Positions 1 through 64,000 of a stretch of 64,000 nt of DNA are shown in pieces. The stretch comes from an uncultured Spirochaetia bacterium (lineage in GTDB: Bacteria; Spirochaetota; Spirochaetia; CAZBHR01). How positions within the stretch are numbered: the first letter of the stretch is position 1; each line of letters starts with the position of its first letter. The notes below the pieces were generated by a model that did not search any database, was not told the origin of the DNA, and saw only the letters and a program-made list of their open reading frames with translations. Position numbers and translations under genes: made by a program. The stretch lies in assembly GCA_964492025.1 (NCBI GenBank), contig CAZBHR010000002.1, positions 106,568 through 170,567 of the forward strand, in the 5' to 3' direction.

Positions 1-342
1 GATCTCTTTTTAGACTTTATTCAAGAAGAGGATAGATCAATTTTGCTCTCATCTCATATTACCAGTGATTTAGAAAAAATTGCGGATTACATAACCTTTA
101 TTCATAAGGGAAAAGTGGCAATATCTACCACAAAAGATGAACTTATCTACAATTACGGTATTGTGCGGGGCTCAAAAGAGGATTTATCTGTGGTAGATCC
201 TGCAGATATTGTAGGGCGACGCACTCGGGAGAACCAAGAGAGCTTGTTGGTGCAAAATAAAGATCAGGTTGCAGAGAAGTACCCAAATCTGTTTATTGAT
301 AATAGTTCGTTAGAAGATATTATGCTTTACGTGCAAGGGTAG
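1..342 (+). CDS. ABC transporter ATP-binding protein, 3' part (gene begins upstream of window)
   Basis: Frame 1 is open from nt 1 to the stop at 340-342. Translation (...DRSILLSSHITSDLEKIADYITFIHKGKV...) matches the H-loop and C-terminal region of an ABC nucleotide-binding domain. Four small permease genes follow immediately. Confidence 0.6.
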   Translation, partial: DLFLDFIQEEDRSILLSSHITSDLEKIADYITFIHKGKVAISTTKDELIYNYGIVRGSKEDLSVVDPADIVGRRTRENQESLLVQNKDQVAEKYPNLFIDNSSLEDIMLYVQG

Positions 343-353
343 AGGAGATTAAT

Positions 354-986
354 ATGTTGGGGTTAATGAAGAATCATCTATATGCAGGTATGTATGGAAT
401 AAAAATAGCATTGGGCACTACCATTCTTCTTGCTGGTGCTGGAGTTGTGTTATTATCAGCTGGAGAAGGTTTACCGATGGATATTTTCTTTGCGTATTCG
501 GTTGTAATGCTTCCCTTTTTAGCTGTTTGCTCTATTAGCCCAGAAAGTGGAGCTAAGTGGAGTAGTTTTGAGTTGACCTTACCTATCTCAAAAAAAGATG
601 CCGTAGGTGCACAATATGTTATGTATTTTTGTTTCATGGTGGTTGGCTTACTGATAAGCTTTGTCTCTTTTGGAGTAAACGATCTTATTAACCCTCAAGT
701 AGTTTCTGTGCCTAAAATGATTTTTTCTTTTGTACTTTCCGTGCAAGAAGCCTTTATTATAGGGAGTGTGGGATTTCTACTTCTGATATTATTTGGACAA
801 GATAAAAGGGAAGTAATGTTTCTTTTAGCCTTCTTTATATCTGTTCCTTTTTCTATTGGATTCAGAATACTATTGGCTATATATGATATTTGGTATTTTC
901 CAATACTTATTGTGGTGAGTAGTGCTTTGTTATACATACTCTCTTATCTAATTTCTGTGGCTATATATAAGAAGAAAGATTTTTAA
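354..986 (+). CDS. ABC-2-type transporter permease, paralog 1 of 4
   Basis: 210 aa, hydrophobic with several predicted TM helices. N-terminus MLGLMKNHLY and C-terminus YKKKDF are shared with the three following ORFs. AGAGGAG ribosome-binding site just upstream. Confidence 0.55.
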   Translation: MLGLMKNHLYAGMYGIKIALGTTILLAGAGVVLLSAGEGLPMDIFFAYSVVMLPFLAVCSISPESGAKWSSFELTLPISKKDAVGAQYVMYFCFMVVGLLISFVSFGVNDLINPQVVSVPKMIFSFVLSVQEAFIIGSVGFLLLILFGQDKREVMFLLAFFISVPFSIGFRILLAIYDIWYFPILIVVSSALLYILSYLISVAIYKKKDF

Positions 987-998
987 AGGGAGGTTAAT

Positions 999-1664
999 AT
1001 GTTGGGGTTACTAAAGTATAATTATCATTCCTCATGGAGCTCTGTTCTTTTATCCTTTATACTGTACTTAACAGTATTATTTTTGGTTGTTATTATTCAG
1101 AGTTCTCTGATGTTTTCTCTTGCTGTATCACTGTCTTCTATGATGTTCTCCTTTTGCATATTTAGTACATCTGACCATGTAGATACCTCTACGTTATGGG
1201 CAAGTTTTGAGTTCTTACTTCCTATTGAAAAGAAAAAAATAATCCTAGCAAGGTATATTACTTTTCTTGTGTTTCTTCTGATGGGAGTTGTTTTAGGTGG
1301 CATTATTGTATGGTTACAGTCTGTTTTACAACCAGCACTACCTCTTCATACTCTCTTACTGGATATGTTCTTAGGTGTTGGATTTGGACTAGGATTTGGT
1401 GCAACTTTGATGGTAGAAACTTCTGCTTCAAAATCAGGTGGCAACCAAGGAATATCTGGATTGGTTTTTCTTGTAGCACCATTTTTGATACTCATCACTG
1501 TGGTGTGGGGAGTTGCAAAATTGTATGAGGTTTCCTTTATACAACTGTTCTTAGATAAGAGTATATATACTGTTGCTCTCTCTATATTTGTTCCTACAAA
1601 TATTCTTTTATGGCTTATTTCGTATCCTGTAAGTGTAAAACTTTACAAAACAAAGGAGTTTTAA
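999..1664 (+). CDS. ABC-2-type transporter permease, paralog 2 of 4
   Basis: 221 aa membrane protein, N-terminus MLGLLKYNYH, C-terminus YKTKEF. AGGGAGG ribosome-binding site upstream. Confidence 0.55.
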   Translation: MLGLLKYNYHSSWSSVLLSFILYLTVLFLVVIIQSSLMFSLAVSLSSMMFSFCIFSTSDHVDTSTLWASFEFLLPIEKKKIILARYITFLVFLLMGVVLGGIIVWLQSVLQPALPLHTLLLDMFLGVGFGLGFGATLMVETSASKSGGNQGISGLVFLVAPFLILITVVWGVAKLYEVSFIQLFLDKSIYTVALSIFVPTNILLWLISYPVSVKLYKTKEF

Positions 1665-2297
1665 ATGTTTGGTTTAATAAAGCATAATATCTATACTGGG
1701 GGCTTCGTTTTTTTTGTTTGGTTTGCACTATGCGCTGCTATTCTTTTTATAACAGGTATTGTGTCTAACCTAGCCAATTTTTCCATAGCTGCTTTTGGGT
1801 TCCTTGTCACTACTCCTATGCTGAGTACTGGAATGGTAAAGAAAGAGATACTCAGTCGTTGGAGTGTACAAGAATCGGTATTACCTATAAGAAAATATCA
1901 AGTTGTGACTACAAAATATATAGTACACTGCATATATTTAATTCCTTGCCTTATAGGAATCTTTGCTATTTTCTTTGTATTACCCTTGAGTAAAAGTGCT
2001 GGAGCTACTGTAGAGATAAGTGTTTTCGTATTTCTAGGAGTTTGTTTATCGTTATTATATGGAGCCCTCTATATACCATTTTTGTATATCTTAAAAGAGG
2101 CGAATCCAGACATTGTATCCCCCCTATGCTCTTTAATTGCAGCGGGACTTTTCGTTCTATCTATGAATATTTTTGATGGATCTTCTCTCTTTGAGGGTTT
2201 TAGTATGCGGGCTGTATATATCGCTCTGTTTATTGGACTTGTCTATGTAGCTTCAAATATACTTTCTTGGTATGTGTACAAGAAACGAGAGTTTTAG
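1665..2297 (+). CDS. ABC-2-type transporter permease, paralog 3 of 4
   Basis: 210 aa membrane protein, N-terminus MFGLIKHNIY, C-terminus YKKREF. ATG directly abuts the stop codon of paralog 2, with AAAGGAG upstream. Confidence 0.55.
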   Translation: MFGLIKHNIYTGGFVFFVWFALCAAILFITGIVSNLANFSIAAFGFLVTTPMLSTGMVKKEILSRWSVQESVLPIRKYQVVTTKYIVHCIYLIPCLIGIFAIFFVLPLSKSAGATVEISVFVFLGVCLSLLYGALYIPFLYILKEANPDIVSPLCSLIAAGLFVLSMNIFDGSSLFEGFSMRAVYIALFIGLVYVASNILSWYVYKKREF

Positions 2298-2363
2298 TTG
2301 TTCAAAAACATGGACGTAGTCCATGAAAAATTAATCGGCCATATTGAGGCAAAGGAGAACAAT

Positions 2364-2969
2364 ATGTTTGGTTTAATAAAAGATGTAATACATGCTCACA
2401 AATCGACAGTAATTATCTATGTCATAGTAGTAGTTCTTATCTCGCTCATTGCAATGTGGATAGAACGCTTTGATTTTCTAGACCTTTTTATTCCTGGGAT
2501 TCCCCCAGTTGCCTGTGTCTTGTTTCTTCCAGAACTCTATGGAAGAGAGACTCATTGGCATAATCAAAAAGCTACGGAAAAGCAGGTTGTTGGGTCTAAA
2601 TATGTGGTATTTCTTATGGTAATTGGGTTATCTTTTTTAGTATCATTACTGTTAACTATGTTTATTTCAGCCTCTGGCGAAAAAATAGTTGAATTTTTCA
2701 GAGCAGAATCTGCTTACATGGGGGTATCTCTTATTCTTGGAGCTACGTTCCTATTGTTGGCACACTTCTTGAATAAATATTCTCATCTCGTAATTATGCT
2801 AGTGAGTATGCTTGTATTGGTGGGTATCCTTGCGCTCATATTTGGTCTCTATAGCATTATATCATTCCCCCAGTCATCAGAAAAATTTATTTTTCTTGCT
2901 ATCAGCTGCGTGTTGTATATTATATCTTATTTTGTGTCAGTAGGTGTGTACAAGAAACGAGAGTTCTAG
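2364..2969 (+). CDS. ABC-2-type transporter permease, paralog 4 of 4
   Basis: The ORF track starts at 2298, but the ATG at 2364 is preceded by AAAGGAGA and gives N-terminus MFGLIKDVIH, matching the other paralogs. C-terminus YKKREF. Confidence 0.55.
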   Translation: MFGLIKDVIHAHKSTVIIYVIVVVLISLIAMWIERFDFLDLFIPGIPPVACVLFLPELYGRETHWHNQKATEKQVVGSKYVVFLMVIGLSFLVSLLLTMFISASGEKIVEFFRAESAYMGVSLILGATFLLLAHFLNKYSHLVIMLVSMLVLVGILALIFGLYSIISFPQSSEKFIFLAISCVLYIISYFVSVGVYKKREF

Positions 2970-2994
2970 AGAATTCTGCTACTGAACTTATAAA

Positions 2995-3026
2995 ACACCA
3001 CCCAAAGTAGGGTGGTGTTTCTTTAT
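2995..3026. terminator. Bidirectional intrinsic terminator between convergent genes
   Basis: Stem ACACCACCC (2995-3003) pairs with GGGTGGTGT (3010-3018) around loop AAAGTA. A-rich 5' flank and T-rich 3' flank (TTCTTTAT). Sits between permease paralog 4 (+) and the aminopeptidase gene (-). Confidence 0.5.
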
Positions 3027-3030
3027 AAAC

Positions 3031-4818
3031 TTATACTTCTGCAGTGGCCTCCGCAAGCCACTCCTGAACCGGTTCTGCTAAAAGGGGAGCCAGTTCTGCA
3101 TACACTCCAGCGTGGTAGTCATTGAGCCAATCTTTCTCCTCTGCGGTGAGGGCATCTGTATTAATCAGTTTTCGCTCAAAGGGTGTTATGGTAAGGGTTT
3201 CAAAACCGAGCCACTGGGCAAACTCTGTTGTTTCGCGTTTCTCTACAAGTACGAGATTTTCCAGTCGTATTCCATGTTTCCCTTCACGGTAAAGTCCTGG
3301 TTCATTGGAAAGGTACTGTCCAGCTTCCAGAGCAACATTAATTCCCTTTGGAGAGATACTCATAGGCCCTTCGTGTACATTCATGAAAAATCCTACTCCG
3401 TGTCCCGTTCCATGGCCGTAGTTCAATCCTACATCCCAGAGTGGTTTTCGTGCCAGTATATCAATCTGGTGTCCAAAGGTTCCTACGGGAAACTGGGCTG
3501 TTGCTAAGGCAATATGCCCTTTGAGTACTGCTGTGTAATCGGAAACCTGCTCCTCTGTGGGCTCTCCAATTAAGAGGGTTCTGGTAATATCGGTGGTTCC
3601 GCAGAGGTACTGTCCTCCTGAATCAAACACCATAAGCCCCTGTCCAGAAAGTGGTGCCGATAGCTCCTTTGATGCATGGTAGTGGTTAAGTACTCCATTC
3701 TCCTGATACCCCGCAATGGTAGCAAAGCTTTCATCAGTAAATCCCTTTTGTGCAGATCGGCACTCCTTAATTTTCTCCATGGTGTCCCACTCTGTAAGGG
3801 TACTTTTATCTTCAATAGAGTCAAACCAGTGTAGAAAGTTTGCCATTGCTACTCCATCAAGCTTATGTGCCTCTCTGAGTTGTGCTTTTTCGGTCTCTGT
3901 TTTTACTGCTTTTCGTGTAGTTATTGGGTGGGGTGTTATCTCCTTACCTACAACACTCTTCTGGAACTTTGTTATGAGTCCATAGGGTGCTGAGGTGGGG
4001 TCAATAATTACAGTTCCCTGAAGGGCTTCTACCTGACCATATACGCTATCGTAGGGGAGGAGTGTTACACTCTCTCCCAGTTCTGCTTGTAGCTCTTTAC
4101 TAAACGCTTCAATATGGGTGCAGAGAATTGCTTGCTTATTTGGGTTTCTAGATATTATCAAAAACCCCTCAAAAACAGGGTTGTACTGTTGCACAGTTCC
4201 TCGCAGGTTTAGGAGGTACCCAATCTCCGCAAGGTTTGTAGAAAGAAGGACATCCGATTTCCGCTCTTCCATATAGGTATACGCCCATGCGAGTCTCTCC
4301 TCTCGGGTCTCTCCTGTGTACGATGAATCAAGCGATACCACTTGCTCTTCTGGTGGGTTTGGTCGGTCTTCCCAGAGGGGAAGAAAGATGTTTTCCATTC
4401 CTTGTAAGGTTATACCTGCTCCTTCCAGCTCTTTTTGTAGGTCTAAAAATCCCTTGAATGAGATAGTCATACTATCAACACCAATAACAGATCCCTTCGG
4501 CATTTCTGCTTTCAGCCAATCTCCGTAGGAGAGTACTTCAGGAAGACCAAATTTATGAATTTCTACAGAAGTGCCTTCAACTTCACGGGCTGCTTGTACA
4601 TAGTATCTGCTGTCCACCCAAAGGTGTATTGCATCTTGGAGAACTACCACGGTTCCGGCAGATCCACTAAAACCAGTAATTCCCTGGCGTTCCATCCAGT
4701 GGGGTGGGAGATATTCGGTCTGATGAGGGTCTGTCCCTGTTATAATCCACCCGTCTATATTCTGCTTTGTAAGCTCCTCTTGAACACGGGAAATGCGGTT
4801 GTTTATGGTACTTTTCAT
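3031..4818 (-). CDS. Xaa-Pro aminopeptidase (M24B, aminopeptidase P family)
   Basis: 595 aa. C-terminal catalytic region with HGTGHGVGFFMNVHEGP and downstream acidic metal-ligand residues typical of M24B. AGGAG ribosome-binding site upstream of the ATG at 4818. Confidence 0.75.
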   Translation of the reverse strand: MKSTINNRISRVQEELTKQNIDGWIITGTDPHQTEYLPPHWMERQGITGFSGSAGTVVVLQDAIHLWVDSRYYVQAAREVEGTSVEIHKFGLPEVLSYGDWLKAEMPKGSVIGVDSMTISFKGFLDLQKELEGAGITLQGMENIFLPLWEDRPNPPEEQVVSLDSSYTGETREERLAWAYTYMEERKSDVLLSTNLAEIGYLLNLRGTVQQYNPVFEGFLIISRNPNKQAILCTHIEAFSKELQAELGESVTLLPYDSVYGQVEALQGTVIIDPTSAPYGLITKFQKSVVGKEITPHPITTRKAVKTETEKAQLREAHKLDGVAMANFLHWFDSIEDKSTLTEWDTMEKIKECRSAQKGFTDESFATIAGYQENGVLNHYHASKELSAPLSGQGLMVFDSGGQYLCGTTDITRTLLIGEPTEEQVSDYTAVLKGHIALATAQFPVGTFGHQIDILARKPLWDVGLNYGHGTGHGVGFFMNVHEGPMSISPKGINVALEAGQYLSNEPGLYREGKHGIRLENLVLVEKRETTEFAQWLGFETLTITPFERKLINTDALTAEEKDWLNDYHAGVYAELAPLLAEPVQEWLAEATAEV

Positions 4819-4946
4819 TCTCTCTACTCCTAAGGGGATTATATTACTCTATGCTAGCAAAAAACATAGAGTTTTTACACCCCTTATTCTCTCTCTATTG
4901 ATTTATTTTTTTATGTGTATTACTTTGTGTATAGGAGTGTGTATAT

Positions 4947-5141
4947 ATGAGAACAAATATCGTACTTAACGATGAATTAATACGAGAAGCCTTTCTCTAT
5001 GCTGGTACTATTAAAACAAAGAGAGAGTTGATTGAAGTTGCGTTGCAGGAGTATGTGGATAATTGTAAACGTAAAAAATTGAGTGATCTTAGAGGGGCGA
5101 TTCAGTTTTTAGATGATTACAATCACAAAGAGATGAGGTAG
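4947..5141 (+). CDS. vapB: Type II antitoxin, VapB-like
   Basis: 64-aa ORF (MRTNIVLNDELIREAF...) sits 4 nt upstream of a PIN-domain gene, the usual antitoxin-toxin arrangement. Confidence 0.6.
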   Translation: MRTNIVLNDELIREAFLYAGTIKTKRELIEVALQEYVDNCKRKKLSDLRGAIQFLDDYNHKEMR

Positions 5142-5145
5142 TCCG

Positions 5146-5565
5146 ATGTTTCTGGTGGATACCTCATTTTTTATTGACTACTTTAAAGGAACCGAAGGCT
5201 CGGAGTTTACTCAGTTTACACACCTTGTAGAGCAGGGAGTTCCCTGTGGAATTAATACATATATTTATCAAGAGTTACTCCAAGGAGCAAAAGACGAAAA
5301 GGAGTACGGTCTTCTTAAAAAGTATCTAAGCTCACTCCCTTTTTACCCTTTGAAGGATAATAAACAGTCTATTGAAGAGGCAGCCGCTCTTTACAGAAGG
5401 TGCCGGAAAAAGGGTGTTACCATAAGGAGCACTATAGACTGCCTTATTGTCCAAACAGCTTTAGAACATAATCTTGTGCTAGCTCATAATGACCGAGATT
5501 TTATTCGAATAGGAGAGGTTGTACCAGCACTGAAGCTCTTTTCTCCCGTAGCCTTTCTCTCCTGA
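5146..5565 (+). CDS. vapC: PIN-domain ribonuclease toxin, VapC-like
   Basis: 139 aa. N-terminus MFLVDTSFFIDYF carries the conserved N-terminal Asp of PIN domains. Tightly coupled to the upstream antitoxin ORF. Confidence 0.65.
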   Translation: MFLVDTSFFIDYFKGTEGSEFTQFTHLVEQGVPCGINTYIYQELLQGAKDEKEYGLLKKYLSSLPFYPLKDNKQSIEEAAALYRRCRKKGVTIRSTIDCLIVQTALEHNLVLAHNDRDFIRIGEVVPALKLFSPVAFLS

Positions 5566-5778
5566 TTCCTCCTCATTTGCACCTATAATCCTGCTTTTAC
5601 AGTTGCTTTTTGCATATTCCCTCGAAAAAGTGTTGCAACGGATATACCCTAGATAATAGAGGGAGATCATGTATAGAAAAGCTACTACCTACGGAAGTAC
5701 TTCTTTTTCTAAGGTCTTGTTGCTCTGTTCTTCCAACACTCTGGGGTGATCTAGTTGGACTCTCTAGGTATTTCTTAC

Positions 5779-5803
5779 AAAAAAAGGGGTTCCGAAGAAC
5801 CCC
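5779..5803 (-). terminator. Intrinsic terminator at the end of the nucleoside operon
   Basis: On the minus strand, stem GGGGTTC / GAACCCC (5786-5803) with a 4-nt loop is followed by a 7-nt U run (complement of the A run at 5779-5785). Lies 23 nt downstream of the phosphorylase stop. Confidence 0.6.
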
Positions 5804-5825
5804 GTGTATCACAAAGGAGAGATAC

Positions 5826-6656
5826 TTACCAAGCTTTGGTAATACCTCGTACTAGGTTAATAAACTGCTCTTTTACCATTGCTCCAACTTCGAGAACCTC
5901 CGCATGATTTAGGGGTTGATCCATAACACCCGCTGCCATATTGGTAATACATGATATTCCGAGTACTTTCATTCCACAGTGGTTTGCCGCAATTACTTCG
6001 GGTACTGTAGACATTCCCACTGCATCGGCACCCAGAATTTGGGCGAGTTTGACCTCTGCTGGGGTTTCATAGGTTGGGCCAGGAAACATCATATACACAC
6101 CCTCTTGGAGTGTGGTTCCTTGGCTCTCTGCAACCTGCTTAGCCATGTTCCGTAGATTTTCTGGGTACGCATACGTCATATCGGGGAACCGAGGGCCTAA
6201 TTCATCAAGATTGAGTCCCCGTAGGGGTGTGTCATCTACAAACTTAATATGGTCTCGAATAAGCATAAGGGTTCCTGGCTTATAGGTAGTGTTTGAGCCA
6301 CCAGCGGCGTTGGTAATAAGTACCTTATCCATTCCAAGCAGTTTCATTACAGGAATAGGGAAGGCAGCCTCTGCCATGGTGTACCCTTCGTAATAGTGAA
6401 AACGCCCCTGCATAACCATAACACTCTTTCCTTCAAGCTCTCCAATTACCAGCTGACCAGCATGATCGGCTACGGTGGATACTGGAAATCCCGGTATATC
6501 TTTGTATGGTATAATAAGAGGATTTTCCACCTCTTCTCCTAATACTCCTAAGCCTGATCCTAGGATCATTCCAATTGATGGGGTAGGAACCCCCGCTTCA
6601 GAAATCCTACTTCTTAAATAATCCGCTGCTCTGTTTAATACTTCCATTCTATTCAT
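5826..6656 (-). CDS. punA: Purine nucleoside phosphorylase (PNP/MTAP family)
   Basis: 276 aa containing GMSTVPEVIAANHCGMKVLGISCITNMAAG, the family signature. Last gene of the BMP nucleoside transporter operon. Confidence 0.7.
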   Translation of the reverse strand: MNRMEVLNRAADYLRSRISEAGVPTPSIGMILGSGLGVLGEEVENPLIIPYKDIPGFPVSTVADHAGQLVIGELEGKSVMVMQGRFHYYEGYTMAEAAFPIPVMKLLGMDKVLITNAAGGSNTTYKPGTLMLIRDHIKFVDDTPLRGLNLDELGPRFPDMTYAYPENLRNMAKQVAESQGTTLQEGVYMMFPGPTYETPAEVKLAQILGADAVGMSTVPEVIAANHCGMKVLGISCITNMAAGVMDQPLNHAEVLEVGAMVKEQFINLVRGITKAW

Positions 6657-6659
6657 TGT

Positions 6660-7610
6660 TTACTCCTGTCCTGGTATATATGGTTCTCCCACAGCCTTTG
6701 GAGCTCGGGATTGTTTTGAAAATAGCACAAGTGCTATAAGGGTTATTACGTAGGGAAAGGTTTTTAGGAACACCGGAGGAATCGCACCTAACTCTGGTAC
6801 TACTTGAGATACGTTTGCTAAAGTTGAGGCGAGTCCAAAAAAGAAGGTTGCCCCTAAAATCCCCAATGGCTTCCACTGTCCAAAAATCAAAGAGGCCAAA
6901 GCTAAGAATCCTAGCCCCGCAACGGTTCCGTTAAACTCTCCTGACTGTGTTACTAAAACTAAAGAACCCCCTAGTCCTGCAAGGGCTCCAGAGATGGTTA
7001 CTGCTAGGTATCGCATTTTGGGGACATGAATACCCGCTGACGCTGCTGCATGGGGATGTTCTCCACAGGATCGTAGCCTTAGCCCAAAGGATGTTTTATA
7101 GAGGAGCCACCAAGAGAACAGGAGAATCCCCAACACAATCCATGTGGTGTAATAGGTGTTTGTAAAGAAGAGGGGACCTATAAAAGGGATGGAACTCAAT
7201 ACCGGAATGTTCGTTCGAATAATTCCCATACGAATTGGAATATTTCCACTTCCCGTAATAGTTCCTGCCAAGTACATTGTGAGAGCTCCCGCAAGCATAT
7301 TAATCGCGGTTCCACTAATTACCTGATTTGCATTCAGGGTAATTGCAGCAAATGCATGGAGAAGGGAGAAGAGTGCCCCTGCTAATACTGCTACAATGAG
7401 CCCTACGTAGATAGCCATAGAGGATCCTAATGGCCCTTGTAAGTAGTAAATTGTTATGGCGGAAGCAAAAAACCCTACTACCATAAGTCCTTCTAGTCCA
7501 ATATTTACTACACCACTTCGCTCACTGTACAGTCCTCCAAGTGCAGTAATAAGAAGGATCATGGTATACGCAACAGCGTAAGGTGCTATTTGTGTGATAA
7601 TCGTAATCAT
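6660..7610 (-). CDS. Nucleoside ABC transporter permease
   Basis: 316 aa polytopic membrane protein, 4-nt overlap with the upstream permease, within the BMP/ATPase operon. Confidence 0.65.
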   Translation of the reverse strand: MITIITQIAPYAVAYTMILLITALGGLYSERSGVVNIGLEGLMVVGFFASAITIYYLQGPLGSSMAIYVGLIVAVLAGALFSLLHAFAAITLNANQVISGTAINMLAGALTMYLAGTITGSGNIPIRMGIIRTNIPVLSSIPFIGPLFFTNTYYTTWIVLGILLFSWWLLYKTSFGLRLRSCGEHPHAAASAGIHVPKMRYLAVTISGALAGLGGSLVLVTQSGEFNGTVAGLGFLALASLIFGQWKPLGILGATFFFGLASTLANVSQVVPELGAIPPVFLKTFPYVITLIALVLFSKQSRAPKAVGEPYIPGQE

Positions 7611-8695
7611 AGATTTTTCTCCTTTGACCCTTTGATTCTGCGTGCAATTTTTGTCCAGTACCGCTCAATAAGAAGACTAATAGCAGTAAAATAGATAATT
7701 GTAGCAATGATAGTATCTGAGATCTGAGTAGGGATATCTGTAATGGCATTCATCAAACCTTTCCCTGTGTGGAGGACTCCAAAGAATAGGGCTGCTGCCA
7801 GTACTCCAAAGGGATTTGTTGCTCCGAGAAGTGCTACAGCAATTCCATCAAACCCTTGGTTTGGAAGTACTCCAATCTGCATGCTTGTGGCAAAACCTGT
7901 ATAAAAGGTGAGTCCCCCAAGACCTGCAAGAGCTCCTGCAATGCCCATAGAAAGAACAATATTTCTCTCTACCTTAACACCGGCATATTCTGCAGCATCT
8001 CTGTTGTGTCCTACCGCTTTTAGCTCAAATCCTAGGGTTGTTTTCTCTAAAATAAACCAGATTAAGAATACCGCACCAATAGCTAAAAAAAGTCCGTAGT
8101 TAATGTATGACCCATTAAAGAGGTTCGTAAGCCAATCAGCCCGTAATGAGGCCTCTAGGGCAATTTTTTTACTTTCTGTCTCTAGGGTAGGTCCCTTGAG
8201 ATAGGATGGTACAAAGTAGTATACCACCCAGTAGGCTATCCAGTTCATCATAATAGTAGAAACTACCTCATGCACATTAAACTTTGCCTTAATGAGTCCT
8301 GGAATAAATCCCCATAGAGCTCCTGCTAGTGCAGCCGCTAAAATCATAGTGGGTAGGAGAATTGCTCTTGGGAGTGGCACCAGTAGGGCGACGGTGGTCG
8401 CAGCTAATCCTCCAGCAAGCATCTGACCAGCTGCTCCAATATTGAAGAGTCCCGTTCTAAATGCGTATGCTACGGAGAGTCCCGTAAAGATAAGGGTGGT
8501 TGCGGTGGCTAGGGAGTTTCCTATACGCTCAATGTTCATAAGGCCACCCTTAAATAGGTTAATATATCCTACAATAGGGTTTGCTCCTACCATAAGAATA
8601 AACACTGCTCCAACGAGAAGCCCTAATACCACAGATATAAGAGAGATAGCCAGGGGTCCTGGTTTTTCGAACCGTTTTTTTCCTAACTCTTTCAT
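7607..8695 (-). CDS. Nucleoside ABC transporter permease
   Basis: 362 aa polytopic membrane protein, 4-nt overlap with the ATPase gene. Confidence 0.65.
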   Translation of the reverse strand: MKELGKKRFEKPGPLAISLISVVLGLLVGAVFILMVGANPIVGYINLFKGGLMNIERIGNSLATATTLIFTGLSVAYAFRTGLFNIGAAGQMLAGGLAATTVALLVPLPRAILLPTMILAAALAGALWGFIPGLIKAKFNVHEVVSTIMMNWIAYWVVYYFVPSYLKGPTLETESKKIALEASLRADWLTNLFNGSYINYGLFLAIGAVFLIWFILEKTTLGFELKAVGHNRDAAEYAGVKVERNIVLSMGIAGALAGLGGLTFYTGFATSMQIGVLPNQGFDGIAVALLGATNPFGVLAAALFFGVLHTGKGLMNAITDIPTQISDTIIATIIYFTAISLLIERYWTKIARRIKGSKEKNL

Positions 8696-10212
8696 GGTTG
8701 CTCCTTTCTAATTCCTGTCATCATAAGACCAATAGCCTCTTCATTTGTTTCCGCTGTTGGAATGGTATTAATCAACTCGCCTTTACAGATTACTGCAATG
8801 TTGTCTGAGAGGTTGAACACCTCATCAAGCTCAAGAGAAACAAGAAGTACTGCACGTCCCTTATCTCGCTGCTCTACTAACCTTTTATGGATAAACTCAA
8901 TTGCCCCAACGTCTAAGCCTCGGGTTGGCTGTACTGCAATAAGGAGTTTGGGGTCTGAATCAATCTCCCTTCCAATAATAACCTTTTGCTGATTACCACC
9001 GGAGAGTGTTTTTGCGGGAGAGAGCTTTCCTTGTCCTGACCGTACATCAAACTCTTCAATAATAGTATCCGCATGTTCATAAATTGTTGAGGTGTTGAGA
9101 ATACCGCCCTTGGAGTAGGGGTGTTGGTAGTAAGATTTGAGTACCATGTTTTGAGCAACCGTATACTCTAATACCAGTCCATGCTTGTGTCGGTCCTCTG
9201 GAATAAGTCCCATGCCAGACTCACTTCTTTCACGAACCGAGAGATTTGTAATATCTATATCTCCCACATGAATAACTCCACTGGTGGTTTTTCTCAATCC
9301 AGCTATTGCTTCAATGAGCTCGGTTTGACCGTTTCCATCAACACCGGCTAATCCTACAATTTCACCTGCTCGCACCTGAAGAGAGAAATCCTTAACCACA
9401 TCCACCTTTCTCTCATCGGTTACCGTAAGATTTTGAATGTTTAGAATAACCTCCTGAGGTTGTGCTGGCGTTTTATCTACTTTGAAGGAGACCTCGCGTC
9501 CTACCATCATTGCGGCCATCTCAGCCTCTGTTGAGTTAGCTACCTCTACAGTTCCAATATATTTACCACGACGAATTACAGTGCAGAGGTCTGCGACCTC
9601 TTTTATCTCCTTCAGCTTGTGAGTAATAAGGATAATTGACTTGCCATCCTCCGTAAGCTTTCTCATAATTGCAATAAGTTCATGGATTTCCTGAGGGGTA
9701 AGTACTGCAGTAGGTTCGTCAAAAATTAAGATATCTGCATCCCGATACAACATCTTAAGTATCTCTACCCGTTGTTGCATTCCTACGGAGATATCCTCAA
9801 TTTTGGCGTAGGGATCTATTTGCAATCCATAGGCCTCTGATAGGGCTGCTACCTTTTCTGCGGTACTCTTTATATCAAGAACAAATTTCCCTTCCATTCC
9901 AAGAATAATATTTTCTGTTACTGTAAAGCTTGTAACCAGTTTAAAGTGCTGGTGTACCATTCCAATTCCTAGGGCAGTAGCAACGTTGGGATTAGTAATA
10001 GATACCTCTTCTCCACGAATTTTAATGGTTCCCGAAGTTGGATGATACAGTCCAAAAAGAATAGACATAAGGGTAGATTTTCCTGCCCCATTCTCACCTA
10101 GGAGTGCTAGAATTTCTCCCTTTTTTAGTTGGATAGTAATATCATCATTAGCTACAATTCCAGGAAACTCTTTGCGGATATGTAACATCTCTACAACATA
10201 ATCGTTTGTCAA
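8692..10212 (-). CDS. Nucleoside ABC transporter ATP-binding protein (two fused nucleotide-binding domains)
   Basis: Two Walker A motifs (GENGAGKST and GVDGNGQT) and two signature motifs ([18 protein letters not shown]). Start reassigned to TTG at 10212, which has AGGAGG 6 nt upstream and gives N-terminus (M)TNDYVVEMLHIRKEFPG. The ORF-track start at 10269 has no ribosome-binding site. Confidence 0.75.
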   Translation of the reverse strand: MTNDYVVEMLHIRKEFPGIVANDDITIQLKKGEILALLGENGAGKSTLMSILFGLYHPTSGTIKIRGEEVSITNPNVATALGIGMVHQHFKLVTSFTVTENIILGMEGKFVLDIKSTAEKVAALSEAYGLQIDPYAKIEDISVGMQQRVEILKMLYRDADILIFDEPTAVLTPQEIHELIAIMRKLTEDGKSIILITHKLKEIKEVADLCTVIRRGKYIGTVEVANSTEAEMAAMMVGREVSFKVDKTPAQPQEVILNIQNLTVTDERKVDVVKDFSLQVRAGEIVGLAGVDGNGQTELIEAIAGLRKTTSGVIHVGDIDITNLSVRERSESGMGLIPEDRHKHGLVLEYTVAQNMVLKSYYQHPYSKGGILNTSTIYEHADTIIEEFDVRSGQGKLSPAKTLSGGNQQKVIIGREIDSDPKLLIAVQPTRGLDVGAIEFIHKRLVEQRDKGRAVLLVSLELDEVFNLSDNIAVICKGELINTIPTAETNEEAIGLMMTGIRKEQP

Positions 10213-10233
10213 ATTAGACCTCCTAAAATAGAG

Positions 10234-10260
10234 AAGGGGCAAGTACAATACCTGCCCCTT
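10234..10260 (-). terminator. Intercistronic stem-loop after the BMP binding-protein gene (possible partial terminator)
   Basis: AAGGGGCA (10234-10241) pairs with TGCCCCTT (10253-10260) around an 11-nt loop. Located between the binding-protein stop (10294) and the ATPase start (10212). Confidence 0.4.
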
Positions 10261-10293
10261 CAAATACAATAAACCAAAAGTTCAGGACACTCT

Positions 10294-11367
10294 TTATTTT
10301 ATAAGATTTCCCTTTTCGCTAGAGACTTTCACACTTCCATTCGCAATGAGTTGAAAGAGTTCTGCAGTTTTTTTCTCAACCTCAGGATCTAGGTTAGGGT
10401 TCTCTTCTGGGAGTCCAACTCCATTGTTTGAAGCATCAAAAGTAAGGACCTGTCCTCCAGGAAATGTTCCATTGAGTTCTGCTTCAATCATATCGTAAGC
10501 TGCAACATCAATACCTTTTACCGCAGAGGTAAGGATAATAGAGTCATTGTTGTTATACAGTCCATCAGCATACTGATCAACATCTACTCCAATAACCCAT
10601 ACTTCGTTACCCTTAGATGCTCGAGCTTTTGCCTCATTAATAACACCAATACCTACACCACCAGCAGCCGCAAAAATCGCATTAACTCCTCGGTCATACA
10701 TGGTTGCAGCAAGCTGTCCTCCAGCTGCTACATTGTCAAAGGACCCTTGGTATACTACATTCTGAGCTTCAATAGTAGCGTTTGTTCCTTCGTTTTCATT
10801 TGCGTAGGCAACACCCTGTTGGAATCCCCAGTTAAACTTCTGTACTGCAGGAATCTCCATTCCTCCAATAAAACCAAGTTTTCCCTCTTGGAGCTGAAGT
10901 GCTGCTGCGTATCCTGCAAGGAATCCAGACTCCTCTTCAGCAAAGAAAATAGCTACAGTGTTATTTTGTACATTAGGAACGTAATCTCCTGCATGAGGGT
11001 TTCCGTCAAGAATAACAAACTTTGCATCTTTATACTTGTCTTGTGCTATGTTTACGGCTGTTTCAAACTTAAATCCAGGAGTGATGATAAATCTATACCC
11101 TCCGTCGTAGAGGTTGCCGATCTCCTGAAGATACTCAGCTTCGGTAGTTCCGTTTGGTTTGAGATATCGAGTGGTAATATCGAGATCTTTCTCAGCCTGT
11201 AGGATACCTTCCCAGGTACCTTGGTTGAAAGATTTATCATCGATAGTTCCCGCATCGGTAACCATACCTACTTTAAGTAGGTCTCCACTGTCTTCATCTC
11301 CAGAACAACTTACAAGAAGTCCTCCTACAAGAAGAAGTGCTGTTAATGCTAATAATATTTTTTTCAT
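10294..11367 (-). CDS. BMP-family (basic membrane protein / PnrA-like) nucleoside-binding lipoprotein
   Basis: 357 aa with signal peptide and lipobox LLVSC. First gene of an operon with two permeases, a tandem-domain ATPase and a nucleoside phosphorylase. GGAGGC ribosome-binding site. Confidence 0.8.
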   Translation of the reverse strand: MKKILLALTALLLVGGLLVSCSGDEDSGDLLKVGMVTDAGTIDDKSFNQGTWEGILQAEKDLDITTRYLKPNGTTEAEYLQEIGNLYDGGYRFIITPGFKFETAVNIAQDKYKDAKFVILDGNPHAGDYVPNVQNNTVAIFFAEEESGFLAGYAAALQLQEGKLGFIGGMEIPAVQKFNWGFQQGVAYANENEGTNATIEAQNVVYQGSFDNVAAGGQLAATMYDRGVNAIFAAAGGVGIGVINEAKARASKGNEVWVIGVDVDQYADGLYNNNDSIILTSAVKGIDVAAYDMIEAELNGTFPGGQVLTFDASNNGVGLPEENPNLDPEVEKKTAELFQLIANGSVKVSSEKGNLIK

Positions 11368-11658
11368 AACTTTATAGCCTCCAGTAAAATTTCAACTCTT
11401 ATTATATCCTAAGGGACAGCAAATAGCAACAAAAAAGGGGAGGCCCTTAGGAATTTCTTCCGATTCTTATACTCCTTTTTGTAAGGGGATTCTTTTCTGA
11501 ATTCATCTGTATTTTTATAAAAAAATTTTTTTCTAGATAAAAATATCCTAAATCTTGTTCAGCCTATTGACATTTGTTCAAAGTTTCACTAATTTATTGA
11601 CATAAAGGTGAAATAAATCACGAAGAATGAAGATGATTACCATAAGAGGAGCAAAAAC

Positions 11659-14223
11659 ATGGATCAAAAAGAACGATTAGATGCAACTATTAGTACTGCA
11701 AAAAAGGCACAAATTGCCTATAGTACTTTTAGTCAGGAGAAGGTGAATGAAATTTTCCGTACCAGTGCACTTGCTGCAAACAACGCAAGAATATCGCTTG
11801 CTAAAATGGCAGTAAAAGAGACGGGAATGGGTATTGTTGAGGATAAGGTAATTAAGAATCACTTTGCTTCAGAGTACATCTATAATAAGTATAAAGATAC
11901 TCCTACCTGTGGTGAAATTGAAAGAGATAACGCCTTTGGTATTATCAAAGTAGCAGAGCCTATTGGAGTTATTGGAGGAGTTGTTCCTACAACAAACCCA
12001 ACTTCAACCGCAATTTTTAAAGCTCTTTTAGCACTTAAAACTCGAAACGCTATCATTTTTTCTCCTCACCCTAGAGCGGTAAAGAGTACTATTGAAGCGG
12101 CAAAAATTGTAAAAGAGGCAGCCGAAGCAGCGGGTGCACCAAAGGGACTTATTGGCTGGATTGATGAGCCATCTGTTGCAGCAAGTCAGCAGCTTATGGG
12201 TCACCCTGATATTAGTATTATTCTTGCTACCGGTGGTCCTGGTATGGTACGTGCTGCTTACAGCTCTGGAAAACCAGCCCTTGGAGTTGGTGCAGGTAAT
12301 ACTCCAGCGGTTATTGATGAAACTGCGGATATTAAAGAGGCTGTAAGTTCTATTCTTATGAGTAAAACCTTTGACAACGGAATGATCTGTGCTTCAGAGC
12401 AGTCTGTTGTGGTATGTGATAAGGTGTATAAAGAGGTAAAAGCGGAGTTTGCCTTACGAGGAGCTCATCTTCTTTCTAAGACAGAACAACCAAAGGTTGC
12501 AAAGATTCTTTTAAAAGATGGCCATTTAAATGGGGCTATTGTTGGTCAGCCTGCATATAAGATTGCAGAGATGGCTGGGGTTACCGTACCTGTAGAAGCG
12601 AAGGTTCTTATTGGTGAGGTTTCAAAAATTGGTGTAGACGAGCCTTTCTCCTTTGAGAAGTTAAGTCCTGTATTAGCAATGTACAAAGCAAAGGATTACA
12701 AAGACGCCTTTGATAAAGCTGCCGCCCTTGTAGAGTTTGGTGGATTAGGACATACCTCTGTTCTTTATACCGATAGAAGTAATACCGATAGGGTAGACGA
12801 GTTTGGATCAAGAATGAAAGCTGGACGAACTCTTATTAATATGCCCTCAAGCCAGGGAGCAATTGGAGATCTCTTTAACTTTAAGTTAGCCCCATCACTT
12901 ACTCTTGGGTGTGGAAGCTGGGGAGGAAACTCCGTAAGTCAGAACGTTGGACCTATGGAATTATTAAATATCAAAACAGTAGCAGAGAGGAGAGAGAATA
13001 TGTTGTGGTTTCGAGTACCTCCAAAGGTATATTTTAAACGAGGTTCTTTGGAGCTTGCACTGGGAGACCTTGCTGATAAAAAGAGAGCTTTTATTGTAAC
13101 CGATCAATTTCTTTACGAAAATGGATACTGTGACGGAGTTACTAAAACATTAAGTAGTATGGGAATACTTTATGATATCTTCCCAGAAGTAAAACCAGAT
13201 CCAACCCTTTCTACTGCATACCGTGGAGTTGAGGCGATGAAAAACGCAAACCCCGATGTTATCATTAGTATTGGTGGTGGTTCTCCAATGGACTGTGCAA
13301 AAATTATGTGGCTTCTGTATGAACACCCAGAGGTGAAGTTTGAGGATCTAGCTCTTCGATTTATGGATATTCGAAAGAGAGTATACACCTTCCCAGAGCT
13401 TGGAGGAAAGGCTTCTTTTGTTGCAATTCCAACTACCAGTGGTACAGGATCAGAAGTTACCCCATTTGCGGTTATTACTGATGACTCAACAGGTATGAAA
13501 TATCCTATTGCGGACTACCAGCTTACCCCTCATATGGCAATTTGTGACCCTAACCTTGTTATGGCAATGCCAAAAGCTCTTACTGCTCACTCAGGGCTTG
13601 ATGTACTTACTCACGCACTGGAAGCTCTTGTTTCTGTACTTGCTACAGAGTTTACCAACTCTATGGCTCTTGAGGCAATTCGACTTACCTTTAAATATCT
13701 TCCTGCTTCATATACAGAGGGAGATCAGAAGGCAAGAGAGAAAATGCACTACGCATCAACCCTTGCGGGAATGGCTTTTGCAAACGCATTCCTAGGTGTG
13801 TGTCACTCTATGGCTCACAAGCTTGGAGCTTTCCATCACCTGCCACATGGGTTATCAAATGCACTTCTCTTAACAGAGGTTATTCGATACAACGCAGATA
13901 ATGCACCAACAAAGCAGGGAGCTTTCTCTCAGTACAAGCACCCAGAAGCGTCTATGCGATACGCACGAGTTGCTGATCTTTTAGGACTTGGTGGTAAAAC
14001 TGAAGAGGAGAAGGTTGAGAAGCTTATTGCTAAGGTTGAAGAACTTAAGGCTATTTGTGAAATCCCAGAAAGTATTTCTGCAGCAGGGATTGATGAAAAG
14101 TCTTTTATGAAGAACCTTGATGAGATGTGTGATGAGGCTTTTGATGATCAGTGTACCAGTGCGAACCCACGGTTCCCATTGATCTCTGAGATTAAGGATC
14201 TTTATCTAAAAGCTTTTAAATAG
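11659..14223 (+). CDS. adhE: Bifunctional acetaldehyde-CoA / alcohol dehydrogenase
   Basis: 854 aa. N-terminal aldehyde dehydrogenase region (...ISLAKMAVKETGMGIVEDKVIKNHFASEYIYNKYKD...) and C-terminal iron-type alcohol dehydrogenase domain. AGGAG ribosome-binding site. Confidence 0.9.
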   Translation: MDQKERLDATISTAKKAQIAYSTFSQEKVNEIFRTSALAANNARISLAKMAVKETGMGIVEDKVIKNHFASEYIYNKYKDTPTCGEIERDNAFGIIKVAEPIGVIGGVVPTTNPTSTAIFKALLALKTRNAIIFSPHPRAVKSTIEAAKIVKEAAEAAGAPKGLIGWIDEPSVAASQQLMGHPDISIILATGGPGMVRAAYSSGKPALGVGAGNTPAVIDETADIKEAVSSILMSKTFDNGMICASEQSVVVCDKVYKEVKAEFALRGAHLLSKTEQPKVAKILLKDGHLNGAIVGQPAYKIAEMAGVTVPVEAKVLIGEVSKIGVDEPFSFEKLSPVLAMYKAKDYKDAFDKAAALVEFGGLGHTSVLYTDRSNTDRVDEFGSRMKAGRTLINMPSSQGAIGDLFNFKLAPSLTLGCGSWGGNSVSQNVGPMELLNIKTVAERRENMLWFRVPPKVYFKRGSLELALGDLADKKRAFIVTDQFLYENGYCDGVTKTLSSMGILYDIFPEVKPDPTLSTAYRGVEAMKNANPDVIISIGGGSPMDCAKIMWLLYEHPEVKFEDLALRFMDIRKRVYTFPELGGKASFVAIPTTSGTGSEVTPFAVITDDSTGMKYPIADYQLTPHMAICDPNLVMAMPKALTAHSGLDVLTHALEALVSVLATEFTNSMALEAIRLTFKYLPASYTEGDQKAREKMHYASTLAGMAFANAFLGVCHSMAHKLGAFHHLPHGLSNALLLTEVIRYNADNAPTKQGAFSQYKHPEASMRYARVADLLGLGGKTEEEKVEKLIAKVEELKAICEIPESISAAGIDEKSFMKNLDEMCDEAFDDQCTSANPRFPLISEIKDLYLKAFK

Positions 14224-14273
14224 GGAGCTGACATAGCAGAGACTATTTAGTTTCTGCTATGATCTCTGATAGA

Positions 14274-14300
14274 GGGCAGTTCTTCAGAACTGCCCTTTTT
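14274..14300 (+). terminator. Intrinsic terminator of adhE
   Basis: Stem GGGCAGTTC / GAACTGCCC (14274-14295) followed by TTTTT (14296-14300). Confidence 0.65.
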
Positions 14301-14327
14301 ATGTGTATGCAGGAATAGTGGTTATAT

Positions 14328-16130
14328 CTATTCCAGTTTACTCTTATACTCTTGGTAAAACTCATCGGGAGTGGTATCCCACTCATGGAGTAGGGTAACC
14401 CCGTCTCGTTTGCAGATGGTATAAAACTCCTCTAACATATTTCTTCTTTCATCTTTTGTTCCATACTCCAATACAAGGCTTACATACATGGTTGATCTAC
14501 TAATACTCTCAACTCGCGCAAGAAGAGTTTTGTTATTGGATACCGCATTTTTTGCACTGGCAAGTATCTCTGTATACCGTGAAATCATACCTTCTGAAAG
14601 ATACCCTTTTTTGTGAGTCTTCGGATGATCAAATATGTATAACTCTTTTCCACTCTCTTTCATGCTTTTCTGCATTTCATCAATATACTGTCTAATAAAA
14701 GGGGCCGCTTCACCGTAATATCCTCCAAGGAAGTCGTTAATAATTTCATCTACATTGGCATCGGGGTTCCATAGGAGTTTTGCTAAAAGGTACGCTCTCA
14801 GTTCTGCAAACTCTCCTCCCACATCTCTGTTCCCCTGTGAAAAAATACCCTTTACATCGTGTTCTATAAAGAATTTGATGTTTTCCTGCTGCACGAAAAA
14901 ATTAGGGAAGGGCATAAGCAGATGGTTAAATCCAATAACGTAGTCCCAAATAAACAGTCTATCACTTACCTCTGACCACCCTTGGATATTTTTGGTGAAT
15001 TTTTGATTTTTTGAGTTTGAAGATTCATAAAGAGGCTGGTCTCGCTTAATACTAATAGGGCAGAGCATAATAGACACATTGTCTGCGGGCTTTACATTTT
15101 TTGGAGGTTCTTCACTGTACCAATACGCAAGGGTTGATATGATTTTATCGGGGAATTCATCTGCAACTCTATTGATAAAAGGGAGAATTGACCCCATAGG
15201 TGTTCCCTCTTTCATATTTAGTTTCATGCAGGAGAAACACTGGCAGGGTTTTGCATTATCCATCTGTGATACATCCCAGTAGGTGCTTTTTTGTTCTGCC
15301 CAAATAGGAAAATCGTAGGTAGGTTCGTTTTCAATATGCTCTCTCAAACTATCAACTGTCTTGAGAAACACCTCCTCATTGGTGAGGCAGAGCTGGGAGT
15401 CCTTTGACCTTGTAAAAAATCGTCTTGAAAAATACTCAGGGTTGCTCTCAAAGTACTCTTCTGGTGGTACGTAGGTGTAAAATGTGTGACACCAAGTACC
15501 GTATCCAGGGTGCCGTCCAGACTGCACATTTCCATTCAACCGAAGTCTTGCGGCTAGCTGGTCATCTTGTAGGTGAGAGTAGAGAACCTCTCGATATCCA
15601 ACAATAGGAATTTGGGTGTTATCTATTTCTGATATATGAATAGTATCCATAGAGGGAATATAACTGGCATCCGCCGTATACCAACGACATCCAAGGTAAT
15701 CTTCGAGAAATCCATAGACACCATAGAGAATCCCACGTATTGGAGATCCATCAATGTAGAGCGTTTGATTCTCTGTTTTGATTCTAAACCCATCTGATTT
15801 AAGATCTGAGGTGTAGTTGAATCCTAAACGAATCTCCTGCTCTTGGGATGAGGTATTCTGAATAATAAGTTTTGCACCACTTATTTGCTCAATAAAAGCT
15901 TGTAGCTCTGATGCAGCTAATATATCTACCTCAGAAGGGTTTTGAGGTAGTACAATCGCATAAGAACTTTTTCCTCCCTCCACTAAAGAGAAGGCAAAGT
16001 CTCCCGTAGGTGAGGGGGAGGAGGTGCTTATATTTTGAGGTATAAATGAACTCCCCTGGTTACTACAACCGAGTACTATAAAAACTAACAGATAGACTCC
16101 AATAAAAAAACGACTAATATGTTTATACAC
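14328..16130 (-). CDS. Secreted lipoprotein, glycoside-hydrolase-like (resembles the DUF4838 / GH20-like family)
   Basis: 600 aa. Signal peptide with lipobox LGCS. The central region (WNPD..., YYGEAA...) resembles DUF4838-type carbohydrate-active proteins from memory; not verified. Confidence 0.45.
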   Translation of the reverse strand: MYKHISRFFIGVYLLVFIVLGCSNQGSSFIPQNISTSSPSPTGDFAFSLVEGGKSSYAIVLPQNPSEVDILAASELQAFIEQISGAKLIIQNTSSQEQEIRLGFNYTSDLKSDGFRIKTENQTLYIDGSPIRGILYGVYGFLEDYLGCRWYTADASYIPSMDTIHISEIDNTQIPIVGYREVLYSHLQDDQLAARLRLNGNVQSGRHPGYGTWCHTFYTYVPPEEYFESNPEYFSRRFFTRSKDSQLCLTNEEVFLKTVDSLREHIENEPTYDFPIWAEQKSTYWDVSQMDNAKPCQCFSCMKLNMKEGTPMGSILPFINRVADEFPDKIISTLAYWYSEEPPKNVKPADNVSIMLCPISIKRDQPLYESSNSKNQKFTKNIQGWSEVSDRLFIWDYVIGFNHLLMPFPNFFVQQENIKFFIEHDVKGIFSQGNRDVGGEFAELRAYLLAKLLWNPDANVDEIINDFLGGYYGEAAPFIRQYIDEMQKSMKESGKELYIFDHPKTHKKGYLSEGMISRYTEILASAKNAVSNNKTLLARVESISRSTMYVSLVLEYGTKDERRNMLEEFYTICKRDGVTLLHEWDTTPDEFYQEYKSKLE

Positions 16131-16355
16131 AGAAAACTCCTTTGCTAAATTATAAGGGTTTGAGTAGCTCCAATGTCAATGAAAAGTTTAGCTTATTGGA
16201 ACTTATGGGTGATAGCCTAGAGATTGCGAAAGGAGGAGGGAGTAGATTTTGAGGGGTGAGAGCTTTGGCTATCTTGAAGCGGCTATATATAATCACTTGA
16301 TGCGCGAGAGTAAAAAACTCTTAAGTTCCTGATAATATTTGTTGATTCTTTTTCC

Positions 16356-16383
16356 TTGACAACCTATTAATCTATGATATACT
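16356..16383 (+). promoter_or_regulatory. Sigma-70-type promoter candidate for the alpha-galactoside ABC operon
   Basis: TTGACA (16356-16361), 16-nt spacer, TATACT (16378-16383), about 45 nt upstream of the ATG at 16429. Confidence 0.35.
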
Positions 16384-16410
16384 TATTTTCGTACACGTGT
16401 ACGAAAATAA
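16383..16410 (+). promoter_or_regulatory. 28-bp perfect palindrome (candidate operator or 5' leader hairpin)
   Basis: TTATTTTCGTACAC|GTGTACGAAAATAA is an exact inverted repeat centred on CACGTG, starting at the last base of the -10 element and ending 6 nt before the ribosome-binding site. Confidence 0.4.
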
Positions 16411-16428
16411 AGGAAAAGGAGATTGAGT

Positions 16429-17706
16429 ATGAGAAACAAGTTGGCTTTAATGATAATAATTATGGTAGTTGTTAGTTTTTTTGGTTGTTCTGAAAAAGAA
16501 AATAGTTCAACAGAAATGGCTTCTTCTAAGGTTGCTCAAGAGGAGACGAAGAGTGTTACTCTTTCTTGGCTCATCTGGGATAAAAACCAGCAGGCTGGTA
16601 TGGAGGCAATTGCAGCAGCCTTTACTGAAAAAAACCCTCATATTACTATCAAAGTAAATGTTACAGGGTGGGGGGAGTATTGGACAAAATTAGAGGCAGC
16701 CGCAACAGGTGGGGCTTTACCAGATATCTTTTGGATGCATATTGCGGAGTTTTATAAGTATGCAGAGCATAACATGCTTTTGGATATTACTAATGAACTA
16801 AGTGCTTCTATCTTTGAGCCATTTCCTGAAGATCTTGTAGACTTATATACTGTTGAAGGGCGTCGATATGGGATTCCTAAAGATTTTGATACTATTGGAG
16901 TTTTTTATAATAAAGAGCTTTTTGATAAAGCTGGAGTTCCATACCCCCAGGGAGGTTGGGATTGGGATGAGTATACGGAAACGGCAAAAAAGCTTACCTC
17001 AAATGATGTATGGGGGACTGCAGCACCCTTAGACCCTCAAAGTGGATATTGGAATGCAATATATCAAAATGGAGGATATGTTATTTCTGAAGATAAGAAA
17101 ACTTCTGGGATGGATAATCCAAAAACTATTGAAGCTCTTGAGTGGTATGTAGGATTAAGTTTAGATGAAAATGTATCTCCTCCTCATGTCTTAATGGAGG
17201 AGAATGGTGTCTTTGAGATGTTCGTTGCAGAGAAGTTAGCTATGGTTATGCTAGGTTCTTGGATGATTCCTGGGCTTACACAAACACCGCAATTACTTGA
17301 AAAATTAGGAGTTGTTGCACTTCCTTCCCAAGAACAAGGTGCCTCTATTTATAATGGTTTAGCATATAGTGCTTCTTCTCAAACCAAGCACAAAAAAGAA
17401 GCTCTTGCTTTTTTAGAGTTTTTAGCAAGTAAAGAGGCTAACTTAATTCAGGCAGAATATGCATCAGCTATTCCTGCATACCGAGGAACCAGTGAATCTT
17501 GGGTGAACCATATTCCAAATCTCGACTTACAGATATTTGTCGATCAGCTGGATGTTGGTATTATTTATCCCACATCAAAGTATGGTTTGCAGTGGGATTT
17601 ATTAAGAAATGATATATTCCCACCTGTTTTCACCGGAAATGTTGATGTCCGTACAGCTTCCGAGGAGTATGCAAATAAAATGAATGCTATTTTGGCATCG
17701 GAGTAG
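16429..17706 (+). CDS. Sugar ABC transporter substrate-binding lipoprotein (MsmE-like)
   Basis: Signal peptide with lipobox FFGCS. Start moved to ATG 16429, preceded by AAGGAG; the ORF track begins at TTG 16423. Followed by two permeases and a GH4 alpha-galactosidase. Confidence 0.7.
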   Translation: MRNKLALMIIIMVVVSFFGCSEKENSSTEMASSKVAQEETKSVTLSWLIWDKNQQAGMEAIAAAFTEKNPHITIKVNVTGWGEYWTKLEAAATGGALPDIFWMHIAEFYKYAEHNMLLDITNELSASIFEPFPEDLVDLYTVEGRRYGIPKDFDTIGVFYNKELFDKAGVPYPQGGWDWDEYTETAKKLTSNDVWGTAAPLDPQSGYWNAIYQNGGYVISEDKKTSGMDNPKTIEALEWYVGLSLDENVSPPHVLMEENGVFEMFVAEKLAMVMLGSWMIPGLTQTPQLLEKLGVVALPSQEQGASIYNGLAYSASSQTKHKKEALAFLEFLASKEANLIQAEYASAIPAYRGTSESWVNHIPNLDLQIFVDQLDVGIIYPTSKYGLQWDLLRNDIFPPVFTGNVDVRTASEEYANKMNAILASE

Positions 17707-17709
17707 GGT

Positions 17710-18600
17710 ATGAACTTAGCCAGACATAAATCTGCATGGTTTTGGGGTTACTTTTTTGTAGCCCCAACTATAATAGGATTATGTATTCTTAATATATATC
17801 CCTTACTCCAAACAATATATTTGAGTTTTACAAAATCTGGAGCTTTTGGCACATCTCAATTTATTGGATTTGAAAATTATAAGATTATTATGAGTGATAC
17901 TCTGATTCTTCGCTCCTTTGTAAATACTGGGTTGTATGCACTGATTGTGGTTCCATCTGTGAGTATTATATCTCTGGTTGTTGCAAGTCTCCTTAATAGT
18001 AAGATTCGGGGATTAACGGTATATCGTGTTATGTTTTTTCTTCCAGTAGTCTCTGCCCCTGCTGCTGTTGCTATGGTGTGGAAATCTCTCTTTAATTCAA
18101 GTTATGGAGTTTTTAATTATTTATTGAGCTTGGTTGGAGTTACTCCCATTCAGTGGTTAACAAATCCTCGGATAGTTATTTTTTCTGTATCAGCAGTTGG
18201 CATTTGGATGGGAATAGGAACCAGTATGATTATTCTTCTTGCGGGATTACAGGAGATTCCTGTAAGTTACTACGAGGCTGCGGATATGGATGGAGCTTCC
18301 TCTGTAAAAAAGTTTTTTGCTATAACTCTTCCTCTTGTAACACCATCACTCTTCTTTGTGACAGTTACGAATCTTATTGGGGCAATGAAAGTTTTTGATA
18401 CCATATATATGATGTTTGGACAGAGTAATCCTGCACTTCCCTATGTTCAGTCAGTGGTGAGCCTATTCTATAAATACTCTTTTGAGCTCAAAATGAAAGG
18501 GATGGGCTCTGCAATCATTACTCTATTATTTTTTGTGATTTTACTTATTACCGCTGTACAGTTAAAGCTTCAAAAAAGGTGGGTGCACTACAATGGATAA
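17710..18600 (+). CDS. Sugar ABC transporter permease (MalF/AmyD-like)
   Basis: 296 aa, six predicted TM helices, conserved EAA-loop region typical of binding-protein-dependent permeases. Confidence 0.75.
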   Translation: MNLARHKSAWFWGYFFVAPTIIGLCILNIYPLLQTIYLSFTKSGAFGTSQFIGFENYKIIMSDTLILRSFVNTGLYALIVVPSVSIISLVVASLLNSKIRGLTVYRVMFFLPVVSAPAAVAMVWKSLFNSSYGVFNYLLSLVGVTPIQWLTNPRIVIFSVSAVGIWMGIGTSMIILLAGLQEIPVSYYEAADMDGASSVKKFFAITLPLVTPSLFFVTVTNLIGAMKVFDTIYMMFGQSNPALPYVQSVVSLFYKYSFELKMKGMGSAIITLLFFVILLITAVQLKLQKRWVHYNG

Positions 18601-19405
18601 AAAGAAATTAATTGTTCATATTGTACTATGTTTAGGATCTTTGGTTATGGTGGCACCCTTTATTTGGATGGTATTAACATCATTTAAAACGCTCTATGAG
18701 GCAATGCTTATTCCTCCTACATTTTTTCCCGAATCATTCTCTTTTGATAATTACAGAAAAGCTTTTATTGCTCTTCCTATTATTCGCCTTTATGCAAACA
18801 CCTTTACAATGATTGGAATTCGACTGCTCACATCCACACTGTTTTCTGCTATGGCGGCATATGCTTTTGCAAGGATCATCTTTCCAGGGAGGACTTTTCT
18901 GTTCTCCATTGTTTTAATGCAGTTAATGGTTCCTGCACAGCTTTTTATCATTCCACAATATCAAATTGTATATACCTTGGGGTTTGTAAATACTATATTT
19001 GCCTTAGCATTCCCTGGGCTAGTAAGTGCCTTTGGGACATTCTTACTTCGTCAATTTGCTATGGGAATCCCGGTGGAGTTAGAGGAGGCTGCAACAATTG
19101 ATGGAGCAAATCGGGGACAAGTTTTTTGGACTATTATTATGCCTCTCATGAGAACTGGATTAGTTTCATTGGGCATATTTACTGCACTCTTTGCATGGAA
19201 AGATCTTATGTGGCCTCTGATTGTAAATACAGATATTACCACTATGACTCTTTCTGCCGGACTTGCCACACTGATGGGGCAGTTTTTAAAAGATTATCCT
19301 GTTCTTATGGCTGGTTCTGTAGTAGCTATTATACCTATGGTTGTAATTTTTATGACCTTTCAAAAATATTTTATACAAGGAATAGCCCTAACAGGGGTTA
19401 AGTAG
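18593..19405 (+). CDS. Sugar ABC transporter permease (MalG/AmyC-like)
   Basis: 270 aa, EAA loop (EEAATIDGANRGQVFWTIIMPL), 8-nt overlap with the upstream permease. Confidence 0.75.
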   Translation: MDKKKLIVHIVLCLGSLVMVAPFIWMVLTSFKTLYEAMLIPPTFFPESFSFDNYRKAFIALPIIRLYANTFTMIGIRLLTSTLFSAMAAYAFARIIFPGRTFLFSIVLMQLMVPAQLFIIPQYQIVYTLGFVNTIFALAFPGLVSAFGTFLLRQFAMGIPVELEEAATIDGANRGQVFWTIIMPLMRTGLVSLGIFTALFAWKDLMWPLIVNTDITTMTLSAGLATLMGQFLKDYPVLMAGSVVAIIPMVVIFMTFQKYFIQGIALTGVK

Positions 19406-19414
19406 GAGGATTAT

Positions 19415-20746
19415 ATGGATAAAATAACATTTATTGGAGCAGGAAGTACGGTATTTGCAAAAAATGTATTAGGAGATTGTCTCCTAACTAGTTCGTTGCA
19501 ACACTTTGAGATTGCTCTGTATGATATTGATGCTCAGAGACTGAAAGACTCTCAAAAAATGTTGGAAAATCTGAAAAAAAATATTCCAGAGTGTCAATCT
19601 AAAATTGTTTCTTATCTTGGAGTGCAAGAGCGAAAAAATGCTTTGCAAGGAGCAAAATACATTATAAATGCTATTCAGGTAGGTGGGTATGAGCCTAGTA
19701 CTGTGATTGATTTTGAGATACCCAAAAAATATAATCTCAGGCAGACTATTGGTGATACTATTGGCATTGGAGGGCTTTTTCGAGCATTGCGAACAGTCCC
19801 TGTACTCTTTGATATAGCCAAAGATATCCATGAAGTGGCACCTGATGCGTGGTTTTTAAATTATACAAACCCTATGTCTGTTCTTACTGGGGCTCTTTTG
19901 AGAAAGGGGGTGAATACTGTTGGGTTATGTCACTCTGTGCAAGTTTGTGCTGACACCCTACTCAAGGGAGTTGGTTTTCGGGACGTTAAAAAATTACGAT
20001 GGGAGATTGCCGGAATCAACCATCAAGGGTGGTTACTTACACTCAAAGAGGGGAGTAAAGACTTATATCCAGAAATAAAAGTTTTAGCAGAAGAGAAAAA
20101 TCGTATTGCCCGTATGCCGGGTAATGAAAAACATGATGATATGATTCGGTTTGAGATGATGAAACAGTTTGGGTACTATCTTACAGAGTCATCTGAACAT
20201 AGTGCTGAATATATGCCATATTGGATCAAGTCAAATTATCCAGAACTTATTGAGGAGTTTAATATACCCTTAGACGAGTATCCGCGCCGCTGTGTGGAAC
20301 AGATTTCAAAGTGGAGTAATCAACGAGAACAGTTGGTTCAAAATAAAAATTTAACTCATGAAAGAACTTCTGAATACGGATCCTACATTTTGGAAGCTAT
20401 GGAAACGAATATCCCGGCATCAATTGGAGGCAATGTACTTAATCAAGGTGTTATCACAAATCTTCCAGATAAAGCCATTGTTGAAGTTTTGTGTACTGTA
20501 GATAGTAATGGTGTTCATCCTACCTATGTTGGAGACTTGCCTGAACAGTGTGCGGCACTCAATAGAACACATGTAAATGTGCATTTATTAACACTTGAGG
20601 CTGCCTTTACTCAAAAGCGAGATTATATTTATCAAGCTGCCATGCTTGACCCTCACACATCAAGTGAGCTTTCTATTGATCATATTAGGTCACTTTGTGA
20701 TGATCTCATTGAAGCACATGGAGATATGTTACCTAGGTATAAATAG
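19415..20746 (+). CDS. melA: Alpha-galactosidase, glycoside hydrolase family 4
   Basis: 443 aa. N-terminal NAD-binding motif KITFIGAGSTVFAKNVLGD; strongly conserved GH4 core (GLCHSVQ, LNYTNPM, EHSAEYMPYWIK, GDLPEQCAALNRT). Confidence 0.85.
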   Translation: MDKITFIGAGSTVFAKNVLGDCLLTSSLQHFEIALYDIDAQRLKDSQKMLENLKKNIPECQSKIVSYLGVQERKNALQGAKYIINAIQVGGYEPSTVIDFEIPKKYNLRQTIGDTIGIGGLFRALRTVPVLFDIAKDIHEVAPDAWFLNYTNPMSVLTGALLRKGVNTVGLCHSVQVCADTLLKGVGFRDVKKLRWEIAGINHQGWLLTLKEGSKDLYPEIKVLAEEKNRIARMPGNEKHDDMIRFEMMKQFGYYLTESSEHSAEYMPYWIKSNYPELIEEFNIPLDEYPRRCVEQISKWSNQREQLVQNKNLTHERTSEYGSYILEAMETNIPASIGGNVLNQGVITNLPDKAIVEVLCTVDSNGVHPTYVGDLPEQCAALNRTHVNVHLLTLEAAFTQKRDYIYQAAMLDPHTSSELSIDHIRSLCDDLIEAHGDMLPRYK

Positions 20747-20754
20747 TTAAAGAG

Positions 20755-20784
20755 GGAAAAGGTCTTTGACCTTTTCCTTTTTCT
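20755..20784 (+). terminator. Intrinsic terminator after melA
   Basis: Perfect 10-bp stem GGAAAAGGTC / GACCTTTTCC (20755-20777) with a 3-nt loop, followed by a T-rich tract (TTTTTCTTCCC). Confidence 0.5.
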
Positions 20785-20807
20785 TCCCATAGAGTATACT
20801 TGCTCCT

Positions 20808-21866
20808 ATGAAGAGTGAGGATATCGCCCGATTAGCTGGCGTTTCAAGAGGCACGGTCTCTCGAGTTATTAATGGCAAACCCGATGTTTCTGAAAAAACG
20901 CGTCAGAAAATTCAGCAGATTATTAAGGAGCATAACTATGTTCCTGATCAGTCTGCTCGTAAGCTAGTTGGAAAAACACCACAGGTATTGGGTCTTTTTA
21001 TTAGAAATAGGATGCCACTGTATAAAGATAACCTTATTCCTTGGAGTAGTCATGAAATTCCTTATTTTGGATCTCTCATTTTATCTGTTATTAGTGAGGC
21101 TAAAGTTCATGGGTATACGGTAATGGTTTCCATTATCAATAGCCATAAGGATAAGGAAGATATGATATCTCTTTTTCGTTCTGGTACAATTGCAGGAGGT
21201 GTGCTCTTAGGGTTTTCTGAGAATGTTTTGCAGGTAGAGCATATTATTCAAGAGGGTTTTCCTGTTGCTTTGATTGACCAAAAGAGAGAAGATGAACATC
21301 CAAATGTTATATTGAGTAATGTGGATGACTTTACAGGTGGCTATATGGCTACAAAGTATTTGATTGATAATGGACATGTTAACATTGCTCATGTGTGTGG
21401 AAATCTTCATATTGTATCAGCTCAACTTCGGAAAGAGGGGTATATTCAGTGCCTTTTAGATCATAATATTGCAGTGTGTGATGAGTGGATTGTAGAGGGG
21501 GAGTATGATGAGCATATGAGTTATGAGGTTTCGAAAGAGCTTTTTATATGCTCTCAGCAAAAAAACACACCGCCACCGACTGCTATATTTTTTGCCAATG
21601 ACATTATGGCTGTTGGTGGGTGTCGTTCTTTCTCTGAATTGGGACTTCGTGTTCCCCAGGATATCTCTTTTATTGGGTATGATGGGTATCCCTTAGATTG
21701 GGTTATGGGTAAAACCTTTAGTTCCGTGAAATCATCTCTTGATAAACTTGGTGCATTTGGCGTACGTGGGTTAGTAGAATATATTCAAAATCGTATATCA
21801 TCTCCTGCACATAAGGAGCAACCAGAGCTCATTTTGGGAGCTTCTGTTAGGAATCTTTCTTTGTAA
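20808..21866 (+). CDS. LacI-family transcriptional regulator
   Basis: 352 aa. N-terminal helix-turn-helix (IARLAGVSRGTVSRVINGKP) and C-terminal periplasmic-binding-protein-like effector domain. Confidence 0.75.
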   Translation: MKSEDIARLAGVSRGTVSRVINGKPDVSEKTRQKIQQIIKEHNYVPDQSARKLVGKTPQVLGLFIRNRMPLYKDNLIPWSSHEIPYFGSLILSVISEAKVHGYTVMVSIINSHKDKEDMISLFRSGTIAGGVLLGFSENVLQVEHIIQEGFPVALIDQKREDEHPNVILSNVDDFTGGYMATKYLIDNGHVNIAHVCGNLHIVSAQLRKEGYIQCLLDHNIAVCDEWIVEGEYDEHMSYEVSKELFICSQQKNTPPPTAIFFANDIMAVGGCRSFSELGLRVPQDISFIGYDGYPLDWVMGKTFSSVKSSLDKLGAFGVRGLVEYIQNRISSPAHKEQPELILGASVRNLSL

Positions 21867-21943
21867 GTTAATCCTCTGTCTTAATATTCTCACTTGAGAC
21901 TTCTTGGAATTCGGAGTATAGTGCCTAAAAGTTGAGGGATAAG

Positions 21944-24900
21944 ATGAGTAAACCACATATACGAGAGGAGTTATCACGGCGAATTTTATTACTTGATGGT
22001 GCCATGGGTACCATGATTCAGGAGTATGCTTTAGAGGAGACAGACTTTCGGAGTGATGATATGCCTCTTCTTGCAGAGAGTGAGATAGACCTTAAGGGGA
22101 ATAATGATCTCCTTTCCCTTACGAGACCCAATGTTATTCAAGGCATTCACGCCCAGTTTCTAGAATCCGGTGCAGATATTATTACTACAAACACCTTCAA
22201 TAGCACTTCCATTGTTCAGAGTGATTATCACACTGAGTCGCTTGTATATGAATTAAACCGATCTTCTGCACACCTAGCTAGGGTTGTAGCAGATAATTTT
22301 ACCCAAAAAAATCCTCAAAAGCCACGGTATGTAGCTGGATCTATTGGGCCTACAAATAAAACACTTTCACTCTCTCCTGATGTGAATGATCCTGGGTATA
22401 GGGCTGTCTCTTTTGTTGAGATGAAGGAGTCATATAGGGAGCAAATTACTGGTTTGCTTGATGGGGGAGTGGATCTTTTTCTTATAGAGACTGTTTTTGA
22501 TACGCTTAATGCTAAAGCTGCCATCTATGCAATACTGGAGGAAGGAGAATGTCGAGGTATAGATATTCCCATTATGGTTTCTGGAACCATTGCCGATGCC
22601 AGTGGGAGAACCCTTGCGGGGCAAACTCTTGAAGCCTTTATTATATCATTAAGTCATGTGAATCTGTTGAGTATTGGACTAAACTGCTCATTAGGAGCAC
22701 AAGAGCTGAGACCCTATGTACAGGAGTTATCTGAAAAAGCTCCTTTTTACACAAGTGTACACCCAAATGCGGGACTTCCTAACCAGTTTGGAGCGTATGA
22801 TGAAACTCCTGAAGAGATGGCTCTTCTGGTAAAGGAGTTTATTGATAACCGGTTTGTGAATATTGTTGGAGGGTGCTGTGGAACTACTCCCGAGCATATT
22901 CGTCAATTCTCACAGCTCCTAGAGGGTTCTTCCCCTCGAATACCCGTAGAGAGGGATGGCTTAACTCGTATAAGTGGGTTGGAACCTCTGGTTATTACTT
23001 CTCAGACAAATTTTGTAAACATTGGAGAGCGATGTAATGTTGCGGGGTCTCGAAAGTTTGCCCGTTTAATTAGGGAAGAGAAATATGAAGAGGCTCTCTC
23101 TATTGCCCGAAGCCAGGTTGAGAATGGTGCTCAGGTGATTGATGTAAATTTAGATGATGGTATGTTGGATGCAAAAAAGGAGATGGGCAAATTTCTGAAT
23201 CTTCTTATGTCGGAACCGGAGATTGCAAAACTCCCTGTTATGATAGACTCATCATCTTGGGATGTTATTGAGTGTGGTCTTCAGTCTATCCAAGGGAAGG
23301 GGATTGTAAATTCCATAAGCCTTAAGGAGGGAGAGTCACGGTTTCTTGAGCTGGGTTCTCTGATTAAGCGATATGGAGCTGCTGTTGTGGTAATGGCATT
23401 TGATGAAGAGGGACAGGCTGACACCTTTGAACGACGTATATCTATCTGTGAACGGGGATATAATCTGTTAACCGATAGCCTTAATTTCCCCCCAGAGGAT
23501 ATTATTTTTGATCCAAATATTTTAGCTATTGGAACTGGTATAGAAGATCATAATGGGTATGGAATAGATTTTATTAAATCTGTTGAGTGGATAAAAAAGA
23601 ATCTTCCCTACGCTAAAACGAGTGGGGGCGTGAGCAATATATCCTTCTCCTTTCGAGGAAATAATCCTATTCGAGAGGCTATTCACTCGGTATTTCTTTA
23701 CCATGCTATTCAGGCTGGTCTTGATATGGGTATAGTGAATCCCGGAATGCTTCAGGTGTATGATGAGATTCCAGCACAGTTTTTAGCGTATACCGAAGAT
23801 CTTGTACTGAATCGCTGTGCCCATGCAACGGAGCAGCTCTTAGACTTTGCAGAACAGCTTGCACCTCAAAGCTCATCAGCAGCTACTGTTGAGGAGTGGA
23901 GAACAGGGAGTGTTGAGAAGCGGTTAGAATACGCCCTTGTGAAAGGGATTGTTGAGCATTTGGAGGAAGACTTACAGGAGGCTCTACCTCTGTATCAGCG
24001 TGGGTTACACATTATTGAGCAACCCCTTATGAGTGGAATGAACCTTGTGGGGGATCTCTTTGGTGAAGGAAAAATGTTTCTCCCCCAGGTGATTAAGTCT
24101 GCTCGGGTTATGAAAAAGGCGGTGGAGTTTTTACTCCCGTATATAGAAAAAGATAAGGAGCTGTATAAACAGCAGGAGAGTGTAAAAAAGAAGGTGCTTC
24201 TGGCCACGGTGAAGGGAGATGTCCACGACATTGGAAAGAATATTATATCCATTGTGTTAGAGTGTAATAATTACACCGTTATTGATATGGGAGTCATGGT
24301 ATCTACACAGGATATTCTTGAAAGAGCGGTTGCAGAGCAGGTTGATATTATTGGACTAAGTGGTCTTATTACCCCATCGCTTGACGTTATGGTAGGCGTT
24401 GCTACAGAGATGGAGCGACGTTCAATTCATATTCCTTTACTCATAGGTGGAGCCACCGCCTCAAAGGTGCATACTGCGGTAAAAATTGCACCCCTCTGCT
24501 CATTTCCTGTGGTATATGTAAAAGATGCTGGGCAGGCGGTATCTGTGGTGACAAAGTTGGTCTCTGGTGATACATCTTTTATTGATGGTCTTAAAGAGGA
24601 GTACCGTGATATAGAGCAGATATATAGCAAAAGAAAGGAACCAACCTATCTATCATTTGAAGAAGCCCAGAGTAAGAAACTTCAGATTGATTGGGATAAC
24701 TATACCATTCCTCAACCTAAGAGAACAGGAGTGTTCTCTATTCATGGTGTAACAGTTAAGGATCTCATTCCCTATATTGATTGGACCTATTTTTTCTCTG
24801 CATGGGAGCTTAGAGGATCCTATCCAGAAATTCTTGAAGATCCTAAACAGGGGGAGCAAGCACGGTCCCTTTTTGCTGATGCCAAAAGAATGCTCACAGA

Positions 24901-25609
24901 TATTACTGAGAAGGATATGTTACAGCCTGCTGGATCCTTTGGTATTTGGTCTGCCCAGTCTGATGGAAATGATATTATTCTCTATGAAGATAACACGTTG
25001 GATGATGAGGTTGGGCGGTTCTACCATATACGACAGCAAGAGCAGCGAGAGAGTGGTTTACCAAACATATCACTTGCGGACTTTGTGTTGCCTAAAAATC
25101 AGGAGAAAACTGATTACTGTGGAGCCTTTGTACTTACCACAGGTGTTGGTATTGAAAAGTGGATAGATACGTACAAGAGTGATGCCGATGATTACGGTGC
25201 TATTATGCTTGAAATTCTTGCAGATAGATTGGTTGAGGCGTTTGCTGAGTTTTTTCATACAACCATATATCCACAATACTGGGAGCCATTGGTACCTGCA
25301 TCCTCAGAAGAGGGTGTTATGGGCATACGTCCCGCTATTGGTTACCCTGTGTGCCCGGATCACTCAGAGAAGGGGAGTATTTTTACTCTTCTTAAGGCCG
25401 AATCCTTAGGTGTGAAGCTTTCAGAACACTACGCGATGCACCCCCATGCTACTGTTTGCGGACAACTCTATATGCACCCGCAGGCTCAGTATTTTACGGT
25501 TGGATCTATATCTCAGGATCAGGTAGAGTCCTATGCTCGGCGGAAGGGTGTTTCTGTTGAGTATGTAGAGAAGTTTTTATCAAAAAACTTGAATTATCGG
25601 AAAAAGTAA
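21944..25609 (+). CDS. metH: Cobalamin-dependent methionine synthase
   Basis: About 1220 aa with homocysteine-binding, pterin-binding, B12-binding (DVHDIGKN) and AdoMet-activation domains. Start set to ATG 21944 (GAGGGA upstream) rather than TTG 21932. Confidence 0.9.
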
Positions 25610-25665
25610 GATCCTAGGGTTTTTCTTAGCAAGAAAAATCGATACCATCTTATAAAGAGAAACAT

Positions 25666-26619
25666 ATGAAAGTAACAGATATTCTTAAAAATAATAATAA
25701 AACGGTATTTTCCTTTGAGCTTCTTCCTCCTCTTAAGGGGAATAATGCGGATAGAATTTATAGAACTATTGAGAGTTTGGTAGATTATGACCCAAAGTAC
25801 ATTAATATTACCACCCACCGAGATGAGGTGGTGTATAAAGAGCTTGAAGGAGGTTCTATTGAGAAGAGGACTGTCCGAAAAAGACCCGGTACCGTAGCAA
25901 TAGCAGCCTCTATTCAGCATAAATATGGTATTCCTGTTGTTCCCCACGTATTGTGTGGCGGTTTTGATAAGAGTGAAACTGAGCATCTTCTCATTGATTT
26001 AAGTTTTCTTGGTGTGAATAATGTGCTTGCTCTTCGGGGAGATGGGGTAAAAACTGATCATGTGTTTCGAGCAAATACCGAGGGTCATGCTCACGCAAAT
26101 GAGTTGGTTGAGCAAATTACCAACCTTGGTTCTGGGAGATACTTAGAGCCAGACTTAAAAAATAATACACCCCTAGACTTCTGTGTTGGTGTTGCTGGGT
26201 ACCCTGAAAAGCACTTTGAAGCCCCCAACCTAGAAAGTGATATGGATTACCTGAAGAAAAAGGTTGATGCCGGAGCTGACTATATTGTAACACAAATGTT
26301 TTTTGATAATCAGGTGTATTACAAGTTTGTAGAAAAGTGTCGGAATGCGGGAATTACGGTACCAATTATTCCAGGAATTAAACCAATTAACTTAAAGAGC
26401 CAACTTACGGTTCTCCCAAAAATCTTTCATATCGATCTACCTCAGGATTTGGTAGTTGAATTAGAGCGATGTAAAAACAATGATGATGCAAGATTGGTGG
26501 GAACAGAGTGGGCTATTTATCAGTCTAAGGATCTTGTAGCAAACCATGCTCCAAGCTTGCATATCTATACCTATGGAGTTTCTGATAACACTCGAAAGAT
26601 TGTTGAGGCCGTTTTTTAG
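25666..26619 (+). CDS. metF: 5,10-methylenetetrahydrofolate reductase
   Basis: 317 aa with the characteristic MetF TIM-barrel sequence; immediately downstream of metH. Confidence 0.85.
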   Translation: MKVTDILKNNNKTVFSFELLPPLKGNNADRIYRTIESLVDYDPKYINITTHRDEVVYKELEGGSIEKRTVRKRPGTVAIAASIQHKYGIPVVPHVLCGGFDKSETEHLLIDLSFLGVNNVLALRGDGVKTDHVFRANTEGHAHANELVEQITNLGSGRYLEPDLKNNTPLDFCVGVAGYPEKHFEAPNLESDMDYLKKKVDAGADYIVTQMFFDNQVYYKFVEKCRNAGITVPIIPGIKPINLKSQLTVLPKIFHIDLPQDLVVELERCKNNDDARLVGTEWAIYQSKDLVANHAPSLHIYTYGVSDNTRKIVEAVF

Positions 26620-26664
26620 TAATTTCTGCTAAGGTTAGATCTTTTTACAACAGGAAGAAACCCT

Positions 26665-27672
26665 ATGAATGAACCCCAACTTACTCCCGAGATGATAGAA
26701 GTGTTGCATATTCAAGAGGGGTTGGCAAAGAAGTACCCCCAAGCACTTGCAATGGATCTTTCAAAAGACCCCTGTGCAATGGAGCCAGAAGAGCTTACTC
26801 AGTACATGGATTCTGTGCGTAAAGACTATGAGGGTGAACGAGCTTACTGGAATCGTGGTGGGGTTCAGGTAGAAAGAATTGAAAAGAGAACCATTGTTAC
26901 CAGATACGGAGATGTTCCTGTTGAAATATTCTATCCAGTGTCCTCGAACCCTAATACCTCTCTTCCTATGATTCTCTATGCCCATGGGGGAGGGTATATT
27001 GTTGGAAGTAATAGGACTCATCATCGAATTTTACGTTCCTTCGCAGTGTATACAGGAATGATTGTTATTGGGATAGAGTACTCCTTAAGCCCTGAGGCTA
27101 AGTTTCCCCTAGCACTACATCAGTGTACCGAAGTTGCCCTTTGGGCAGCGGAAGATGGTAAGGAAATAGGAGGAGATTCCGCGGCTCTTTTTATGGCAGG
27201 AGACTCCTGTGGAGCTTCCTTATCCCTTGGTGTTGCCTTACGGCTCCGAGAGCAGGGGATGGGAAAACTTCTACGTGGCATGCTTTTATTTTACGGAGGC
27301 TATGGGTTAGAACAGTCTGAGTCACGAACATATGGTGGTTCTCAATTTGATGGGATGACACAGGATGATATAGAACTATATAACCGGCTGTTTCTTACAA
27401 AGAAGGAGGATAAGAAGCATAAGTATAACGCACTGCTTGCCAATGATTTTTCCTTAGGGCTACCTCCTGCTTGTATTCTTTGTTCTACCAATGATCCTCT
27501 GATTGATGATAACCTTGCCCTTGTTGCAAAGTATCAAGAGGCTGGTCTTGCTTATGAATACCATGAGTACAAAGGTATACTTCATGGGTTTTTACACTAC
27601 CAAGATGTGCTTCCAGAGTCGGATGATGCCCTAAAAAAAGGAGCTACCTTTTTACGGCAGCTCCTGATATAA
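26665..27672 (+). CDS. Alpha/beta-hydrolase fold esterase (HSL/Aes-like)
   Basis: 335 aa. HGGGY oxyanion-hole motif and GDSCG nucleophile elbow. Confidence 0.65.
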   Translation: MNEPQLTPEMIEVLHIQEGLAKKYPQALAMDLSKDPCAMEPEELTQYMDSVRKDYEGERAYWNRGGVQVERIEKRTIVTRYGDVPVEIFYPVSSNPNTSLPMILYAHGGGYIVGSNRTHHRILRSFAVYTGMIVIGIEYSLSPEAKFPLALHQCTEVALWAAEDGKEIGGDSAALFMAGDSCGASLSLGVALRLREQGMGKLLRGMLLFYGGYGLEQSESRTYGGSQFDGMTQDDIELYNRLFLTKKEDKKHKYNALLANDFSLGLPPACILCSTNDPLIDDNLALVAKYQEAGLAYEYHEYKGILHGFLHYQDVLPESDDALKKGATFLRQLLI

Positions 27673-27684
27673 AGTTGTACTCAT

Positions 27685-28776
27685 CTAGGATTTTTTAAGG
27701 TATTTCTTTGTATCTAGGGATACGGCAGTTACAATAATTACACCCTTAATAATGTACTGAAAGTTCTGGTCTAAACCAATAAAGGTCATTCCATAACTAA
27801 TAATAGTAAACATTAAAACTCCCACAATAGCTCCTGATATTTTCCCAATCCCTCCACTAAAGGATATTCCTCCTACAACACATGCTGCAATAGCATCAAG
27901 TTCATACCCAAAACCGGTTCCATTGTTGGCACTTCCAATTCTGGCGGCTTCAAGAAATCCACCAAGTCCATAAAGAACTCCTGCAAGAATATATACTAGC
28001 ACGGTAACAGTCATAATGTTAATTCCAGAAACCTTTGCTGCCTCTGGGTTGCCTCCTACGGCGTACATATTTTTTCCAAAAACTGTTTTATTCCAAAGTA
28101 CCCACATTACCATGCTGGTTACTGCTGCAATAATAACGAGGTTTGGTATTCCTAGGGTGTTTCCAATTACAAAGTTTGTATAGTTTTCCGCATGTCCCCC
28201 TATTGGTTGTGGTCCTGGAGCTCCAGATGCAAAATAGATAGAGAGAATACCATACAGAGTAATCATCATTCCCATAGTTGCGAGGAATGGGTGAATCTTA
28301 AACTTTGCTACCACAAATCCGTTTATCGCACTAAAGAGTGCACACACCGCCATAGCAATAAGCATGGGAACAATAAGGGGTAGGGCAACAAGGTCTGGGT
28401 AAAACCGTGCTGCGTAGTCTGGTCTCTGTAAAAGGGAGGCCGAAATCACTGCAGCAAACCCAACAGACCGTCCTAGTGAAAGATCTGTTCCTTGCAAAAT
28501 AATAATTCCCGCAACTCCAAGGGCCAAAATAAGACGCACCGAAGATTGGGTTAATATGTTGGTAAATACGGCCCAGTTAAACCCTACCGTAGGCCTTTGT
28601 CGAATAATAAAGGAGGGGTCTTTAATAATAATAGCTAAGATAATAACTGCTAAAACAATATAAATGGCATTTCTGATACCAAATTCCTGCCACTCCACCT
28701 TAGTTTTTGGAGGTTTCCATGTTGGTTTCACTCTCCTCCAGCCTTTCTGTATTATGTTTGAAAAATGTATACTCAT
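27685..28776 (-). CDS. mglC: Galactose/glucose ABC transporter permease
   Basis: 363 aa polytopic membrane protein, 4-nt overlap with the ATPase gene, last gene of a binding-protein/ATPase/permease operon. Confidence 0.7.
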
Positions 28777-30293
28777 GCTTCCGCCTCTTTTGTATTATTA
28801 AGATATTTTGCAGAGAGGTGAAAAATCTCCTCCTGGGTGGTTGAATCGGTATCTACAATACCCGCAATTCTTCCGTTACTCATAGCTATTATTCGGTTGG
28901 TAATTCCTAGAAGTTCTACCATTTCCGAAGATACCACAATAACCGATTTACCACGTTTTGCGAGGTCTATAATCAGTTGATATATTTCGTATTTTGCTCC
29001 CACATCAATTCCTCTCGTAGGTTCGTCAAGAAGAAGAATGTCGGGATCTGTAAGAAGCCAGCGTCCAATAATAACTTTCTGCTGGTTACCTCCACTTAAG
29101 TTTCGAATCTGCTCTTTCTTATGGGGGGTCTTAATTCTCATGTTTTTAATCTGTGTATCGGTATCCCTCTTCATCTTTCTATTCTGAAGGAGCCGTGTGG
29201 GGCCTCTATACGCCTCAATATTGGCTATACATGAGTTAAAGGTAATATCTGCTACGGGATAAATCCCTGTCTCTCTACGCTCCTCAGTTAGTAGGGCAAA
29301 GTGGTTACGAATAGCTTTGTGGGGTTCACTATTATTGATTTTTTTACCGTCAATAAAGATCTCCCCAGAAAGCAAAGTTCTTGCTCCAAAGAGAGCCTCT
29401 ACCATCTCAGTTCGTCCGGCCCCCACTAGCCCTGCAACCCCAAGAATCTCTCCCTTACGGAGATCAAAGGACACATCCTTTACCTGAGGCTCATATTTGG
29501 TAGTAAGGTTTTTTACACGCATGTGAACCTCTCCTGGGGTGTTATCCTTTGGGGGAAACCAGTGACTGAGATCTCTTCCTACCATCATTTGAACAATCTT
29601 TTCCATGGTAAGATTTTCTACGGTATCCGTTCCTATGTACTCTCCATCTCGTAGTACGGTTACCTCATCGGATATGGCAAAAATTTCATCCATTTTGTGG
29701 GATATATACACAATTCCCACACCTTGTCCTTTCAGGACTTCAATAATTTGAAAAAGCTTGGCTACCTCATTTTCTGTTAATGAGGAGGTAGGTTCATCTA
29801 GGACAATAATTTTTGCATCATAAGAGACTGCTCTTGCAATCTCTACCATCTGTCTTTGAGATACCGACAGGTGGTGTAGGGGAGTTTTTGGATCAACCTG
29901 AATATCAAGCTTATCAAAGAGCTCCTGAGTATTTTTGTGCATCTCTGATTCGTTTACAAAGAATCCCTTTTTGGGGTACCGCCCCAGCCAAATGTTATCA
30001 CTAATAGTTCTCTGTACCACCTGATTGAGTTCTTGATGAACCATAGAAACACCCTGCTCAAGGGCGTGCTTTGGATCGGAAAAATTAAACTGTTTTCCAT
30101 TCAGAAAGAATGTTCCCTGATCCTGCTTGTACATTCCAAATAAGCATTTCATAAGAGTGGATTTTCCCGCTCCATTTTCACCCATAAGGGAGTGTACTGT
30201 CCCTGGGCGTACATTTAGTGAGACGTGTTTTAATACCTTTACTCCCGAAAAGGCTTTACAAACATCTTTAATTTCTAAGGCGTATTCTGCCAC
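28773..30293 (-). CDS. mglA: Galactose/glucose ABC transporter ATP-binding protein (tandem nucleotide-binding domains)
   Basis: 506 aa, two Walker A motifs and signature motifs ([17 protein letters not shown]); N-terminus [15 protein letters not shown]. Confidence 0.8.
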
Positions 30294-30344
30294 AATGTTC
30301 TCCTTCTATATGATTGTTCAATAGCTTACACCGCAAAGGGTGAA

Positions 30345-30363
30345 GCCCTGCAAAAAGCAGGGC
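30345..30363 (-). terminator. Intercistronic stem-loop between mglB and mglA
   Basis: GCCCTGC / GCAGGGC with a 5-nt loop, located in the 88-nt gap after the binding-protein gene; no clean U tract follows. Confidence 0.35.
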
Positions 30364-30381
30364 CTGTACCTTTATGTGTTA

Positions 30382-31428
30382 TTAGAAATCTTGATAGTTT
30401 TCAGGAGTTACCGCAACGTAGGGTACTCGAACAGCCTTTGTTTCTGGGCTGTCAATAGTCCATTTGGTTCCAGCGATAGCGTCTTTACCCATAGCTGCAT
30501 TGAGGGCAAGGTCAAGAGTAGCTCGTGCTTGGTTTACTCCATCGTTAAGAACGGTTCCATCTAACTCTCCATCTGCAATATGAGTAAGAGCTTGGGTGAG
30601 TGCATCAACACCATAAATAGGGATTCTTACATTAGCTGCTTTCATAGAAGTGATAGCACCAAATGCCATACCGTCGTTGTTACAGATAACAAGCTCAATA
30701 TCACTTCCAAAGCTAGAGGTTAACCATGCGGCCATTTTATCTGCACCATGGGTTGTTGACCAGTTTGGGTCAGCTTCAATTGCAAGTTGTTGAACACCAA
30801 TACCTGCATCGGTAAAAGCTTTTACCGACTCCGTAGTTCTCGCCTCTGCATCTGGATGTCCAGGCTCTCCTTTGAGCATTACGTATTGAACAGTTCCGTC
30901 TCCATTTTTGTCCCATTCTGGATTTGCTTTCCAGTCTGCAACCATCATTTGACCTTGGATAATTCCAGACTCTGCTGAGTTAGTTCCTACATACCAAACC
31001 TTATCGTAGGTTTTCATAATTCCCTCTTCTGTAGCCTCTTTGTTAAAGAAAATTAAAGGGATCCCAGCTTTTTTTGCTTTTTCAATAATAGAACCAGCAG
31101 ATGCAGGATCTACAAGATTAATAGCCAAAACATCAACACCCTTGGTAATAAATATATCTACCTGATCGTTAAGTTTTGCCTGCTGACCTTCTGAATCTAC
31201 AATAGTAATTTTCATACCTTTTTCCGTTGCGTATCGCTGTAGTTCTGGTTTGATAACTCCATTCATAAAGTTATCTGCAAAACTGTAGATATTTGAACCT
31301 ACAACAATTTCCTGAACCTTAGGGGTGGTAGTTCCTCCTGTGGTTGAGGTTTGCTCATCCTTAGAACATCCTACGATAAAAATCGCAACCATAAGAATTA
31401 AACCTGCTAAAAGTAATGGTTTTTTCAT
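30382..31428 (-). CDS. mglB: Galactose/glucose-binding periplasmic lipoprotein
   Basis: 348 aa with signal peptide and lipobox IVGCS; periplasmic-binding-protein fold; first gene of the mgl operon. Confidence 0.75.
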   Translation of the reverse strand: MKKPLLLAGLILMVAIFIVGCSKDEQTSTTGGTTTPKVQEIVVGSNIYSFADNFMNGVIKPELQRYATEKGMKITIVDSEGQQAKLNDQVDIFITKGVDVLAINLVDPASAGSIIEKAKKAGIPLIFFNKEATEEGIMKTYDKVWYVGTNSAESGIIQGQMMVADWKANPEWDKNGDGTVQYVMLKGEPGHPDAEARTTESVKAFTDAGIGVQQLAIEADPNWSTTHGADKMAAWLTSSFGSDIELVICNNDGMAFGAITSMKAANVRIPIYGVDALTQALTHIADGELDGTVLNDGVNQARATLDLALNAAMGKDAIAGTKWTIDSPETKAVRVPYVAVTPENYQDF

Positions 31429-31652
31429 AATTCTTTCTCCTTAATATGTGTGTAAATATATAAACAGTCTAGCACCGATATGGGGTAAAACAATGTGTTT
31501 TTCTCTTATGAATTTGTAAGGTTTTATAGAATTCTCCATTTTTTATGATGTTTTTATGGATATTCCCCCCATAAAAATTTATACCTATTGCCTCTTGTGT
31601 TTCTCTCAATTCGTGGTATACTCGTCGAAAGAATAGGAAAGAAGGAGCTCAT

Positions 31653-33860
31653 ATGGAGGCTAAGTTTCGATCGGCTTATATTGGAGGGGGTGGATATATC
31701 CCTGGTATTATTCAAAATCAAGAGGACCCAAACATCCTGTACGCCCGATCCGACGTGGGCGGGGTATTTAAGTCAGAAAATGGGGGAAAAAGCTGGAGCC
31801 TCTGTAATAGGGGTTTTACAAAAGCCTTAGATCATTACTCTCAGGATCTTATCCTTGATCCAAAAAATCCACAGGTTCTTTTTCATGCGGCAGGGGAGTT
31901 ACGGGCTCATAAAAAACTTGGACGTATTCACCGATCCCTTGATGGAGGGAGCTCTTGGCAGTTGATGACCGAAGAGGTTGATTTTTTTGGTAATGGACCT
32001 ACAAGAATGAGTGGGCATGTTATGGCTATTCATCCAGAGGATTCCAATATTGTTATAGCCGGAGGATACTCAAAGGGTCTTTGGGTTAGTAGAGATGGAG
32101 GAGAGAGCTGGAAATACCAAGGGTTGGCGGGGAAAAGGATTACCTTTGTACTGTTTGACCCAGACAACTCAAATCACCTTTATATTGGATCAATTGAAGA
32201 TAAGGAGTTACTTATTGTAAAAGGACTCTCCGGAGATGAGAGAACACAGGCCCTTCTTGACTATCAGGATGAGCCACGAGCAGAGCAGAGTGAGCTTTTT
32301 CTGACAACCAATCTTGGTGAAACCTTTGATCAGGTGTATCAATGTGAACACGCAGGTTTTCTTGAGGCAGTTTTTGTACCTCATAGCAATGTTATTCTTA
32401 TAGCAACCTCTACGGGAGTACTTAGAAGTGAGAATAAAGGAAAGTCCTTTCAGATGGTTCCTCATGAGATTCTTCCTCAAGGAGGTTTTTACCAAGCCAT
32501 TGCAATCTCCCCTGTAGATGGAACACTGTATGTAGCTCAAAAGTACTCTGACATAGACTGCCCCATATACACATCACAGGATTTAGGAGTTACCTGGAAT
32601 CTGTTTGCTCCAGAGGTGCAACCATCTCACATGCATGAGTTTCCAGAACACCTCTCTGAACCGAGACATCTGGGTGGAATAGGATCCATTGCATCTCTTA
32701 TGCCAGACTGCAAGGATCCAAATAAGCTGTACTTCTCTAACTTCTGGGGGGTTACAGTTACCTATGATAGGGGTGTAAATTTTTATGGGCATTACTTTAC
32801 AGGGTTAGAAATGACCTGTATTGAGCATGTGATAAAACATCCTACTCAACAGGGGAGGGTGGTTCTCTCCATTGTTGATCACGCCCCTATGGTGAGTGAT
32901 GATTCCGGAGAGAGTTATCACGCCATAACCTTGCCCTTTGATGTGAATAATCAACCATCTCGGTCGGTTGCAGTTTCTCGGCATGATTCGGACTTTCTTA
33001 TCTGGTCTATGGGAAGGGTACATCGAAACCGAGGGCTTGAAGTGTACCGCTCTTTCAAAAGAGGGAAAGATGCGGAGCTGGTGTTTCACAAAGGGGGGCA
33101 ATCCTTTATCTCCTGTTTGTATGAGGATCTTCACAGAAAAGGACGGTTTTGGATGATTAATGAGGGAAGTTTACAAGATCCATCGGAGGATGCCGGGGTG
33201 TTTTGTTCTGATGACTTTGGAGCTTCTTGGCAAAAAGTAACCTCTCCCTATCCTAATTATATGGAGAGAATTCCCCATAAGAAAGAGTTTATAGATAGGG
33301 ATTTCATTACGGTAGTTCCTTATCAATTTCGGAACGGAAGTGGCGCAAATAAGCATCTATGTGGGGATTATAAAAAGCAAGATGTTATCTATGTAGGAGA
33401 GTATAGCGAAGGGCTGTACCGCTCCGATAACGGGGGAGTATCTTGGGTAGACATATCGCAGGGGCTTCCATTTCATGATGACCCTGTTCATCTTCTTTCT
33501 CATGTTGTGGCAGATCCCGATGCCGAGGGAACCGTGTATGCTGGGTTCTGGAAAGCAGGATTATGGCGTTCCCAAGATTTTGGATCCTCTTGGAGTAAGG
33601 TGTTTCCAAAGGGCAATCAGGACTTTAATGCTGTTACGTTATCTATTGATAAGGGAGTAATTGCTGTTGCCTGTGCGGAAAACACCCATAGCCCTGTTCC
33701 CGCAGATCTACATATATCCTATGATAAAGGAGTAAGTTGGCAGACCCTCTATGATGACTCCCTAGGATCATTATCTTTTAACTCCATATCCCTAGATTCT
33801 GATAAACGTAGAATTTATGCGGGTACTTGTGGGAATGGTATTTTTACTATCGACTATTAG
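31653..33860 (+). CDS. BNR/Asp-box repeat protein, GH74-like (putative xyloglucan-active glycoside hydrolase)
   Basis: 735 aa. N-terminal GGGGYIPGI motif and at least eight S-x-D-x-G-x-(S/T)-W Asp-box repeats (e.g. SENGGKSW, SLDGGSSW, SRDGGESW). No signal peptide. Confidence 0.55.
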   Translation: MEAKFRSAYIGGGGYIPGIIQNQEDPNILYARSDVGGVFKSENGGKSWSLCNRGFTKALDHYSQDLILDPKNPQVLFHAAGELRAHKKLGRIHRSLDGGSSWQLMTEEVDFFGNGPTRMSGHVMAIHPEDSNIVIAGGYSKGLWVSRDGGESWKYQGLAGKRITFVLFDPDNSNHLYIGSIEDKELLIVKGLSGDERTQALLDYQDEPRAEQSELFLTTNLGETFDQVYQCEHAGFLEAVFVPHSNVILIATSTGVLRSENKGKSFQMVPHEILPQGGFYQAIAISPVDGTLYVAQKYSDIDCPIYTSQDLGVTWNLFAPEVQPSHMHEFPEHLSEPRHLGGIGSIASLMPDCKDPNKLYFSNFWGVTVTYDRGVNFYGHYFTGLEMTCIEHVIKHPTQQGRVVLSIVDHAPMVSDDSGESYHAITLPFDVNNQPSRSVAVSRHDSDFLIWSMGRVHRNRGLEVYRSFKRGKDAELVFHKGGQSFISCLYEDLHRKGRFWMINEGSLQDPSEDAGVFCSDDFGASWQKVTSPYPNYMERIPHKKEFIDRDFITVVPYQFRNGSGANKHLCGDYKKQDVIYVGEYSEGLYRSDNGGVSWVDISQGLPFHDDPVHLLSHVVADPDAEGTVYAGFWKAGLWRSQDFGSSWSKVFPKGNQDFNAVTLSIDKGVIAVACAENTHSPVPADLHISYDKGVSWQTLYDDSLGSLSFNSISLDSDKRRIYAGTCGNGIFTIDY

Positions 33861-33914
33861 TGGTTACTTAGATATGGGGCTCCTCTTCTGAGGAGCCCCA
33901 GTTATTTTACAGAA

Positions 33915-35090
33915 CTATTTGAGTTTTGCCCAATCACCTCGTAAGAAGTGATCCTGCTTTATATTTCCATGGGTCCATCCTGCAAGGCCCGTCCACTCTT
34001 TGTATGGGGCTTTCCAAAAACGGTGCTTAGGGGGGAGACCAAGTGGCAGAAATGCCATACAGCAGAAGTACTGGCTTCCTATAGAAAGGTAGTACTCTCC
34101 TAGTTTATCTTGCTCACCATATACTCCCATGGTGAGCCATCCATTTGCATCGAAGATATTTGGATTTTCCATGGTCTTTTCTATAACGGCGGTCATTGCC
34201 GAGCGTATTTGATTTGGTGCAAGATTTTTTGGGAGTAATCCATGGAGAGCAAGGTGTCCTAAGTGCTGAAAAGCACCAAACCGATAGGTGAGTGAACGAC
34301 CAATAAGTGGGTAGGTCCCATCGGGACCAATCATTCTTTCAAGTACCTGTGCGTATCGGGAACCTCGTTTGAGCTGTTCTTTATACAGTTTAGTAAAGTA
34401 GGGAAGTTCCTTTTTTACCTGAAACAGAACATCCATCATCATAGGCTGAATTACAAAGCTATTGTAGTAATCCCATGCAAACTCAGGACCATCACCATAA
34501 GCACCATCACCTACATACCAGTCATCGTGGGACCTAAGGGCGTACTCAATTCGTGTAATATCGTAGGCCTCTCCTATGCTACATAAAAAGGTCTCAATGA
34601 TAGCAGAAAAGAGTAACCAGTTACTGTAGTCTGGTCTATGTTTTCTACTCTCTTGAAAAGCAGCTAAAAGTTGCTGTTTTGTTTCCGATGGAAGAGGTTC
34701 CCAAAGCTGCTTTGGAGCTCGATAAAAGGCATTTGCCAAGTATGCAGCATGTACAAGTTGGGTCTTATTACGAAGGAAATCTGCATAATCCTTTGCCTGT
34801 GGGTTTACAAGGTTTATAACTCCCTCTCGAGCCATAACTCTAAATTTTTGCTGAAGATCTTTCTCCTCACCTTGGGGTAACTGAACCTCAAGCCAGGGAG
34901 CAATTCCTGCTAAAACACGACTACACCCCTCTAGATTACTAAAGAAATAGGCTCCCGCTTTTCTTTTTGGGAACACCTCCAAAAGTCTATCCTCTGCTAA
35001 GGCAGATAGAAGTGGCTCCGTGATTTTTACCATGGTGTCAATCCAAAATTGTCGGACTGGTTTTCCTCGTTCCATTGAATACTGCATCAA
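33915..35090 (-). CDS. Conserved hypothetical protein, possibly carbohydrate-active (DUF2264-like)
   Basis: 391-aa soluble ORF with no signal peptide and good coding character; family assignment is from memory only. Confidence 0.4.
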   Translation of the reverse strand: MMQYSMERGKPVRQFWIDTMVKITEPLLSALAEDRLLEVFPKRKAGAYFFSNLEGCSRVLAGIAPWLEVQLPQGEEKDLQQKFRVMAREGVINLVNPQAKDYADFLRNKTQLVHAAYLANAFYRAPKQLWEPLPSETKQQLLAAFQESRKHRPDYSNWLLFSAIIETFLCSIGEAYDITRIEYALRSHDDWYVGDGAYGDGPEFAWDYYNSFVIQPMMMDVLFQVKKELPYFTKLYKEQLKRGSRYAQVLERMIGPDGTYPLIGRSLTYRFGAFQHLGHLALHGLLPKNLAPNQIRSAMTAVIEKTMENPNIFDANGWLTMGVYGEQDKLGEYYLSIGSQYFCCMAFLPLGLPPKHRFWKAPYKEWTGLAGWTHGNIKQDHFLRGDWAKLK

Positions 35091-35186
35091 TTTGTCTCCT
35101 TCCCCCTAGGTTATATCATAACTCTAGAATTATTTAAAGATACTCTTTTATATGAGAAAGGGGTAGAGGATATAGAGTGTAAGTGG

Positions 35187-36245
35187 TTATTCGCCAATCC
35201 TAAACATCTTATAATCCACCAGAGTATGCTGAGCTCTCTTTGGTAACTCCTTCCCCTCAGGACTTTCTGTAAGAAGGTATTGTGCTAACTTGTATATTTC
35301 TTCCGTTTGCTGCACTGAATCATTAATAACCGTTCCATAGAGGTGTCCACTCTTTATATATTCCACCGCTTCTGGAATTCCATCAATCCCAATAACGGGA
35401 ATCCATGTGTCATCATCCTTGTCCAACCGCCCATTGTTATTGGAATCCCTAAAATAGCCCCGTTGCTTAAGTTGGTCAATTGCTCCCAGTGCCATGGCAT
35501 CATTATTTGATATAATGAGTTCTACCTCTTTCATATTGTTATCAAGGAGGGTTCCCATTAACTCGTAAGCCGTTGAGTAACTCCAATTTCCTGATTCCGT
35601 GGCAAGAATGTCTAAGGTGTATCCCATACCCTTTAAGGTTTGGATCACAGTACTTGTTCGAATTTCCGCATCCTGATGTCCCTGTTCCCCTTTAAAAATA
35701 ATAAGTTGTATCTTATTATCTCCATTCTTATCGTAGACTCCAAGTTTATCTTCTTTTAGGAGGAAAAGCTCTGCCACCATCTCTGCTTGAATTCTTCCTG
35801 ATTGATCTGCGAGAGCCCCTACATAGTACGCATGTTCCCATAGATCCATATCTTGAGAGAGTGGTTCTCTATTATAGAAAATAACCGGAATGTTTTCTTC
35901 TTTGAGCCTTTTAATAATTGGATATACCCCCAATCGGTCAACAGGGTTAATAATAAGTAGATTCGCCTTATTATGGATCGCTTCCTCAATAAATTCATTT
36001 TGGATAACCTGAGAGTTCATGGAATCCTCTATGGTAAGTTGATAATTTCCTTCCAGTTTTAGTTCTAGCCGGTCAGTTAGTGTTTGTATAAAAGGATCAT
36101 CTTTGTACAAATATGGGAGAATTACTACCGATGGTTGGTCCTCCTTGCAGCCATATACTAGGGGGAGTATGAGAAATAGTACCAAGAGGAAGAAAAGGGG
36201 TGTATGGGTTTTTATCGGTATTTTGAGTTGGATTATCTGCTTCAT
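35187..36245 (-). CDS. Periplasmic sugar-binding lipoprotein, MglB paralog, sensor-associated
   Basis: 352 aa, lipobox LVYGC. Shares blocks with the MglB at 30382-31428 (KGEQGHQDAEIRT vs KGEPGHPDAEART; NNDAMALGAI vs NNDGMAFGAI). Its start overlaps the histidine kinase gene by 4 nt. Confidence 0.6.
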   Translation of the reverse strand: MKQIIQLKIPIKTHTPLFFLLVLFLILPLVYGCKEDQPSVVILPYLYKDDPFIQTLTDRLELKLEGNYQLTIEDSMNSQVIQNEFIEEAIHNKANLLIINPVDRLGVYPIIKRLKEENIPVIFYNREPLSQDMDLWEHAYYVGALADQSGRIQAEMVAELFLLKEDKLGVYDKNGDNKIQLIIFKGEQGHQDAEIRTSTVIQTLKGMGYTLDILATESGNWSYSTAYELMGTLLDNNMKEVELIISNNDAMALGAIDQLKQRGYFRDSNNNGRLDKDDDTWIPVIGIDGIPEAVEYIKSGHLYGTVINDSVQQTEEIYKLAQYLLTESPEGKELPKRAQHTLVDYKMFRIGE

Positions 36246-38023
36246 AGGGTGCTCTCTTTTGTACTTTCAAATGGAGTATCTATTGATTTCTCTAGGGTAA
36301 ATGGGATTGCTGGAATAATAAGGCTCACCGTAGTGTGGGAGTCTGGCTCACTCATTATGTGTACATCCGCCCCCTCTCCATAGTACAGTTTAATCCGCTT
36401 ATACACATTTTTCATGCCTACACCCTCAAGATTTTCGGAGTCTCTCATATTTTTGTCTATCCTTTGAATCTGTTCATCTGTGAGTCCGTATCCCGTATTG
36501 GTCACTTCAAATATCAGGTTCTCCTCATTACGGTAACCTTTGACGGTAATATGTTCTGTCTCACCGTGAACGCCATGCTCTATCGCATTTTCTACTAATG
36601 GTTGTAAAAGTAGCTTCATAGTAGAGTAGGGGTATATTTCTGGTGATATATCAATAGTATAGTTAAACCGTTGGTCGTATCGGATCTTTTGAATTACCAA
36701 ATAGCTTGTAATATGGGCTACCTCATGTTCCACTGATATAATGCTTTTTCCTCGAGATATACTAATTCTAAAAAATCGAGCCAGTGCGGTAACCATAGTA
36801 ATAACATCTTCCGTTCTACTGTGTTCTGCTAACCACACAATGGAGTCTAGTGTGTTATAAAGAAAGTGTGGATTTATCTGATTTTGAAGAATTCGCAGTT
36901 CTGTTTTTCGCTTTTCTCTCTGTTCCTCTACAACCCGAGACATGAGGAGTTGGATCTCCTCTGCCATGGTGTTAAATGCGTGTGCCACCACCATAAGCTC
37001 TTTTTGTCCTGAGATATGAAGTTTTGTTTTAAAGTGACCCTGCTCAATCTTTGCCATACTTTTTCGGAGTTCTTTGAGAGGACGGGTGATACGAGAGGAT
37101 ACCCCAACGCTTATGCCTACTGTTGCAACCAAGCTTATCAACCCAATAATAAGGATAAGTCTCCAGATAGTGGCAATCGCTATAGGTATAGAGTTTACAT
37201 TATTGACGGTAACAATTCTCCATCGAGTATTATCAAGGGTGTTTATATTTACCATCATAGCAACTCCCTCTACTGAAATAGGGTGGGACCCAAAAAATTT
37301 TGAGACAGCAAATGGGTAAACAACCTCTTGAGAGATTGGTAATTCTGGTGCCGAGTTGTAGATGAGTGCATCCTCCTCATTGATAATGAGAAGGTGTCCA
37401 TTAAGACCTAGATTGGTGAGCTCTGCGAGCCTTGTTAATACTTCAAAATTTAACTCAATAAGAAGAACTCCTTGACGGGTAAATCCACGTTTTTTATATG
37501 AAATAACCTTTGAGACTGAAATAACCTCCTCAGTATGTGTCTGATACATACTCTGGGCATGGGGTGCTGAAAAGTAAAAAATGTTCTCTCTGTATATACT
37601 CTGGTAAAACCACTCTTGTTGCTGAATAGCTTCAGAGTAAGATGTTCCTAGTTCTCTTCCTACTACTCTGTTTCCAGAAAGATCAAAGAGGGTTATCCCA
37701 ACTACATCTTCTTTCATGTCTGAGTTGAGAGAGTAGGCTTGAGAAATAATAGAGTAGTCCGTTTCTGTATCATAAGAACTTGATACTTGTTGCAGGTAGT
37801 TTGATGTTTCTATTACATCGTTTATGTACCGCTGATAATTAAAAATTATCTGCTTATTAATCTCTTTTGATTGACTTTTAATAAGAGTATTTGCCTCTTT
37901 TGAGAATATAGTAGGGTAGATAAGCATGTTTAATCCCAGAACAACAAGGACAATCCCAACAATAGTTATGGTAATAATTGCAGCAATAGAAAGTCTATCT
38001 CTAAGAGTTCTGAATCTGTTCAC
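36242..38023 (-). CDS. Sensor histidine kinase (YesM/LytS-type)
   Basis: N-terminal TM helix, extracytoplasmic region, second TM helix, HAMP, then His-kinase and ATPase domains (QINPHFLYNTLDSI, ENAIEHG). The ORF track extends to 38137, but the GTG at 38023 with AAAGAGG upstream is the more likely start. Confidence 0.75.
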   Translation of the reverse strand: MNRFRTLRDRLSIAAIITITIVGIVLVVLGLNMLIYPTIFSKEANTLIKSQSKEINKQIIFNYQRYINDVIETSNYLQQVSSSYDTETDYSIISQAYSLNSDMKEDVVGITLFDLSGNRVVGRELGTSYSEAIQQQEWFYQSIYRENIFYFSAPHAQSMYQTHTEEVISVSKVISYKKRGFTRQGVLLIELNFEVLTRLAELTNLGLNGHLLIINEEDALIYNSAPELPISQEVVYPFAVSKFFGSHPISVEGVAMMVNINTLDNTRWRIVTVNNVNSIPIAIATIWRLILIIGLISLVATVGISVGVSSRITRPLKELRKSMAKIEQGHFKTKLHISGQKELMVVAHAFNTMAEEIQLLMSRVVEEQREKRKTELRILQNQINPHFLYNTLDSIVWLAEHSRTEDVITMVTALARFFRISISRGKSIISVEHEVAHITSYLVIQKIRYDQRFNYTIDISPEIYPYSTMKLLLQPLVENAIEHGVHGETEHITVKGYRNEENLIFEVTNTGYGLTDEQIQRIDKNMRDSENLEGVGMKNVYKRIKLYYGEGADVHIMSEPDSHTTVSLIIPAIPFTLEKSIDTPFESTKESTL

Positions 38024-39593
38024 GGTACCTCTTTGGGGAAACTCCCTCGTATTTTTTAAAACTGTGGCTAAAGTAATATACGTCACTATATCCACACTTT
38101 TCTGCAATCTCAATAATTCGTTGTGGTGTCCGTGCAAGGAGCTCTTTTGCCTTTTCTATTCTAATTTGCGTAAGGTGTTTTACAAAGGTCATATTCTGCT
38201 GCTTAAAGAGTAGGCTCAGGTATGATTGACTAATCTCTAGGGTATCAGAAATATTAACCATAGCAAGTTTTGGGTTTGCATACTCCATTGTCATAAGGTT
38301 AAGGGCTTTTTTGAAAAGTGCTTCTGCTCTAGAGACGTTGTTTTCTAGGTTCGCCTCACGTATCTGAATAATTCTTTTAAGTCCCCAGTTGAGAGCCTCT
38401 TCTACTCCTTGAAACTGATTAAGCATCTGTAGTGGAGATATTTCCTGCCCGCCCAGAGAGCTTATCCCTAAAGACTCTTCTACAGAAGTTACAATATGAG
38501 CAAGATGAATAAGAAAGTTTTGAAAAGAGAGTTTCGTCATTTTTTTTGTGACTAAGAGATCATTGAGGCCCTTGAATGCTACTGATACCTCTTCTAAGGT
38601 TCCCATTTTGGAGAGGTACTCAAGATTTTGTAGATCCCCTGAAGGAATAACAAAGGTATCTTGTGATGGTTTTTGAAGCTGATGTATGTATACAATATCA
38701 CTGGGACCCAAGTACGATGCATGGTGGAGAGCTCGGTTTGTCTCCTCGTATGGGGTGCTAATATCTAAAATTGAGTGGTACGGGTTACTTACTCCCAGAT
38801 GAATATTTGTAGATAAAACCTTTTCTGATACCTTAATCATTTCAAAAAATATGGTATCCATTCTTTTTGAAAACGTTTCATCATCAATCTGTATTATACA
38901 AAGAATGGACCCCGCAAATTGCAAACTGTGAAATGTTACATTGTGTCGCTCCAGTGTTTTCTCAATAAGTGATCGAAGAGAAATTTTCTGTTTTTCATGC
39001 TCAAGAATGGAAGACTTTCCCTTAGGTATATCAGTTTTCACTTGAACCAGAATATAATCACCATGAACGGTTATACCTATGGGCTCTGGTTGTTGTGACT
39101 TTTTCTCTGAAAAGGGGTTCATAAGAAGTGATATTAAGTAGTTCTCTGTGAGAAGAGGAATAGTTGCCTGATACTGGTCCTGTAACTGCTGTATGTTCTT
39201 CTGTTCCTCAGCCTCTTTGTCAAGCTCCTCTTTTATACGTTTAAGGAATTGAGATATGTCATCCGATGTTACGGGTTTGGTAAGGTAACTTATTACATTT
39301 AGGTTGATCGCTCTCTGGGCATAGTCAAATTCATCGTACCCAGAGAGAAAGGCAACACGAATAGTGGGATAGTCATGCTGAATAATAGATGCAAGTTCTA
39401 ATCCATCAATGTAGGGCATTTTGATATCTGTAAGTACCACATGGGGAGAGAGTTTTTCTATGAGATCTATAGCGTCGTAGCCATTACTGGCAGTTCCAAC
39501 CACCTCAAAACCCTGCTGTGCAGAGATCTTCTCCGTAACTCTTCCCCGAACCTCATTTTCATCGTCTACAATGATTAGCTTGTATCGTTCCAT
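38001..39593 (-). CDS. Response regulator with receiver and AraC-type HTH domains (YesN-like)
   Basis: Receiver domain begins MERYKLIIVDDENEV; C-terminal AraC helix-turn-helix. Start set to ATG 39593; the 39-aa upstream ORF extension has no receiver-like sequence. Confidence 0.75.
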   Translation of the reverse strand: MERYKLIIVDDENEVRGRVTEKISAQQGFEVVGTASNGYDAIDLIEKLSPHVVLTDIKMPYIDGLELASIIQHDYPTIRVAFLSGYDEFDYAQRAINLNVISYLTKPVTSDDISQFLKRIKEELDKEAEEQKNIQQLQDQYQATIPLLTENYLISLLMNPFSEKKSQQPEPIGITVHGDYILVQVKTDIPKGKSSILEHEKQKISLRSLIEKTLERHNVTFHSLQFAGSILCIIQIDDETFSKRMDTIFFEMIKVSEKVLSTNIHLGVSNPYHSILDISTPYEETNRALHHASYLGPSDIVYIHQLQKPSQDTFVIPSGDLQNLEYLSKMGTLEEVSVAFKGLNDLLVTKKMTKLSFQNFLIHLAHIVTSVEESLGISSLGGQEISPLQMLNQFQGVEEALNWGLKRIIQIREANLENNVSRAEALFKKALNLMTMEYANPKLAMVNISDTLEISQSYLSLLFKQQNMTFVKHLTQIRIEKAKELLARTPQRIIEIAEKCGYSDVYYFSHSFKKYEGVSPKRYREQIQNS

Positions 39594-39602
39594 ATAAAAG
39601 AT

Positions 39603-39611
39603 ATTATACCA
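39603..39611 (-). promoter_or_regulatory. Extended -10 promoter element (TGgTATAAT) just upstream of the regulator ATG
   Basis: On the minus strand, TGGTATAAT is followed by 9 nt and then ATG, with no Shine-Dalgarno sequence in between. This predicts a leaderless or near-leaderless transcript. Confidence 0.3.
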
Positions 39612-39741
39612 CAGCTTCAGAAGTGAAACAATTATATTGTTGAAACTATTTTTTCGTCTGGAGAATGGTGCGTATCTGTCGTTAAATGGACAAAAAAAGG
39701 AGCTACCCAAAGGCAGCTCCTACAATATTACAATGCACCAT

Positions 39742-40347
39742 TTATGGGGTGGTACCATCCTCTGGTGGAGTAGGGATATGGGTAATAATAATTTTAGCTA
39801 CCCAAGATTGGTCTGGGTCTCTTTCAATGTAGAAAGGCCTTGTTTCTGAGGGAACAAAAAGGCTATCTGAGGCACTCTCCCAGGTTGTTCCATAGAGGAA
39901 TTTTGAATCCTCAATATAAGGGTTAAAAAAGGTCTCTAAGTCTGCTGAGTAGCTTTTTCTCCTCCCTTCAATAGTTGCACTGAGGTATGTGTAGTCTCCA
40001 ATAAGGTTATACTCTCTTTCATATTCATTTCCCGATGTATATGCTTCATAATCAAAAAATTGTATTGACGAAATTGATCGGACCATCAGGCTTTCTTCCC
40101 CTTCAAAAAGCTCATTGCTGGAGTATGCAGTAGATGACTGGTGGTACCCGTAGGGGATAATATCTGTAAAAGAAAAATCCACTGACCCCAACTGGTAGTT
40201 TGAATCTACCGAAATAACAATGTTTTCTGCTGTTCTATTTTCGATGATAATTGTTGATACGTTTTGGTATCCCCCAACGTAACAGGGTCCACAGCTTATG
40301 ATAAGTGCGAGAATAGGTATGGTAAATAGTAGTAGTTTTTTCATCAT
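39742..40347 (-). CDS. Lipoprotein of unknown function (paralog A)
   Basis: 201 aa, signal peptide with lipobox LIISC. C-terminal block TRPFYIERDPDQSW...IIITHIPTPPEDG is shared with the upstream ORF. Confidence 0.5.
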   Translation of the reverse strand: MMKKLLLFTIPILALIISCGPCYVGGYQNVSTIIIENRTAENIVISVDSNYQLGSVDFSFTDIIPYGYHQSSTAYSSNELFEGEESLMVRSISSIQFFDYEAYTSGNEYEREYNLIGDYTYLSATIEGRRKSYSADLETFFNPYIEDSKFLYGTTWESASDSLFVPSETRPFYIERDPDQSWVAKIIITHIPTPPEDGTTP

Positions 40348-40354
40348 TTTCTCC

Positions 40355-41014
40355 TTAATTGAGTACCGGTATGGTTGGAACTTTAGTAATAATAACTCTC
40401 CCTAAACTGTCATCTTCTGTATCTCGTTGTAGGTAAAAAGGTCTTGAGTCATCGTCAGCTGGAGCAACAAAAAGCCTCTCCGAAAAATTAGGGTCATTTG
40501 TCGCTTCCCAGCTAAGGCCGTAATAAAATATATCATCGGGGTACGCATCCTCATATATCGGGTTTGGAGGACCTATGGAGAGTCTCGCTTGATCATTGAT
40601 TTGACTCGCTCTATTCTGTATAAACTCCCTATCTACCTGAGAGTAGGGGTACATATAATCTGCGATAAACTCCTGTGTTATAGGGTTATATATTTTCAAA
40701 CCACTAAATGCTCTTAGCATGATATTTGGTCTTTCAAAGTCGTTGGAGTGAGCTGAGCTATAGTAGTATGTGAGGTCAATCTTGGTGGACTCTCCCGCAG
40801 GAACAGTCATCTTGGGAGTAGCTTCAACAGGCATGTCATAATAGTAATTTCCAGAGTGGTTCATAAATAGGGTTATTGAAAGATCTTCTGTGGTTGTATT
40901 GTCTATAGATACGGTGTATTCAACGGTTGTCTTTGTTATGGGTACTTTCCCCCAAGGATAGCATCCCACAATAAGCAACAGAGGAACTATGAGCATTAAG
41001 CCATGTTTTTTCAT
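40355..41014 (-). CDS. Lipoprotein of unknown function (paralog B)
   Basis: 219 aa, lipobox LIVGC. C-terminal block SRPFYLQRDTEDDS...VIITKVPTIPVLN. AAAAGGAG ribosome-binding site. Confidence 0.5.
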   Translation of the reverse strand: MKKHGLMLIVPLLLIVGCYPWGKVPITKTTVEYTVSIDNTTTEDLSITLFMNHSGNYYYDMPVEATPKMTVPAGESTKIDLTYYYSSAHSNDFERPNIMLRAFSGLKIYNPITQEFIADYMYPYSQVDREFIQNRASQINDQARLSIGPPNPIYEDAYPDDIFYYGLSWEATNDPNFSERLFVAPADDDSRPFYLQRDTEDDSLGRVIITKVPTIPVLN

Positions 41015-41038
41015 AGATGTACTCCTTTTGTGTATACA

Positions 41039-41066
41039 ATTCTATCACGTATTGCTAAGAAGTCAA
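41039..41066 (-). promoter_or_regulatory. Sigma-70-type promoter candidate for the lipoprotein pair
   Basis: On the minus strand: TTGACT (41066-41061), 16-nt spacer, TAGAAT (41044-41039), about 25 nt upstream of the ATG at 41014. Confidence 0.35.
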
Positions 41067-41130
41067 GGTGAAATTTTTCTCAAAAGTAGATAATTCTAGT
41101 AATGTGTCTGTATGGGGTAGGGGTGTTCCT

Positions 41131-42171
41131 CTATTTTTTTGCTATCCACGCAGCTCTGATTGGTGCGGGGTACCCTTCAATAGTTTTTGATGGATCCAAT
41201 GGGTTGAGAAAATCCTTGAGTGATTCAAACTGCATCCACTCAGTAGCACGCTGTTCTTCGGTGGTTGTGTGCGTTGTATCTAAGAGTGTTATATCTGAAA
41301 ACCCAGCCTCCTTTAGCCACGCTTCAAGTTGAGGGGGCGAGGGTATAGCAAAAACGTTTCTCATCTTTCCGTAACGATCTTTAGGGTGAAGAGATTCAAC
41401 AGCATCACTTTCAATAATAAGGGTTTCAAGAATACAGCTCCCCCCATCTACCAAGAGATCTCTTAGCTGTTTTAGGTGGTCTACCGGTGATTTTTGGTGG
41501 TAGATTACCCCCATGGAAAACACTACATCAAAGGAGTTTGTTATAGGAAGTATATCTGTATCCTTCAGGGGAAGCACTGCCACACGAGGATCTTGTAAAA
41601 AGTGCTGAATTGTTTGAAATTGAAAGTAAGAAACCCAGCTGGGATCAATGCCAGTAACCGACTCTGCCCCCTCTCCTAACATGCGAAGGCAGTGGTATCC
41701 ACTTCCACACCCAAGGTCGAGTATTTTTTTGTTTTTCAAAGAGGGAAGGTTAAGCCTGTCCCACTTCCAGTCAGATCTCCATTCCGTATCAATATCAACA
41801 CCCATAAGAGAAAAAGGACCCTTTCTCCAAGGACGAAGGTTCATAAGGAGTTTTCGGAGTGAATCAACCGATTGAAAATCCTCTGGTGGGGTGAGCCTTA
41901 TTGATCCTGCGGTGAGATCAATCTGTACTGGTTGTATTGCAGGGAGTTCATTGATCACTTGTATCCATTGAGGAACATCTCCATTTTCAGGAAACCGAAG
42001 TTTCTTCTCTATGAGCGGTGCTACTATATCTGCAACTTGGTGTAACCCTATGTTTCTCAGGTGTTCTAAGTGGGGAGTAGGGTCTATTCTTTCTGGAATT
42101 GGTACTCCTGCGGCTAGCTCTTTGAGTCGTTCTTTTTGGAGACGTTTACGACGGTTTCTTCGGGAACCCAC
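41131..42171 (-). CDS. cmoB: tRNA U34 carboxymethyltransferase
   Basis: 346 aa with strongly conserved CmoB blocks (WRKGPFSLMGVDIDTEWRSDWKWDRL, GCGSGYH, TTEEQRATEWM, EGYPAPIRAAWIAKK). GTG start 3 nt after the cmoA stop, with AAAGGAG inside the end of cmoA. Confidence 0.85.
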   Translation of the reverse strand: MGSRRNRRKRLQKERLKELAAGVPIPERIDPTPHLEHLRNIGLHQVADIVAPLIEKKLRFPENGDVPQWIQVINELPAIQPVQIDLTAGSIRLTPPEDFQSVDSLRKLLMNLRPWRKGPFSLMGVDIDTEWRSDWKWDRLNLPSLKNKKILDLGCGSGYHCLRMLGEGAESVTGIDPSWVSYFQFQTIQHFLQDPRVAVLPLKDTDILPITNSFDVVFSMGVIYHQKSPVDHLKQLRDLLVDGGSCILETLIIESDAVESLHPKDRYGKMRNVFAIPSPPQLEAWLKEAGFSDITLLDTTHTTTEEQRATEWMQFESLKDFLNPLDPSKTIEGYPAPIRAAWIAKK

Positions 42172-42174
42172 TGG

Positions 42175-42909
42175 TTACGCTCCTTTGATTGCAAGAAGGG
42201 AGATAAAACTCAGAGACTTCCACCATACATACACTGGAGTAAACCCTATGGTTGTAAGACGTGTCATATGGTCCTCTAGGGTATCTGGTATAAGTACATG
42301 TTCTAGGGCCTTTCTTTTTCGGCTAATCTCTGTTCGTGAGTACCCATTGAGTTCTTTGAAGTTGTGGTACGCTTCCTCTTGAAACTTCTGTTCCTTAGGG
42401 TCTTCAAAGATAATTTTTTCCGAGAGAATGAGAGCTCCCCCAGGGGTAAGGTTCTGATAAATACGTTGAAGGAGGGGTGTCCTTGACTGGGGGGCAAGAA
42501 ACTGTAAGGTAAAGTTCATTGCCACAAGAGAGGCATTCTCTATGGGAGTTTCTAAAATATCACCAAGAACTACAGATATTGGTATTTGCTGTCTCGCTCT
42601 GTCCACATTGGCTTGGCACCGTTGAACCATAGGTTCCGAATTGTCTATGGCAATAATACGGGTTCCTTCGGTAGTTGCACCCTGGGCCATAGATAAGGCT
42701 CCAGCTCCAAGAGAGGTGCCAAGGTCGTAGAGATTTGTGTGAGGTTGTCCGTACTGCTCGGCAAACACCTTTGTCATACCTATTACCTCACGGTATCCAG
42801 GGACGGATCGTTGAATCATATCTTCAAAGACCTCAACAACCTCTTTGTCAAAGCAGAATCCTCCGATACTTCGGGGATTTGTCATAAATATACTGTCTCT
42901 TTGAGCCAT
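42175..42909 (-). CDS. cmoA: Carboxy-S-adenosyl-L-methionine synthase
   Basis: 244 aa class I methyltransferase-fold protein directly upstream of, and translationally coupled to, cmoB. Confidence 0.85.
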   Translation of the reverse strand: MAQRDSIFMTNPRSIGGFCFDKEVVEVFEDMIQRSVPGYREVIGMTKVFAEQYGQPHTNLYDLGTSLGAGALSMAQGATTEGTRIIAIDNSEPMVQRCQANVDRARQQIPISVVLGDILETPIENASLVAMNFTLQFLAPQSRTPLLQRIYQNLTPGGALILSEKIIFEDPKEQKFQEEAYHNFKELNGYSRTEISRKRKALEHVLIPDTLEDHMTRLTTIGFTPVYVWWKSLSFISLLAIKGA

Positions 42910-43025
42910 AGCAACCTCTCTTCACGCAGAGTAATGAAATATATAAAACCTTTCAATATGGGGAGTTTCTCAAAAGTTCCCAATACCATATAGATTTTCC
43001 TTGGTAACTGTTGTAAGGTTGTTAT

Positions 43026-43946
43026 ATGGATAGTGTAGAGTTACGAGGTAATATTCTTAATATACTGAAAAAACAAGGACCCATTTCGGGAGAGTCTCTT
43101 GCCCAGCAACTAGGGTTTTCTCGTGTTGCTCTGTGGAAGCATGTCGAAGCCCTACGTACTATGGGATACAATATAGTAGGATGCAGGGGAGGATATACCG
43201 TATCCGATAGTCAGGACCTTCTTTACCCCTGGGAATTTCCGGGAATGGAACAATATATACATTACTATCCAGAGTGTGGTTCTACCATGGATGAAGCAGA
43301 GTTACTTGTGTCACAAGGGGCTCCAGAGGGTTCTTTGGTTCTTGCGGGTGTCCAAACAAAGGGACGGGGAAGGCTTGGGCGTGTGTGGGAGTCTCCTGTG
43401 GGCGGAATTTATGGAACCCTCATTGTAAGACCAGAGTATCTTCCTTTACAGGAGTTTTGGACAATGCAGTGGAGACTTATCGTTTCCATTGTTCGTGCAG
43501 TACGAGAAATTGGGGTGGATGCATCTATTAAATGGCCAAATGATCTGTTAGTGGGGTCAAAAAAATTGACAGGAGTGATAGCAGAGACTCGATCTTCCGG
43601 TGGGTTTGTTGAGTGGGGGTTACTCGGTTTTGGTATTAACTGCAATAATCAGGTTCCCGAGGTTGGTGTATCCTTAGGATCACTTCTTGGAACACCTATA
43701 GATAGAAAAGCTCTTATTCGTGGAATTCTTACACACTTTCAAGAGGTTAGGGTGCTCTCTATAGAAGAGCTTACCCAACAGTGGAGGAGTTATACCTCAA
43801 CCTTGGGCAGGAAGGTTACTATTGATATGGGTGGTGGAAATACCCTTGAGGGAGTTGCTAAAGAGGTGTTTAGTGATGGGAGTCTTGTTGTTGTAGACAC
43901 CCAAGGAGAGGAGCATCGCTGTTACTCCGGTGATTGTTTGTATTAA
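43026..43946 (+). CDS. birA: Bifunctional biotin-protein ligase / biotin operon repressor
   Basis: 306 aa. N-terminal helix-turn-helix (ISGESLAQQLGFSRVALWKHVEALR), central ligase domain (GRGRLGRVWESP..., KWPNDLL). Ends ...EEHRCYSGDCLY. Confidence 0.8.
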   Translation: MDSVELRGNILNILKKQGPISGESLAQQLGFSRVALWKHVEALRTMGYNIVGCRGGYTVSDSQDLLYPWEFPGMEQYIHYYPECGSTMDEAELLVSQGAPEGSLVLAGVQTKGRGRLGRVWESPVGGIYGTLIVRPEYLPLQEFWTMQWRLIVSIVRAVREIGVDASIKWPNDLLVGSKKLTGVIAETRSSGGFVEWGLLGFGINCNNQVPEVGVSLGSLLGTPIDRKALIRGILTHFQEVRVLSIEELTQQWRSYTSTLGRKVTIDMGGGNTLEGVAKEVFSDGSLVVVDTQGEEHRCYSGDCLY

Positions 43947-43947
43947 G
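43909..43947 (+). repeat. 39-bp direct repeat, copy 1 (covers the last 36 nt of birA plus the base after the stop)
   Basis: AGGAGCATCGCTGTTACTCCGGTGATTGTTTGTATTAAG is identical to 44687-44725. Confidence 0.85.
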
Positions 43948-44068
43948 GGCATAAGTTAAGAACTCTTTCGGCCGTAGCTATAGAAGTGATTTCTATGAAG
44001 ATCTCTTATCATATATTTGACAGGCTGGACTAAATATAGTATCTTTAAAAGACTAGGAGGGGCGCTTT

Positions 44069-44341
44069 ATGAGTATTACAAACCATATAAAACCTATCTC
44101 ATATATTAAATCGCACGCAGCAGAGGTTCTTCAAGATGTTCACGAGACTAAGGTTCCTTATGTTATCACACAACATGGAGAAGCTAAGGCTGTCCTTATG
44201 GATACCTCTTCGTATGACTCTTTAATGGAGTCAATAAAAGTGCTTAAGCTCCTCCAGCAAGGAGAGAAGGATGTGGTTGAGGAGTGTGTTGTTGCTCAAG
44301 ATACTGTTTTTTCTCAGGTAGAGAAGATTTTTGACATATGA
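44069..44341 (+). CDS. Type II antitoxin, Phd/YefM family
   Basis: 90 aa (MSITNHIKPISYIKSHAAEVLQDVHETKVPYVITQHGEAKAVLMDTSSYDSL...). 4-nt overlap with the downstream toxin gene. GGAGG ribosome-binding site. Confidence 0.6.
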   Translation: MSITNHIKPISYIKSHAAEVLQDVHETKVPYVITQHGEAKAVLMDTSSYDSLMESIKVLKLLQQGEKDVVEECVVAQDTVFSQVEKIFDI

Positions 44342-44664
44342 GTAATGGGTTTTCAGTTCTGTGGACAGGTACAGCTGTAGAGGATTTGAAGTCTCTGTGT
44401 GAGTATCTTGCACAAGACTCAATGAATGTTGCTAGAAAGCAGTATAAAAAAATACGAGATAGAGCTAAAACACTTGAAACATTCCCTTTTGAAGGTCGTG
44501 TTATTCCTGAGTTACAGGTTCACAATATTTATACTTACAGAGAGCTTGTAATTTCTCCATGGAGATTGTTCTATCGTATAAGTAAGCAAGAGGTGTATGT
44601 ACTTGCAATAATAGATAGTAGGCGAGATATCCAAGATCTCCTTTTGGATCGTATTTTACGGTAA
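44338..44664 (+). CDS. Type II toxin, ParE/RelE family
   Basis: 108 aa, C-terminal ...YRELVISPWRLFYRISKQEVYVLAIIDSRRD typical of ParE/RelE. ATGA overlap with the antitoxin gene. Confidence 0.6.
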   Translation: MSNGFSVLWTGTAVEDLKSLCEYLAQDSMNVARKQYKKIRDRAKTLETFPFEGRVIPELQVHNIYTYRELVISPWRLFYRISKQEVYVLAIIDSRRDIQDLLLDRILR

Positions 44665-44686
44665 CCCTGTACACCTATCAACTAAT

Positions 44687-44725
44687 AGGAGCATCGCTGT
44701 TACTCCGGTGATTGTTTGTATTAAG
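44687..44725 (+). repeat. 39-bp direct repeat, copy 2 (non-coding duplicate of the birA 3' end)
   Basis: Exact copy of 43909-43947, located 23 nt after the toxin stop and just upstream of the bioY operator and promoter. Confidence 0.85.
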
Positions 44726-44768
44726 ATTATCCTGCATCCACAATTTGAGGTAGACACTCTTTTAGTCT

Positions 44769-44801
44769 TTTGTTAACCTGTATTTATAAATAAGTTAACG
44801 A
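44769..44801 (+). promoter_or_regulatory. Candidate BirA operator overlapping the bioY promoter
   Basis: Half-sites TTGTTAACC (44769-44778) and AGTTAACGA (44793-44801) form an imperfect inverted repeat separated by about 14 nt of AT-rich sequence containing TATAAA. Lies about 30 nt upstream of bioY. Confidence 0.4.
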
Positions 44802-44830
44802 TAATAAAGATTCACTGCAAAGGAGTGTTG

Positions 44831-45385
44831 ATGAACAGAACAAAATCAATTATTTTAATAGCCCTAGGTGTTGCCCTTGTATGGGTTGGGTCGGTTGTCT
44901 CAATTCCTATTGGTCCTGTACCAATAACTCTACAAACTATGATGGTTGTAGTGGTGGGAATGATGTTAGGCCCTACTCGTGGAGGGTTGGCTATTCTTCT
45001 TTACTACCTTTTAGGAGTTATAGGAATTCCGGTTTTTGCTGGATTTAAATCGGGGGTTGCCGTATTTACCACCTCTCCCACAGCAGGGTTTTTATTAGGG
45101 TTTTTTCCCGCTGCTCTTATTTCGGGAATCCTCTTTTCTGTGGCTACATGGTTTAAAGGAGTTGTCCGATATGTTCTGATTGCCGTAGCTGCGGTTGTTG
45201 GAATGGTAGTTCCGTATACTTTGGGGATTCCTCTTTTTATGAGCTATACAGGAAAAACCCTCGCCGAATCGCTTCCCCTTGTATTAACTCCATTTATTGT
45301 AGGAGATGTGATTAAAACATTTGCTGCCACTCTTGTTGGGGGAGCACTTTTACGGTTTCGTAGTGTTGATGGAGAGAACTCCTAA
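44831..45385 (+). CDS. bioY: Biotin transporter S component
   Basis: About 184 aa, multi-TM, with conserved BioY block (PIGPVPITLQTMMVV). Start set to ATG 44831, 5 nt after AGGAG. Confidence 0.75.
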   Translation: MNRTKSIILIALGVALVWVGSVVSIPIGPVPITLQTMMVVVVGMMLGPTRGGLAILLYYLLGVIGIPVFAGFKSGVAVFTTSPTAGFLLGFFPAALISGILFSVATWFKGVVRYVLIAVAAVVGMVVPYTLGIPLFMSYTGKTLAESLPLVLTPFIVGDVIKTFAATLVGGALLRFRSVDGENS

Positions 45386-45430
45386 GGTGAGTTTATATCA
45401 TAATATGAGTGATATACAGAAGGCATACCT

Positions 45431-46186
45431 ATGATACCTCATACAAAACCCATTGTTTCAGTTGAAAATCTTTACTACTCAATTGGGAAAAATCCAATTT
45501 TACAGGGTGTAAATCTCAAGGTAGAACCTGCAGAGATTGTAGTTCTTGCTGGTCGTAATGGGTGTGGGAAAAGTATTTTATCTCGACATATACGAGGGCT
45601 TATTCCTCTAAAAAAAGATCAGGGAGATATTCGTATTGATGGAGTCTCTATGGTTGGTCATAAGGGGGTTTACCCCGATGTGGGGCTTGTATTTCAGGAC
45701 CCTGACTTACAAATTGTGGGTAGTAGTGTAGAGAAAGATATTGCCTTTGGTCCAGAAAACCTAAAAATGGATAGAGAAGAGGTTTCTCGACGAGTTAGGG
45801 CAATTGGGGATCAGTTGGAGCTTACAAAACTTTTTACCCGTCGTCCACATACTCTTTCTGGTGGTGAAAAGCGGCGAGTTGCCATGGCTGGTGTTATGAT
45901 TATGGAGCCTAAGCTTCTCATTTTAGATGAACCCTTTGTAGCCTTGGACTATCCAATGATTAGAGAGATCCTCTCAATTATTGTAGATTTACAAAAGCGG
46001 GGAGTGGCAACACTAATTATTACCCACGATTTAGAAGTGTGTTTAGCCCATGCTGATAGGCTTGCCCTTATGTCTGAAGGAGCGATACTCTCTCAAGCAC
46101 CTCCGCAAGAAAATATCCACAGAATTACCGAAGTAGGGCTTCATCCTCCCCGTTTAGCTGTGGGGGAGTGCACATGGCTGAATTAA
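45431..46186 (+). CDS. ECF transporter ATPase (BioM/EcfA-type)
   Basis: 251 aa with Walker A (GRNGCGKS), signature (LSGGEKRR) and Walker B (ILDEP). Confidence 0.75.
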   Translation: MIPHTKPIVSVENLYYSIGKNPILQGVNLKVEPAEIVVLAGRNGCGKSILSRHIRGLIPLKKDQGDIRIDGVSMVGHKGVYPDVGLVFQDPDLQIVGSSVEKDIAFGPENLKMDREEVSRRVRAIGDQLELTKLFTRRPHTLSGGEKRRVAMAGVMIMEPKLLILDEPFVALDYPMIREILSIIVDLQKRGVATLIITHDLEVCLAHADRLALMSEGAILSQAPPQENIHRITEVGLHPPRLAVGECTWLN

Positions 46187-46905
46187 GGATTCTTCATTAT
46201 CAACCAGGGGAGAGTTGGCTTCATCGACACCACCCTGGAGCAAAGTTTCTCGAGTTTCTGGGAATTAATATTGTATTAGTGTTACTACCTCTCTGGAGTT
46301 CAGCTCTTTTTTTGATACCCCTTGTGGTACTGTTTCCGTTTGTTGGATTTGATCGAAAAACCTTTACATCTCTTGGAATAGCCGTGGTCAGTATGATGGT
46401 ATTCTTTATTTGTATTGGAATGCTCTCTGTGGAGGGGGTTTGGTTCTCTCTTTCTGGATGGAACGTTGGGGTGTTGCAGGGGCTTCGGTTTATTACACTG
46501 ACCCTATGGGCGGTACTTTTTTTGGGAGTAACAGACCCTTGGGATATTGCGGGATGTATCGGTTCGCTCGGAAGAGGACGGGTAAAACTATTCTCCTATT
46601 TAGGTTTTGCTATAGCCTTAGTGTTAAGTTTCTTTCCTATGCTTTTAGATAGGGCTCTTGAACAAGGGGAGGCGTTAAGAAATAGAGGGTTAACCTTTCG
46701 TAATCCGATTAGATACTGTGCCTTTCTTGGGAGTAAACTGGTTATTTCTGTAGAACTTCTTGCGGATGATCTTTCCATGGCTATCGAGTCTCGTTGTTAT
46801 CGACCAGATAGAGCTTGGGGAATTCCTCGTTGGAAGGTTGTTGATATAGTTGGAGTCTTTACTGTTTGGATTGTTCTTGGAGTCTTATTTATTATTTTTC
46901 CATAA
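46174..46905 (+). CDS. ECF transporter transmembrane (T) component (BioN/EcfT-type)
   Basis: About 243 aa polytopic protein, overlaps the ATPase gene; start ATG 46174 or GTG 46168. Confidence 0.7.
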   Translation: MAELRILHYQPGESWLHRHHPGAKFLEFLGINIVLVLLPLWSSALFLIPLVVLFPFVGFDRKTFTSLGIAVVSMMVFFICIGMLSVEGVWFSLSGWNVGVLQGLRFITLTLWAVLFLGVTDPWDIAGCIGSLGRGRVKLFSYLGFAIALVLSFFPMLLDRALEQGEALRNRGLTFRNPIRYCAFLGSKLVISVELLADDLSMAIESRCYRPDRAWGIPRWKVVDIVGVFTVWIVLGVLFIIFP

Positions 46906-46944
46906 AAAAAGACCCGACATGTGCCGGGCCTCATTATGAATTTA

Positions 46945-47853
46945 CTATTTCCAAAGTGGAGTGGGGTAGGTCCCATTGTCCGCAAGCTTCTTCATCTCAT
47001 CCTTTGCTAGTTGTAGGTCCTCTTTATAGGTTACTCCAAACCAGTGAGCAGGAGTTGGTAATACCTTCATTTTTGCAACTCCACGCTTAAGAAGTTTATC
47101 TACCTCTTTTGGAAGGAGGTACTCAGATTTTGGATTATCCTTCTCCTCTTCAAGAAAAGGGATAAATCCCTCTTTTAGGTGAGCGAGTACCGCAGGGGAG
47201 AATCCAAAGAAGTTCATAGAGGTAGGCTCTTTTCCTGTAAGCTCAGTTCCTACACCCTCTGGGTTTGTGGTAATAATCTTATCACCCTCATATCCAATCT
47301 TTAAGTTTTCCTCAATATTTTGAAGCCACCCCTCATTGTTTACGGTACAAATTCCACGAGAAACAGTTCCGTGTGTTGAAAGAGTGTTATCTAACTGGTA
47401 ACCCATCATGGCAAATTCAGTACTTGTGACATCAATGCCCTTCAAATACTCTGCCATGGTATGGAAAGGGTGTGCCCCATAAAAATCATCCGCATTGATA
47501 ACAGCAAATGGTGCATCAATTGCATCGGCAGCACATATAATAGTGTGTGCAGTTCCCAAAGGTTTTACCCTATCCTCAGGAAGCTTAATATGATCAGGAA
47601 CGTGACTATCAATCTCCTGATAACAGTACTCCACAGGGATATCACTTGGGATCTGCTCAGCAATAACCTCTTTAAAGTCTTTCTCAATATCCTTTCGAAT
47701 AATAAAAACAACCTTAGAAAATCCCGCTTGAATAGCATCATAAATAGAGTAGTTAATAATAATCTCTCCATTCTGTCCAACTGGAACAATCTGCTTTATT
47801 CCTCCAAATCGGCTTCCCATTCCAGCTGCCATAACTACAAGTATCGGTTTCAT
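46945..47853 (-). CDS. Sugar-phosphate nucleotidyltransferase family protein
   Basis: N-terminus MKPILVVMAAGMGSRFGG is the nucleotide-binding G-rich loop of NTP-transferase domains. Start set to ATG 47853 with AGGAG 7 nt upstream; the ORF track begins at 47880. Confidence 0.6.
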   Translation of the reverse strand: MKPILVVMAAGMGSRFGGIKQIVPVGQNGEIIINYSIYDAIQAGFSKVVFIIRKDIEKDFKEVIAEQIPSDIPVEYCYQEIDSHVPDHIKLPEDRVKPLGTAHTIICAADAIDAPFAVINADDFYGAHPFHTMAEYLKGIDVTSTEFAMMGYQLDNTLSTHGTVSRGICTVNNEGWLQNIEENLKIGYEGDKIITTNPEGVGTELTGKEPTSMNFFGFSPAVLAHLKEGFIPFLEEEKDNPKSEYLLPKEVDKLLKRGVAKMKVLPTPAHWFGVTYKEDLQLAKDEMKKLADNGTYPTPLWK

Positions 47854-48039
47854 AATCATACTCCTAAAATGTGTTAGCATAGTGTAGCAGAACAGCCGTG
47901 TTCCTGCAATGGTAAAGTGAGAGGTTCTTGTTCTTATCTGGAGTAGGAATCTGATACACTGTATGTCAGGTAGAATTTAGTGAGGTCATACAAATAATAT
48001 GTTCATATTTGCTGAAAAAAAGTTCTTTTTTATTCGTGG

Positions 48040-48067
48040 TTGACAATCAACAAATCTATGCTACTAT
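48040..48067 (+). promoter_or_regulatory. Sigma-70-type promoter candidate for the LplABC-like operon
   Basis: TTGACA (48040-48045), 16-nt spacer, TACTAT (48062-48067). Confidence 0.3.
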
Positions 48068-48128
48068 GATATTACATACTTGGCTTTGGAGGTTAATGAA
48101 TGGTTGATCGTATTGTGAGTTGTAGGGG

Positions 48129-49145
48129 GTGGCGATGAAAATATCCAGTCATCTATCTTTAAAATCTTTAAAAAAAAGAAAATTAGTTATGAAGCTTTGG
48201 CGCATCATTTCCCACGTCATTGCCTTATTTTTAGCAAAAGGAAAATTAATTATGAAGCACAAGGCGTTGTACCTTGTCTTCCTTCTTCCTGCGGTAATAA
48301 CTGCGATTCTTTTCCAGTATAGACCTATGGCAGGTGTGATTATGGCCTTCCAAGACTTTGATATAACCGCAGGATCCTATCTGGCATCTCCCTTTATTGG
48401 GTTTGAAAATTTCAAAACCTTTTTTGCAAATCCAAGGTTCTGGCAAGCTTTGAAAAATACCTTAGGCTTAGGTTTATACTCGCTTCTTGTTGTTTTTCCT
48501 CTTCCTATTATTTTTGCATTGGTCTTAAACGAGGTTCGTTTCCCAGGTTTTAAAAGGACAGTTCAAACTATTACCTATCTTCCTCACTTTCTCTCTTGGG
48601 TTGTAGTTGCCACTATGGTATACCGAATTTTAGATCCCGGTGCGGGTGTCATAAATCAGATAAGGATGTTTTTTGGTGCCGAGGCGCTCCCTTTTATGCG
48701 GGAGCCTGAGTTTTTCTGGCACGTTACCATTATTTCTAGTATCTGGAAAGAGATAGGGTGGAGTGCAATTATTTATATTGCTGCAATATCCTCTATTGAC
48801 CCTCAGTTATATGAGGCAGCAGTTATTGATGGTGCAGGACGATTTAGGAGAATGATGAGTATCACCTTACCTTCAATAGCTTCTACCGTTGCGTTGATGT
48901 TTATTCTAAAAATAAGTTCTATTGTGAGCTCTGGTGGGTTATTTGATGCGGTGTTTAACCTAAGTAATCCAATGGTAAATGAACGATCCTATACTTTAGA
49001 GATGTATGCGTATTATGAAGGAATTGTGTCCGCTAAATACTCCTACGCCACGGCAATTACTCTTACCCAGTCTGTAGTTGGACTTATTGTTGTTATTACG
49101 GCAAATAGTATCTATAAGCGAGTCACCCAGAAGTCGGTTTTTTAA
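48129..49145 (+). CDS. ABC transporter permease (LplB-like)
   Basis: 338 aa, polytopic, with EAA-like loop (YEAAVIDGAGRFRRMMSITLP). Start uncertain; downstream in-frame Met codons exist. Confidence 0.65.
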   Translation: MAMKISSHLSLKSLKKRKLVMKLWRIISHVIALFLAKGKLIMKHKALYLVFLLPAVITAILFQYRPMAGVIMAFQDFDITAGSYLASPFIGFENFKTFFANPRFWQALKNTLGLGLYSLLVVFPLPIIFALVLNEVRFPGFKRTVQTITYLPHFLSWVVVATMVYRILDPGAGVINQIRMFFGAEALPFMREPEFFWHVTIISSIWKEIGWSAIIYIAAISSIDPQLYEAAVIDGAGRFRRMMSITLPSIASTVALMFILKISSIVSSGGLFDAVFNLSNPMVNERSYTLEMYAYYEGIVSAKYSYATAITLTQSVVGLIVVITANSIYKRVTQKSVF

Positions 49146-49154
49146 GGAGAATAC

Positions 49155-50024
49155 ATGAAAAAAAGATTAAAAATATTTGATGTTGTAATTATTCTGGTAA
49201 TGATTCTTATATGTATTGCTACCTTATACCCTTTTATCTATGTAGTATCCTACTCACTCAGTGATGGGCATGCTGTTCTTACAAATCCAGTTAAACTCCT
49301 TCCTGTTGAGTTTACCTTTGATAATTATAGGGCTGCTTTTAATAATGATAGTATTACTCGAGCCTTTGGTATCTCCTTTTTAAGAACAGTTCTGGGAACC
49401 CTTTATACACTGGTTGTTACAGGGTTTGCGGCGTACATGCTATCTAAACGACACCTTCCGGGGAATAGATTTTTCTCTTACTTTTTAATTATTCCTATGT
49501 ATCTAAGTGGAGGAATGATTGCTACATACGTGAATATTGCTCACCTAGGATTAATGAATAGTTTTTGGGTGTATATTTTTCCCTATGGATTCCTCGCTTA
49601 CTACATGCTTATTATGCGAACCTTTTTTGCGGGTATTCCAATAAGCTTAGAAGAGTCTGCTCAGCTTGATGGTGCTGGTGATCTCCGTATCTTTTTCCAG
49701 ATTGTAGCACCTTTGTCAAAACCGGTTTTTGCAACCATTACACTATTTGCAGGTGTTCTTCAGTGGAATATGTGGTTTGATGCTATGTTATATGTTATGA
49801 ATTCAAATCTTCACCCCTTACAGCTTGTATTACAGAATGTACTCAAGCAGTCTGCGGGTCTGGCAAATATAAAAGCTGCTGCTCAAGCGGTAGAGATAAA
49901 AACTACCGCCGAGGCAGTTCAGATGGCAACATTGGTAATTGCAACAGTTCCTATTCTAGTTGTATACCCCTTTGTACAACGTTATTTTGTGAAAGGGGTA
50001 ATGATTGGGGCGGTTAAAGCATAA
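49155..50024 (+). CDS. ABC transporter permease (LplC-like)
   Basis: 289 aa, polytopic, EAA loop (EESAQLDGAGDLRIFFQIVAPL). Confidence 0.7.
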   Translation: MKKRLKIFDVVIILVMILICIATLYPFIYVVSYSLSDGHAVLTNPVKLLPVEFTFDNYRAAFNNDSITRAFGISFLRTVLGTLYTLVVTGFAAYMLSKRHLPGNRFFSYFLIIPMYLSGGMIATYVNIAHLGLMNSFWVYIFPYGFLAYYMLIMRTFFAGIPISLEESAQLDGAGDLRIFFQIVAPLSKPVFATITLFAGVLQWNMWFDAMLYVMNSNLHPLQLVLQNVLKQSAGLANIKAAAQAVEIKTTAEAVQMATLVIATVPILVVYPFVQRYFVKGVMIGAVKA

Positions 50025-50053
50025 ATTGGTTTTCATAAACTAAGGAGGAAATT

Positions 50054-51811
50054 ATGAGAAAGTGGAGTTTACTTTTGCTAGCACTACTAGCATCGGTTCT
50101 GGTTATCGCCTGTGGTGGTAAATCATCAGGGGGCCAGAGTGGTATTAGAGCAGAAGGGAGTCAAGAAAAAGATGTTATTGAGTTAACAATATCTATGATT
50201 CCTAAGTATGAATTGGGAGTTATGAAGCAGTTAAATAATCCTGATAATGTTATAGTTCCATACATTGAGGAGCGTTTTGGTATCCGAGTGAAAGAGGTTA
50301 TGAAGACACCTCCAGACATGACTACTACCCAGGCAGTTTCTATGTGGCGAGCTGCAGGTATGGCCCCTGACCTTATGCATAGTGGAGCAGAGGACTTTGG
50401 TAACTTGGTTGGATCTGGAATATTTGCTCCGTTGGATGAGTACTTAGAAGATATGCCAAACTATGAGAAATATCTACCTCGAAAGTATTGGTCTCGAGAG
50501 GTTGGAGAAGATGGAAGTGTGTACGCTTTTTATAACCTTCCAGGACAACCTTGGCCTCAACAGGAGCCACCTTCTGACGATGTAGTTACTCCAAGTATGC
50601 ATGGGCGAGCATTATGGGTAAGAGAGGATGTTCTTGAAGCTATTGGGTACTCCTTTACTCCTGTTATGGAGCTTAAAGCAGAGACCGTTGATAAAGGTAT
50701 TCGTCCTACCGCTGAGCAGTTAGCTATCTCTCCAGCTATAGACACTCCAGAGGACTTTCTTGAGTTCCTTCGAAAAATCAAAGCTGCAGATCTTAAGGCT
50801 ATGGATGGTTCAGATATGATCCCTTTCTCCATGGTGAGTTGGGAGACTTGGCACCTTGGTGTTATGTTTGACTGGGGATATTGGAGAATAAATGAAGAGG
50901 GTGAGGTTGATGGATACCTCGGTCTTCCTGGTGCAAAGGATTATATGGAGTGGCTCTGGACCGCTTATAGTGAAGGGCTTATTGATCCAGACTACCTTGT
51001 ACATAAGGGTGTTCAGTTACAAGAAAAAATTGCAACTGGTAAGATTGCTGCGGGCGAGTATGTACCAGACTCTATCGGAACCTTTGCTCAGTTAGAGAAT
51101 AATGTTCCTGGAGCTATTCGACACTTTATTCCATTTCCAAAGCAATCACCTGACTACGGATTTTATGATACTTACAATCCCCATCCATACTACAGAACTC
51201 TGATAAATAAAGATCTTTCAGAAGAGGCTAAAAGACGAGTAGCAGCCTTTGCAGATTGGCTTTATAGCGATGAGGGAATATCTATTATGGCGTGGGGACC
51301 AGAAGAGGCAGGACTCTATGAGGTTGTGGACGGAAACCGTCGATTCATTGATCCTCAGGTAGAAGAGGCCATTCTTAGTGGAGATATTGAAGGCGAGGGT
51401 GTGTATAAATGGGGACTATTTGATTCCGTACTTCAGTCTCCCGCTGACCCTCTTGCTCTTATGCTAGGACCAGAAGTACTCAATAGATCTGTATTTCATG
51501 ATTACGATAAGACAGGAAACTACATGTCCTTAATTAGTGGTATTGTTGGAAGTGAACCCAGTAATCTACCATTAGGTACTAAACTGCAGGTAGCAAACTC
51601 TGATCAATCTAAACTTGTACAGGGTGTTGCAGACTGGTACTGGGGTATTTTTCCTCAAACCTATCTACCTCAGTTACTCAAATCTAAGGATAAAGCTCAA
51701 TTTGAAGAAAGGTATGCGAACATGATGGATGCTTTCTATCGAGAAACTTCGTATGATAAAGCAAAAGAAAATATGGTAGAATATTTTAAAAAATATCCTC
51801 CAATGTATTAA
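50054..51811 (+). CDS. Large extracellular solute-binding lipoprotein (LplA-like)
   Basis: 585 aa, signal peptide with lipobox VIACGG; unusually long for a binding protein, as in LplA-type oligosaccharide binders. Confidence 0.65.
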   Translation: MRKWSLLLLALLASVLVIACGGKSSGGQSGIRAEGSQEKDVIELTISMIPKYELGVMKQLNNPDNVIVPYIEERFGIRVKEVMKTPPDMTTTQAVSMWRAAGMAPDLMHSGAEDFGNLVGSGIFAPLDEYLEDMPNYEKYLPRKYWSREVGEDGSVYAFYNLPGQPWPQQEPPSDDVVTPSMHGRALWVREDVLEAIGYSFTPVMELKAETVDKGIRPTAEQLAISPAIDTPEDFLEFLRKIKAADLKAMDGSDMIPFSMVSWETWHLGVMFDWGYWRINEEGEVDGYLGLPGAKDYMEWLWTAYSEGLIDPDYLVHKGVQLQEKIATGKIAAGEYVPDSIGTFAQLENNVPGAIRHFIPFPKQSPDYGFYDTYNPHPYYRTLINKDLSEEAKRRVAAFADWLYSDEGISIMAWGPEEAGLYEVVDGNRRFIDPQVEEAILSGDIEGEGVYKWGLFDSVLQSPADPLALMLGPEVLNRSVFHDYDKTGNYMSLISGIVGSEPSNLPLGTKLQVANSDQSKLVQGVADWYWGIFPQTYLPQLLKSKDKAQFEERYANMMDAFYRETSYDKAKENMVEYFKKYPPMY

Positions 51812-51831
51812 TAGGGAAATTATGTTTGTTT

Positions 51832-51854
51832 CGAGGGTGGCTCTGCCACCCTCG
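51832..51854 (+). terminator. Intercistronic stem-loop after the binding-protein gene
   Basis: Perfect 9-bp stem CGAGGGTGG / CCACCCTCG with a 5-nt loop, followed by TTATTGTATT. Lies 20 nt after the stop and upstream of the 978-aa ORF. Confidence 0.45.
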
Positions 51855-51922
51855 TTATTGTATTAGGGTAGAAAAAAGTTTTAACCATATGCTCGGGTGA
51901 GCAGTATGGAAAATAGAGAGGT

Positions 51923-54859
51923 ATGTTATATATGAAAGAGTTATATAGAGTAGGTGAGTGGGATGAGGAAACATTAGGAAATCATCGGCTTCTTATTCAA
52001 GCTGATGACACGCAACCCGCTGTTCATTGTATGGTTTCGTGGAGGCGATCTGATTTTAATCCAGAAAAGAAGGGTGTCTTTATTCGACCCCAGGGAAAGT
52101 CTAATTTTATTAAGAGGGTACATGTTAAGCATATTTCTCAAGAAGAGTTGGATCTTATTTTTGAGCCGGTACAAGGAGTAACCACCTATGAGGTGTATTA
52201 TATGCGATTCGAGGGTACCACCAGAGCCCCCTATTCTGTGATTAATTACCTTCCTGTACAAATATGTGAAGACGCCTCTTGGGTGAGCCAGTATAACAAA
52301 GTTGCCGAATCACTTCCACAAGCAGAGCTTATAGCTTTTGAATCATGTAGTGATTTTCACTCCTATTTTCCTATGGAAATCCCTGCAGGAACAGGAAGTG
52401 TAAAGGAGTTAACCGCTGCTCATGGTGATAAGAATTTTCTGATATTTCCAGAAGTTCGAGAGAACTCCATAAAAATGAGAAAAGACCTTCCTCATCATTG
52501 GGTTGAGCAAGGCCCTTTTGCCTCTCTTTCTTCTGAGGTTTTTCAAGGGGAGTATTACGTATTTCAACTTGGAGTTTTTGCTCATAGAGAGAATATTACG
52601 ATTAATAGTGTCTCTTTCTCCTTTCCTAAAAGCTCTGGAGCTTCTTCCTGGGATGGAACCTGTTTTAACCTTGAGGGTGTAAGTTATCTGGGAGAATCCT
52701 TTACAAAGGATATTATTCTTGTTAAAGGAGAGGTTCAGGCCTTATGGGCAGGGGTGCAAATTCCTGATGATATATCTCCATCAGTATATACTATCGATGT
52801 AACCGTAGAAACTGTTGAGTGTGGATCTGAAACGGTAACCCTTAAGCTAGACTGCCAAGGTAAGAGTATTGTTGATAAGGGTGATGATGACCCATACAGA
52901 TTATCTCGGCTTCGGTGGTTGAACTCTACCATAGGATCTGAAGATGCGGTTATTAGCCCCTATATTCCGGTTACCAGATCGGGAGATACCTTTGCCATAC
53001 TTGGTAGAGATGTAACTCTTGGAAAGAGTGGTCTTCCTCATGCAATCCACAGCTATTACACTCCAGAGGTTACTAGTGTGGGAGATGAAGCATTTCCTAT
53101 ACTGGGAGCACCTATGGAATTCTCCGTATTGGATCAGAGTGCTAGTGAAGTTCTATGGAGTAGGGAGTCTCTCGTTTTTCAAGATACTCCTGAAGCGACC
53201 CAATCTTTTTCTCAGGTAAGTAGTTCTCCATCTTTAGAGCAAAGGCTATCTGCAACAATTGAACCAGATGGGTGCCTAGAGTACTCCATGGTTCTTTCTG
53301 CAAAAGAGAGAACTGAACTCAAGGATGTTAGCCTCTCTCTCCCTTTTCATAAGAATGTACTCAAGTATATGCTTGGTTTAGGTTTTAAGGGTGGAGCTAT
53401 TCAAGATGACTTTGAGTGGAGTTGGAATACAAAAAAGAAAAATCAAGACTCCCTGTGGATTGGTTGTGAAAGGGGAGGTGTTCAGGTTTTCTTGAGCGAT
53501 GACCATTACAACCGTCCCCTTAACACAAACTTTTACCACCTACAGCCGTTGGTAACTCCCGTTTCTTGGGACAACCAGGGTAAAGGACGAATCACGTTTA
53601 AGAAACATACAGACTATGGTATGGTAACCTGTTCTAGTGGGGATCGAGTTATGGAGAAAGGGGAATCTTTGGTATTTAACTTTCGACTGCTCATAACACC
53701 ATTTCGACCAATTGATACGTATAAACAGTGGAACTCTCGGTTTATCCATGAATTTAAGCCACTGGATGAGGTTAAAGAGAGTAGGGCTAACGTAGTAAAC
53801 ATTCACCATGCGAAACCGGTAAACCCCTTTATTAATTACCCATTTTTGCGAACAAAGGAGCTAAAAGAGTATATTGATGAAGCCCATGATATGGATATGC
53901 GGGTACGACTGTATTACACCATTAGAGAGCTTACGAATCACGCTCCAGAACTGTTTGCCCTACGAAGTTTGGGGCATGAAGTGTTCTCTTCTGGTCCTGG
54001 GGGAGGGCAATCTTGGTTACAGGAACACCTGTATGAAGACTATATTGCGGCGTGGCATGTTTTTGAGTACGGCTGTTGTGCAATTGCCAATACAGGGTCT
54101 TCTCGCTGGACCAACTTTTACCTAGAAGGATTAGATTGGCTTACGCGAAAACTTAAGATTGATGGAGTGTATATTGACGACCTAGCATTTGGACGTGGAA
54201 CCATGAAGAGAATGCGACGAGTATTAGACACCCACCGTACAGATGCACTTATAGACCTTCACTCAGCAAATCAGTTTAACGATAAAGATGGATATGCAAA
54301 TAGTATTAACATGTATATGGAAAACTTACCCTATATTGATAGACTCTGGTTTGGTGAATACTTTGAGTATGATAAAGAACCGGAGTATTGGATGACAGAG
54401 GTTGCGGGGATACCCTTTGGCCTTATGGGCGAAATGTTACAAGATGGGGGGCATATATGGCGAGGAATGCTGTACGGTATGACCAGTCGTTATCCTCATG
54501 AAACAGGAGACCCCAGAAGACTCTGGGAAATCTGGAATGACTTTGGAATTTCCGATACAGAGATGTATGGGTACTGGTCTCCAAATATTCCTGTTGTAAC
54601 ACCCTGTGATGATATACTGACCACCGTATACCTGAAACCAGATGGAGCAGGAGCGATGATTGCAGTTGCTAGTTGGAACGATGAAGATGTATCTGTGACC
54701 TTTGACTATGACTGGGAAAAGCTTGGAATGAACCCTGATAAAGTAATAGTACGATCTCCTTATATTGAAAGAGATCAGGAGGAAGCGGAGTATCAGGTAG
54801 GGGAGAGTATTCCTATTAAGAAAAACCAAGGAGCAATACTTATTATCCAGGAGAAGTAA
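51923..54859 (+). CDS. Large cytoplasmic protein of unknown function, possibly glycoside-hydrolase-like
   Basis: 978-aa uninterrupted ORF with no signal peptide, co-oriented with the LplABC-like transporter. Start may be ATG 51923 or 51932. Function not recognisable by eye. Confidence 0.4.
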   Translation: MLYMKELYRVGEWDEETLGNHRLLIQADDTQPAVHCMVSWRRSDFNPEKKGVFIRPQGKSNFIKRVHVKHISQEELDLIFEPVQGVTTYEVYYMRFEGTTRAPYSVINYLPVQICEDASWVSQYNKVAESLPQAELIAFESCSDFHSYFPMEIPAGTGSVKELTAAHGDKNFLIFPEVRENSIKMRKDLPHHWVEQGPFASLSSEVFQGEYYVFQLGVFAHRENITINSVSFSFPKSSGASSWDGTCFNLEGVSYLGESFTKDIILVKGEVQALWAGVQIPDDISPSVYTIDVTVETVECGSETVTLKLDCQGKSIVDKGDDDPYRLSRLRWLNSTIGSEDAVISPYIPVTRSGDTFAILGRDVTLGKSGLPHAIHSYYTPEVTSVGDEAFPILGAPMEFSVLDQSASEVLWSRESLVFQDTPEATQSFSQVSSSPSLEQRLSATIEPDGCLEYSMVLSAKERTELKDVSLSLPFHKNVLKYMLGLGFKGGAIQDDFEWSWNTKKKNQDSLWIGCERGGVQVFLSDDHYNRPLNTNFYHLQPLVTPVSWDNQGKGRITFKKHTDYGMVTCSSGDRVMEKGESLVFNFRLLITPFRPIDTYKQWNSRFIHEFKPLDEVKESRANVVNIHHAKPVNPFINYPFLRTKELKEYIDEAHDMDMRVRLYYTIRELTNHAPELFALRSLGHEVFSSGPGGGQSWLQEHLYEDYIAAWHVFEYGCCAIANTGSSRWTNFYLEGLDWLTRKLKIDGVYIDDLAFGRGTMKRMRRVLDTHRTDALIDLHSANQFNDKDGYANSINMYMENLPYIDRLWFGEYFEYDKEPEYWMTEVAGIPFGLMGEMLQDGGHIWRGMLYGMTSRYPHETGDPRRLWEIWNDFGISDTEMYGYWSPNIPVVTPCDDILTTVYLKPDGAGAMIAVASWNDEDVSVTFDYDWEKLGMNPDKVIVRSPYIERDQEEAEYQVGESIPIKKNQGAILIIQEK

Positions 54860-54866
54860 TGAGTAG

Positions 54867-54898
54867 GGGGAAGGGCATCAAGCTCTTCCCCTTTTTTT
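54867..54898 (+). terminator. Intrinsic terminator
   Basis: Stem GGGGAAGGGC / GCTCTTCCCC (one mismatch) with loop ATCAA, followed by TTTTTTT (54892-54898). Confidence 0.65.
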
Positions 54899-55122
54899 AT
54901 ATTATAACTTGGGAAGAATACTTCTTTGAGGTGGCTTCTCTGGGGATGTTATCCACTCCAGAGTACTGGCTTATTCTTTAGTGGATATTTGGTAGTTCAT
55001 AATTTTAAAGCACTGTTCAGTATTTCAGATTCCTTTCTCAATATTTTCGAGCTAAAATATATTTTATAGTAGAACCAACCATCCTATTTTAGGTTTGTTG
55101 GTATAAATTTGGAGGTGAAGAT

Positions 55123-56157
55123 ATGAAAAAAATATTAGAACTAGGGTTTATACTTCTTATGAGCCTACTCATTTTAGTTTCTTGTGGAGATTCTGAGCAG
55201 GAAGCATCTGGGTCATATGAGAAAACATCAAATACACTGGTAATTTATAGTCCCCATAAGGCGGATATGATAAACCCAATTATCAAAGAATTTCAGGAAA
55301 CTACAGGCATAAAGGTTGAACTTGTTGCAGCAGGGACAGGAGAGCTTTTAAAACGAATCGAATCAGAGTCTAACAATCCCTTAGGTGATATCATGTGGGG
55401 TGGTGGAGCGGAGTCTCTTAACGCTTTTGGAGATTTTTTTACCGCTTACGAAAGCCCAGAGACTGCATATATTGACTCTAGCTTTATTGGGGCCAATCAT
55501 ATTTGGACAGGAACGAGTCCTCTCCCTATGGTAATAATGTATAACAAAAAACTTGTGAACCCAGAAGACGTTCCTCGTGGTTGGGAAGATTTACTTGATT
55601 CTAAATGGACTGGTAAAATTGCATATGCCGATCCTACACGATCAGGCTCATCCTTTACAATTTTAGCAACTATGCTAGAGGCTTTTAAAGATAGGGGGGA
55701 TGATGGTTGGTTTTTTATTAGAGATTTCTATAAAAATCTTGATGGAAAGCTTATTTCAGGATCTTCTGGTGTATACAAGGGTGTTTCTGATGGTGAGTAT
55801 TCTGTGGGATTAACCCTAGAGAAAGCTGCTATGGAGTATGTAAATGCGGGTGCTGATGTGGGTATTGTGTATCCTAAAGAAGGAACATCCTCTGCTCCCG
55901 ATGGGATTGCAATTATAAAGGGTGCTAAGAACATTAATAATGCAAAGGTGTTTTTTGACTTTGTTCTAAAATCAGAGACACAAAAATACGTATATGAAAA
56001 TTTTGCTTCTCGTCCAGTTCGCAATGATATAGAGCTATCTGAAACCATGTTACCAGTTTCAGATATTAAGCTTGTTGATTATGATCTTGAATGGGTTTCC
56101 GCAAACAAAGAGAGCATTGTTAAAAAGTGGAAAGATATTGTTATTGGAAAATATTAA
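55123..56157 (+). CDS. ABC transporter substrate-binding lipoprotein, iron(III)/cluster-D type, substrate unknown
   Basis: 344 aa, lipobox LVSCGD. The N-terminal pattern (LVIYSPH...TGIKVELVAAGTGELLKRI) resembles FbpA/AfuA-type binding proteins. Confidence 0.6.
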   Translation: MKKILELGFILLMSLLILVSCGDSEQEASGSYEKTSNTLVIYSPHKADMINPIIKEFQETTGIKVELVAAGTGELLKRIESESNNPLGDIMWGGGAESLNAFGDFFTAYESPETAYIDSSFIGANHIWTGTSPLPMVIMYNKKLVNPEDVPRGWEDLLDSKWTGKIAYADPTRSGSSFTILATMLEAFKDRGDDGWFFIRDFYKNLDGKLISGSSGVYKGVSDGEYSVGLTLEKAAMEYVNAGADVGIVYPKEGTSSAPDGIAIIKGAKNINNAKVFFDFVLKSETQKYVYENFASRPVRNDIELSETMLPVSDIKLVDYDLEWVSANKESIVKKWKDIVIGKY

Positions 56158-56220
56158 GATGTGTAGGGGAGACCTTTATGGTTCTTCCCTTACTTGAGCA
56201 TATGAGGAGAGTTTAATCAA

Positions 56221-57297
56221 ATGAGTCATATCAAGATAAGAAATGCTGTAAAAAAATATGGTGATTATAAAGCGGTTAATCATGTAAGTGTTGATATAGA
56301 GGAGGGTGAGCTATTTACGCTTCTCGGACCTTCTGGTTGTGGGAAAACAACCCTTTTAAGAATGATTGCTGGATTTAACTCTATCGATGAAGGTGAGATC
56401 CTCCTTGGAGAGTTGTGTTTGAATAATATTCCTGCCCATAAGCGTAATATTGGAATGGTCTTTCAAAACTATGCAATCTTTCCTCATATGTCAGTTTTTA
56501 AAAATGTAGCCTATGGACTTAAGGCTCGAAAGATTGAACGTGACGAAATTGAAAAACGAGTCATTGAAGCTTTGAAAATGGTTCAAATGGAGAGCTTTAA
56601 GGATAGAAGCCCATCTCAACTTAGTGGGGGTCAGCAGCAGAGGATTGCACTTGCTCGAGCAATTGTGATCCATCCTGATGTTCTTTTAATGGATGAACCT
56701 CTGAGTAATCTTGACGCAAAGTTACGAGTACAAATGAGGACTATTATACGAAAGCTTCAAAAGGATTTAAAGATTACGACTGTTTATGTTACCCATGACC
56801 AAGAAGAGGCCCTTGCAATATCCGATCGAATTGCAGTTATGAAGTTGGGAGAAATTCAGCAAATTGGAACTCCTAAGGAAATTTATGCTCATCCTAAGAA
56901 TACATTTATTGGAGATTTTATTGGAACATCAAATTTTCTTATAGGAGAAGTTACGAATACCAAGGAGGGGGCTACTTCTATTAACGTAGAAGGCTGTCCT
57001 ATCACAGTTCCTTTATCATTAAGTAATGCTCAAAAGGTTACTATTGCGGCTCGTCCAGAGGAGATCTGTCTCTCGGATGATGATTCTAAAGGATTACCAG
57101 CGTCTATTGTGATGAGTACCTTTCTTGGAGATTTTATTAATTATGAAGTTCAGCTTTCAAGTGGTAAAACTATTGAAGTGAACGAGTACACAAAGGATGT
57201 TTCTAGAGTCCGTACTGTGGGAGATCGTGTATTTGTGCATTTTGTGTATGAAAAGATTCATATTTATGATGAAGCAGGACAGGAGGTTCTTTTATGA
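56221..57297 (+). CDS. ABC transporter ATP-binding protein (FbpC/PotA-type, with C-terminal regulatory domain)
   Basis: 358 aa with Walker A (GPSGCGKTT), signature (LSGGQQQRI) and Walker B (LLMDEP). Confidence 0.8.
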   Translation: MSHIKIRNAVKKYGDYKAVNHVSVDIEEGELFTLLGPSGCGKTTLLRMIAGFNSIDEGEILLGELCLNNIPAHKRNIGMVFQNYAIFPHMSVFKNVAYGLKARKIERDEIEKRVIEALKMVQMESFKDRSPSQLSGGQQQRIALARAIVIHPDVLLMDEPLSNLDAKLRVQMRTIIRKLQKDLKITTVYVTHDQEEALAISDRIAVMKLGEIQQIGTPKEIYAHPKNTFIGDFIGTSNFLIGEVTNTKEGATSINVEGCPITVPLSLSNAQKVTIAARPEEICLSDDDSKGLPASIVMSTFLGDFINYEVQLSSGKTIEVNEYTKDVSRVRTVGDRVFVHFVYEKIHIYDEAGQEVLL

Positions 57298-58937
57298 AGT
57301 CCTCTCTTAATTTCTGGAGCGTAACTCGTTTTCTTATTTTTCTCTTACTTATCTTATTTTTGGTATATCCTTTTTCTGCTATGGTAAAGGAAAGCTTTAT
57401 CTCTGTTGAAACCGGTAGGTTTTCCTTTAGAAACTTTATCGATTTCTTCACTTATCCCTATTACTACCAAACTTTGAAGAATAGTTTTTCTGTTGTCTTT
57501 GCAGCAACATTTTTTTCAACTCTTATTGGGCTTCCCATGGCTTTCTTTGTTTCTCGATATAATATTCCCGGTAAGTCTACTCTTAATATGATGATTATTC
57601 TTTCATTACTGTCTCCTCCCTTTATAGGAGCGTACTCGTGGATACTTCTCTTGGGGCGAAATGGAATTGTTACAAGACTTTTTTCAAGTTTAGGGATAAC
57701 TTTACCCACAATATACGGGTGGAGTGGGATTGTTCTTGTTTTTACATTAAAATTCTTTCCATATATTTACTTGTTTGTTTCTGGGGCCCTAAAAAATGTA
57801 GATGCTTCTTTAGAAGAAGCTGCGGAAAACTTGGGCGTTTCTGGTATGAAAAAGTTATTTACCGTGACCTTTCCTCTTATTTTGCCTACAATTTTAGCGG
57901 GGGCACTTATGGTGTTTATGTCATCTTTGGCGGATTTCGGTACACCAATGCTCATAGGTGAGGGGTATAAGGTTCTTCCAGTCCTCATTTATGAGGAGTA
58001 CATGAGTGAGATTGGAGGAAATGCTTCAATTGCTAGTATGCTAAGTGTTGTAACTGTTTTTTGTGCTTTAATAGTATTGGCTATTCAAAAAATGGTTATT
58101 GCTAAAAAGTCATATGTTATGAGTGCTCTTAGGCCTCCTCAGATTGTTGAACTGACTCAAGGAAAGCGATTCTTATGTACTCTGTTCTGCTTTGGAATTG
58201 CTGGGATTGCAATGATTCCTCAGATTGTAGTTATTGTAACATCATTTATTAAAACAAGTGGACCTATCTTTGTAAAGGGATTTAGTCTTGACAGTTATCG
58301 AATGATTATTAATAGACTTTCAACAAATATTATTAACACATATCTCTATTCAACCATTGCCATTGTTATTATGGTTGTCTTGGGACTTCTTGTGTCCTAT
58401 TTGATCGTACGTCGAAAATCAAAGGTTAATAATATGTTAGATCTTCTTATAATGTTTCCCTATGTTATTCCTGGTGCTGTTCTTGGAATAACCTTACTTG
58501 TTGCGTTCAACAAAAAGCCACTACTCCTAAGTGGAACTGCAGCAATTATGATTATTGCCTATGTGATACGAAAGCTCCCTTATACTGTTCGATCAAGTAG
58601 TGCAATTTTGTATCAGATAGATTCAAGTATTGAGGAGGCTTCCATAAATCTAGGTGTTTCTCCGATGAAAACCTTTATAAAGGTTACTGCGGTGCTTATG
58701 GCTCCAGGAGTACTCTCTGGAGCTTTATTGAGCTGGATTACCACTATCAATGAGTTAAGCTCTAGTATTATTCTATACACAGGGCGAACAGGAACTATCT
58801 CTGTTGCGATTTACACGGAGGTGGTGCGAGCAAGCTTTGGTACAGCGGCCGCTTTAGCAACAATCCTTACGGTAACAACAGTTATTTCTATGGTTATATT
58901 TAATAAGTGTTCTGGTGGGAAGGGGATAGCCTTGTAG
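57294..58937 (+). CDS. ABC transporter permease, fused two-domain (FbpB-like)
   Basis: 547 aa with two EAA-loop regions (EEAAENLGVSGMKKLFTVTFPL and EEASINLGVSPMKTFIKVT). 4-nt overlap with the ATPase gene. Confidence 0.7.
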   Translation: MKSSLNFWSVTRFLIFLLLILFLVYPFSAMVKESFISVETGRFSFRNFIDFFTYPYYYQTLKNSFSVVFAATFFSTLIGLPMAFFVSRYNIPGKSTLNMMIILSLLSPPFIGAYSWILLLGRNGIVTRLFSSLGITLPTIYGWSGIVLVFTLKFFPYIYLFVSGALKNVDASLEEAAENLGVSGMKKLFTVTFPLILPTILAGALMVFMSSLADFGTPMLIGEGYKVLPVLIYEEYMSEIGGNASIASMLSVVTVFCALIVLAIQKMVIAKKSYVMSALRPPQIVELTQGKRFLCTLFCFGIAGIAMIPQIVVIVTSFIKTSGPIFVKGFSLDSYRMIINRLSTNIINTYLYSTIAIVIMVVLGLLVSYLIVRRKSKVNNMLDLLIMFPYVIPGAVLGITLLVAFNKKPLLLSGTAAIMIIAYVIRKLPYTVRSSSAILYQIDSSIEEASINLGVSPMKTFIKVTAVLMAPGVLSGALLSWITTINELSSSIILYTGRTGTISVAIYTEVVRASFGTAAALATILTVTTVISMVIFNKCSGGKGIAL

Positions 58938-59007
58938 TTTTTATCTTAAGTGGTTTATGATAATCTTATTCCTCCTAGTAGACTTTGTAGAGGAGAGGGA
59001 GTTTTGA

Positions 59008-60750
59008 GTGTTTCAGAGGTCTGCATTTTTTAATAAGTTGCTTCTCTTTTTTATTTTGATAGGGGTGATCCCCTTAGGGGTTCTTACTTTTCTCGGTTAT
59101 GCTCTTTCCACTCAGATTCTTGAGAAATCTTTGTATCAGGAGACAAGTAGTAATCTACGTAAGCTCACTAGCGATATTGATGGTCTCTTTTTTGAGTATT
59201 CAAATCTTATTCAATTGTTATCAGAAGATCCTACACTTAAACAAGTTTTATCAGATGAGATCTCTCTTCAAGAGGCACACAATAGCATATACGAAAAAAT
59301 ATATTTTCTAACATTAAGTAAAACATATGTTTTTCCTCTCTATATTTTAGATGAAGAGGGTTCTGATCTTTTTGGTACGGCTCCCATGGCAAGTAAGCAT
59401 GTTGAGGATTTCTCAGCCAGCTGGGGAATCTTTAAGCAATTAAAAGGAGGAAACGGAGATATATTTATTATCTCTGAGAGCTTTGTAGATACCCAAGGGA
59501 ATAGTATTATTTTTACCATGGGTAAGAGAATTACAGATGGCTCTGGTGAAACACTTGGATATATTTTGGTAAATATAACAAGGGAAGCTGTCATCTCAAT
59601 TATAAACTCTTTTAGTTTAAGTGTAATTGATAATATTATTATTTCGGATCAGTTTTATTATATAGTGCTTAATATTAAAAACTCTAAAGCTGAAGGTTCT
59701 TTTTACCGAGGAGATTTTATCCATAAAGTTGAGACCTCTGATCATGATGAATTTTATTATAAGTATGGAAAGAATTTACTAGCTTACCATAGAAGCCGTA
59801 ATGCGCCTTTTCAAGTTTTTGCTACAATTCCTCTCGAGTCTATTGATAATAACTTAGGGTATATTAAGAAGCTCATTATACTAAGTCTCATTATTAGTGG
59901 GCTTCTCGCAATTTCTGTTTCTTTTTTTATGGCGAGAAATATAGTAAAGCCGATTAAAGTTTTAGTGAGAGGGATGAAAAGAGTAGAGGAGGGTGACTAT
60001 TCACCTACTATGAATCTCCAGCGTAATGATGAAATTGGTCTATTGGAAGATAGCTATAATAATATGGTAATAAAACTCCAGGAGTCTATCGATACCTTAG
60101 TGGCTAAACAGAGGCAGCTTAGGGAGGCCGAGATTAAAATTCTTCAAGCGCAGATAAACCCTCATTTTCTATATAATACGTTAGATGCGGTCAAATGGAT
60201 GGCAAAACTGAAAAAATTTGATGAGATCACCACAATTGTAACTCAGCTTGGAACACTTCTAAGAAATAGTATTGATAATAATAGGGAATTTCTTACGGTT
60301 AGAGAAAATCTAGAGATTGTAAACAGTTATATAAGAATCCAAAGCATCCGGTCAAATGAGCAGTTTTCTGTAGTGTATAAGATAGATGAAGGGGTGTATG
60401 AATACCAAACCCCTAAGCTTATGCTACAGCCACTGGTAGAGAATGCAATTATTCACGGTCTGATGCACGGAGATATTGGTGGAGTGTTGGTTATTGAAGC
60501 ATGGGTAGATTCAAATAATCTTATATTCGTTGTTCAAGATAATGGAGTAGGAATGAGTAGTGATCAGCTACATCAAGTACTGAATCAATCTGGGAGTGAT
60601 CACATAGGTTTATGTAATGTTGATCATAGGATTAAACTCTACTATGGTGTGGAGTATGGGCTTTCTGTTGAAAGTAAAATAGGAGAGGGGACAAGGGTAA
60701 CTATAAAAATTCCAAAAATTCGTCCATCAATATTGGGAGGTGATTCATGA
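59008..60750 (+). CDS. Sensor histidine kinase (YesM-type)
   Basis: 580 aa: two TM helices flanking an extracytoplasmic domain, HAMP, then His-kinase (QINPHFLYNTLDAV) and ATPase domains. Confidence 0.75.
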   Translation: MFQRSAFFNKLLLFFILIGVIPLGVLTFLGYALSTQILEKSLYQETSSNLRKLTSDIDGLFFEYSNLIQLLSEDPTLKQVLSDEISLQEAHNSIYEKIYFLTLSKTYVFPLYILDEEGSDLFGTAPMASKHVEDFSASWGIFKQLKGGNGDIFIISESFVDTQGNSIIFTMGKRITDGSGETLGYILVNITREAVISIINSFSLSVIDNIIISDQFYYIVLNIKNSKAEGSFYRGDFIHKVETSDHDEFYYKYGKNLLAYHRSRNAPFQVFATIPLESIDNNLGYIKKLIILSLIISGLLAISVSFFMARNIVKPIKVLVRGMKRVEEGDYSPTMNLQRNDEIGLLEDSYNNMVIKLQESIDTLVAKQRQLREAEIKILQAQINPHFLYNTLDAVKWMAKLKKFDEITTIVTQLGTLLRNSIDNNREFLTVRENLEIVNSYIRIQSIRSNEQFSVVYKIDEGVYEYQTPKLMLQPLVENAIIHGLMHGDIGGVLVIEAWVDSNNLIFVVQDNGVGMSSDQLHQVLNQSGSDHIGLCNVDHRIKLYYGVEYGLSVESKIGEGTRVTIKIPKIRPSILGGDS

Positions 60751-61577
60751 TCAAAGTACTTATTGTAGAAGATGAATTATATACTCGAAAAGGGCTTATT
60801 GAAACTACCCCATGGGAAGAGTGTTCCTGTACTGTGGTTGGTGAGGCTCGGGATGGAGCTGAGGGGCTTAGAATGATAGAAGAGTTATCACCAGATTTAG
60901 TAATAACTGATGTGAGAATGCCCCGAATGTCTGGAATAGAGATGATCAAATTCTATAATAGTACACTAAAAGGGAGTATGGGTAATAGAGATATTGCCTT
61001 TATTATTCTGTCTGGGCATGAAGATTTTCATTATGCACAAAAAGCAATATCCCTTGGAGTCAAAGAGTATCTTCTGAAACCCATTGACGATAATATTCTT
61101 ATTCAGTCTTTACAGAAAATGAGTACCACACTCTGCCAAACGAAGACTTCTATAGGATATCAGGGAACGTCTTTGTCTCTCCCCGTAAACCTCAAGGCTG
61201 ATTTGTATCGGGAAATTTCTACTCATGAGTATCATCCTGAGTCTATTACTGGTAAGAGTTTATATCTAAAAAAAGCAATAGCCTATATAGAGAGAAATTA
61301 TATTGAAGGTATCTCCATAAAAGATGTTGCACAGTTACTTGCTATTACAGAGAGTTACTTGAGTCGGATTTTTAAGAGTGAAACTAACCACACTTTTTTG
61401 GAATATCTTTCCTGGTATCGTATTAAAAAAGCTTGTGAGCTTATGAAAGAGGAGGATATTCGCATTTATCAGATTGCAGAGCTTGTAGGATTTGAGGACT
61501 CTTGTTATTTTAGTTCGGTATTCAAAAAATACCTAGGAAAAACCCCAACAGAAGTTCGAAATATTATACTTAGCTAA
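60747..61577 (+). CDS. Response regulator with receiver and AraC-type HTH domains (YesN-like)
   Basis: 276 aa, begins MIKVLIVEDELYTRKG; C-terminal AraC helix-turn-helix. 4-nt overlap with the kinase gene. Confidence 0.75.
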   Translation: MIKVLIVEDELYTRKGLIETTPWEECSCTVVGEARDGAEGLRMIEELSPDLVITDVRMPRMSGIEMIKFYNSTLKGSMGNRDIAFIILSGHEDFHYAQKAISLGVKEYLLKPIDDNILIQSLQKMSTTLCQTKTSIGYQGTSLSLPVNLKADLYREISTHEYHPESITGKSLYLKKAIAYIERNYIEGISIKDVAQLLAITESYLSRIFKSETNHTFLEYLSWYRIKKACELMKEEDIRIYQIAELVGFEDSCYFSSVFKKYLGKTPTEVRNIILS

Positions 61578-61731
61578 TATTGATTTTCCCTTAGAAACTC
61601 ACATTAGCTTTATAGGAATAATGCCTCCTTGCCACCTCTTCGTGTAAAAAAGTACAATAATGTGTTGATACACAGGATTTTTTCATTGACCCAGTTTTAT
61701 ATTGTATTATACTAAAGGCAAGGAGTGTCCC

Positions 61732-63897
61732 GTGTTATATATCATAATTATTGCTATAGTACTTGCATTAATGTTCTCCCTCTACAACTACAAGAGGGTA
61801 GAAAAGTTAGATGGTGGCTCAGAGACTATGCAGGAGATCTCTTCTGCTATACGAATTGGAGCCAGTACCTTTATTAAAAATGAGTATAAGTTAGTTGCGA
61901 TAATCAGTGCCATTATCACAGTTATTCTCATTCTCGTTACCAGTGTATCCACTGCAATAGCATTTTTGCTTGGTGCTACAATGAGTGGAACCGCAGGGTA
62001 TGTTGGCATGAAAATAGCTACCATTACTAACTCTCGTGTAGCCCAGGAGGCAAATACGAGTAGGAGTCTTGGTTCTACCCTTAAGGTTGCCTTTCGTGGA
62101 GGAAGTGTTATGGGGCTTTCGGTTGCCGCTTTTGCACTCCTTGGAATGCTTATTGTCTATGTGGTGTTTGGTAAGATGTTAGGTCAGCTTGATATTGATA
62201 ATATTAATTTTCATACAAACTTTTTAGGAATAGCGGATATACCCTTTACCATGACCGTTTCTGGTTACGCTTTAGGTTGTTCTGTTATTGCAATGTTTAA
62301 CAGAGTTGGCGGTGGTATTTATACAAAGGCCGCAGATATGGGAGCAGATTTAGTTGGTAAAACTGAAGCTGGTATTCCCGAAGATGACCCCCGAAACCCT
62401 GCAACTATTGCGGATAATGTGGGTGATAACGTTGGTGATGTTGCTGGTCTTGGATCAGACCTCCTAGAGAGTTTTGTAGGATCTATGGTATCTGCAATCA
62501 TCTTAGCCAGTTATATATTTTATCATAATACTCGTATGGGTGTAGCTATATCCTATGAGTTATTGCAGAGTTTAATCATTTTTCCTATTCTGTTTGCGAG
62601 TATTGGACTTATTGGGTCTATTGTGGGAATTGGATACCTACTCTTTAAAAAGGTGTCAGATAATCCCCATAAGGAGTTGAATAGATCTATTCAGGCCGCT
62701 GCTTTTTTAACATTAGTAAGCACTGGATTCCTTAGTTATTACACCTTTGCGGGGCAAGATGTGACACCCCTAGGATTTAAGCTTGGGCCATTATCTCCAT
62801 GGATAGCTTCTATTACTGGTATTATAAGTGGTATTGTGATTGGGCACCTTGCGGAACGATACACAAGCTACGACTTTAAGCCTACCAAGAAAATATCTGC
62901 CGCTTCCCAAGAGGGTACTGCCTTAACTATTACCCAAGGGTTGGCTACTGGAATGACCTCGGTATTCTTTCCTGTAGTGGTATTAGCACTGGCTACAATT
63001 GTATCATTCTCCGTATCTGGGTTGTATGGGGTAAGTATGGCAGCCCTTGGAATGTTATCATTTGTTGCGGCCACCGTTTCTGTTGATACCTATGGTCCAA
63101 TTGCGGATAACGCTGGTGGTATTGCAGAGATGTCTAAGTTAGATGGAGAGGTGCGGGAAATTACGGATAAATTAGACTCCGTTGGAAACACCACTGCAGC
63201 GGTTGGTAAGGGGTTTGCCATTGGAAGTGCGGCCTTTGCTGCGTTGTCACTCTTCTCTTCATACCTCTATGCTAAGGCAGGAGCATCTATTGATGAGTCC
63301 TTTGAGCTTGTACTAAATATGATCGATAGCTTTACCCTTGCTGGTGGACTTGTTGGTGCGGCTCTTCCATTTCTCTTTTCAGGGATTCTTATTGAGGCTG
63401 TTGCAAAGGCTGCAAGAAGCATGGTTGATGAAGTACGACGACAGTTTAAAGAGATGCCAGGAATATTAACAGGGGAGGAGAAACCAGACTATACTCGCTG
63501 TATTGAAATATCAACAAAGGGGTCTCTTCGGGAGATGGTACTTCCTGCACTGGTAGCTGTGTTAGTTCCTATTGTTTCAGGACTTCTCTTTGGACCACAG
63601 TTTGTAGGTGGGCTTTTGATTGGAACAACCCTATCTGCTATTATGTTAGCCCTTTTTACCGCCAACTCCGGTGGTGCTTGGGATAATGCGAAAAAGTATA
63701 TAGAACAAGGACACTTTGGGGGGAAAGGTTCAGATTCCCATATTGCGGGTGTTGTAGGAGATACCGTAGGAGACCCTCTTAAAGATACGGTTGGTCCATC
63801 ATTAGATATTCTTATTAAGATTATGGCAGTAATAGCTGTTATTACCGTTTCGATTTTTAGTGAATTTAACCTATTATCTCTATTGGGATTAAACTAG
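61732..63897 (+). CDS. hppA: Membrane-bound pyrophosphatase, K+-dependent type (H+ or Na+ pumping)
   Basis: Conserved motifs (GGGIYTKAADMGADLVGK, DNVGDNVGD, DTVGDPLKD). The GNTTAAVGKG motif carries Ala rather than Lys, the K+-dependent signature. Start set to GTG 61732, 7 nt after AAGGAG; the ORF-track start is TTG 61702. Confidence 0.85.
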   Translation: MLYIIIIAIVLALMFSLYNYKRVEKLDGGSETMQEISSAIRIGASTFIKNEYKLVAIISAIITVILILVTSVSTAIAFLLGATMSGTAGYVGMKIATITNSRVAQEANTSRSLGSTLKVAFRGGSVMGLSVAAFALLGMLIVYVVFGKMLGQLDIDNINFHTNFLGIADIPFTMTVSGYALGCSVIAMFNRVGGGIYTKAADMGADLVGKTEAGIPEDDPRNPATIADNVGDNVGDVAGLGSDLLESFVGSMVSAIILASYIFYHNTRMGVAISYELLQSLIIFPILFASIGLIGSIVGIGYLLFKKVSDNPHKELNRSIQAAAFLTLVSTGFLSYYTFAGQDVTPLGFKLGPLSPWIASITGIISGIVIGHLAERYTSYDFKPTKKISAASQEGTALTITQGLATGMTSVFFPVVVLALATIVSFSVSGLYGVSMAALGMLSFVAATVSVDTYGPIADNAGGIAEMSKLDGEVREITDKLDSVGNTTAAVGKGFAIGSAAFAALSLFSSYLYAKAGASIDESFELVLNMIDSFTLAGGLVGAALPFLFSGILIEAVAKAARSMVDEVRRQFKEMPGILTGEEKPDYTRCIEISTKGSLREMVLPALVAVLVPIVSGLLFGPQFVGGLLIGTTLSAIMLALFTANSGGAWDNAKKYIEQGHFGGKGSDSHIAGVVGDTVGDPLKDTVGPSLDILIKIMAVIAVITVSIFSEFNLLSLLGLN

Positions 63898-63915
63898 GTA
63901 AAAGGGAGGCTTTGT

Positions 63916-64000
63916 ATGTATTTTTATGTGATGATTCATCCAGGAGAGGCTCTTATTGCTTCACAGTTAGATCCAGTACAGTTTGGTGCTTATATGGCTC
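63916..64000 (+). CDS. Hypothetical protein, 5' fragment (continues beyond window)
   Basis: AAAGGGAGG ribosome-binding site at 63901-63909, ATG at 63916, open to the window end (MYFYVMIHPGEALIASQLDPVQFGAYMA...). Too short to assign. Confidence 0.3.
   Translation, partial: MYFYVMIHPGEALIASQLDPVQFGAYMA

Follow-up and report, generated by a model that had tools for sequence, protein, structure and literature searches.

Examination of the 64,000-nt stretch of DNA analysed here (the window) confirmed a pair of adjacent ORFs, both on the minus strand and separated by 7 nt, which we call LP1 (40355..41014; 219 aa, MKKHGLMLIVPLLLIVGC) and LP2 (39742..40347; 201 aa from its first ATG, MMKKLLLFTIPILALIISC). 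These positions and sizes agree with the original prediction as far as the ORFs are concerned; LP2 itself, however, probably starts at the second ATG, at 40344, giving a protein of 200 aa, because the AGGAGA that precedes it is spaced by about 6 nt from this ATG but by only 2-3 nt from the first one. Its orthologues in loci L020 and L001 are also called from the equivalent of the second ATG. Both genes code for lipoprotein precursors, with a basic n-region, a hydrophobic h-region and a lipobox ([LVI][ASTVI][GAS]-C), as had been proposed from the sequence. The N-termini are MKKHGLMLIVPLLLIVG-C in LP1 and M(M)KKLLLFTIPILALIIS-C in LP2. In LP1 the signal peptide comprises residues 1-17 and is followed, within the lipobox IVGC, by the predicted lipidated Cys18 (codon 40963..40961), a cysteine that is invariant in 42 of 42 aligned family members; the lipobox of LP2 is IISC.

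The mature part of LP1, of about 200 aa, is acidic and Tyr-rich. The tyrosine enrichment described in the original prediction is borne out by the counts, with Tyr at 8.4-8.7% in the two proteins but at 4.0% in the window proteome; Y, F and W together account for 14-15% of their residues. Formal alignment of LP1 with LP2 gave a significant similarity over the full length (BLASTP E=9e-13, 27% identity), and the distinctive C-terminal block said to be common to them was found in both, as DSRPFYLQRD...RVIITKVPT and ETRPFYIERD...KIIITHIPT. Judged by their sequences, LP1 and LP2 are true paralogues.

The signals surrounding the two genes delimit a self-contained two-gene operon, with a conserved strong promoter, two Shine-Dalgarno sites and an intrinsic terminator. 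The near-consensus promoter announced as TTGACT-16-TAGAAT is indeed there, a predicted sigma-70-type promoter at 41039..41066 on the minus strand (in a consensus scan 10 of 12 positions match, and the TG is present as well), with its -35 box TTGACT at 41066..41061, a 16-nt spacer and a TG-extended -10 box, TGaTAGAAT, at 41047..41039; transcription is predicted to start near 41032. Taken as a whole, the promoter scan yielded no more sites than would arise by chance (5, with 5.9 expected from shuffled sequence). The -35 TTGACTTCT and the TGnTAnAAT element are invariant in six loci, namely the window, L022, L020, L021, L001 and L015, and in two distant loci among these the spacer has otherwise diverged. 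The strong ribosome-binding site also predicted upstream was read from the sequence as the Shine-Dalgarno AAGGAG of LP1 (41022..41027, minus strand), 7 nt upstream of the ATG; each of the six loci has either AAGGAG or AGGAGG there. That of LP2, AGGAGA (40350..40355, minus strand, likewise read from the sequence), includes the final base of the TAA that stops LP1, an arrangement implying that translation of the two genes is coupled. A terminator scan placed the intrinsic terminator at 39688..39721 on the minus strand, between LP2 and a response-regulator gene: a 10-bp GC-rich hairpin (39721..39698), AGGAGCTGCC-TTTG-GGTAGCTCCT, then a T-run, TTTTTTTG. The loci L022, L020 and L001 preserve both the hairpin and the T-run, and the downstream response-regulator gene has its own conserved promoter. 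The terminator had not figured in the original prediction.

LP1 and LP2 are members of a rare, unannotated lipoprotein family restricted to Spirochaetia, whose mature proteins of about 180 residues are acidic and aromatic-rich. The earlier statement that they resemble no recognisable family holds for Pfam (which contains a PrcB model), NCBIfam, PADLOC, PHROGs and PDB sequences: no match at or near threshold was obtained in the first four, and a profile search of the PDB yielded one chance Ig-domain match (E 0.007). None of the 52 family members checked carries a name or a Pfam domain, and an exact-sequence look-up of P0004 returned no record. A profile search of 1.84e9 sequences recovered 65 representatives, three of which are spurious repeat proteins, and a metagenome scan with a narrower alignment added three further loci. 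The orthologues proper are few and close, at 76-100% identity for LP1 and 64-100% for LP2, and fall into only three clusters at 90% identity for either protein. All 13 genome loci with relatives belong to Spirochaetia MAGs, in keeping with the spirochaete-type organism that had been suggested as the source of the pair.

Across this family, overall identity is only 23%, and yet eleven residues (ten plus the lipid-attachment cysteine) are still invariant or nearly so. In the 42-sequence alignment N39, L181 and R191 are invariant, and Y122, F182, P192, F193, Y194, R197, D198, I209, T210 and P213 are conserved at 90% or more. The resulting signature consists of the lipobox cysteine, then an N-terminal strand ending in an invariant Asn (x-[IV]-x-N), and a C-terminal block, LF-x(4-10)-RPFY[LI][EQ]RD-x(6-9)-[IV][IV]IT-x-[VI]P; LP1 and LP2 carry all of its elements. 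A profile built from six window-type sequences alone reaches the high-GC members, with E down to 1e-30. The window proteins are 23-28% identical to high-GC members linked to proteases and 24% identical to the astacin-linked low-GC protein P0015; with the C11-linked P0007, LP1 shares 41% identity.

An AlphaFold2 model of LP1 computed from the 42-sequence alignment has the form of a beta-sandwich (pLDDT 83.9, pTM 0.80), and we consider this the likely fold of the family; an initial model based on six aligned sequences reached a pLDDT of only 55.8 and was set aside. Among the nearest comparisons are Ig-like and PapD-MSP-type beta-sandwich domains. In a Pfam scan allowing E up to 10, LP1 drew only fn3_5, DUF1573 and Cep192_D4 and LP2 drew nothing. 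The scores of LP1 fall far under the curated cut-offs (13-17 bits against 26-45), at 16.3 against 27.6 bits for fn3_5, 13.0 against 26.1 for DUF1573 and 16.6 against 45 for choice-of-anchor D of NCBIfam. LP2 matched none of these three models, and the RPFY(L/I)(E/Q)RD...I(I/V)IT C-terminal block of the family has no counterpart in them. A very weak structural match (TM 0.23-0.34, 11% identity) to the PUD-1/PUD-2 heterodimer of Caenorhabditis elegans (PDB 4jde), which differs in being eukaryotic, non-lipoprotein and without known function, probably expresses generic sandwich likeness. An apparent likeness of the N...RPF motif suggested kinship with chagasin (MEROPS I42); this was rejected by hhalign of the family alignment with Trypanosoma cruzi chagasin (probability 0.5%, E 0.13), in a test that sought a profile match including the NPTTG, GxGG and RPW/F loops. 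Pfam I42 matched neither LP1 nor LP2, and similarity to a known inhibitor was found neither by fold nor by sequence.

The duplication that gave rise to the pair is ancient. In the family tree LP1 clusters with P0007, and the LP2 clade includes P0008, the second gene of the distant L015 pair; L015 has the identical gene order cmoB-LP1-LP2. The split between LP1 and LP2 would thus predate the separation from the P0007/P0008 lineage, with the order kept since. Other lineages carry tandem arrays of 2-5 copies or two-domain fusions, with two adjacent two-domain genes in L026. These arrangements suggest that the copies work together, and LP1 and LP2 would act jointly, their two beta-sandwich domains probably forming a heterodimer.

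The block formed by LP1, LP2, the response regulator, a histidine kinase and a periplasmic binding protein is syntenic in four genomes, while genes further out differ, and the region is rich in carbohydrate genes; this setting is one of a sugar-degrading and probably free-living organism. Such a setting would suit glycan-binding accessory lipoproteins with a SusE/SusF-like role, serving the adjacent sugar-sensing two-component system, the binding protein, ABC importers and glycoside hydrolases, and an aromatic-rich beta-sandwich is typical of carbohydrate-binding modules. We regard this explanation as distinctly unlikely, given that a strong terminator separates the independently promoted pair from the regulator gene, that carbohydrate genes are associated with none of the distant family loci, and that Pfam gives no match to CBM or SusE/F families. 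In L015, moreover, the pair likewise lies downstream of cmoB but is followed by a C11 peptidase gene instead of the two-component system. A functional tie to the two-component system as such was judged unlikely for the same reasons, namely the conserved terminator, the separate promoter of the regulator and the other downstream gene in L015. No tRNA or Rfam family was detected within the window.

Many spirochaete lipoproteins are surface-exposed, and the original prediction had regarded the pair as possible variable antigens or adhesins. On such a reading they would lie on the cell surface and diversify under host, phage or predator pressure. Besides the presence of lipoproteins in a spirochaete, some features of strain variation agree with this idea. 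The dN/dS ratios of LP1 (0.14-0.64) and LP2 (0.17-0.31) are 3-8 times those of neighbouring genes (0.04-0.12, apart from the binding protein, at 0.22 when the window is compared with L022), and LP2 has the highest dN of the block (0.225). LP2 is also mosaic between strains, with 83-92% identity between the window and L022 across 40190..39740 against 97-100% in LP1 and the flanks. However, all ratios lie well below 1, and the comparison of dN/dS that the original prediction had recommended shows purifying selection on both copies. For LP1 the ratio is raised mainly because dS is unusually low, dN being ordinary (0.144, where cmoB and the binding protein have 0.126-0.145); codon bias was ruled out as the cause of the low dS (Nc 51.3 against a window median of 48.7). 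Neither repeats nor further copies of the cassette were found in the window, likeness to known adhesins was absent, and the motif and core are strongly kept in very distant members. Together with the sugar-degrading and probably environmental character of the organism, these observations make the antigen or adhesin role very unlikely.

A different lead comes from the relatives of the pair. Of the 22 distinct family loci, 11 have a family gene that adjoins an envelope protease gene, and several of these associations are translationally coupled. This linkage, the strongest functional clue, was invisible to the original prediction. The proteases are omptin-like barrels in eight loci, lipoprotein astacins in four and a C11 peptidase in one. 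Members of the omptin family (PF01278, above the gathering score) directly adjoin family genes in L002, L004, L006, L009, L010 and L013; omptin-like fragments stand next to the family gene in L011 and, in L009, next to a second copy, and a further omptin-like neighbour occurs in L023. Astacin genes (PF01400) lie directly upstream of the family gene in L009 and L010, with a 16-nt overlap in L027 and a 2-nt gap in the low-GC loci L031-L032, and in L015 the Peptidase_C11 gene and the LP2-like gene have 4 nt in common. In the window itself 47 ORFs reach 150 aa or more; Pfam scans covering 32 of them revealed no protease gene near the pair, and the omptin-like profile matched no window ORF of at least 60 aa and nothing in the close low-GC loci.

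Such adjacency may partly reflect co-travel on genomic islands, since GC3 is atypically low in family genes and their protease neighbours (0.5-0.8, compared with 0.85-0.98 in the genes around them) and transposases or an integrase adjoin family or protease genes in L009, L013 and L031. On this basis the proteins could have another envelope role, structural or in membrane homeostasis, and merely share mobile islands of atypical composition with proteases. Half of the family loci, the window included, have no protease neighbour, and the conservation of promoter, ribosome-binding sites and terminator speaks for independent and probably strong expression. Against this stand the start/stop overlaps or gaps of 2-42 nt between lipoprotein and protease genes in L006, L009, L010, L015, L027 and L031, and the scan of about 280 kb of flanks with an omptin-like profile built from the first six hits, which placed every match on the strand of a family gene and no further than about 1.8 kb from it. 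The astacin-lipoprotein pair, furthermore, occurs repeatedly, in low-GC (44%) as well as high-GC (68%) lineages, and this persistence points to selection for the pairing. A role away from proteases seems somewhat unlikely to us.

We tentatively favour an envelope lipoprotein pair, heterodimeric, that partners or inhibits proteases. LP1 and LP2 would be exported and tethered in the cell envelope by a lipid on the lipobox cysteine; there they would most likely bind envelope proteases, either as tethered inhibitors guarding the envelope of their own cell or as anchoring and stabilising subunits. Because no protease gene came to light near the pair in its own lineage, LP1 and LP2 would act on a protease whose gene lies at another site of the genome, or on foreign proteases. 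Counting against a protease role are the 11 of 22 family loci without an adjacent protease, the termination of the window pair at its own terminator and the distance (23-28% identity) of its proteins from the high-GC members linked to proteases. That the motif is nearly invariant although the linked proteases fall into three catalytic classes is easier to explain by a common structural core, or by a shared partner other than a protease, than by reactive loops specific to each class. A bolder version, fairly unlikely in our estimation, is a new spirochaete-specific class of membrane-tethered, Ig-like beta-sandwich protease regulators, paired or fused, which clamp or inhibit lipoprotein astacins and omptin-like barrels, the window pair being an orphan guard against proteases from competitors or from genes located elsewhere. 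To our knowledge, dedicated bacterial protein partners or inhibitors of astacins or omptins have not been described before, and a literature search on omptin, lipoprotein and spirochaete gave nothing relevant.

At present the gain is modest, two well-defined hypothetical lipoproteins with a functional lead that is suggestive yet indirect. Regardless of the protease link, a motif, a fold and a distribution are now available for about 100 unannotated proteins, and a conserved promoter, ribosome-binding-site and terminator architecture is documented in an uncultured spirochaete lineage. Should the protease role be true, these proteins would constitute an unrecognised, spirochaete-specific family of envelope lipoproteins controlling or anchoring astacin, omptin-like and C11 proteases; they would offer a handle on how spirochaetes protect a lipoprotein-rich envelope against their own or foreign proteases, as well as new scaffolds for astacin or omptin inhibition.

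Two known lipoprotein systems are also among the closest comparisons. The potempins (PotA-E) of Tannerella forsythia are outer-membrane lipoprotein inhibitors of KLIKK peptidases, and their genes adjoin, and are co-transcribed with, secreted peptidase genes of different catalytic classes (PMC9890683). Like them, the members of the present family are small lipoproteins without earlier family assignment which, in relatives of the window pair, stand beside peptidases of several classes. The potempin layout, in which an omptin-like or C11 gene directly follows the family gene, is present in nine loci, and potempin-type peptidase adjacency is seen in L004, L006, L009, L010, L013, L015, L023, L027 and L031. 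The window pair differs in having no adjacent peptidase among the scanned ORFs and in possessing its own promoter and terminator. In Treponema denticola, the dentilisin lipoproteins PrcB and PrcA anchor and stabilise the PrtP protease in the outer membrane; they act together in the complex, are lineage-restricted and share an operon with this envelope protease, and PrcB has a mass of about 23 kDa (PMC8167434). LP1 and LP2 are likewise two different spirochaete lipoproteins found together, of a size close to that of PrcB. In contrast to PrcB/PrcA, for which no homology is detectable (in Pfam, nothing above threshold), they lie in an operon without a protease, and the proteases neighbouring their family are astacins, omptin-like barrels and C11 peptidases, whereas that of dentilisin is a subtilisin. 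If the protease role is true, the logic of the spirochaete family would be analogous to that of the potempins and of PrcB/PrcA, in proteins unrelated to them by sequence and fold.

Our analysis shows an independently transcribed, conserved operon for a pair of paralogous lipoproteins that belong to a new beta-sandwich family. The genes lie on the minus strand: LP1 (41014..40355, 219 aa) and, 7 nt beyond it, LP2 (40347..39742, 201 aa). At each N-terminus a basic n-region and hydrophobic core precede a lipobox (LLIVG-C in LP1, LIIS-C in LP2), and pairwise BLASTP aligned the two proteins over their full length (E=9e-13, 27% identity), through the blocks RPFY(L/I)(Q/E)RD and (V/I)IIT(K/H)(V/I)PT. 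The original prediction had described adjacent paralogous ORFs, each with a signal peptide and lipobox, sharing conserved C-terminal blocks; this descriptive reading was right, with two corrections, namely the strand and the LP2 start, which is probably the second ATG (40344), since the spacing from AGGAGA favours it and the resulting 200 aa are those called in the related loci L020 and L001. In mature form both proteins are acidic (D+E 28-29, K+R 10-15) and aromatic-rich, with a tyrosine content of 8.4-8.7% versus 4.0% in the window proteome.

A scan placed a promoter, TTGACT-16-TAGAAT with a TG upstream of the -10, at 41066..41039 (minus) and a terminator, a 10-bp GC-rich hairpin with a T-run, at 39721..39698 (minus), 20 nt past the LP2 stop. 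By itself the promoter scan proves little, because promoter-like sites in the region are no more frequent than chance (5, with 5.9 expected from shuffles). At the level of sequence conservation, the LP1 promoter question is settled by the alignment of upstream spacers from six loci, in which the -35 (TTGACTTCT), the extended -10 (TGnTAnAAT) and the Shine-Dalgarno sequence are all invariant and substitution between and around the promoter elements is free in the distant loci L001 and L015. The promoter and ribosome-binding site originally proposed upstream of the pair are both borne out; the terminator, whose hairpin and T-run are also conserved, had been overlooked. The LP1 stop codon overlaps the AGGAGA ribosome-binding site of LP2, and this overlap, together with the pair's own conserved promoter and terminator, argues that LP1-LP2 is an independent, translationally coupled bicistronic unit. 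The response-regulator gene downstream (38001..39593, minus) has its own conserved extended -10 (TGTGGTATAAT), in 39593..39620, an arrangement kept in the three closest relatives (L022, L020 and L001). Its mRNA is probably leaderless or nearly so, because this element ends about 9 nt before the ATG and no Shine-Dalgarno sequence precedes that codon.

The window and these three relatives share the order cmoA-cmoB, LP1-LP2, AraC-type response regulator, Cache/HAMP histidine kinase and periplasmic sugar-binding protein, and genes outside this block vary from genome to genome. Many sugar transporters and glycoside hydrolases occur in the wider window, and a glycan-binding accessory role for LP1 and LP2 appears unlikely. 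A Pfam scan of 30 of the 45 other window ORFs of at least 150 aa found no protease, and no window ORF matches an omptin-like profile.

Several other features of the region deserve mention. A BNR/sortilin-type (GH74-like) protein, a DUF2264 protein and a GH123-family protein (31653..35090 and 51923..54859), with several sugar ABC systems and a GH4 enzyme, indicate a putative specialised glycan-degrading lifestyle. Four head-to-tail paralogous polytopic membrane ORFs (354..2969, plus strand; 210, 221, 210 and 223 aa), with C-termini all reading YKK(K/R)(D/E)F and GC of 0.34-0.36 versus a window average of 0.40, look like ABC-2-type permease-like proteins. The window holds no rRNA or tRNA genes. 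In L020, a ParE/PhdYeFM toxin-antitoxin pair (4351-4946) is inserted between birA and bioY, and is absent from the corresponding place in the window and L001.

As the original prediction held, the lipoproteins belong to no recognisable family: no model in Pfam, NCBIfam, PADLOC or PHROG matched at or near threshold, and residues 22-90 of LP1 gave only sub-threshold Ig-like hints (fn3_5, DUF1573, choice-of-anchor D). A word-indexed search of 5.8 billion clusters found three close clusters per protein and no more, and an exhaustive HMM search with a profile of six window-type sequences found 65 matches among 1.84 billion representatives, three of which (P0027, P0037 and P0060) were rejected as spurious, being repeat proteins. 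None of the 52 members from a second profile search has a source name or precomputed Pfam domain. A search of 185,579 species genomes yielded 13 loci, every one in a genome labelled as a Spirochaetia MAG (GC 66-70%), and a JGI metagenome scan added three loci only. This is a genuine family, rare and unannotated, and its labelled loci are confined to spirochaetes. In an alignment of 42 sequences (mean identity 23%), the lipobox Cys, N39, L181 and R191 never vary, and Y122, F182, P192, F193, Y194, R197, D198, I209, T210 and P213 are at least 90% conserved. The AlphaFold2 model from this alignment (pLDDT 83.9, pTM 0.80) is a beta-sandwich with strands in residues 27-127, a variable, partly helical insert (~129-160) and C-terminal strands bearing the conserved motif. 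In L028 (199-2797), L029 and L030, which share metagenome assemblies with close relatives of the window, the member P0013 lies within an array of small lipoproteins; two of these resemble the family at the N-terminal strand only (E about 1e-8 or no match), which hints at a wider, more divergent superfamily.

In a neighbour-joining tree, LP1 groups with P0007 and LP2 with P0008, two adjacent genes of L015 in the same order and likewise directly downstream of cmoB. Tree and gene order place the duplication before the split from P0007/P0008, and the retention of both copies since then argues for non-redundant roles. Tandem arrays arose independently elsewhere (five genes in L003, three each in L006 and L019, two each in L005, L007 and L008). 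In several proteins (P0010, P0011, P0017) two family domains are joined in one chain, of which the second lacks a lipobox, and two adjacent genes of L026 each encode two domains; by the Rosetta-stone argument, such fusions suggest physical pairing of neighbouring copies. In the envelope, LP1 and LP2 probably function together.

A variable antigen or adhesin, as originally suggested, now seems decidedly improbable. A dN/dS comparison across the four genomes sharing the block gave 0.14-0.64 for LP1 and 0.17-0.31 for LP2, above the 0.04-0.12 of the neighbours (cmoA/B, birA, regulator, kinase, binding protein), the one exception being the binding protein, at 0.22 in the closest genome pair; the positive or diversifying selection expected of variable antigens is not indicated. 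LP1 has an ordinary dN, its ratio being inflated by a dS that, in the three more distant genome pairs, is 2.8-7 times lower than that of non-family neighbours (e.g. 0.39 versus 1.1-2.3 between the window and L001). Codon bias was ruled out as the cause (Nc 51.3), and LP1 (40355..41014) has no long ORF on the opposite strand; recombinational allele sharing or nucleotide-level constraint is possible. LP2 has the highest dN, and its C-terminal two-thirds (39740..40190) are mosaic among close strains: identity between the window and L022, 97-100% over LP1, regulator and kinase, falls to 83-92% here; L020, more distant overall, reaches 93-97% in part of this segment. This pattern suggests recombination within LP2.

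For the window pair, we infer function from distant relatives. Across the family, an envelope protease gene adjoins a family gene in 11 of 22 distinct loci, in at least six different arrangements and in lineages from 44% to 69% GC. Genes for omptin-family outer-membrane barrels (PF01278, above gathering score) immediately follow family genes or lie between them in L002 (10700-11707), L004 (10246-11148), L006 (8731-9714, with start/stop codon overlap), L009 (6360-7346), L010 (10348-11292) and L013 (11940-12917); L023 (6246-7148) has a further omptin-like gene, and L011 and a second L009 site have fragments. A profile built from the first six found omptin-like matches in ~280 kb of flanks only on the strand of a family gene and no more than ~1.8 kb from it. 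A lipoprotein astacin with HExxHxxGxxH intact is directly upstream of the family gene in L009, L010, L027 (16-nt overlap) and the low-GC loci L031-L032 (2-nt gap), and in L015 the LP2-like gene and a clostripain-family (C11) lipoprotein gene overlap by 4 nt. No other neighbour family shows such recurrence.

The omptin-like barrels are divergent, with Asn at the position of the catalytic Asp83 of E. coli OmpT (GxLVNLDYLD versus GNMVDQDWMD); by eye they retain Asp85 and the Asp-x-His pair, the latter lying past the end of the hmmsearch alignment. They may be altered or inactive as proteases. Many high-GC family lipoproteins (e.g. L003 7994-10830) and the omptin-like proteins of L002, L004, L006, L009, L010 and L013 share a vicinal Cys-Cys just before the first beta strand, which could be a disulfide or metal site.

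We tentatively read the family as protease partners, at somewhat less than even confidence: its members would be tethered inhibitors or guards of envelope proteases, or subunits anchoring or stabilising them. Caution is needed, as the window pair and half of the family loci have no adjacent protease, and three catalytic classes are represented, yet the family motif is nearly invariant. Family and adjacent omptin/astacin genes have a GC3 of 0.5-0.8, other genes 0.85-0.98 (L003-L014, L019); transposases adjoin them in L009 and L013 and an integrase in L031. They may lie on accessory or mobile islands, and such co-residence could therefore account for part of the linkage. Another envelope role is conceivable but on balance doubtful. 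Linkage to proteases offers a new and testable lead for this previously undescribed family. The family matches no inhibitor family, and its likeness to known systems is in logic only, fold, size and sequence being different. Both modes of the protease-partner reading have precedents: inhibition in the potempins, outer-membrane lipoprotein inhibitors encoded beside peptidases from several catalytic classes (PMC9890683), and anchoring in PrcB and PrcA of dentilisin, the spirochaete lipoproteins responsible for anchoring and stabilising PrtP (PMC8167434).

What the first reader, a model, noticed from the sequence alone, without database searches (positions are those of the whole stretch)
43909..44725. 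Toxin-antitoxin cassette between birA and bioY bracketed by an exact 39-bp direct repeat of the birA 3' end
The 39-mer AGGAGCATCGCTGTTACTCCGGTGATTGTTTGTATTAAG occurs twice, at 43909-43947 and 44687-44725. The first copy encodes the last 11 codons and stop of birA. The second copy is non-coding and lies immediately upstream of the candidate BirA operator for bioY. Exactly between the copies sit a promoter-like region and a Phd/YefM-ParE/RelE pair (44069-44664). This is the signature of a small cassette inserted at the birA-bioY junction with duplication of the target, and recombination between the repeats would excise it precisely. No recombinase is encoded nearby. The insertion also separates the repressor from its target operon, which could affect biotin regulation.
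Basis: seen in the sequence. Interest (0 to 1): 0.7.

Follow-up and report, generated by a model that had tools for sequence, protein, structure and literature searches.

The report
Toxin-antitoxin cassette with duplicated insertion site
A small self-contained toxin-antitoxin gene pair sits between the biotin ligase/repressor gene birA and the biotin transporter gene bioY, bracketed by two copies of the last 38-39 bases of birA; one related strain lacks the pair and has a single copy, so this is a clean natural example of how such "addiction" genes enter and leave a chromosome without any recombinase of their own.

Summary
The 39-mer occurs exactly twice (43909-43947, 44687-44725). It brackets a 739-bp insert holding a promoter-like site, a Phd/YefM antitoxin gene and a ParE/RelE toxin gene.

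A strain with 98% identical BirA (L009) has birA and bioY joined through one copy of the 39-mer. Nine other assemblies carry the cassette at identical junctions, including a lineage only 93% identical in DNA. The insertion is therefore old. In that lineage the non-coding copy still has the window-type sequence, while the coding copy has changed.

The empty haplotype is nested among filled ones, which favours precise excision. The empty state rests on one 3.2-kb contig.

A relative with 70% identical BirA carries its own 30-bp duplication of the birA end around an unrelated 48-bp insert, so this site was used more than once.

Six of 72 homologous Phd-ParE pairs in unrelated genomes are also bracketed by a two-copy local direct repeat (0 of 109 controls); a seventh sits in an integron-like array.

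No recombinase, terminal inverted repeats or attC were found. The structure matches "insertion with long target duplication", described for restriction-modification genes. The insertion mechanism is not shown. An effect on biotin regulation is not supported.

The parts
43026..43946 (+). birA, bifunctional biotin ligase/repressor (306 aa). It is intact; its C-terminus ...RCYSGDCLY is the same as in the 70% identical relative P0002.
   Evidence: Pfam HTH_11 plus BPL_LplA_LipB. NCBIfam birA_ligase 145 bits and birA_repr_reg. Protein sequences compared.
43909..43947 (+). Direct repeat copy 1: the last 11 codons, the stop of birA and 1 nt. This is the coding copy, which changes with birA in other lineages.
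   Evidence: Lineage variants AGGAACACC... (L181/L182) and AAGATCATC... (L177-L179).
43948..44686 (+). Inserted cassette, 739 bp. It is absent from the empty allele L009. GC is 0.378 against 0.404 for the window, which is not atypical. It has no terminal inverted repeats.
44017..44045 (+). Promoter-like site of the cassette (TTGACA-17-TATCTT). An AGGAGG ribosome-binding site lies a few bases before the antitoxin ATG.
   Evidence: Consensus match only. The region from about 44029 onward is conserved with the homologous cassette in L011.
44069..44341 (+). Phd/YefM-family antitoxin gene (90 aa).
   Evidence: PF02604 E=7e-17. TIGR01552 phd_fam.
44338..44664 (+). ParE/RelE-superfamily toxin gene (108 aa). 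Its start overlaps the antitoxin stop by 4 nt (ATGA).
   Evidence: PF05016 E=2e-15. TIGR02385 RelE_StbE 30 bits. Nearest solved structure is ParE2, 5cw7, E=1.6e-3. The window toxin carries all 20 invariant family residues. Against L010 there are 4 synonymous and 1 non-synonymous codon differences.
44687..44725 (+). Direct repeat copy 2, non-coding. It looks like a fossil of the birA 3' end at the time of insertion: it keeps AGGAGCATC even in the lineage whose birA now reads AAGATCATC.
44771..44799 (+). Candidate BirA operator upstream of bioY (TGTTAACC-N15-GTTAAC).
   Evidence: Unique in the window, 0.02 expected. The relative L006 has a perfect palindrome, TGTTAACC-N14-GGTTAACA, at the same place. 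Binding was not tested.
44831..45385 (+). bioY, the biotin-specific S component of an ECF transporter. The first gene downstream of the insertion.
   Evidence: PF02632 E=4e-33.
45431..46905 (+). ECF-type ATPase (45431-46186) and CbiQ/EcfT transmembrane component (46168-46905). These are context genes of the bioY operon.

Best explanation
A self-contained type II toxin-antitoxin operon was inserted once, long ago, at the very end of birA. The operon comprises its own promoter, a Phd/YefM antitoxin gene and a ParE/RelE toxin gene, 739 bp in all. The insertion event duplicated 38-39 bp of the host's own sequence. This is the pattern called 'insertion with long target duplication', previously described for restriction-modification genes.

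The cassette encodes no recombinase. The duplication is what lets it sit inside the last codons of an essential gene: copy 1 keeps birA whole, and copy 2 keeps the upstream region of bioY whole.

Since then the two copies have behaved as ordinary short homologies.
- Shown or nearly shown: they bracket the cassette in every filled strain. One strain has the exact one-copy product expected from recombination between them. One substitution is shared by both copies in one lineage, which suggests gene conversion or re-integration.
- Inferred: loss is slowed because cells that excise the cassette keep the stable toxin (post-segregational killing). The original insertion was made by host recombination or repair, or by an enzyme acting in trans, with a preference for this site.
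For: - Exact repeat with sharp edges.
- Empty allele with one copy and a 106-bp birA-bioY gap, exactly window minus 778 bp.
- Filled allele at identical junctions in nine other assemblies: L001, L002, L005, L010, L177-L182.
- The same assembly, GCA_019826025.1, holds both a filled contig (L178) and the empty contig (L009).
- In the 93% identical lineage, copy 2 retains the window-type AGGAG while copy 1 carries that lineage's coding changes. The repeat was therefore host-derived at a single ancestral insertion.
- Position 17 is T in both copies of that lineage only.
- The empty haplotype differs from a filled one (L005) at 3 of 724 birA sites, and from the most distant filled lineage at 41.
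- No recombinase in 44 of the 48 ORFs of 150 aa or more in the window. No terminal inverted repeats. No hairpin or attC. No close relatives on phages or plasmids.
- Family-level support: 7 of 72 loci with homologous ParE (43-56% identity, many phyla) have exact direct repeats of 18 bp or more bracketing just the Phd-ParE pair, against 0 of 109 shifted controls (Fisher p=0.0013). Six of these have exactly two copies, all with different sequences, 34 to about 130 bp long. All 10 flanking ORFs scanned, in five of these loci, are ordinary chromosomal genes and none is a recombinase.
- The structure meets the criteria of Furuta et al. 2010 (PMC2853133) for this class.
Against: - The mechanism of the original insertion is not shown by any result here.
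- A relative with 70% identical BirA (L006) has an independent 30-bp duplication of its own birA end around a 48-bp insert. Both duplications end within 0-4 nt of the stop codon. This degree of site specificity fits a site-specific enzyme better than random break repair.
- The empty state rests on one 3.2-kb contig from a mixed-strain assembly.
- Whether that contig reflects excision or an old polymorphism cannot be rooted, because the population is highly mosaic.
- Toxicity, neutralisation and post-segregational killing are untested.
- Only 64 kb of the genome was available to search for an integrase.
- Empty sites for the six other repeat-bracketed cassettes could not be obtained, so 'target duplication' there is inferred from structure only.
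Confidence: 0.65

Rival explanations
1. Site-specific integration. The 3' end of birA is the attB of an integrative element family. The two repeats are attL and attR. The cassette is a non-autonomous or decayed remnant, like the cis-mobilisable elements of Streptococcus thermophilus, moved by a tyrosine integrase encoded elsewhere in the genome.
For: - The repeat covers the 3' end of a gene and stops at or 1 nt after the stop codon. This is the classical layout of elements that carry a surrogate gene end.
- A second, independent duplication lies at the same place in L006, ending 4 nt after the stop.
- No such duplication was found at the birA end in 71 more distant BirA loci, so the hot spot is specific to this clade.
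Against: - No integrase in the cassette or in the ORFs scanned in the 64-kb window.
- Each lineage's repeat is identical to its own host sequence, including synonymous sites (8 of 30 positions differ between window and L006). In lineage C, copy 2 preserves an older host sequence. An element-borne attP would not be expected to show either feature.
- No dyad symmetry or hairpin in the repeat.
- Repeats around homologous cassettes vary from 34 to about 130 bp and share no sequence.
- No related phage or plasmid.
Confidence: 0.2
2. The cassette is an integron gene cassette captured at a secondary site, or part of a chromosomal integron.
For: One homologous Phd-ParE pair (L031, a Spirochaetia MAG) lies in an array of at least four repeats of about 90 bp with attC-like ends (TAAC...GTTAG) and a hairpin. 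TA cassettes in chromosomal integrons are well known (own knowledge).
Against: - No attC-like hairpin or RYYYAAC/GTTRRRY core next to the window cassette.
- The repeat is birA coding sequence and is single-copy in the empty allele.
- No intI among the ORFs scanned and no cassette array in the window.
- IntI-mediated insertion does not duplicate 39 bp (own knowledge).
Confidence: 0.03
3. The insertion/deletion polymorphism is an assembly artefact: the empty contig L009 is a collapsed path through the repeat. The repeat and cassette themselves would still be real.
For: - L009 is short (3156 bp) and comes from a mixed-strain assembly that also holds a filled contig starting at the same base.
- k=31 Logan contigs do break at the repeat.
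Against: - The same project's assemblies resolve the repeat in contigs of 25-63 kb.
- L009 has its own SNP haplotype on both sides of the junction, different from every filled contig.
- Only two antitoxin variants exist in the protein collection. The only contig of that assembly shown carrying one is L178, which has lineage-C flanks.
- The 70% relative also lacks the TA genes.
Confidence: 0.07
4. The repeat pre-existed, for example as a duplicated regulatory or terminator element, and the cassette landed between two existing copies by chance.
For: - The 39-mer contains a weak terminator-like hairpin.
- L006 also has two copies.
Against: - The empty allele has one copy.
- The hairpin is not more stable than shuffled sequence (z=-0.5).
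- Copy 2 is a copy of coding sequence that ends at the stop codon.
Confidence: 0.03

Closest known systems
Insertion with long target duplication of restriction-modification genes (Nobusato et al. 2000, Gene 259:99; Furuta, Abe & Kobayashi 2010, PMC2853133)
   Same: - A small addiction-type gene unit with no mobility genes, flanked by direct repeats longer than 30 bp.
- The repeats are single-copy in a related genome that lacks the insert.
- Repeat length and sequence vary from case to case.
- One Haemophilus influenzae case has a 46-bp repeat overlapping the 3' end of the upstream gene, as here.
   Different: - The cargo is a Phd/YefM-ParE toxin-antitoxin pair, not a restriction-modification system.
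- The insert is only 739 bp.
- The same site was used again in a sister lineage.
- The mechanism is unknown for both. Furuta et al. suggested that double-strand breakage by the restriction enzyme is involved, and that does not carry over directly.
Chromosomal type II TA pairs between conserved genes in Escherichia coli (relA-mazEF-mazG, dinB-yafNO-yafP, ccdO157 between folA and apaH), reviewed by Fraikin et al. 2020, PMC7167474
   Same: - A TA pair sits between two functionally unrelated conserved genes.
- Other strains have the undisturbed junction.
- The review states that the integration mechanism 'remains unelucidated'.
   Different: Here the insertion carries a clear 38-39-bp target duplication and a fossil copy of the target. 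To my knowledge long flanking duplications are not a reported feature of the E. coli cases (own knowledge, not checked).
Integrase-dependent elements in the 3' ends of genes, and their integrase-less derivatives (cis-mobilisable elements at fda in Streptococcus thermophilus; own knowledge)
   Same: Direct repeats that include the 3' end of a protein-coding gene. A short element without its own integrase.
   Different: No integrase or autonomous relative was found. The repeats are host-lineage-specific rather than element-specific.
TA gene cassettes of chromosomal integrons (own knowledge; the L031 array is an example found here)
   Same: A promoter-containing TA pair as a minimal, bounded unit of about 0.7-0.9 kb.
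   Different: No attC, intI or array at this locus.
ParE2 of the PaaA2-ParE2 system of E. coli O157:H7 (PDB 5cw7, 5cze, 5czf)
   Same: Nearest solved structure by sequence to the toxin (E=1.6e-3). Same Pfam family, PF05016.
   Different: Very distant. The partner here is a Phd/YefM antitoxin, not PaaA2. Whether the target is gyrase (ParE-like) or the ribosome-bound mRNA (RelE-like) is not determined.

Membership tests
Type II toxin-antitoxin system, Phd/YefM-ParE/RelE type | Antitoxin belongs to the Phd/YefM family | tested here: met
   PF02604 61 bits (cut-off 29.8). TIGR01552 43 bits (cut-off 20.8).
Type II toxin-antitoxin system, Phd/YefM-ParE/RelE type | Toxin belongs to the ParE/RelE superfamily | tested here: met
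   PF05016 57 bits (cut-off 23). TIGR02385 30.1 bits (cut-off 27.9). All 20 invariant columns of the 21-sequence alignment are present.
Type II toxin-antitoxin system, Phd/YefM-ParE/RelE type | Two small adjacent genes, antitoxin first, translationally coupled, with their own promoter | tested here: met
   4-nt ATGA overlap at 44338-44341. The promoter is only a consensus match, TTGACA-17-TATCTT.
Type II toxin-antitoxin system, Phd/YefM-ParE/RelE type | The toxin arrests growth and the antitoxin neutralises it; the antitoxin is labile | not testable with these tools
   Needs expression experiments.
Insertion with long target duplication (criteria of Furuta et al. 2010) | Flanking direct repeat longer than 30 bp | tested here: met
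   39 bp exact (38 bp if the last base is secondary).
Insertion with long target duplication (criteria of Furuta et al. 2010) | A related genome lacks the insert and has one copy of the repeat, with both flanks aligned | tested here: met
   L009. This is a single contig.
Insertion with long target duplication (criteria of Furuta et al. 2010) | Insert shorter than 20 kb with no mobility genes in or next to it | tested here: met
   739 bp holding only the two TA genes. No recombinase among the 44 of 48 ORFs of 150 aa or more scanned in the 64-kb window.
Insertion with long target duplication (criteria of Furuta et al. 2010) | The repeat is otherwise unique in the genome | tested here: inconclusive
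   Unique in the 64-kb window and absent from both public collections. The complete genome was not available.
Site-specific integrative element or its integrase-less derivative | A tyrosine or serine integrase encoded in the element, or a known autonomous relative using the same att site | tested here: not met
   None in the cassette or in the window ORFs scanned. No relative in phage, plasmid or viral collections. The rest of the genome was not searched.
Site-specific integrative element or its integrase-less derivative | The att identity block is element-borne, so it is the same in independent integrations | tested here: not met
   The repeats in window and L006 each match their own host's birA. 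Copy 2 in lineage C preserves an older host sequence.
Integron gene cassette | attC recombination site (imperfect palindrome with RYYYAAC...GTTRRRY) at the cassette 3' end | tested here: not met
   Only 22 bp follow the toxin stop. Folding is no better than shuffles (z=+0.67 and -0.5).
Integron gene cassette | intI/attI platform or a cassette array nearby | tested here: not met
Transposon, insertion sequence or MITE | Terminal inverted repeats and a short target duplication of fixed length | tested here: not met
   Inverted-repeat score 6 against a shuffle mean of 7.4. The duplication is 38-39 bp here and 30 to about 130 bp in related cases.

The most novel reading that the evidence does not exclude
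Phd-ParE cassettes of this family are minimal mobile units in their own right. They enter chromosomes by a break-and-repair or staggered-cut reaction that duplicates 30-130 bp of the target. The reaction could be promoted by DNA breaks caused by the ParE toxin itself, or by an unrecognised enzyme acting in trans. In this clade the last codons of birA would be a preferred target. Once in place, the repeat-bounded cassette can leave as a circle and re-enter any empty site through the 38-39-bp homology. This would give toxin-antitoxin genes the same 'virus-like' cycle proposed for restriction-modification genes, and would answer how TA modules integrate.
Probability: 0.12. Interest if true: 0.8.

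Novelty: new member of a known kind. Interest (0 to 1): 0.5.

Why it matters
How chromosomal toxin-antitoxin modules move and integrate is an acknowledged open question. Fraikin et al. 2020 (PMC7167474) say the mechanisms "remain unelucidated".

This locus offers a complete natural series at one site:
- a filled allele in several diverged lineages;
- an empty allele with one repeat copy;
- a fossil copy of the target that dates the event;
- a second, independent duplication at the same site in a sister lineage;
- a hint that the two copies still recombine.

Homologous cassettes in other phyla also show two-copy flanking repeats (6 of 72 loci, none in 109 controls). Together this suggests that the "long target duplication" route known for restriction-modification genes also applies to TA genes.

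This is comparative evidence from uncultured organisms, and the mechanism is not shown. It does define concrete tests: junction and circle reads, and RecA or integrase dependence.

Tried and rejected
- Dispersed repeat: rejected. The 39-mer has 2 copies in the window and none in the genome or metagenome collections.
- attC or hairpin recombination site: rejected. Folding is no better than shuffled sequence.
- Terminal inverted repeats or shared end motifs among eight inserts: none found. The only similarity between cassette left ends is in the first 120 nt, which in several of them already include the promoter region and the start of the antitoxin gene.
- tRNA or other RNA gene as target: none.
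- Phage or plasmid vehicle: the viral-contig scan found no relative. No phage DNA match. Plasmid homologues are below 38% identity.
- Foreign base composition: the cassette GC is at the 23rd percentile of the window, so this is not informative.
- General birA-end hot spot: 71 distant BirA loci show no duplication of the birA end. The one hit (L103) is a different repeat of about 130 bp around bioY.
- The 48-bp insert of L006 matches nothing in the window cassette or in any fetched locus.
This was partly bypassed through the antitoxin search.
- The assemblies' accession numbers are not mentioned in the searchable literature. The organism was not identified. The best TA homologues include Spirochaetales and Leptospirales MAGs, which is only a hint.
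Full report
**1. The observation**

The 39-mer AGGAGCATCGCTGTTACTCCGGTGATTGTTTGTATTAAG is present exactly twice in the window, at 43909-43947 and 44687-44725. Both copies are on the + strand, 778 bp apart start to start. No further copy appears even with three mismatches allowed, and none appeared in 100 shuffles. It is one of only two direct-repeat families longer than 34 nt in the 64 kb; the other, D4, is a 72%-identical pair 35.5 kb apart. The bases on either side of the two copies differ, so the edges are sharp.

Copy 1 is the end of a 306-aa ORF with an HTH_11 domain and a biotin-protein ligase domain. NCBIfam hits birA_ligase and birA_repr_reg confirm it as a bifunctional BirA. Between the copies lie:
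- a TTGACA-17-TATCTT promoter-like site at 44017-44045;
- a Phd/YefM antitoxin gene at 44069-44341 (PF02604, E=7e-17);
- a ParE/RelE toxin gene at 44338-44664 (PF05016, E=2e-15), overlapping the antitoxin stop by ATGA.

Downstream of copy 2 come a palindrome TGTTAACC-N15-GTTAAC at 44771-44799 (unique in the window), then bioY, an ECF-type ATPase and a CbiQ/EcfT gene.

**2. The empty site exists**

Exact-protein look-ups placed the same filled locus in several NCBI assemblies of one project: L001, L002, L005 and L010. The representative of the BirA cluster (P0001, 98% identical) lies on contig L009. There birA is followed by bioY after 106 bp.

L009 carries one copy of the 39-mer. Its positions 1-1024 align with window 42924-43947, and positions 986-3156 with window 44687-46857. 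The two alignments overlap by exactly the repeat. Window minus 778 bp therefore equals L009.

A relative with 70% identical BirA (P0002, locus L006) also has birA directly followed by bioY and no TA genes.

**3. The insertion is old and found in many strains**

The antitoxin search returned a 98% identical variant (P0157) on nine contigs. All those that reach the junctions are filled at the same bases. They include a lineage (L177-L179) that is only about 93% identical to the window overall. Its divergence from the window by segment is:
- birA 4.6%;
- cassette 2.3% (17 of 739);
- spacer upstream of bioY 9.5%;
- bioY 16%;
- ecfA and ecfT 9-10%.

In this lineage copy 1 reads AAGATCATCGCTGTTATTCC...TATTAAC. 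These are coding changes, giving E295K and E296D in the protein. Copy 2 reads AGGAGCATCGCTGTTATTCC...TATTAAG and so keeps the window-type first five bases. Copy 2 is thus a fossil of the birA end at the time of a single ancestral insertion. The repeat was made from host sequence and was not brought in by the cassette.

In two lineages the base after TAA in copy 1 is C. The original duplication was therefore probably 38 bp, ending exactly with the stop codon.

One substitution (position 17, C to T) is present in both copies of lineage C and in no other lineage. The simplest reading is gene conversion between the copies, or re-integration through them. This rests on one site.

**4. Is the empty allele ancestral or an excision product?**

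Over 724 shared birA positions, the empty haplotype L009 differs:
- from the filled contig L005 at 3 sites;
- from the window at 12;
- from the filled L181 at 15;
- from the filled L177 at 41.

The empty allele is therefore nested among filled ones, which favours precise loss by recombination between the repeats. I cannot exclude a long-standing presence/absence polymorphism, because the population is strongly mosaic:
- L005 has L009-type SNPs outside about 43753-44872 and window-type SNPs inside.
- L180 combines a window-type birA with the other cassette haplotype.
- Local divergence between lineages ranges from 0% (42910-43025) to 16%.

Some mosaics could also be chimeric contigs from mixed-strain samples.

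The empty contig and a filled contig (L178) come from the same assembly and start at the same base, so both alleles appear to coexist in one sample. A collapse artefact is unlikely for three reasons. L009 has private SNPs on both sides of the junction. The same project's assemblies span the repeat in contigs of 25-63 kb. And no cassette contig with L009-type flanks appeared among the contigs shown. Even so, the empty state rests on a single contig.

**5. A second duplication at the same place**

In L006 the sequence GTTACTCCGGGGATTGCCTCTACTAGATTT (30 bp) occurs at 2226-2255 and 2304-2333. It comprises the last seven complete codons of that lineage's birA (plus 2 nt of the preceding codon), the stop codon and 4 nt. 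The edges are sharp, and an unrelated 48-bp insert lies between the copies. Behind copy 2, the distance to the conserved operator palindrome is about the same as in the window (41 against 45 nt). Copy 2 plus the downstream sequence is therefore the original arrangement.

The two L006 copies are identical to each other but differ from the window repeat at 8 of 30 positions. The repeat boundaries also differ. This looks like an independent event at the same site, not a shared ancestral one. Long-term concerted evolution cannot be formally excluded.

Seventy-one distant BirA loci from metagenomes show no duplication of the birA end. The site preference is therefore specific to this clade.

**6. 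What kind of element is it?**

- Pfam or NCBIfam scans of 44 of the 48 ORFs of 150 aa or more in the window found ordinary chromosomal genes and no recombinase or transposase. Examples are adhE, metH, a pyrophosphatase, sugar ABC transporters, glycoside hydrolases and two-component systems.
- The cassette has no terminal inverted repeats.
- The repeat and its surroundings fold no better than shuffled sequence.
- No Rfam family or tRNA is involved.
- The nearest toxin outside this species complex is 55% identical (L011). It sits in another gene context without repeats, and shares only the TA genes and the sequence from about the -10 region onward.
- No relative was found among viral contigs or phage genomes, and plasmid-borne homologues are below 38% identity.
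- The toxin belongs to the ParE/RelE superfamily. It just passes the RelE_StbE model, and its nearest solved relative is ParE2, so its cellular target is open.
- Between the window and L010 the toxin gene has four synonymous and one non-synonymous codon differences. All family-invariant residues are present. This is consistent with a gene under purifying selection.

**7. Is flanking duplication a property of this TA family?**

I fetched 80 loci encoding homologous toxins (43-56% identity) from species-representative genomes of many phyla. I searched for exact repeats shared between the 1 kb upstream of the pair and the 0.7 kb downstream.

Eight of 72 testable loci had a repeat of 18 bp or more, against 0 of 109 controls with the same geometry shifted by 1.6 kb (maximum 16 bp). 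Fisher p=0.0005, or 0.0013 without L031.

L031 is a different thing. It is an array of at least four units of about 90 bp with attC-like ends, and so probably an integron.

The other seven loci include L029, whose exact segment is only 18 bp but extends to about 95 bp at 86-91% identity. Six loci have exactly two copies in about 6 kb, bracketing only the Phd-ParE pair:
- L024: 34 bp, 100% identity; this repeat is a strong terminator hairpin;
- L025: 34 bp, 100%;
- L029: about 95 bp, 86-91%;
- L014: 106 bp, 88%;
- L075: 109 bp, 87%;
- L039: 130 bp, 96%; this repeat includes the last 27 nt of the upstream gene.

All six repeat sequences are different. The inserts are 713-1207 bp. I scanned 10 flanking ORFs in five of these loci (L075 was not scanned). 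Six had Pfam hits, all to ordinary chromosomal genes: purC, an HD-domain gene, typA/bipA, an epimerase, argG and an FtsK-family gene. A seventh had only a sub-threshold methyltransferase match, three had none, and none was a recombinase. I could not obtain empty sites for these loci, so calling them target duplications is an inference from structure.

**8. Comparison with what is known**

[quoted passage not shown] The class was defined for restriction-modification genes. It includes a Haemophilus case whose 46-bp repeat overlaps the 3' end of the upstream gene (PMC2853133). Its mechanism is unknown.

For TA genes, a recent review states that the way they integrate "remains unelucidated" (PMC7167474). 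My literature searches found no description of this structure for a TA pair. That is not proof of absence.

**9. Mechanism: what is shown and what is inferred**

Shown:
- the repeat is host-derived;
- there was a single ancestral insertion;
- the cassette has persisted through 4-16% flank divergence;
- a one-copy allele exists;
- the same site was used independently in a sister lineage;
- the cassette encodes no recombinase.

Inferred, with moderate confidence:
- The two copies recombine, giving excision and gene conversion. Thirty-eight bases is above the minimal length for RecA-dependent recombination in E. coli (own knowledge).
- Toxin stability slows the spread of excisants (general TA knowledge).

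Not resolved: the reaction that made the duplication. Variable, host-specific repeats argue for a break-repair or template-switch type of event, or for Campbell-type entry of a circle carrying a short host patch. The recurrence at the same few bases just after the birA stop codon argues for a site-specific activity acting in trans. I rate the first at about 0.65 including the descriptive part, and the integrase alternative at about 0.2.

**10. Regulation**

BirA acts in trans. The candidate operator and the whole 106-bp upstream region of bioY are intact behind copy 2. The operator is conserved in L006 as a perfect palindrome. Read-through from the cassette promoter into bioY is possible, because the only terminator-like feature is a weak hairpin inside the repeat. 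This was not testable here.

**Verdict**

The feature is real and correctly read. It is a clean, dated, population-level example of a toxin-antitoxin cassette inserted with a long target duplication at a recurrently used site. It belongs to a known structural class and a known gene family, so it is not a new kind of system. It is nevertheless a useful natural entry point to an open question.

Noticed in passing
L006:2226-2333 (GCA_040777385.1; BirA 70% identical to the window's): An exact 30-bp direct repeat of that lineage's own birA 3' end (GTTACTCCGGGGATTGCCTCTACTAGATTT) brackets an unrelated 48-bp insert. Two k=31 Logan contigs (L007, L008) end exactly at the end of the first copy. This looks like an independent use of the same site, or the scar of a lost cassette.
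   Followed up: partly
L005 (window 43124-45282 equivalent); L180: Mosaic haplotypes. L005 carries the SNPs of the empty strain L009 outside about 43753-44872 and the window's SNPs inside, across the cassette. L180 has a window-type birA with the other cassette haplotype. Either the cassette moves between strains by homologous recombination in the flanks, or these are chimeric contigs from mixed-strain samples.
   Followed up: partly
L014, L024, L025, L029, L039, L075 (homologous Phd-ParE loci in unrelated MAGs): Each pair is bracketed by a two-copy local direct repeat of 34 to about 130 bp (86-100% identity). All the repeat sequences differ. The 10 flanking ORFs scanned in five of the loci included no recombinase. 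In L039 the repeat includes the last 27 nt of the upstream FtsK-family gene.
   Followed up: partly
L031:2504-6027 (Spirochaetia MAG): A homologous Phd-ParE pair sits in an array of at least four repeats of about 90 bp with TAAC...GTTAG ends and a hairpin. This is probably a chromosomal integron cassette array.
   Followed up: partly
L103:6923-7050 and 7631-7760 (distant BirA locus from a metagenome): An imperfect repeat of about 130 bp flanks bioY itself, just downstream of birA. It looks like a dispersed or regulatory repeat and is unrelated to the window's repeat.
   Followed up: no
window 42910-43025: The intergenic region between the divergent methyltransferase gene and birA is 100% identical in all lineages, including the one that differs by 4-16% elsewhere. 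Contigs L009 and L178 both begin inside it.
   Followed up: no
window 44726-46905 compared with L177: bioY (16%) and ecfA/ecfT (9-10%) are far more divergent between lineages than birA (4.6%) or the methyltransferase genes (3.8%). This suggests import of the transporter operon from a more distant relative, or fast evolution.
   Followed up: no
window 43026-43946: BirA of this clade (window, P0001, P0002) gets no Pfam BPL_C (PF02237) hit, unlike most of the approximately 40% identical homologues listed. Its C-terminal domain is divergent.
   Followed up: no
window 344-2969: Four tandem paralogous genes of about 210-220 aa, with starts repeating every 645-699 bp. The two that were scanned match ABC-2 family membrane proteins (PF13346).
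   Followed up: no
L093-L096 (Logan contigs from SRR15291756, SRR15291763, SRR15291766 and SRR15291767): All four contigs start at window position 44696, 30 nt before the end of repeat copy 2. This is the break expected where a k=31 assembly graph branches at the repeat. The repeat, or the filled/empty polymorphism, is therefore present in those samples too.
   Followed up: partly
window 12845-12864 and 34886-34905: An exact 20-bp direct repeat (CCTCAAGCCAGGGAGCAATT) with copies 22 kb apart. It was not examined.
   Followed up: no

Follow-up and report, generated by a model that had tools for sequence, protein, structure and literature searches.

Is the inverted repeat that precedes the biotin transporter genes bioY-ecfA-ecfT in an uncultured spirochaete the operator at which the biotin protein ligase BirA shuts down biotin uptake? 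The question arose from a preliminary description of a 64-kb stretch of DNA (64,000 nucleotides, hereafter the window), in which a BirA-type dyad had been noticed at the bioY promoter. As judged from the sequence, the dyad TTGTTAACC-N14-AGTTAACGA very probably is an operator for biotinyl-5'-AMP-dependent BirA repression of bioY-ecfA-ecfT. The features on which this reading draws are given below in window coordinates.

43026..43946, + strand: birA, predicted group II biotin protein ligase/repressor, 306 aa; winged helix-turn-helix (HTH) at residues ~9-57, GRGRLGR biotin loop, KWPND motif
44770..44778, + strand: left half-site of the putative operator, TTGTTAACC (direct reading, window scan)
44779..44792, + strand: spacer TGTATTTATAAATA, 14 nt, AT-rich; TATAAA at 44785-44790 (TATAAT in L004)
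44793..44801, + strand: right half-site of the putative operator, AGTTAACGA (reverse complement TCGTTAACT, a half-site that recurs in the outgroup birA-bioY locus L096)
44819..44825, + strand: bioY ribosome-binding site AAAGGAG, 5 nt before the ATG at 44831 (direct reading)
44831..45385, + strand: bioY, biotin-specific S component of an ECF transporter, 184 aa (Pfam BioY, E=3.9e-33)
45431..46186, + strand: ecfA/bioM, ECF-type ABC ATPase (Pfam ABC_tran; best NCBIfam match TIGR04520 ECF_ATPase_1, E=2e-60, under the equivalog cut-off)
46168..46905, + strand: ecfT/bioN, CbiQ-family transmembrane T component (Pfam CbiQ, E=5e-14; likely start ATG 46174)

The neighbouring genes encode a biotin transporter and a full-length BirA

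The gene identities given in the preliminary description were upheld by Pfam matches to HTH_11 and BPL_LplA_LipB for BirA and to BioY, ABC_tran and CbiQ for the transporter. bioY, ecfA and ecfT are consecutive on the + strand, with a 45-nt gap between the first two and an overlap between the last two, and their order is identical in L001, L004, L005 and L098. A BioY that comes with its own A and T components is predicted to be a dedicated (group I) biotin ECF transporter, BioMNY. The open reading frame list starts bioY at GTG 44825, but this codon overlaps the AAAGGAG ribosome-binding site, and the homologue P0001 (99% identity, 184 aa) begins at the ATG equivalent to 44831. The ecfT orthologues are 243 aa long.

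The candidate regulator is encoded 0.9 kb upstream of the dyad. That this BirA carries an N-terminal HTH, as had been proposed, was borne out by the Pfam match to HTH_11 (E=1.9e-12) and by full-length alignment to the BirA proteins of Staphylococcus aureus (residues 10-304 to 3rir) and Escherichia coli (residues 20-289 to 1bia), the N-terminal domain aligning with the E. coli winged HTH. The ligase part matched BPL_LplA_LipB (E=8e-20), and the whole protein scored 145 bits against NCBIfam TIGR00121, for which the cut-off is 83; against TIGR00122, the repressor domain, it scored 48.8 bits, under the cut-off of 70. Pfam BPL_C was not matched in BirA at E<=1e-3; the C terminus nonetheless aligns to solved ligases, the alignment reaching residue 303-304 of 306 against the Pyrococcus horikoshii and S. 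aureus enzymes, with GRGRLGR and KWPND visible against 1wnl.

The recognition helix, SRVALWKHVEALR, reads S32-R33-V-A-L-W-K-H (SRVALWKHV) and is invariant in close relatives. It is nearer to the SRTAVWKHI of the fetched Bacillales and Clostridia BirA proteins than to the SRAAINKHI of E. coli, with which it shares the conserved S32 and R33; in E. coli BirA, mutation at the positions aligned with these two residues leaves the protein unable to bind DNA (PMC5640590). Taken together, these features predict a group II ligase/repressor that is complete in length, carries a winged HTH and has a recognition helix like that of Firmicutes. A scan of GTDB species representatives found no close BirA relatives, the hits being at most 39% identical (haloarchaea, Bacillales and Clostridia).

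The dyad consists of two GTTAAC-centred half-sites 14 nt apart

Direct reading placed the left half-site TTGTTAACC at 44770-44778, the spacer TGTATTTATAAATA at 44779-44792 and the right half-site AGTTAACGA at 44793-44801, all on the + strand, so that the whole inverted repeat measures 32 bp. The span of 44769-44801 assigned earlier is therefore exact at its end and begins one base too far to the left. The repeat had been called imperfect, with about 14 nt between its arms; indeed, the arms are 7/9 complementary and the spacer is exactly 14 nt. Its distance from the transporter genes, put at about 30 nt, is 29 nt from the dyad end to the bioY ATG at 44831 (23 nt to the alternative GTG at 44825), and the AT-rich stretch with a TATAAA between the half-sites was likewise found as described, at 44785-44790 within the spacer.

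Each half-site holds a GTTAAC core, itself a palindrome, at 44772 and 44794. The core centres are 22 bp apart, approximately two helical turns, and 16 nt separate one core from the other. BirA operators have inverted half-sites of the TGT(T/A)AACC type around a spacer of about 14-16 nt, a pattern that the dyad follows. Compared with the consensus TTGTTAACC-N14-GGTTAACAA, the two half-sites TTGTTAACC and AGTTAACGA match at 16 of 18 positions with both cores intact; the two departures lie in the right half-site, which has A for the innermost G and G for the A beside the core.

The site is unique in the window

Sites were scored by the number of mismatches to TTGTTAACC-N14-GGTTAACAA over these 18 positions. 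In a scan of the 64-kb window, the dyad upstream of bioY had 2 mismatches, the next-best site at any spacer of 12-17 nt had 4, and the bioY dyad was the single site with 3 or fewer. Block shuffling of the window, repeated 200 times, gave no site with 2 or fewer mismatches, and none with 3 or fewer was found in the BirA-centred loci of unrelated organisms, which totalled approximately 0.88 Mb. The window held no second BirA site, the region upstream of birA included, and there is therefore no indication that birA is autoregulated from a site upstream of it.

GTTAAC is self-palindromic, so any two copies make an inverted repeat; the arms of this one are merely 7/9 complementary, and the surrounding DNA is AT-rich. 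The dyad might thus be a chance pair of such palindromes in an AT-rich promoter region, devoid of any regulatory role. Against this stand the frequencies. The base composition of the window predicts 0.0027 sites with 2 or fewer mismatches per 64 kb and 4.7e-6 (about 5e-6) per 110-nt intergenic region, and among the 10 copies of GTTAAC in the window the operator cores are the sole pair within 40 nt. Moreover, both cores and their spacing are kept in divergent orthologues with a changed spacer and changed flanks, as well as in outgroup bioY loci (see below). A chance pairing is accordingly very improbable. As a separate observation, this HpaI-type palindrome is scarce in the window, its 10 occurrences (2 of the 10 being the operator cores) comparing with approximately 20 expected from base composition.

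The half-sites and their spacing are conserved upstream of bioY

Database searches yielded six close relatives of BioY, with 66-99% identity, below which identity falls to approximately 40%. The orthologous loci compared were L010, L001-3, L004, L005/6, L007/8 and L091-93, which amount to about four independent lineages. In every orthologous locus with upstream sequence the dyad was kept upstream of bioY, its two GTTAAC cores and 14-nt spacer length unaltered. The variants are as follows.

Window, L010 and L091-93 (BioY identity 99% for L010): TTGTTAACC-N14-AGTTAACGA
L001-3 (BioY identity 86%): TCGTTAACC-N14-AGTTAACGA
L004 (BioY identity 79%): TCGTTAACC-N14-AGTTAACGA
L005/6 (BioY identity 67%): TTGTTAACC-N14-GGTTAACAA, the perfect consensus
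L007/8 (BioY identity 66%): TTGTTAACC-N14-GGTTAACCA, 1 mismatch

On the birA side, L001 and L010 have 95-98% nucleotide identity to the window, and L091-93 have an identical ParE and operator; because these loci are close relatives, independent conservation rests on L004, L005, L007 and the outgroups. The spacers and flanks of L005 and L007 could not be aligned to those of the window; the left half-site is at the centre of the best local alignment between the intergenic regions. N14 dyads were also present upstream of bioY in two of the three outgroup loci fetched, which contain the nearest homologues at 38-39% BioY identity. L096 has the order birA, then TTGACA..TCGTTAACT-N14-GGTTAACAA, then bioY, and L094 has TCGTAAACA-N14-GGTTTACAA upstream of bioY; L098 showed no N14 dyad upstream of its bioY. 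birA was syntenic with the dyad in every locus long enough to show it.

As a side observation, operator and bioY are separated in L007 by a GC-rich leader of approximately 120 nt (488-610), which contains an additional GAGTTAACC half-site close to the ribosome-binding site. No known RNA of Rfam was matched in the window, L005 or L007.

The site resembles validated BirA operators of Firmicutes

The half-site type and spacing had been judged BirA-like, and this held on comparison with the validated bioY operators of Streptococcus suis and Lactococcus lactis and with the Bacillus subtilis half-site. In S. suis, the bioY operator TTGTTAACC-N14-GGATAACAA extends over the transcription start, and gel shifts showed that BirA binds it (PMC4877710). 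The window shares with it a left half-site TTGTTAACC identical at 9/9 positions, the layout of a 9-mer, 14 nt and a 9-mer, a location in the bioY promoter (over the transcription start in S. suis) and a group II BirA, which is a repressor in S. suis. The right half-sites differ, being GGATAACAA in S. suis and AGTTAACGA in the window. Furthermore, S. suis is a firmicute with a site validated by gel shift, whereas the window comes from an uncultured spirochaete whose site is known from sequence, and bioY of the window is the first gene of a dedicated bioY-ecfA-ecfT operon beside birA. In S. suis, which lacks a biosynthesis operon, it is uptake that BirA controls (PMC4877710).

In L. lactis, the bioY1 operator CAGTTAACC-N14-GGGTTACTG overlaps the promoter from -35 to -10, and BirA1, the BirA that has the HTH, is the only one to bind it (PMC4861984). 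It has in common with the window the N14 spacing, a GTTAAC-type left half-site (CAGTTAACC) and the overlap with the bioY promoter region, and differs in that BirA and BioY each occur as two paralogues in L. lactis. Relative to the consensus TTGTTAACC-N14-GGTTAACAA, the S. suis operator has 1 mismatch, that of the window 2 and the more degenerate one of L. lactis 6.

B. subtilis BirA has operators at bioWAFDBI, yuiG (bioY) and yhfUTS; the bioO half-site TTGTTAACC is visible in primer SKH035, and binding needs biotin and ATP as well as both half-sites (PMC4016012). This half-site is the same as the left half-site of the window, BioY transporters are among the regulated genes, and the recognition helices of the fetched Bacillales BirA proteins are of the SRTAVWKHI type, close to SRVALWKHV of the window. 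B. subtilis, however, has a three-operator regulon that includes biosynthesis, as against the single site seen in the window. Binding of the B. subtilis protein to E. coli bioO is weak (PMC4016012).

The logic proposed here for the window would be that of the E. coli bioO/BirA paradigm, namely a bifunctional ligase/repressor with biotinyl-5'-AMP as co-repressor that acts as a dimer on an inverted repeat over the promoter. The E. coli system differs in its half-site TTGTAAACC, its longer spacer and its recognition helix SRAAINKHI, and it controls divergent biosynthesis promoters and no transporter.

Half-sites, synteny and loci that lack the upstream cassette argue against another regulator

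A toxin-antitoxin cassette lies directly upstream of the dyad, between two copies of a direct repeat.

43909..43947, + strand: direct repeat copy 1, the last 12 codons and the stop of birA; 39-nt perfect repeat of 44687-44725
44069..44341, + strand: phd/yefM-family antitoxin, a cassette gene outside the biotin switch (Pfam PhdYeFM_antitox, E=7e-17; TIGR01552)
44338..44664, + strand: parE/relE-family toxin, a cassette gene (Pfam ParE_toxin, E=2e-15; TIGR02385)
44687..44725, + strand: direct repeat copy 2, the duplicated birA 3' end downstream of the cassette; 39-nt perfect repeat of 43909-43947

Given this position, the dyad could be the operator of a regulator other than BirA, serving Phd-ParE autoregulation, a BioR-like GntR protein or another factor. 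The dyad is, however, located downstream of parE and not upstream of phd, and it is present unchanged in L010, L004 and L005, which lack the cassette; since the dyad exists without the cassette, the toxin-antitoxin reading was rejected. As for BioR, the alphaproteobacterial box is reportedly TTATMKATAA, and the spacer sequence TTATAAATAA matches it at 9/10 positions. Yet the spacer is not kept in L005, L007 and L096, whereas the half-sites are, and the adjacent genes include none of the GntR or TetR type; the idea of a BioR-like box was discarded because the spacer is unconserved outside the clade. Any non-BirA regulator would also have to contend with half-sites that match validated BirA half-sites exactly (left half-site TTGTTAACC) and with the synteny of birA and the dyad. 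We therefore consider such a regulator highly unlikely.

The dyad overlaps candidate promoter elements of bioY

The preliminary description had set the dyad over the bioY promoter with TATAAA as its -10 element. The overlap with candidate promoter elements stands, and TATAAA proved to be one of two options, both below the threshold of the consensus scan.

44751..44756, + strand: candidate -35 TAGACA (5/6), option A; 17 nt to TAACCT (44774-44779), which overlaps the left half-site
44762..44767, + strand: candidate -35 TTAGTC (2/6), option B; 17 nt to TATAAA (44785-44790), a geometry as in L096

The scan found no + strand promoter over threshold at the dyad in the window or in L004. The block GGTAGACACTCTTTT (44749-44763), which holds the -35 of option A, is invariant in the window, L010, L001 and L004 and aligns with TTGACA-N17-TAACCT of L007. 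Strong promoters were predicted in two other loci. In L005, TTAACA-17-TATAAT (11/12) has its -35 in the right half-site, and in L096 the -10 of TTGACA-17-TATTAT (11/12) lies inside the operator spacer. Under either option, BirA bound as a dimer to 44770-44801 would lie over the start site or over elements of the core promoter. Because neither promoter of the window reaches the scan threshold, the exact mode of repression is uncertain.

The repeat could also act as RNA, either as a terminator or attenuator hairpin for birA or parE transcripts or as a stabilizer of the bioY mRNA 5' end. It sits between the upstream gene and bioY, and its + strand folds at -8.5 kcal/mol (z = -2.2), the L005 version at -11.8 kcal/mol (z = -4.75). 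Any DNA dyad would fold likewise, though, and the stem is short and AU-rich around a 14-nt loop, with no U-tract on either strand; a terminator scan found nothing at the site. In addition, it is the GTTAAC sequence itself that is conserved, compensatory changes being absent, and the left arm would remain untranscribed if either candidate promoter were used. A role as RNA is thus extremely improbable, and the terminator or hairpin reading was dropped on the weak fold and the absent U-tract.

A model for biotin-responsive repression of biotin uptake

By analogy with the BirA proteins of E. coli, B. subtilis, S. suis and L. lactis, we infer BirA binding to the dyad, the co-repressor, the promoter used and the direction of regulation. 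When biotin exceeds its consumption by apo-carboxylase, BirA would hold biotinyl-5'-AMP and dimerize, and its two winged-HTH domains would bind the two GTTAAC-centred half-sites. The operator is predicted to span the core promoter of bioY-ecfA-ecfT; we propose that BirA covering this promoter therefore excludes RNA polymerase, so that synthesis of the ECF transporter would stop. Read-through from upstream would also be stopped by bound BirA. When biotin is scarce, the adenylate would be spent on acceptor proteins, BirA would be off the DNA and the transporter would be made.

BirA operators before bioY have long been established, and the spirochaete site is an ordinary example of a well-known switch. 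With this site, the pairing of BirA with bioY through a TGTTAACC-N14 operator of the Firmicutes type would extend to a lineage of uncultured spirochaetes; in the literature searched, no reports pairing BirA with bioY in spirochaetes were found. The site suggests that the organism adjusts its uptake of biotin to what is available, a point of use in metabolic reconstruction and, since the organism may be a biotin auxotroph, in cultivation. What is gained is a testable 32-bp site, and the understanding of BirA regulation is unchanged.

The phd-parE cassette parts birA from the putative operator

The cassette comprises 739 bp (43948-44686) inserted between birA and the operator and bioY. It was present in L001-3 and L091-93. 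In the cassette-less L010, which has 98-99% nucleotide identity in the flanks, and in L004, birA is followed directly by the operator and bioY, and there is one repeat copy. Presence of the cassette varies between near-identical strains. Directly upstream of phd, TTGACA-17-TATCTT (10/12; 44017-44045) is probably the cassette's own promoter, transcription from which could read through towards the operator and bioY. The cassette showed neither terminal inverted repeats nor a recombinase, and among the database matches the exact ParE protein was found only in the same genomic context. With ParE confined to one context and terminal inverted repeats absent, mobility of the cassette is therefore unproven.

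A similar arrangement was observed in L005 (67% BioY identity), in which two copies of a 30-nt stretch of the birA 3' end (GTTACTCCGGGGATTGCCTCTACTAGATTT) enclose an insert of 48 nt that differs from the cassette (2215-2330); this duplication around another insert suggests that the birA 3' end is a recurrent hot-spot of insertion or recombination. We regard as unlikely the fuller proposal that the birA 3' end is such a recurrent hot-spot and the cassette a small, integrase-less mobile toxin-antitoxin unit that targets the gene end and parts the repressor gene from its operator.

When 42175-46905 of the window was compared with 3344-8077 of L001, nucleotide identity was 97.4% for cmoA, 95.2% for birA, 97.8% for phd and 97.6% for parE, and on the 3' side 83.6% for bioY, 90.3% for ecfA and 90.8% for ecfT. 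This drop from approximately 97% to 84-91% points to a recombination breakpoint in the operator-bearing parE-bioY intergenic region. The operator variant of L001, TCGTTAACC, is that of the more distant L004. Elsewhere in the window, the best named relatives of the pyrophosphatase encoded at 61702-63897 (68-73% identity) were Spirochaetales and Spirochaetaceae metagenome-assembled genomes, Sediminispirochaeta and Oceanispirochaeta.

Follow-up and report, generated by a model that had tools for sequence, protein, structure and literature searches.

A four-gene unit linking an LplABC-type importer to a predicted glycosidase of the DUF6067 family in an uncultured spirochaete

Four genes of an uncultured spirochaete, encoding two permeases, a binding protein and a large cytoplasmic enzyme, were analysed, and on balance we favour their working as an import-and-hydrolyse unit. 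As judged from its sequence, the large protein is a new member of an already known but functionally uncharacterised family, DUF6067, and it is predicted from structural models to be a multi-domain glycosidase. The 'GH123' label that the family now carries can be traced by sequence comparison to a single beta-sandwich, some 50 residues long; neither in profile searches nor in models does the catalytic half resemble GH123. Positions refer to the window, the whole stretch of 64,000 nucleotides that was analysed (Table 1).

Table 1. Features of the four-gene unit and its flanks (window positions).
Feature	Position	Strand	Basis or remark
Sigma-70-like promoter candidate, TTGACA-16-TACTAT with upstream TG	48040..48067	+	consensus match alone
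ORF 1 as listed	48129-49145	+	start GTG 48129
ABC permease 1, 336 aa, LplB/UgpA-like, CUT1	48135..49145	+	BPD_transp_1, UgpA-type NCBIfam
ABC permease 2, 289 aa, LplC/UgpE/MalG-like	49155..50024	+	BPD_transp_1, GlcU/UgpE/MalG NCBIfam
Substrate-binding lipoprotein, 585 aa, divergent family-1 (LplA-like)	50054..51811	+	lipobox; homologues with PF01547
GC-rich intercistronic hairpin, 9-10 bp, weak T tract	51832..51854	+	between binding-protein and large gene
Second stem-loop, just 5' of the ribosome-binding site of the large gene	51878..51914	+	MFE fold
Large ORF as listed	51923-54859	+	978 aa
DUF6067 / PF19543 protein, 975 aa, cytoplasmic, predicted GH-like	51932..54859	+	Pfam, AF2, Foldseek, conservation
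Intrinsic terminator at the end of the unit	54865..54893	+	12-bp stem, then TTTTTTT

Genes and transporter

Both permease ORFs were found where an earlier note on this DNA had placed them, and both match BPD_transp_1 in Pfam (E 3e-12 and 6e-7, respectively). In NCBIfam the first has a UgpA-type match and the second matches GlcU, UgpE and MalG. The pair is of the UgpAE/MalFG type, as expected of a CUT1 or LplABC importer. Translation of permease 1 most likely starts at the ATG and not at the GTG of the listed ORF, and a start downstream of the listed one is favoured for the large gene as well (ATG 51932); both choices were made on public gene calls and ribosome-binding-site spacing (GAGAGG lies 10 nt 5' of ATG 51932). 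The 978-aa ORF described earlier does exist, but its product is probably the shorter protein of 975 aa.

The large binding lipoprotein was likewise present as described. Its N-terminus, MRKWSLLLLALLASVLVIAC, is a signal peptide with the lipobox VIAC. It scored 23.2 bits against SBP_bac_1, for which the cut-off is 26 bits, and was assigned no family in the NCBIfam scan. PF01547 is present in homologues at 69-80% identity; one homologue bears the JGI name 'putative aldouronate transport system' binding protein, which is of LplA type. A word-indexed search of 5.8 billion recovered only 35 clusters for the binding protein. Two BPD_transp_1 permeases, a large family-1-like lipoprotein and the aldouronate-type name of a homologue support, from sequence, an importer of the CUT1/LplABC kind, the LplABC type having been named in the earlier note.

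The ATPase gene had been reported missing, and no ABC_tran gene was found within 47881-54893; plausibly, the ATPase is borrowed from elsewhere in the genome. A second CUT1 operon of the window (16423-19405) is also without an ATPase gene. The sole TOBE-type ATPase of the window (56221-57297) lies inside an Fe/aminoethylphosphonate-type operon of its own. It was considered and set aside as the less likely energiser, because that operon is complete and encodes another type of transporter.

The DUF6067 protein and its GH123 label

The large protein, previously called unassigned, matches a named Pfam family end to end: PF19543 (formerly DUF6067, now 'GH123_N') gave 1206.9 bits (cut-off, 22), with protein residues 12-976 aligned to model positions 2-969 of 969. 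It remains an uncharacterised protein in that no characterised member of the family was found, and the open literature searched yielded neither a tested DUF6067 member nor a functional study of DUF6067, PF19543, IPR045711 or DUF5107. As the earlier note had held, the protein has no signal peptide; a hydrophobic N-terminus was not found. No NCBIfam family was assigned to it, phmmer against PDB sequences gave nothing meaningful, the profile of its catalytic half gave no PDB match, and Pfam and PDB searches gave no sequence match to GH13, 27, 31, 36, 66 or 97. At the 50% identity level the DUF6067 family numbers 653 clusters or more (E <= 1e-30). It occurs in at least 593 species genomes, among them Bacteroidota, Acidobacteriota, Gemmatimonadota, Spirochaetota and MAGs labelled Clostridia. 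The sole published relative found in the open literature is DSSM_1, a deep-sea metagenome protein recorded as 'not assigned, not tested' (Sumida et al. 2024, Nat Commun 15:3543, PMC11087588). Five domains were predicted for DSSM_1 with AF2; only domain 2 resembles the GH123 N-domain, and the barrel resembles that of the GH66 enzyme 3WNM (PMC11087588). This independent description agrees with the model obtained here.

Structure prediction, which had been proposed together with a search for a catalytic acid/base pair, gave a confident full-length AF2 model (pLDDT 90, pTM 0.88) of glycosidase-like barrel architecture, in which beta domains precede a (beta/alpha)8 barrel (approximately residues 600-880) and a C-terminal sandwich follows it. 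The best Foldseek matches of this model were a GH36 galactosaminidase (8x1b/9awt, E 1e-16), GH97 (5e1q/5xfm) and GH36 (1zy9). The catalytic half alone retrieved GH13, GH36, GH27 and GH66 (3wnk); this list was taken as supporting evidence only, because the model behind it was weaker (pLDDT 70). Structural matches were modest (TM 0.35-0.55, about 10% identity) and scattered over several GH families. Across 70 diverse representatives of DUF6067, two carboxylates are conserved family-wide, D749 on strand 4 (69/70) and E809 on strand 6 (68/70), and these are the candidate catalytic residues. Strand topology and conservation would place both within one pocket. With its strand-4 Asp, strand-6 carboxylate and C-terminal sandwich the protein shows the layout of a barrel superfamily (GH13/27/31/36/66/97). 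The earlier proposal of an uncharacterised carbohydrate-active enzyme agrees with a predicted glycoside-hydrolase-like protein, for which even glycosidase activity is a prediction.

Taken at its word, the Pfam name GH123_N would make this protein a true GH123-type beta-N-acetylgalactosaminidase or hexosaminidase, with substrate-assisted catalysis via D749-D750. The family profile does reach all GH123-like PDB entries at E of about 1e-4 and above (5l7r, 5fqe and 8k2j, 1.5e-4 to 8e-3), and D749-D750, invariant in the subfamily of the window protein, recalls the DE pair of GH123 and GH20 and the DD pair of GH84. These PDB matches, however, span just about 50 residues of one N-terminal-type beta-sandwich. 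The match to PF22680 is weak (E 0.012). PF13320/DUF4091 was undetected at E <= 10 when each third of the protein was searched. In the PDB, the catalytic-half profile matched no GH123 chain, and no GH123 entry stood among the 50 listed Foldseek matches of the full model or of the catalytic-half model. The Asp-Glu pair of GH123 is missing, its place being taken by D749-D750, and position 750 is Asp in 31 but Gly in 36 of the 70 representatives. A GH84/GH123-like 'DD pair' was accordingly rejected, because Gly stands second in half of the family in the broader alignment. In DUF4091 proteins the Asp-Glu pair is 94% conserved, and DSSM_1 was excluded by Sumida et al. for want of both the DE motif and DUF4091 (PMC11087588). 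A GH123-type enzyme is, in our judgement, very improbable.

Whether DUF6067 is instead a distinct, unnamed GH family, with a retaining Asp/Glu pair and a non-GH123 substrate, partnered by DUF5107 proteins and M1 aminopeptidases and directed at a glycopeptide-like glycan or an unusual alpha-linked one, we regard as evenly balanced. If it is, the Pfam/InterPro label 'GH123' would mis-annotate the whole family, and the error would spread to metagenome CAZyme counts. CAZyOGH, for example, takes PF19543 as a GH123 signature, so that at least one annotation tool counts DUF6067 as GH123. The database name implies a beta-GalNAc-ase function, which the present evidence contradicts. The spirochaete version may be a handy entry point to the substrate, as the enzyme is cytoplasmic and is tied to a binding protein of its own, the ligand of which is directly measurable.

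Gene order, transcription and proposed working

Coupling of transporter and enzyme, as claimed in the earlier note, is borne out by homologues from other contigs. Loci L084-L088, whose enzymes are 49-54% identical to that of the window, all keep the order permease, permease, binding protein, DUF6067; permease 1 is 73-76% and permease 2 75-79% identical to those of L084-L087. In L087 and L088 the binding-protein and DUF6067 genes are only 2-8 nt apart. Other cytoplasmic forms of DUF6067 lie behind different importers (CUT1 in L090, Opp-type in L089). Near the signal-peptide forms, most of which come from Bacteroidota, Acidobacteriota and Gemmatimonadota, no importer of this kind is encoded, and SusC/SusD genes adjoin them in about 21-24 of 80 GTDB loci. 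Searching these 80 DUF6067 loci by tblastn with the three transporter proteins gave no matches, which limits the transporter link to the clade of the window itself. DUF6067 was not adjacent to binding-protein homologues at <=50% identity; in more distant relatives it is paired with DUF5107 and M1 aminopeptidases.

A single promoter near 48040 probably serves all four genes. The candidate there is the best site of the region, with 10/12 consensus matches about 68 nt 5' of ATG 48135. A repeat search of the promoter region gave two weak inverted repeats only and no clear operator, and an Rfam scan of 47000-56000 gave no riboswitch and no known RNA. The hairpin after the binding-protein gene, earlier described as a perfect 9-bp stem, has 9 perfect pairs (10 with C21-G43), 8 of them G-C, and is followed by the tail TTATTGTATT, in which the T tract is interrupted. 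It is probably a leaky terminator or a 3' stabiliser. Hairpins with unrelated sequences occur at the equivalent position in L084, L085 and L090, which suggests a selected attenuating or stabilising element and not an operon boundary. The promoter consensus scan found no match between the hairpin and the large gene, so transcription of the latter must cross the hairpin. The second stem-loop belongs to the MFE fold of the 120-nt spacer (z = -3.2). The terminator noted earlier as strong, at the end of the unit, was calculated at -21 kcal/mol (z = -3.8).

In the import-and-hydrolyse explanation, the lipoprotein would capture an oligosaccharide or glycoconjugate on the periplasmic side and pass it to the two-permease CUT1 (LplABC-type) importer, which an ATPase from another locus of the genome would drive, and the DUF6067 protein would cleave the imported substrate in the cytoplasm. 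The barrel would most likely be retaining and work by double displacement: D749, where strand 4 ends, would serve as nucleophile, and E809, where strand 6 ends, would serve as acid/base. Such an arrangement would be that of GH66, GH27 and GH36 and would differ from GH123, in which a DE pair works by substrate assistance. The hairpin would lower read-through, and we propose that less enzyme than transporter would consequently be made.

The transporter and the DUF6067 gene might be adjoining but separate transcription units, the hairpin being a full terminator and the DUF6067 gene self-expressed or nearly silent. The stable GC hairpin of 10 bp and its partial T tract, 20 nt past the binding-protein gene, the 120-nt gap before the DUF6067 gene and the occurrence of distant binding-protein homologues without DUF6067 would all fit such an arrangement. 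It is nevertheless improbable, since the four-gene order is kept in every close relative examined, the last two genes nearly abut in L087 and L088, a promoter-like site between hairpin and gene was not found, the T tract is broken up, and unrelated hairpins recur at the same place in three of the other loci. Somewhat less doubtful, yet still unlikely, is a placement of the large protein in a glycopeptide or peptide-linked glycan pathway, where it would de-glycosylate peptides handled by M1 aminopeptidases and DUF5107 while the transporter imports glycopeptides. Gene neighbourhoods speak for this: a Peptidase_M1 gene lies immediately 3' of DUF6067 in L085 and L087, a few genes downstream in L084 and, in about 15 loci of Flavobacterium, at the second gene downstream; the Flavobacterium johnsoniae locus reads SusC/SusD-ASST-cytochrome c-DUF6067-DUF5107-M1; DUF5107 neighbours DUF6067 in 32 of the 80 loci, in several phyla; and GH109-like genes are close by in 11 loci. 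Signal peptides also co-vary: in Flavobacterium all three proteins are exported, but in spirochaete-type loci neither DUF6067 nor PepN has one. One relative has an Opp-type importer. However, neither an M1 peptidase nor DUF5107 is present near the unit in the window, the M1 association amounts to two independent lineages only, sugars are the normal ligands of CUT1 binding proteins, and the functional basis is predicted only. The glycopeptide pathway is a refinement of the import-and-hydrolyse explanation and compatible with it. Against the import-and-hydrolyse explanation itself stand the modest, scattered structural matches, the possibility that the hairpin terminates efficiently and the lack, in the window, of the DUF5107 and M1-peptidase genes that accompany DUF6067 in relatives. 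In L088, an unannotated 865-aa gene occupies the place of Peptidase_M1 in L085 and L087.

Comparison with known systems

LplABC of Bacillus subtilis and other CUT1 importers are powered by a shared MsmX-type ATPase. The unit resembles them in its two permeases and large lipoprotein, its ATPase-free operon and a glycosidase gene alongside, here a predicted one. It differs from Bacillus subtilis LplABC in its spirochaete host and in its highly divergent binding protein, which falls under the SBP_bac_1 cut-off. A YesMN-type regulator, usual near LplABC-type systems, is found in the window 4 kb downstream, beyond another ABC transporter. DSSM_1 is of the same family (BLASTP 33% identity, E 2e-62, window residues 4-341), but it has a signal peptide and 1038 aa, whereas the protein studied here is a cytoplasmic one with an ABC importer as its partner.

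With GH123 enzymes (NgaP, CpNga123 5FQE, BvGH123 5L7R) the window protein shares one beta-sandwich of weak sequence similarity and a (beta/alpha)8 barrel; unlike them, it has no DUF4091/PF13320, no DE pair and no overall fold match, and it carries an extra beta-domain of about 240 residues ahead of the barrel. Compared with GH36, GH97, GH66, GH13 and GH27 it has more domains and no sequence-level match. Its beta domains, barrel and C-terminal sandwich are nonetheless like those of GH36 FpGalNase (8X1B/9AWT), GH97 (5E1Q, 5XFM), GH66 CITase (3WNK), GH13 and GH27. The motif IDG(L/V)YIDD, with its Asp at the end of strand 4, resembles region II of GH13 (GIDGLRID), and the conserved strand-6 carboxylate is as in GH66, GH27 and GH36.

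Composition of the transporter-enzyme unit

The unit consists of four ORFs in one direction, at exactly the coordinates that the earlier note gave (see the table). The first two match BPD_transp_1 (Pfam), the family of ABC inner-membrane components, with UgpA, UgpE, MalG and GlcTU as the best NCBIfam matches, which bears out the two permeases claimed. The third product had been described as a 585-aa binding lipoprotein, and a signal peptide with lipobox is present (N-terminus MRKWSLLLLALLASVLVIAC); its match to SBP_bac_1 is weak (23.2 bits, cut-off 26). The fourth ORF is real, its reported length of 978 aa is not. Public gene calls for identical proteins give 336 aa for permease 1 and 975 aa for the big protein, and ribosome-binding sites fit ATG 48135 (AGGGGG, 5 nt 5') better than GTG 48129, and ATG 51932 (GAGAGG, 10 nt 5') better than ATG 51923. 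Because gene calls and ribosome-binding sites fit the same codons, ATG 48135 and ATG 51932 are favoured as the starts.

The identical locus was found on metagenome contigs (e.g. GCA_019826165.1). The neighbouring H+/Na+-pyrophosphatase is ~70% identical to proteins of Spirochaetales, Spirochaetaceae, Sediminispirochaeta and Oceanispirochaeta, and one binding-protein homologue carries the label Spirochaetota. The host is thus most likely a free-living spirochaete that is uncultured, in which the binding protein would lie in the periplasm and the big protein in the cytoplasm.

Both the perfect 9-bp hairpin and the strong terminator that had been reported were located. The hairpin is stable, and the 120-nt spacer holding it folds better than its shuffled versions (z = -3.2). 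In three related loci on other contigs (L084, L085 and L090) the interval from the binding-protein gene to the gene for DUF6067 (the big-protein family, below) likewise carries a GC-rich hairpin with a short U tract, whose sequence is unrelated to that of the window hairpin. The hairpin is kept in position, not in sequence, across these loci; in two others (L087, L088) the spacer is absent. A promoter scan found no promoter-like site in the interval from the hairpin to the big gene, the sole candidate nearby lying 5' of the hairpin, so transcription of the big gene must cross it. The hairpin is most economically read as a leaky terminator or 3'-end stabiliser, which would set the transporter:enzyme ratio.

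As had been claimed, the unit lacks an ABC ATPase gene (47881 to 54893 covered). CUT1 systems are known to share an MsmX/MsiK-type ATPase encoded elsewhere, and such sharing would fit the unit by analogy, since the second CUT1 operon of the window also lacks an ATPase gene. The TOBE-domain ATPase is an unlikely energiser because it is part of a complete operon for a different type of transporter, which lies directly 3' of the unit. The YesM/YesN-like pair beyond that operon may control the unit, as such pairs normally adjoin LplABC-type transporters.

Features of the unit, its surroundings and related loci (window positions unless a locus is named)
Feature	Position	Strand	Description
Permease 1	48129-49145		ORF as listed
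Permease 2	49155-50024		ORF as listed
Binding protein	50054-51811		ORF as listed
Promoter candidate	51753-51782		
Intercistronic hairpin	51832-51854		9 perfect pairs (10 with flanking C-G), 3-nt loop, tail TTATTGTATT
Second stem-loop	51878-51914	+	within the 120-nt spacer; ends just before the big-gene ribosome-binding site
Big protein	51923-54859		ORF as listed
Terminator	54865-54893		12-bp stem, then seven T's; closes the unit
Operon and regulators 3' of unit	55123-61577	+	Fe3+/aminoethylphosphonate-type ABC operon (binding protein, TOBE-domain ATPase, fused double permease), then YesM-like kinase and YesN-like AraC-type response regulator
TOBE-domain ATPase	56221-57297		
DUF4838 protein	14328-16130	-	600 aa, full match (339 bits), another uncharacterised family; adjoins the CUT1/GH4 sugar locus
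Second CUT1 operon	16423-19405	+	binding protein, two permeases; then GH4 and LacI (to 21866)
BNR/Sortilin-Vps10 repeat protein (735 aa) and DUF2264 protein	31653-35090		adjoin a ribose-type ABC transporter and the regulator pair of the next entry; looks like another glycan-use locus
Second YesMN-like regulator pair	36242-39710		
PhdYeFM antitoxin/ParE toxin pair	44069-44664	+	between birA and a BioY-type ECF biotin transporter
Hairpin, L084	7653-7724		
Hairpin, L085	9927-10000		
Hairpin, L090	8907-9000		
Conserved locus of Flavobacterium, Mucilaginibacter and other Bacteroidota, L029-L082	~2.6-20 kb		SusC, SusD, arylsulfotransferase-like propeller, SoxA/TsdA-like cytochrome c, DUF6067, DUF5107-TPR, M1 peptidase, GH109-like oxidoreductase

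Family assignment and the GH123 name

The big protein, previously called unassigned, matches Pfam PF19543 over the full model (1206.9 bits; residues 12-976 against model positions 2-969 of 969). Domain annotation, proposed as a check, gave a named family, itself uncharacterised. PF19543 was created as DUF6067, a name kept in some NCBI records, and is now 'GH123_N, Glycoside hydrolase 123, N-terminal domain'. No functional study was found in the literature under DUF6067, PF19543, IPR045711 or GH123_N. A word-indexed search gave 1423 matches; the family occurs in at least 593 species-representative genomes and forms 653 (E <= 1e-30), 1487 (1e-10) or 2491 (1e-3) clusters at 50% identity. Longer multi-domain forms of 1500-1960 aa carry the DUF6067 unit C-terminally (e.g. 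P0287, P0290, P0291), and shorter forms of ~840 aa lack the first 140-200 residues (e.g. P0293, P0294).

The features tested were those described as defining GH123 (PMC11087588). DUF4091/PF13320 was undetected in the big protein even at E <= 10. The whole-family profile matched every GH123-like PDB entry over ~50 residues of one beta-sandwich only (query 293-349, E 1.5e-4 to 8e-3), and the catalytic-half profile matched none. The consecutive DE pair of GH123 is not conserved: the window protein has D749-D750, and among 70 diverse representatives D749 is kept in 69, while the next position holds Gly in 36 of them and Asp in 31. GH123 structures were absent from both Foldseek lists (50 matches each; full model and catalytic-half model). 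From these four tests, the GH123 name reflects one accessory domain and not the catalytic machinery. For the catalytic half the label is unsupported: DUF4091, DE pair and fold match are missing, and the sequence similarity is confined to the beta-sandwich.

Independent work came to this conclusion for DSSM_1, a deep-sea metagenome relative (33% identity to the window protein, E 2e-62) obtained by domain search (Sumida et al., 2024; PMC11087588). Of its five domains domain 2 alone is GH123-like, the barrel resembles the GH66 enzyme 3WNM, DE motif and DUF4091 are absent, and it was listed as 'not assigned, not tested' (PMC11087588). CAZyOGH, a 2026 annotation resource, uses IPR045711/PF19543 as a GH123 signature (PMC13355591) and, given the results here, probably counts DUF6067 proteins as GH123.

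Predicted structure and candidate catalytic residues

The AlphaFold2 model of the big protein, made from a 43-sequence alignment, was confident (pLDDT 90.1, pTM 0.88), with beta-rich domains to ~590, eight alternating strand-helix units at ~620-880 and a C-terminal beta-sandwich at 895-975. The top Foldseek match in the PDB was the GH36 A-antigen galactosaminidase of Flavonifractor plautii (8x1b, 9awt, 9ayu; E ~1e-16, TM 0.45 on target), followed by GH97 alpha-galactosidase and beta-L-arabinopyranosidase (5e1q, 5xfm), then LacZ, GH31 and GH36 TmGalA. A separate model of the catalytic half was weaker (pLDDT 70) and matched GH13, the F. plautii GH36 enzyme, GH27 alpha-galactosidase A and GH66 3wnk.

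In GH13-, GH27-, GH36- and GH66-type barrels the nucleophile is an Asp ending strand 4, and the acid/base comes after strand 5 in GH13 and after strand 6 in the other three. The strand-4 motif of DUF6067, IDG(L/V)YIDD, recalls GH13 region II, GIDGLRID. The search for a catalytic pair, suggested in the earlier note, gave D749 (strand 4) and E809 (strand 6; 68 of 70) as candidates by conservation and strand position; H777, Y747, W806, E673 and R755 are equally conserved. Since the matched barrels have the strand-4 Asp layout and both carboxylates are near-invariant at strand ends, we propose a predicted retaining double-displacement glycosidase, with D749 as putative nucleophile and E809 as putative acid/base. 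The pair and mechanism are now open to proposal and testing.

Genomic neighbours, substrate and importer

DUF5107, usually fused to TPR repeats, is the strongest genomic clue to substrate. It adjoins DUF6067 in 32 of 80 GTDB loci, spanning Bacteroidota, Acidobacteriota, Gemmatimonadota and MAGs labelled Eubacteriales or Clostridia, as it does in L084 and L089; its sole structure is structural-genomics 5CD6. In two independent lineages DUF6067 occurs together with M1 aminopeptidases, and signal-peptide status agrees in both. Further genes of the Flavobacterium locus encode an arylsulfotransferase-like propeller, a c-type cytochrome and a GH109-like oxidoreductase. Taken together, these neighbours suggest, at low probability, that the substrate is an unusual glycoconjugate, perhaps glycopeptide-like; none of these genes lies near the unit in the window.

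The claimed coupling of transporter and enzyme was upheld, as conserved gene order, on unrelated contigs. The order permease, permease, binding protein (~578 aa), DUF6067 is kept in L084, L085/86, L087 and L088, with 49-54% identity for DUF6067 and 68-79% for the transporter proteins; a gap of 2-8 nt separates the last two genes in L087 and L088. A HisKA_3 kinase and GerE-type regulator precede the unit in all four, and DUF6067 is followed by an M1 aminopeptidase gene (L084, L085/86, L087) or an unannotated 865-aa gene (L088); such regulators and aminopeptidase are absent from the window. Two more cytoplasmic forms follow different importers, a CUT1 system with an AraC-type regulator (L090) and an Opp-type system with DUF5107 (L089). 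None of the 80 GTDB loci (41-45% identity) holds a homologue of the window transporter. Signal peptides occur in most Bacteroidota, Acidobacteriota and Gemmatimonadota members sampled (alignment A1), and SusC/SusD genes are the neighbours in the Bacteroidota loci (~21-24 of 80). This is consistent with exported enzymes going with outer-membrane uptake and cytoplasmic ones with ABC importers.

The earlier reading of the unit holds as a whole: the finding is real and its interpretation essentially right. The big protein is a new member of a known, uncharacterised family, and the importer to which it is linked is of an ordinary kind. Because the spirochaete clade is cytoplasmic, importer-linked and served by a dedicated binding protein, it may offer a practical way to find the substrate. 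With 35 clusters in a word-indexed search, the family of the binding protein is very small. Its members at <=50% identity are unlinked to DUF6067 and have YesMN-type regulators as neighbours, like ordinary LplABC systems, which have such regulators alongside.
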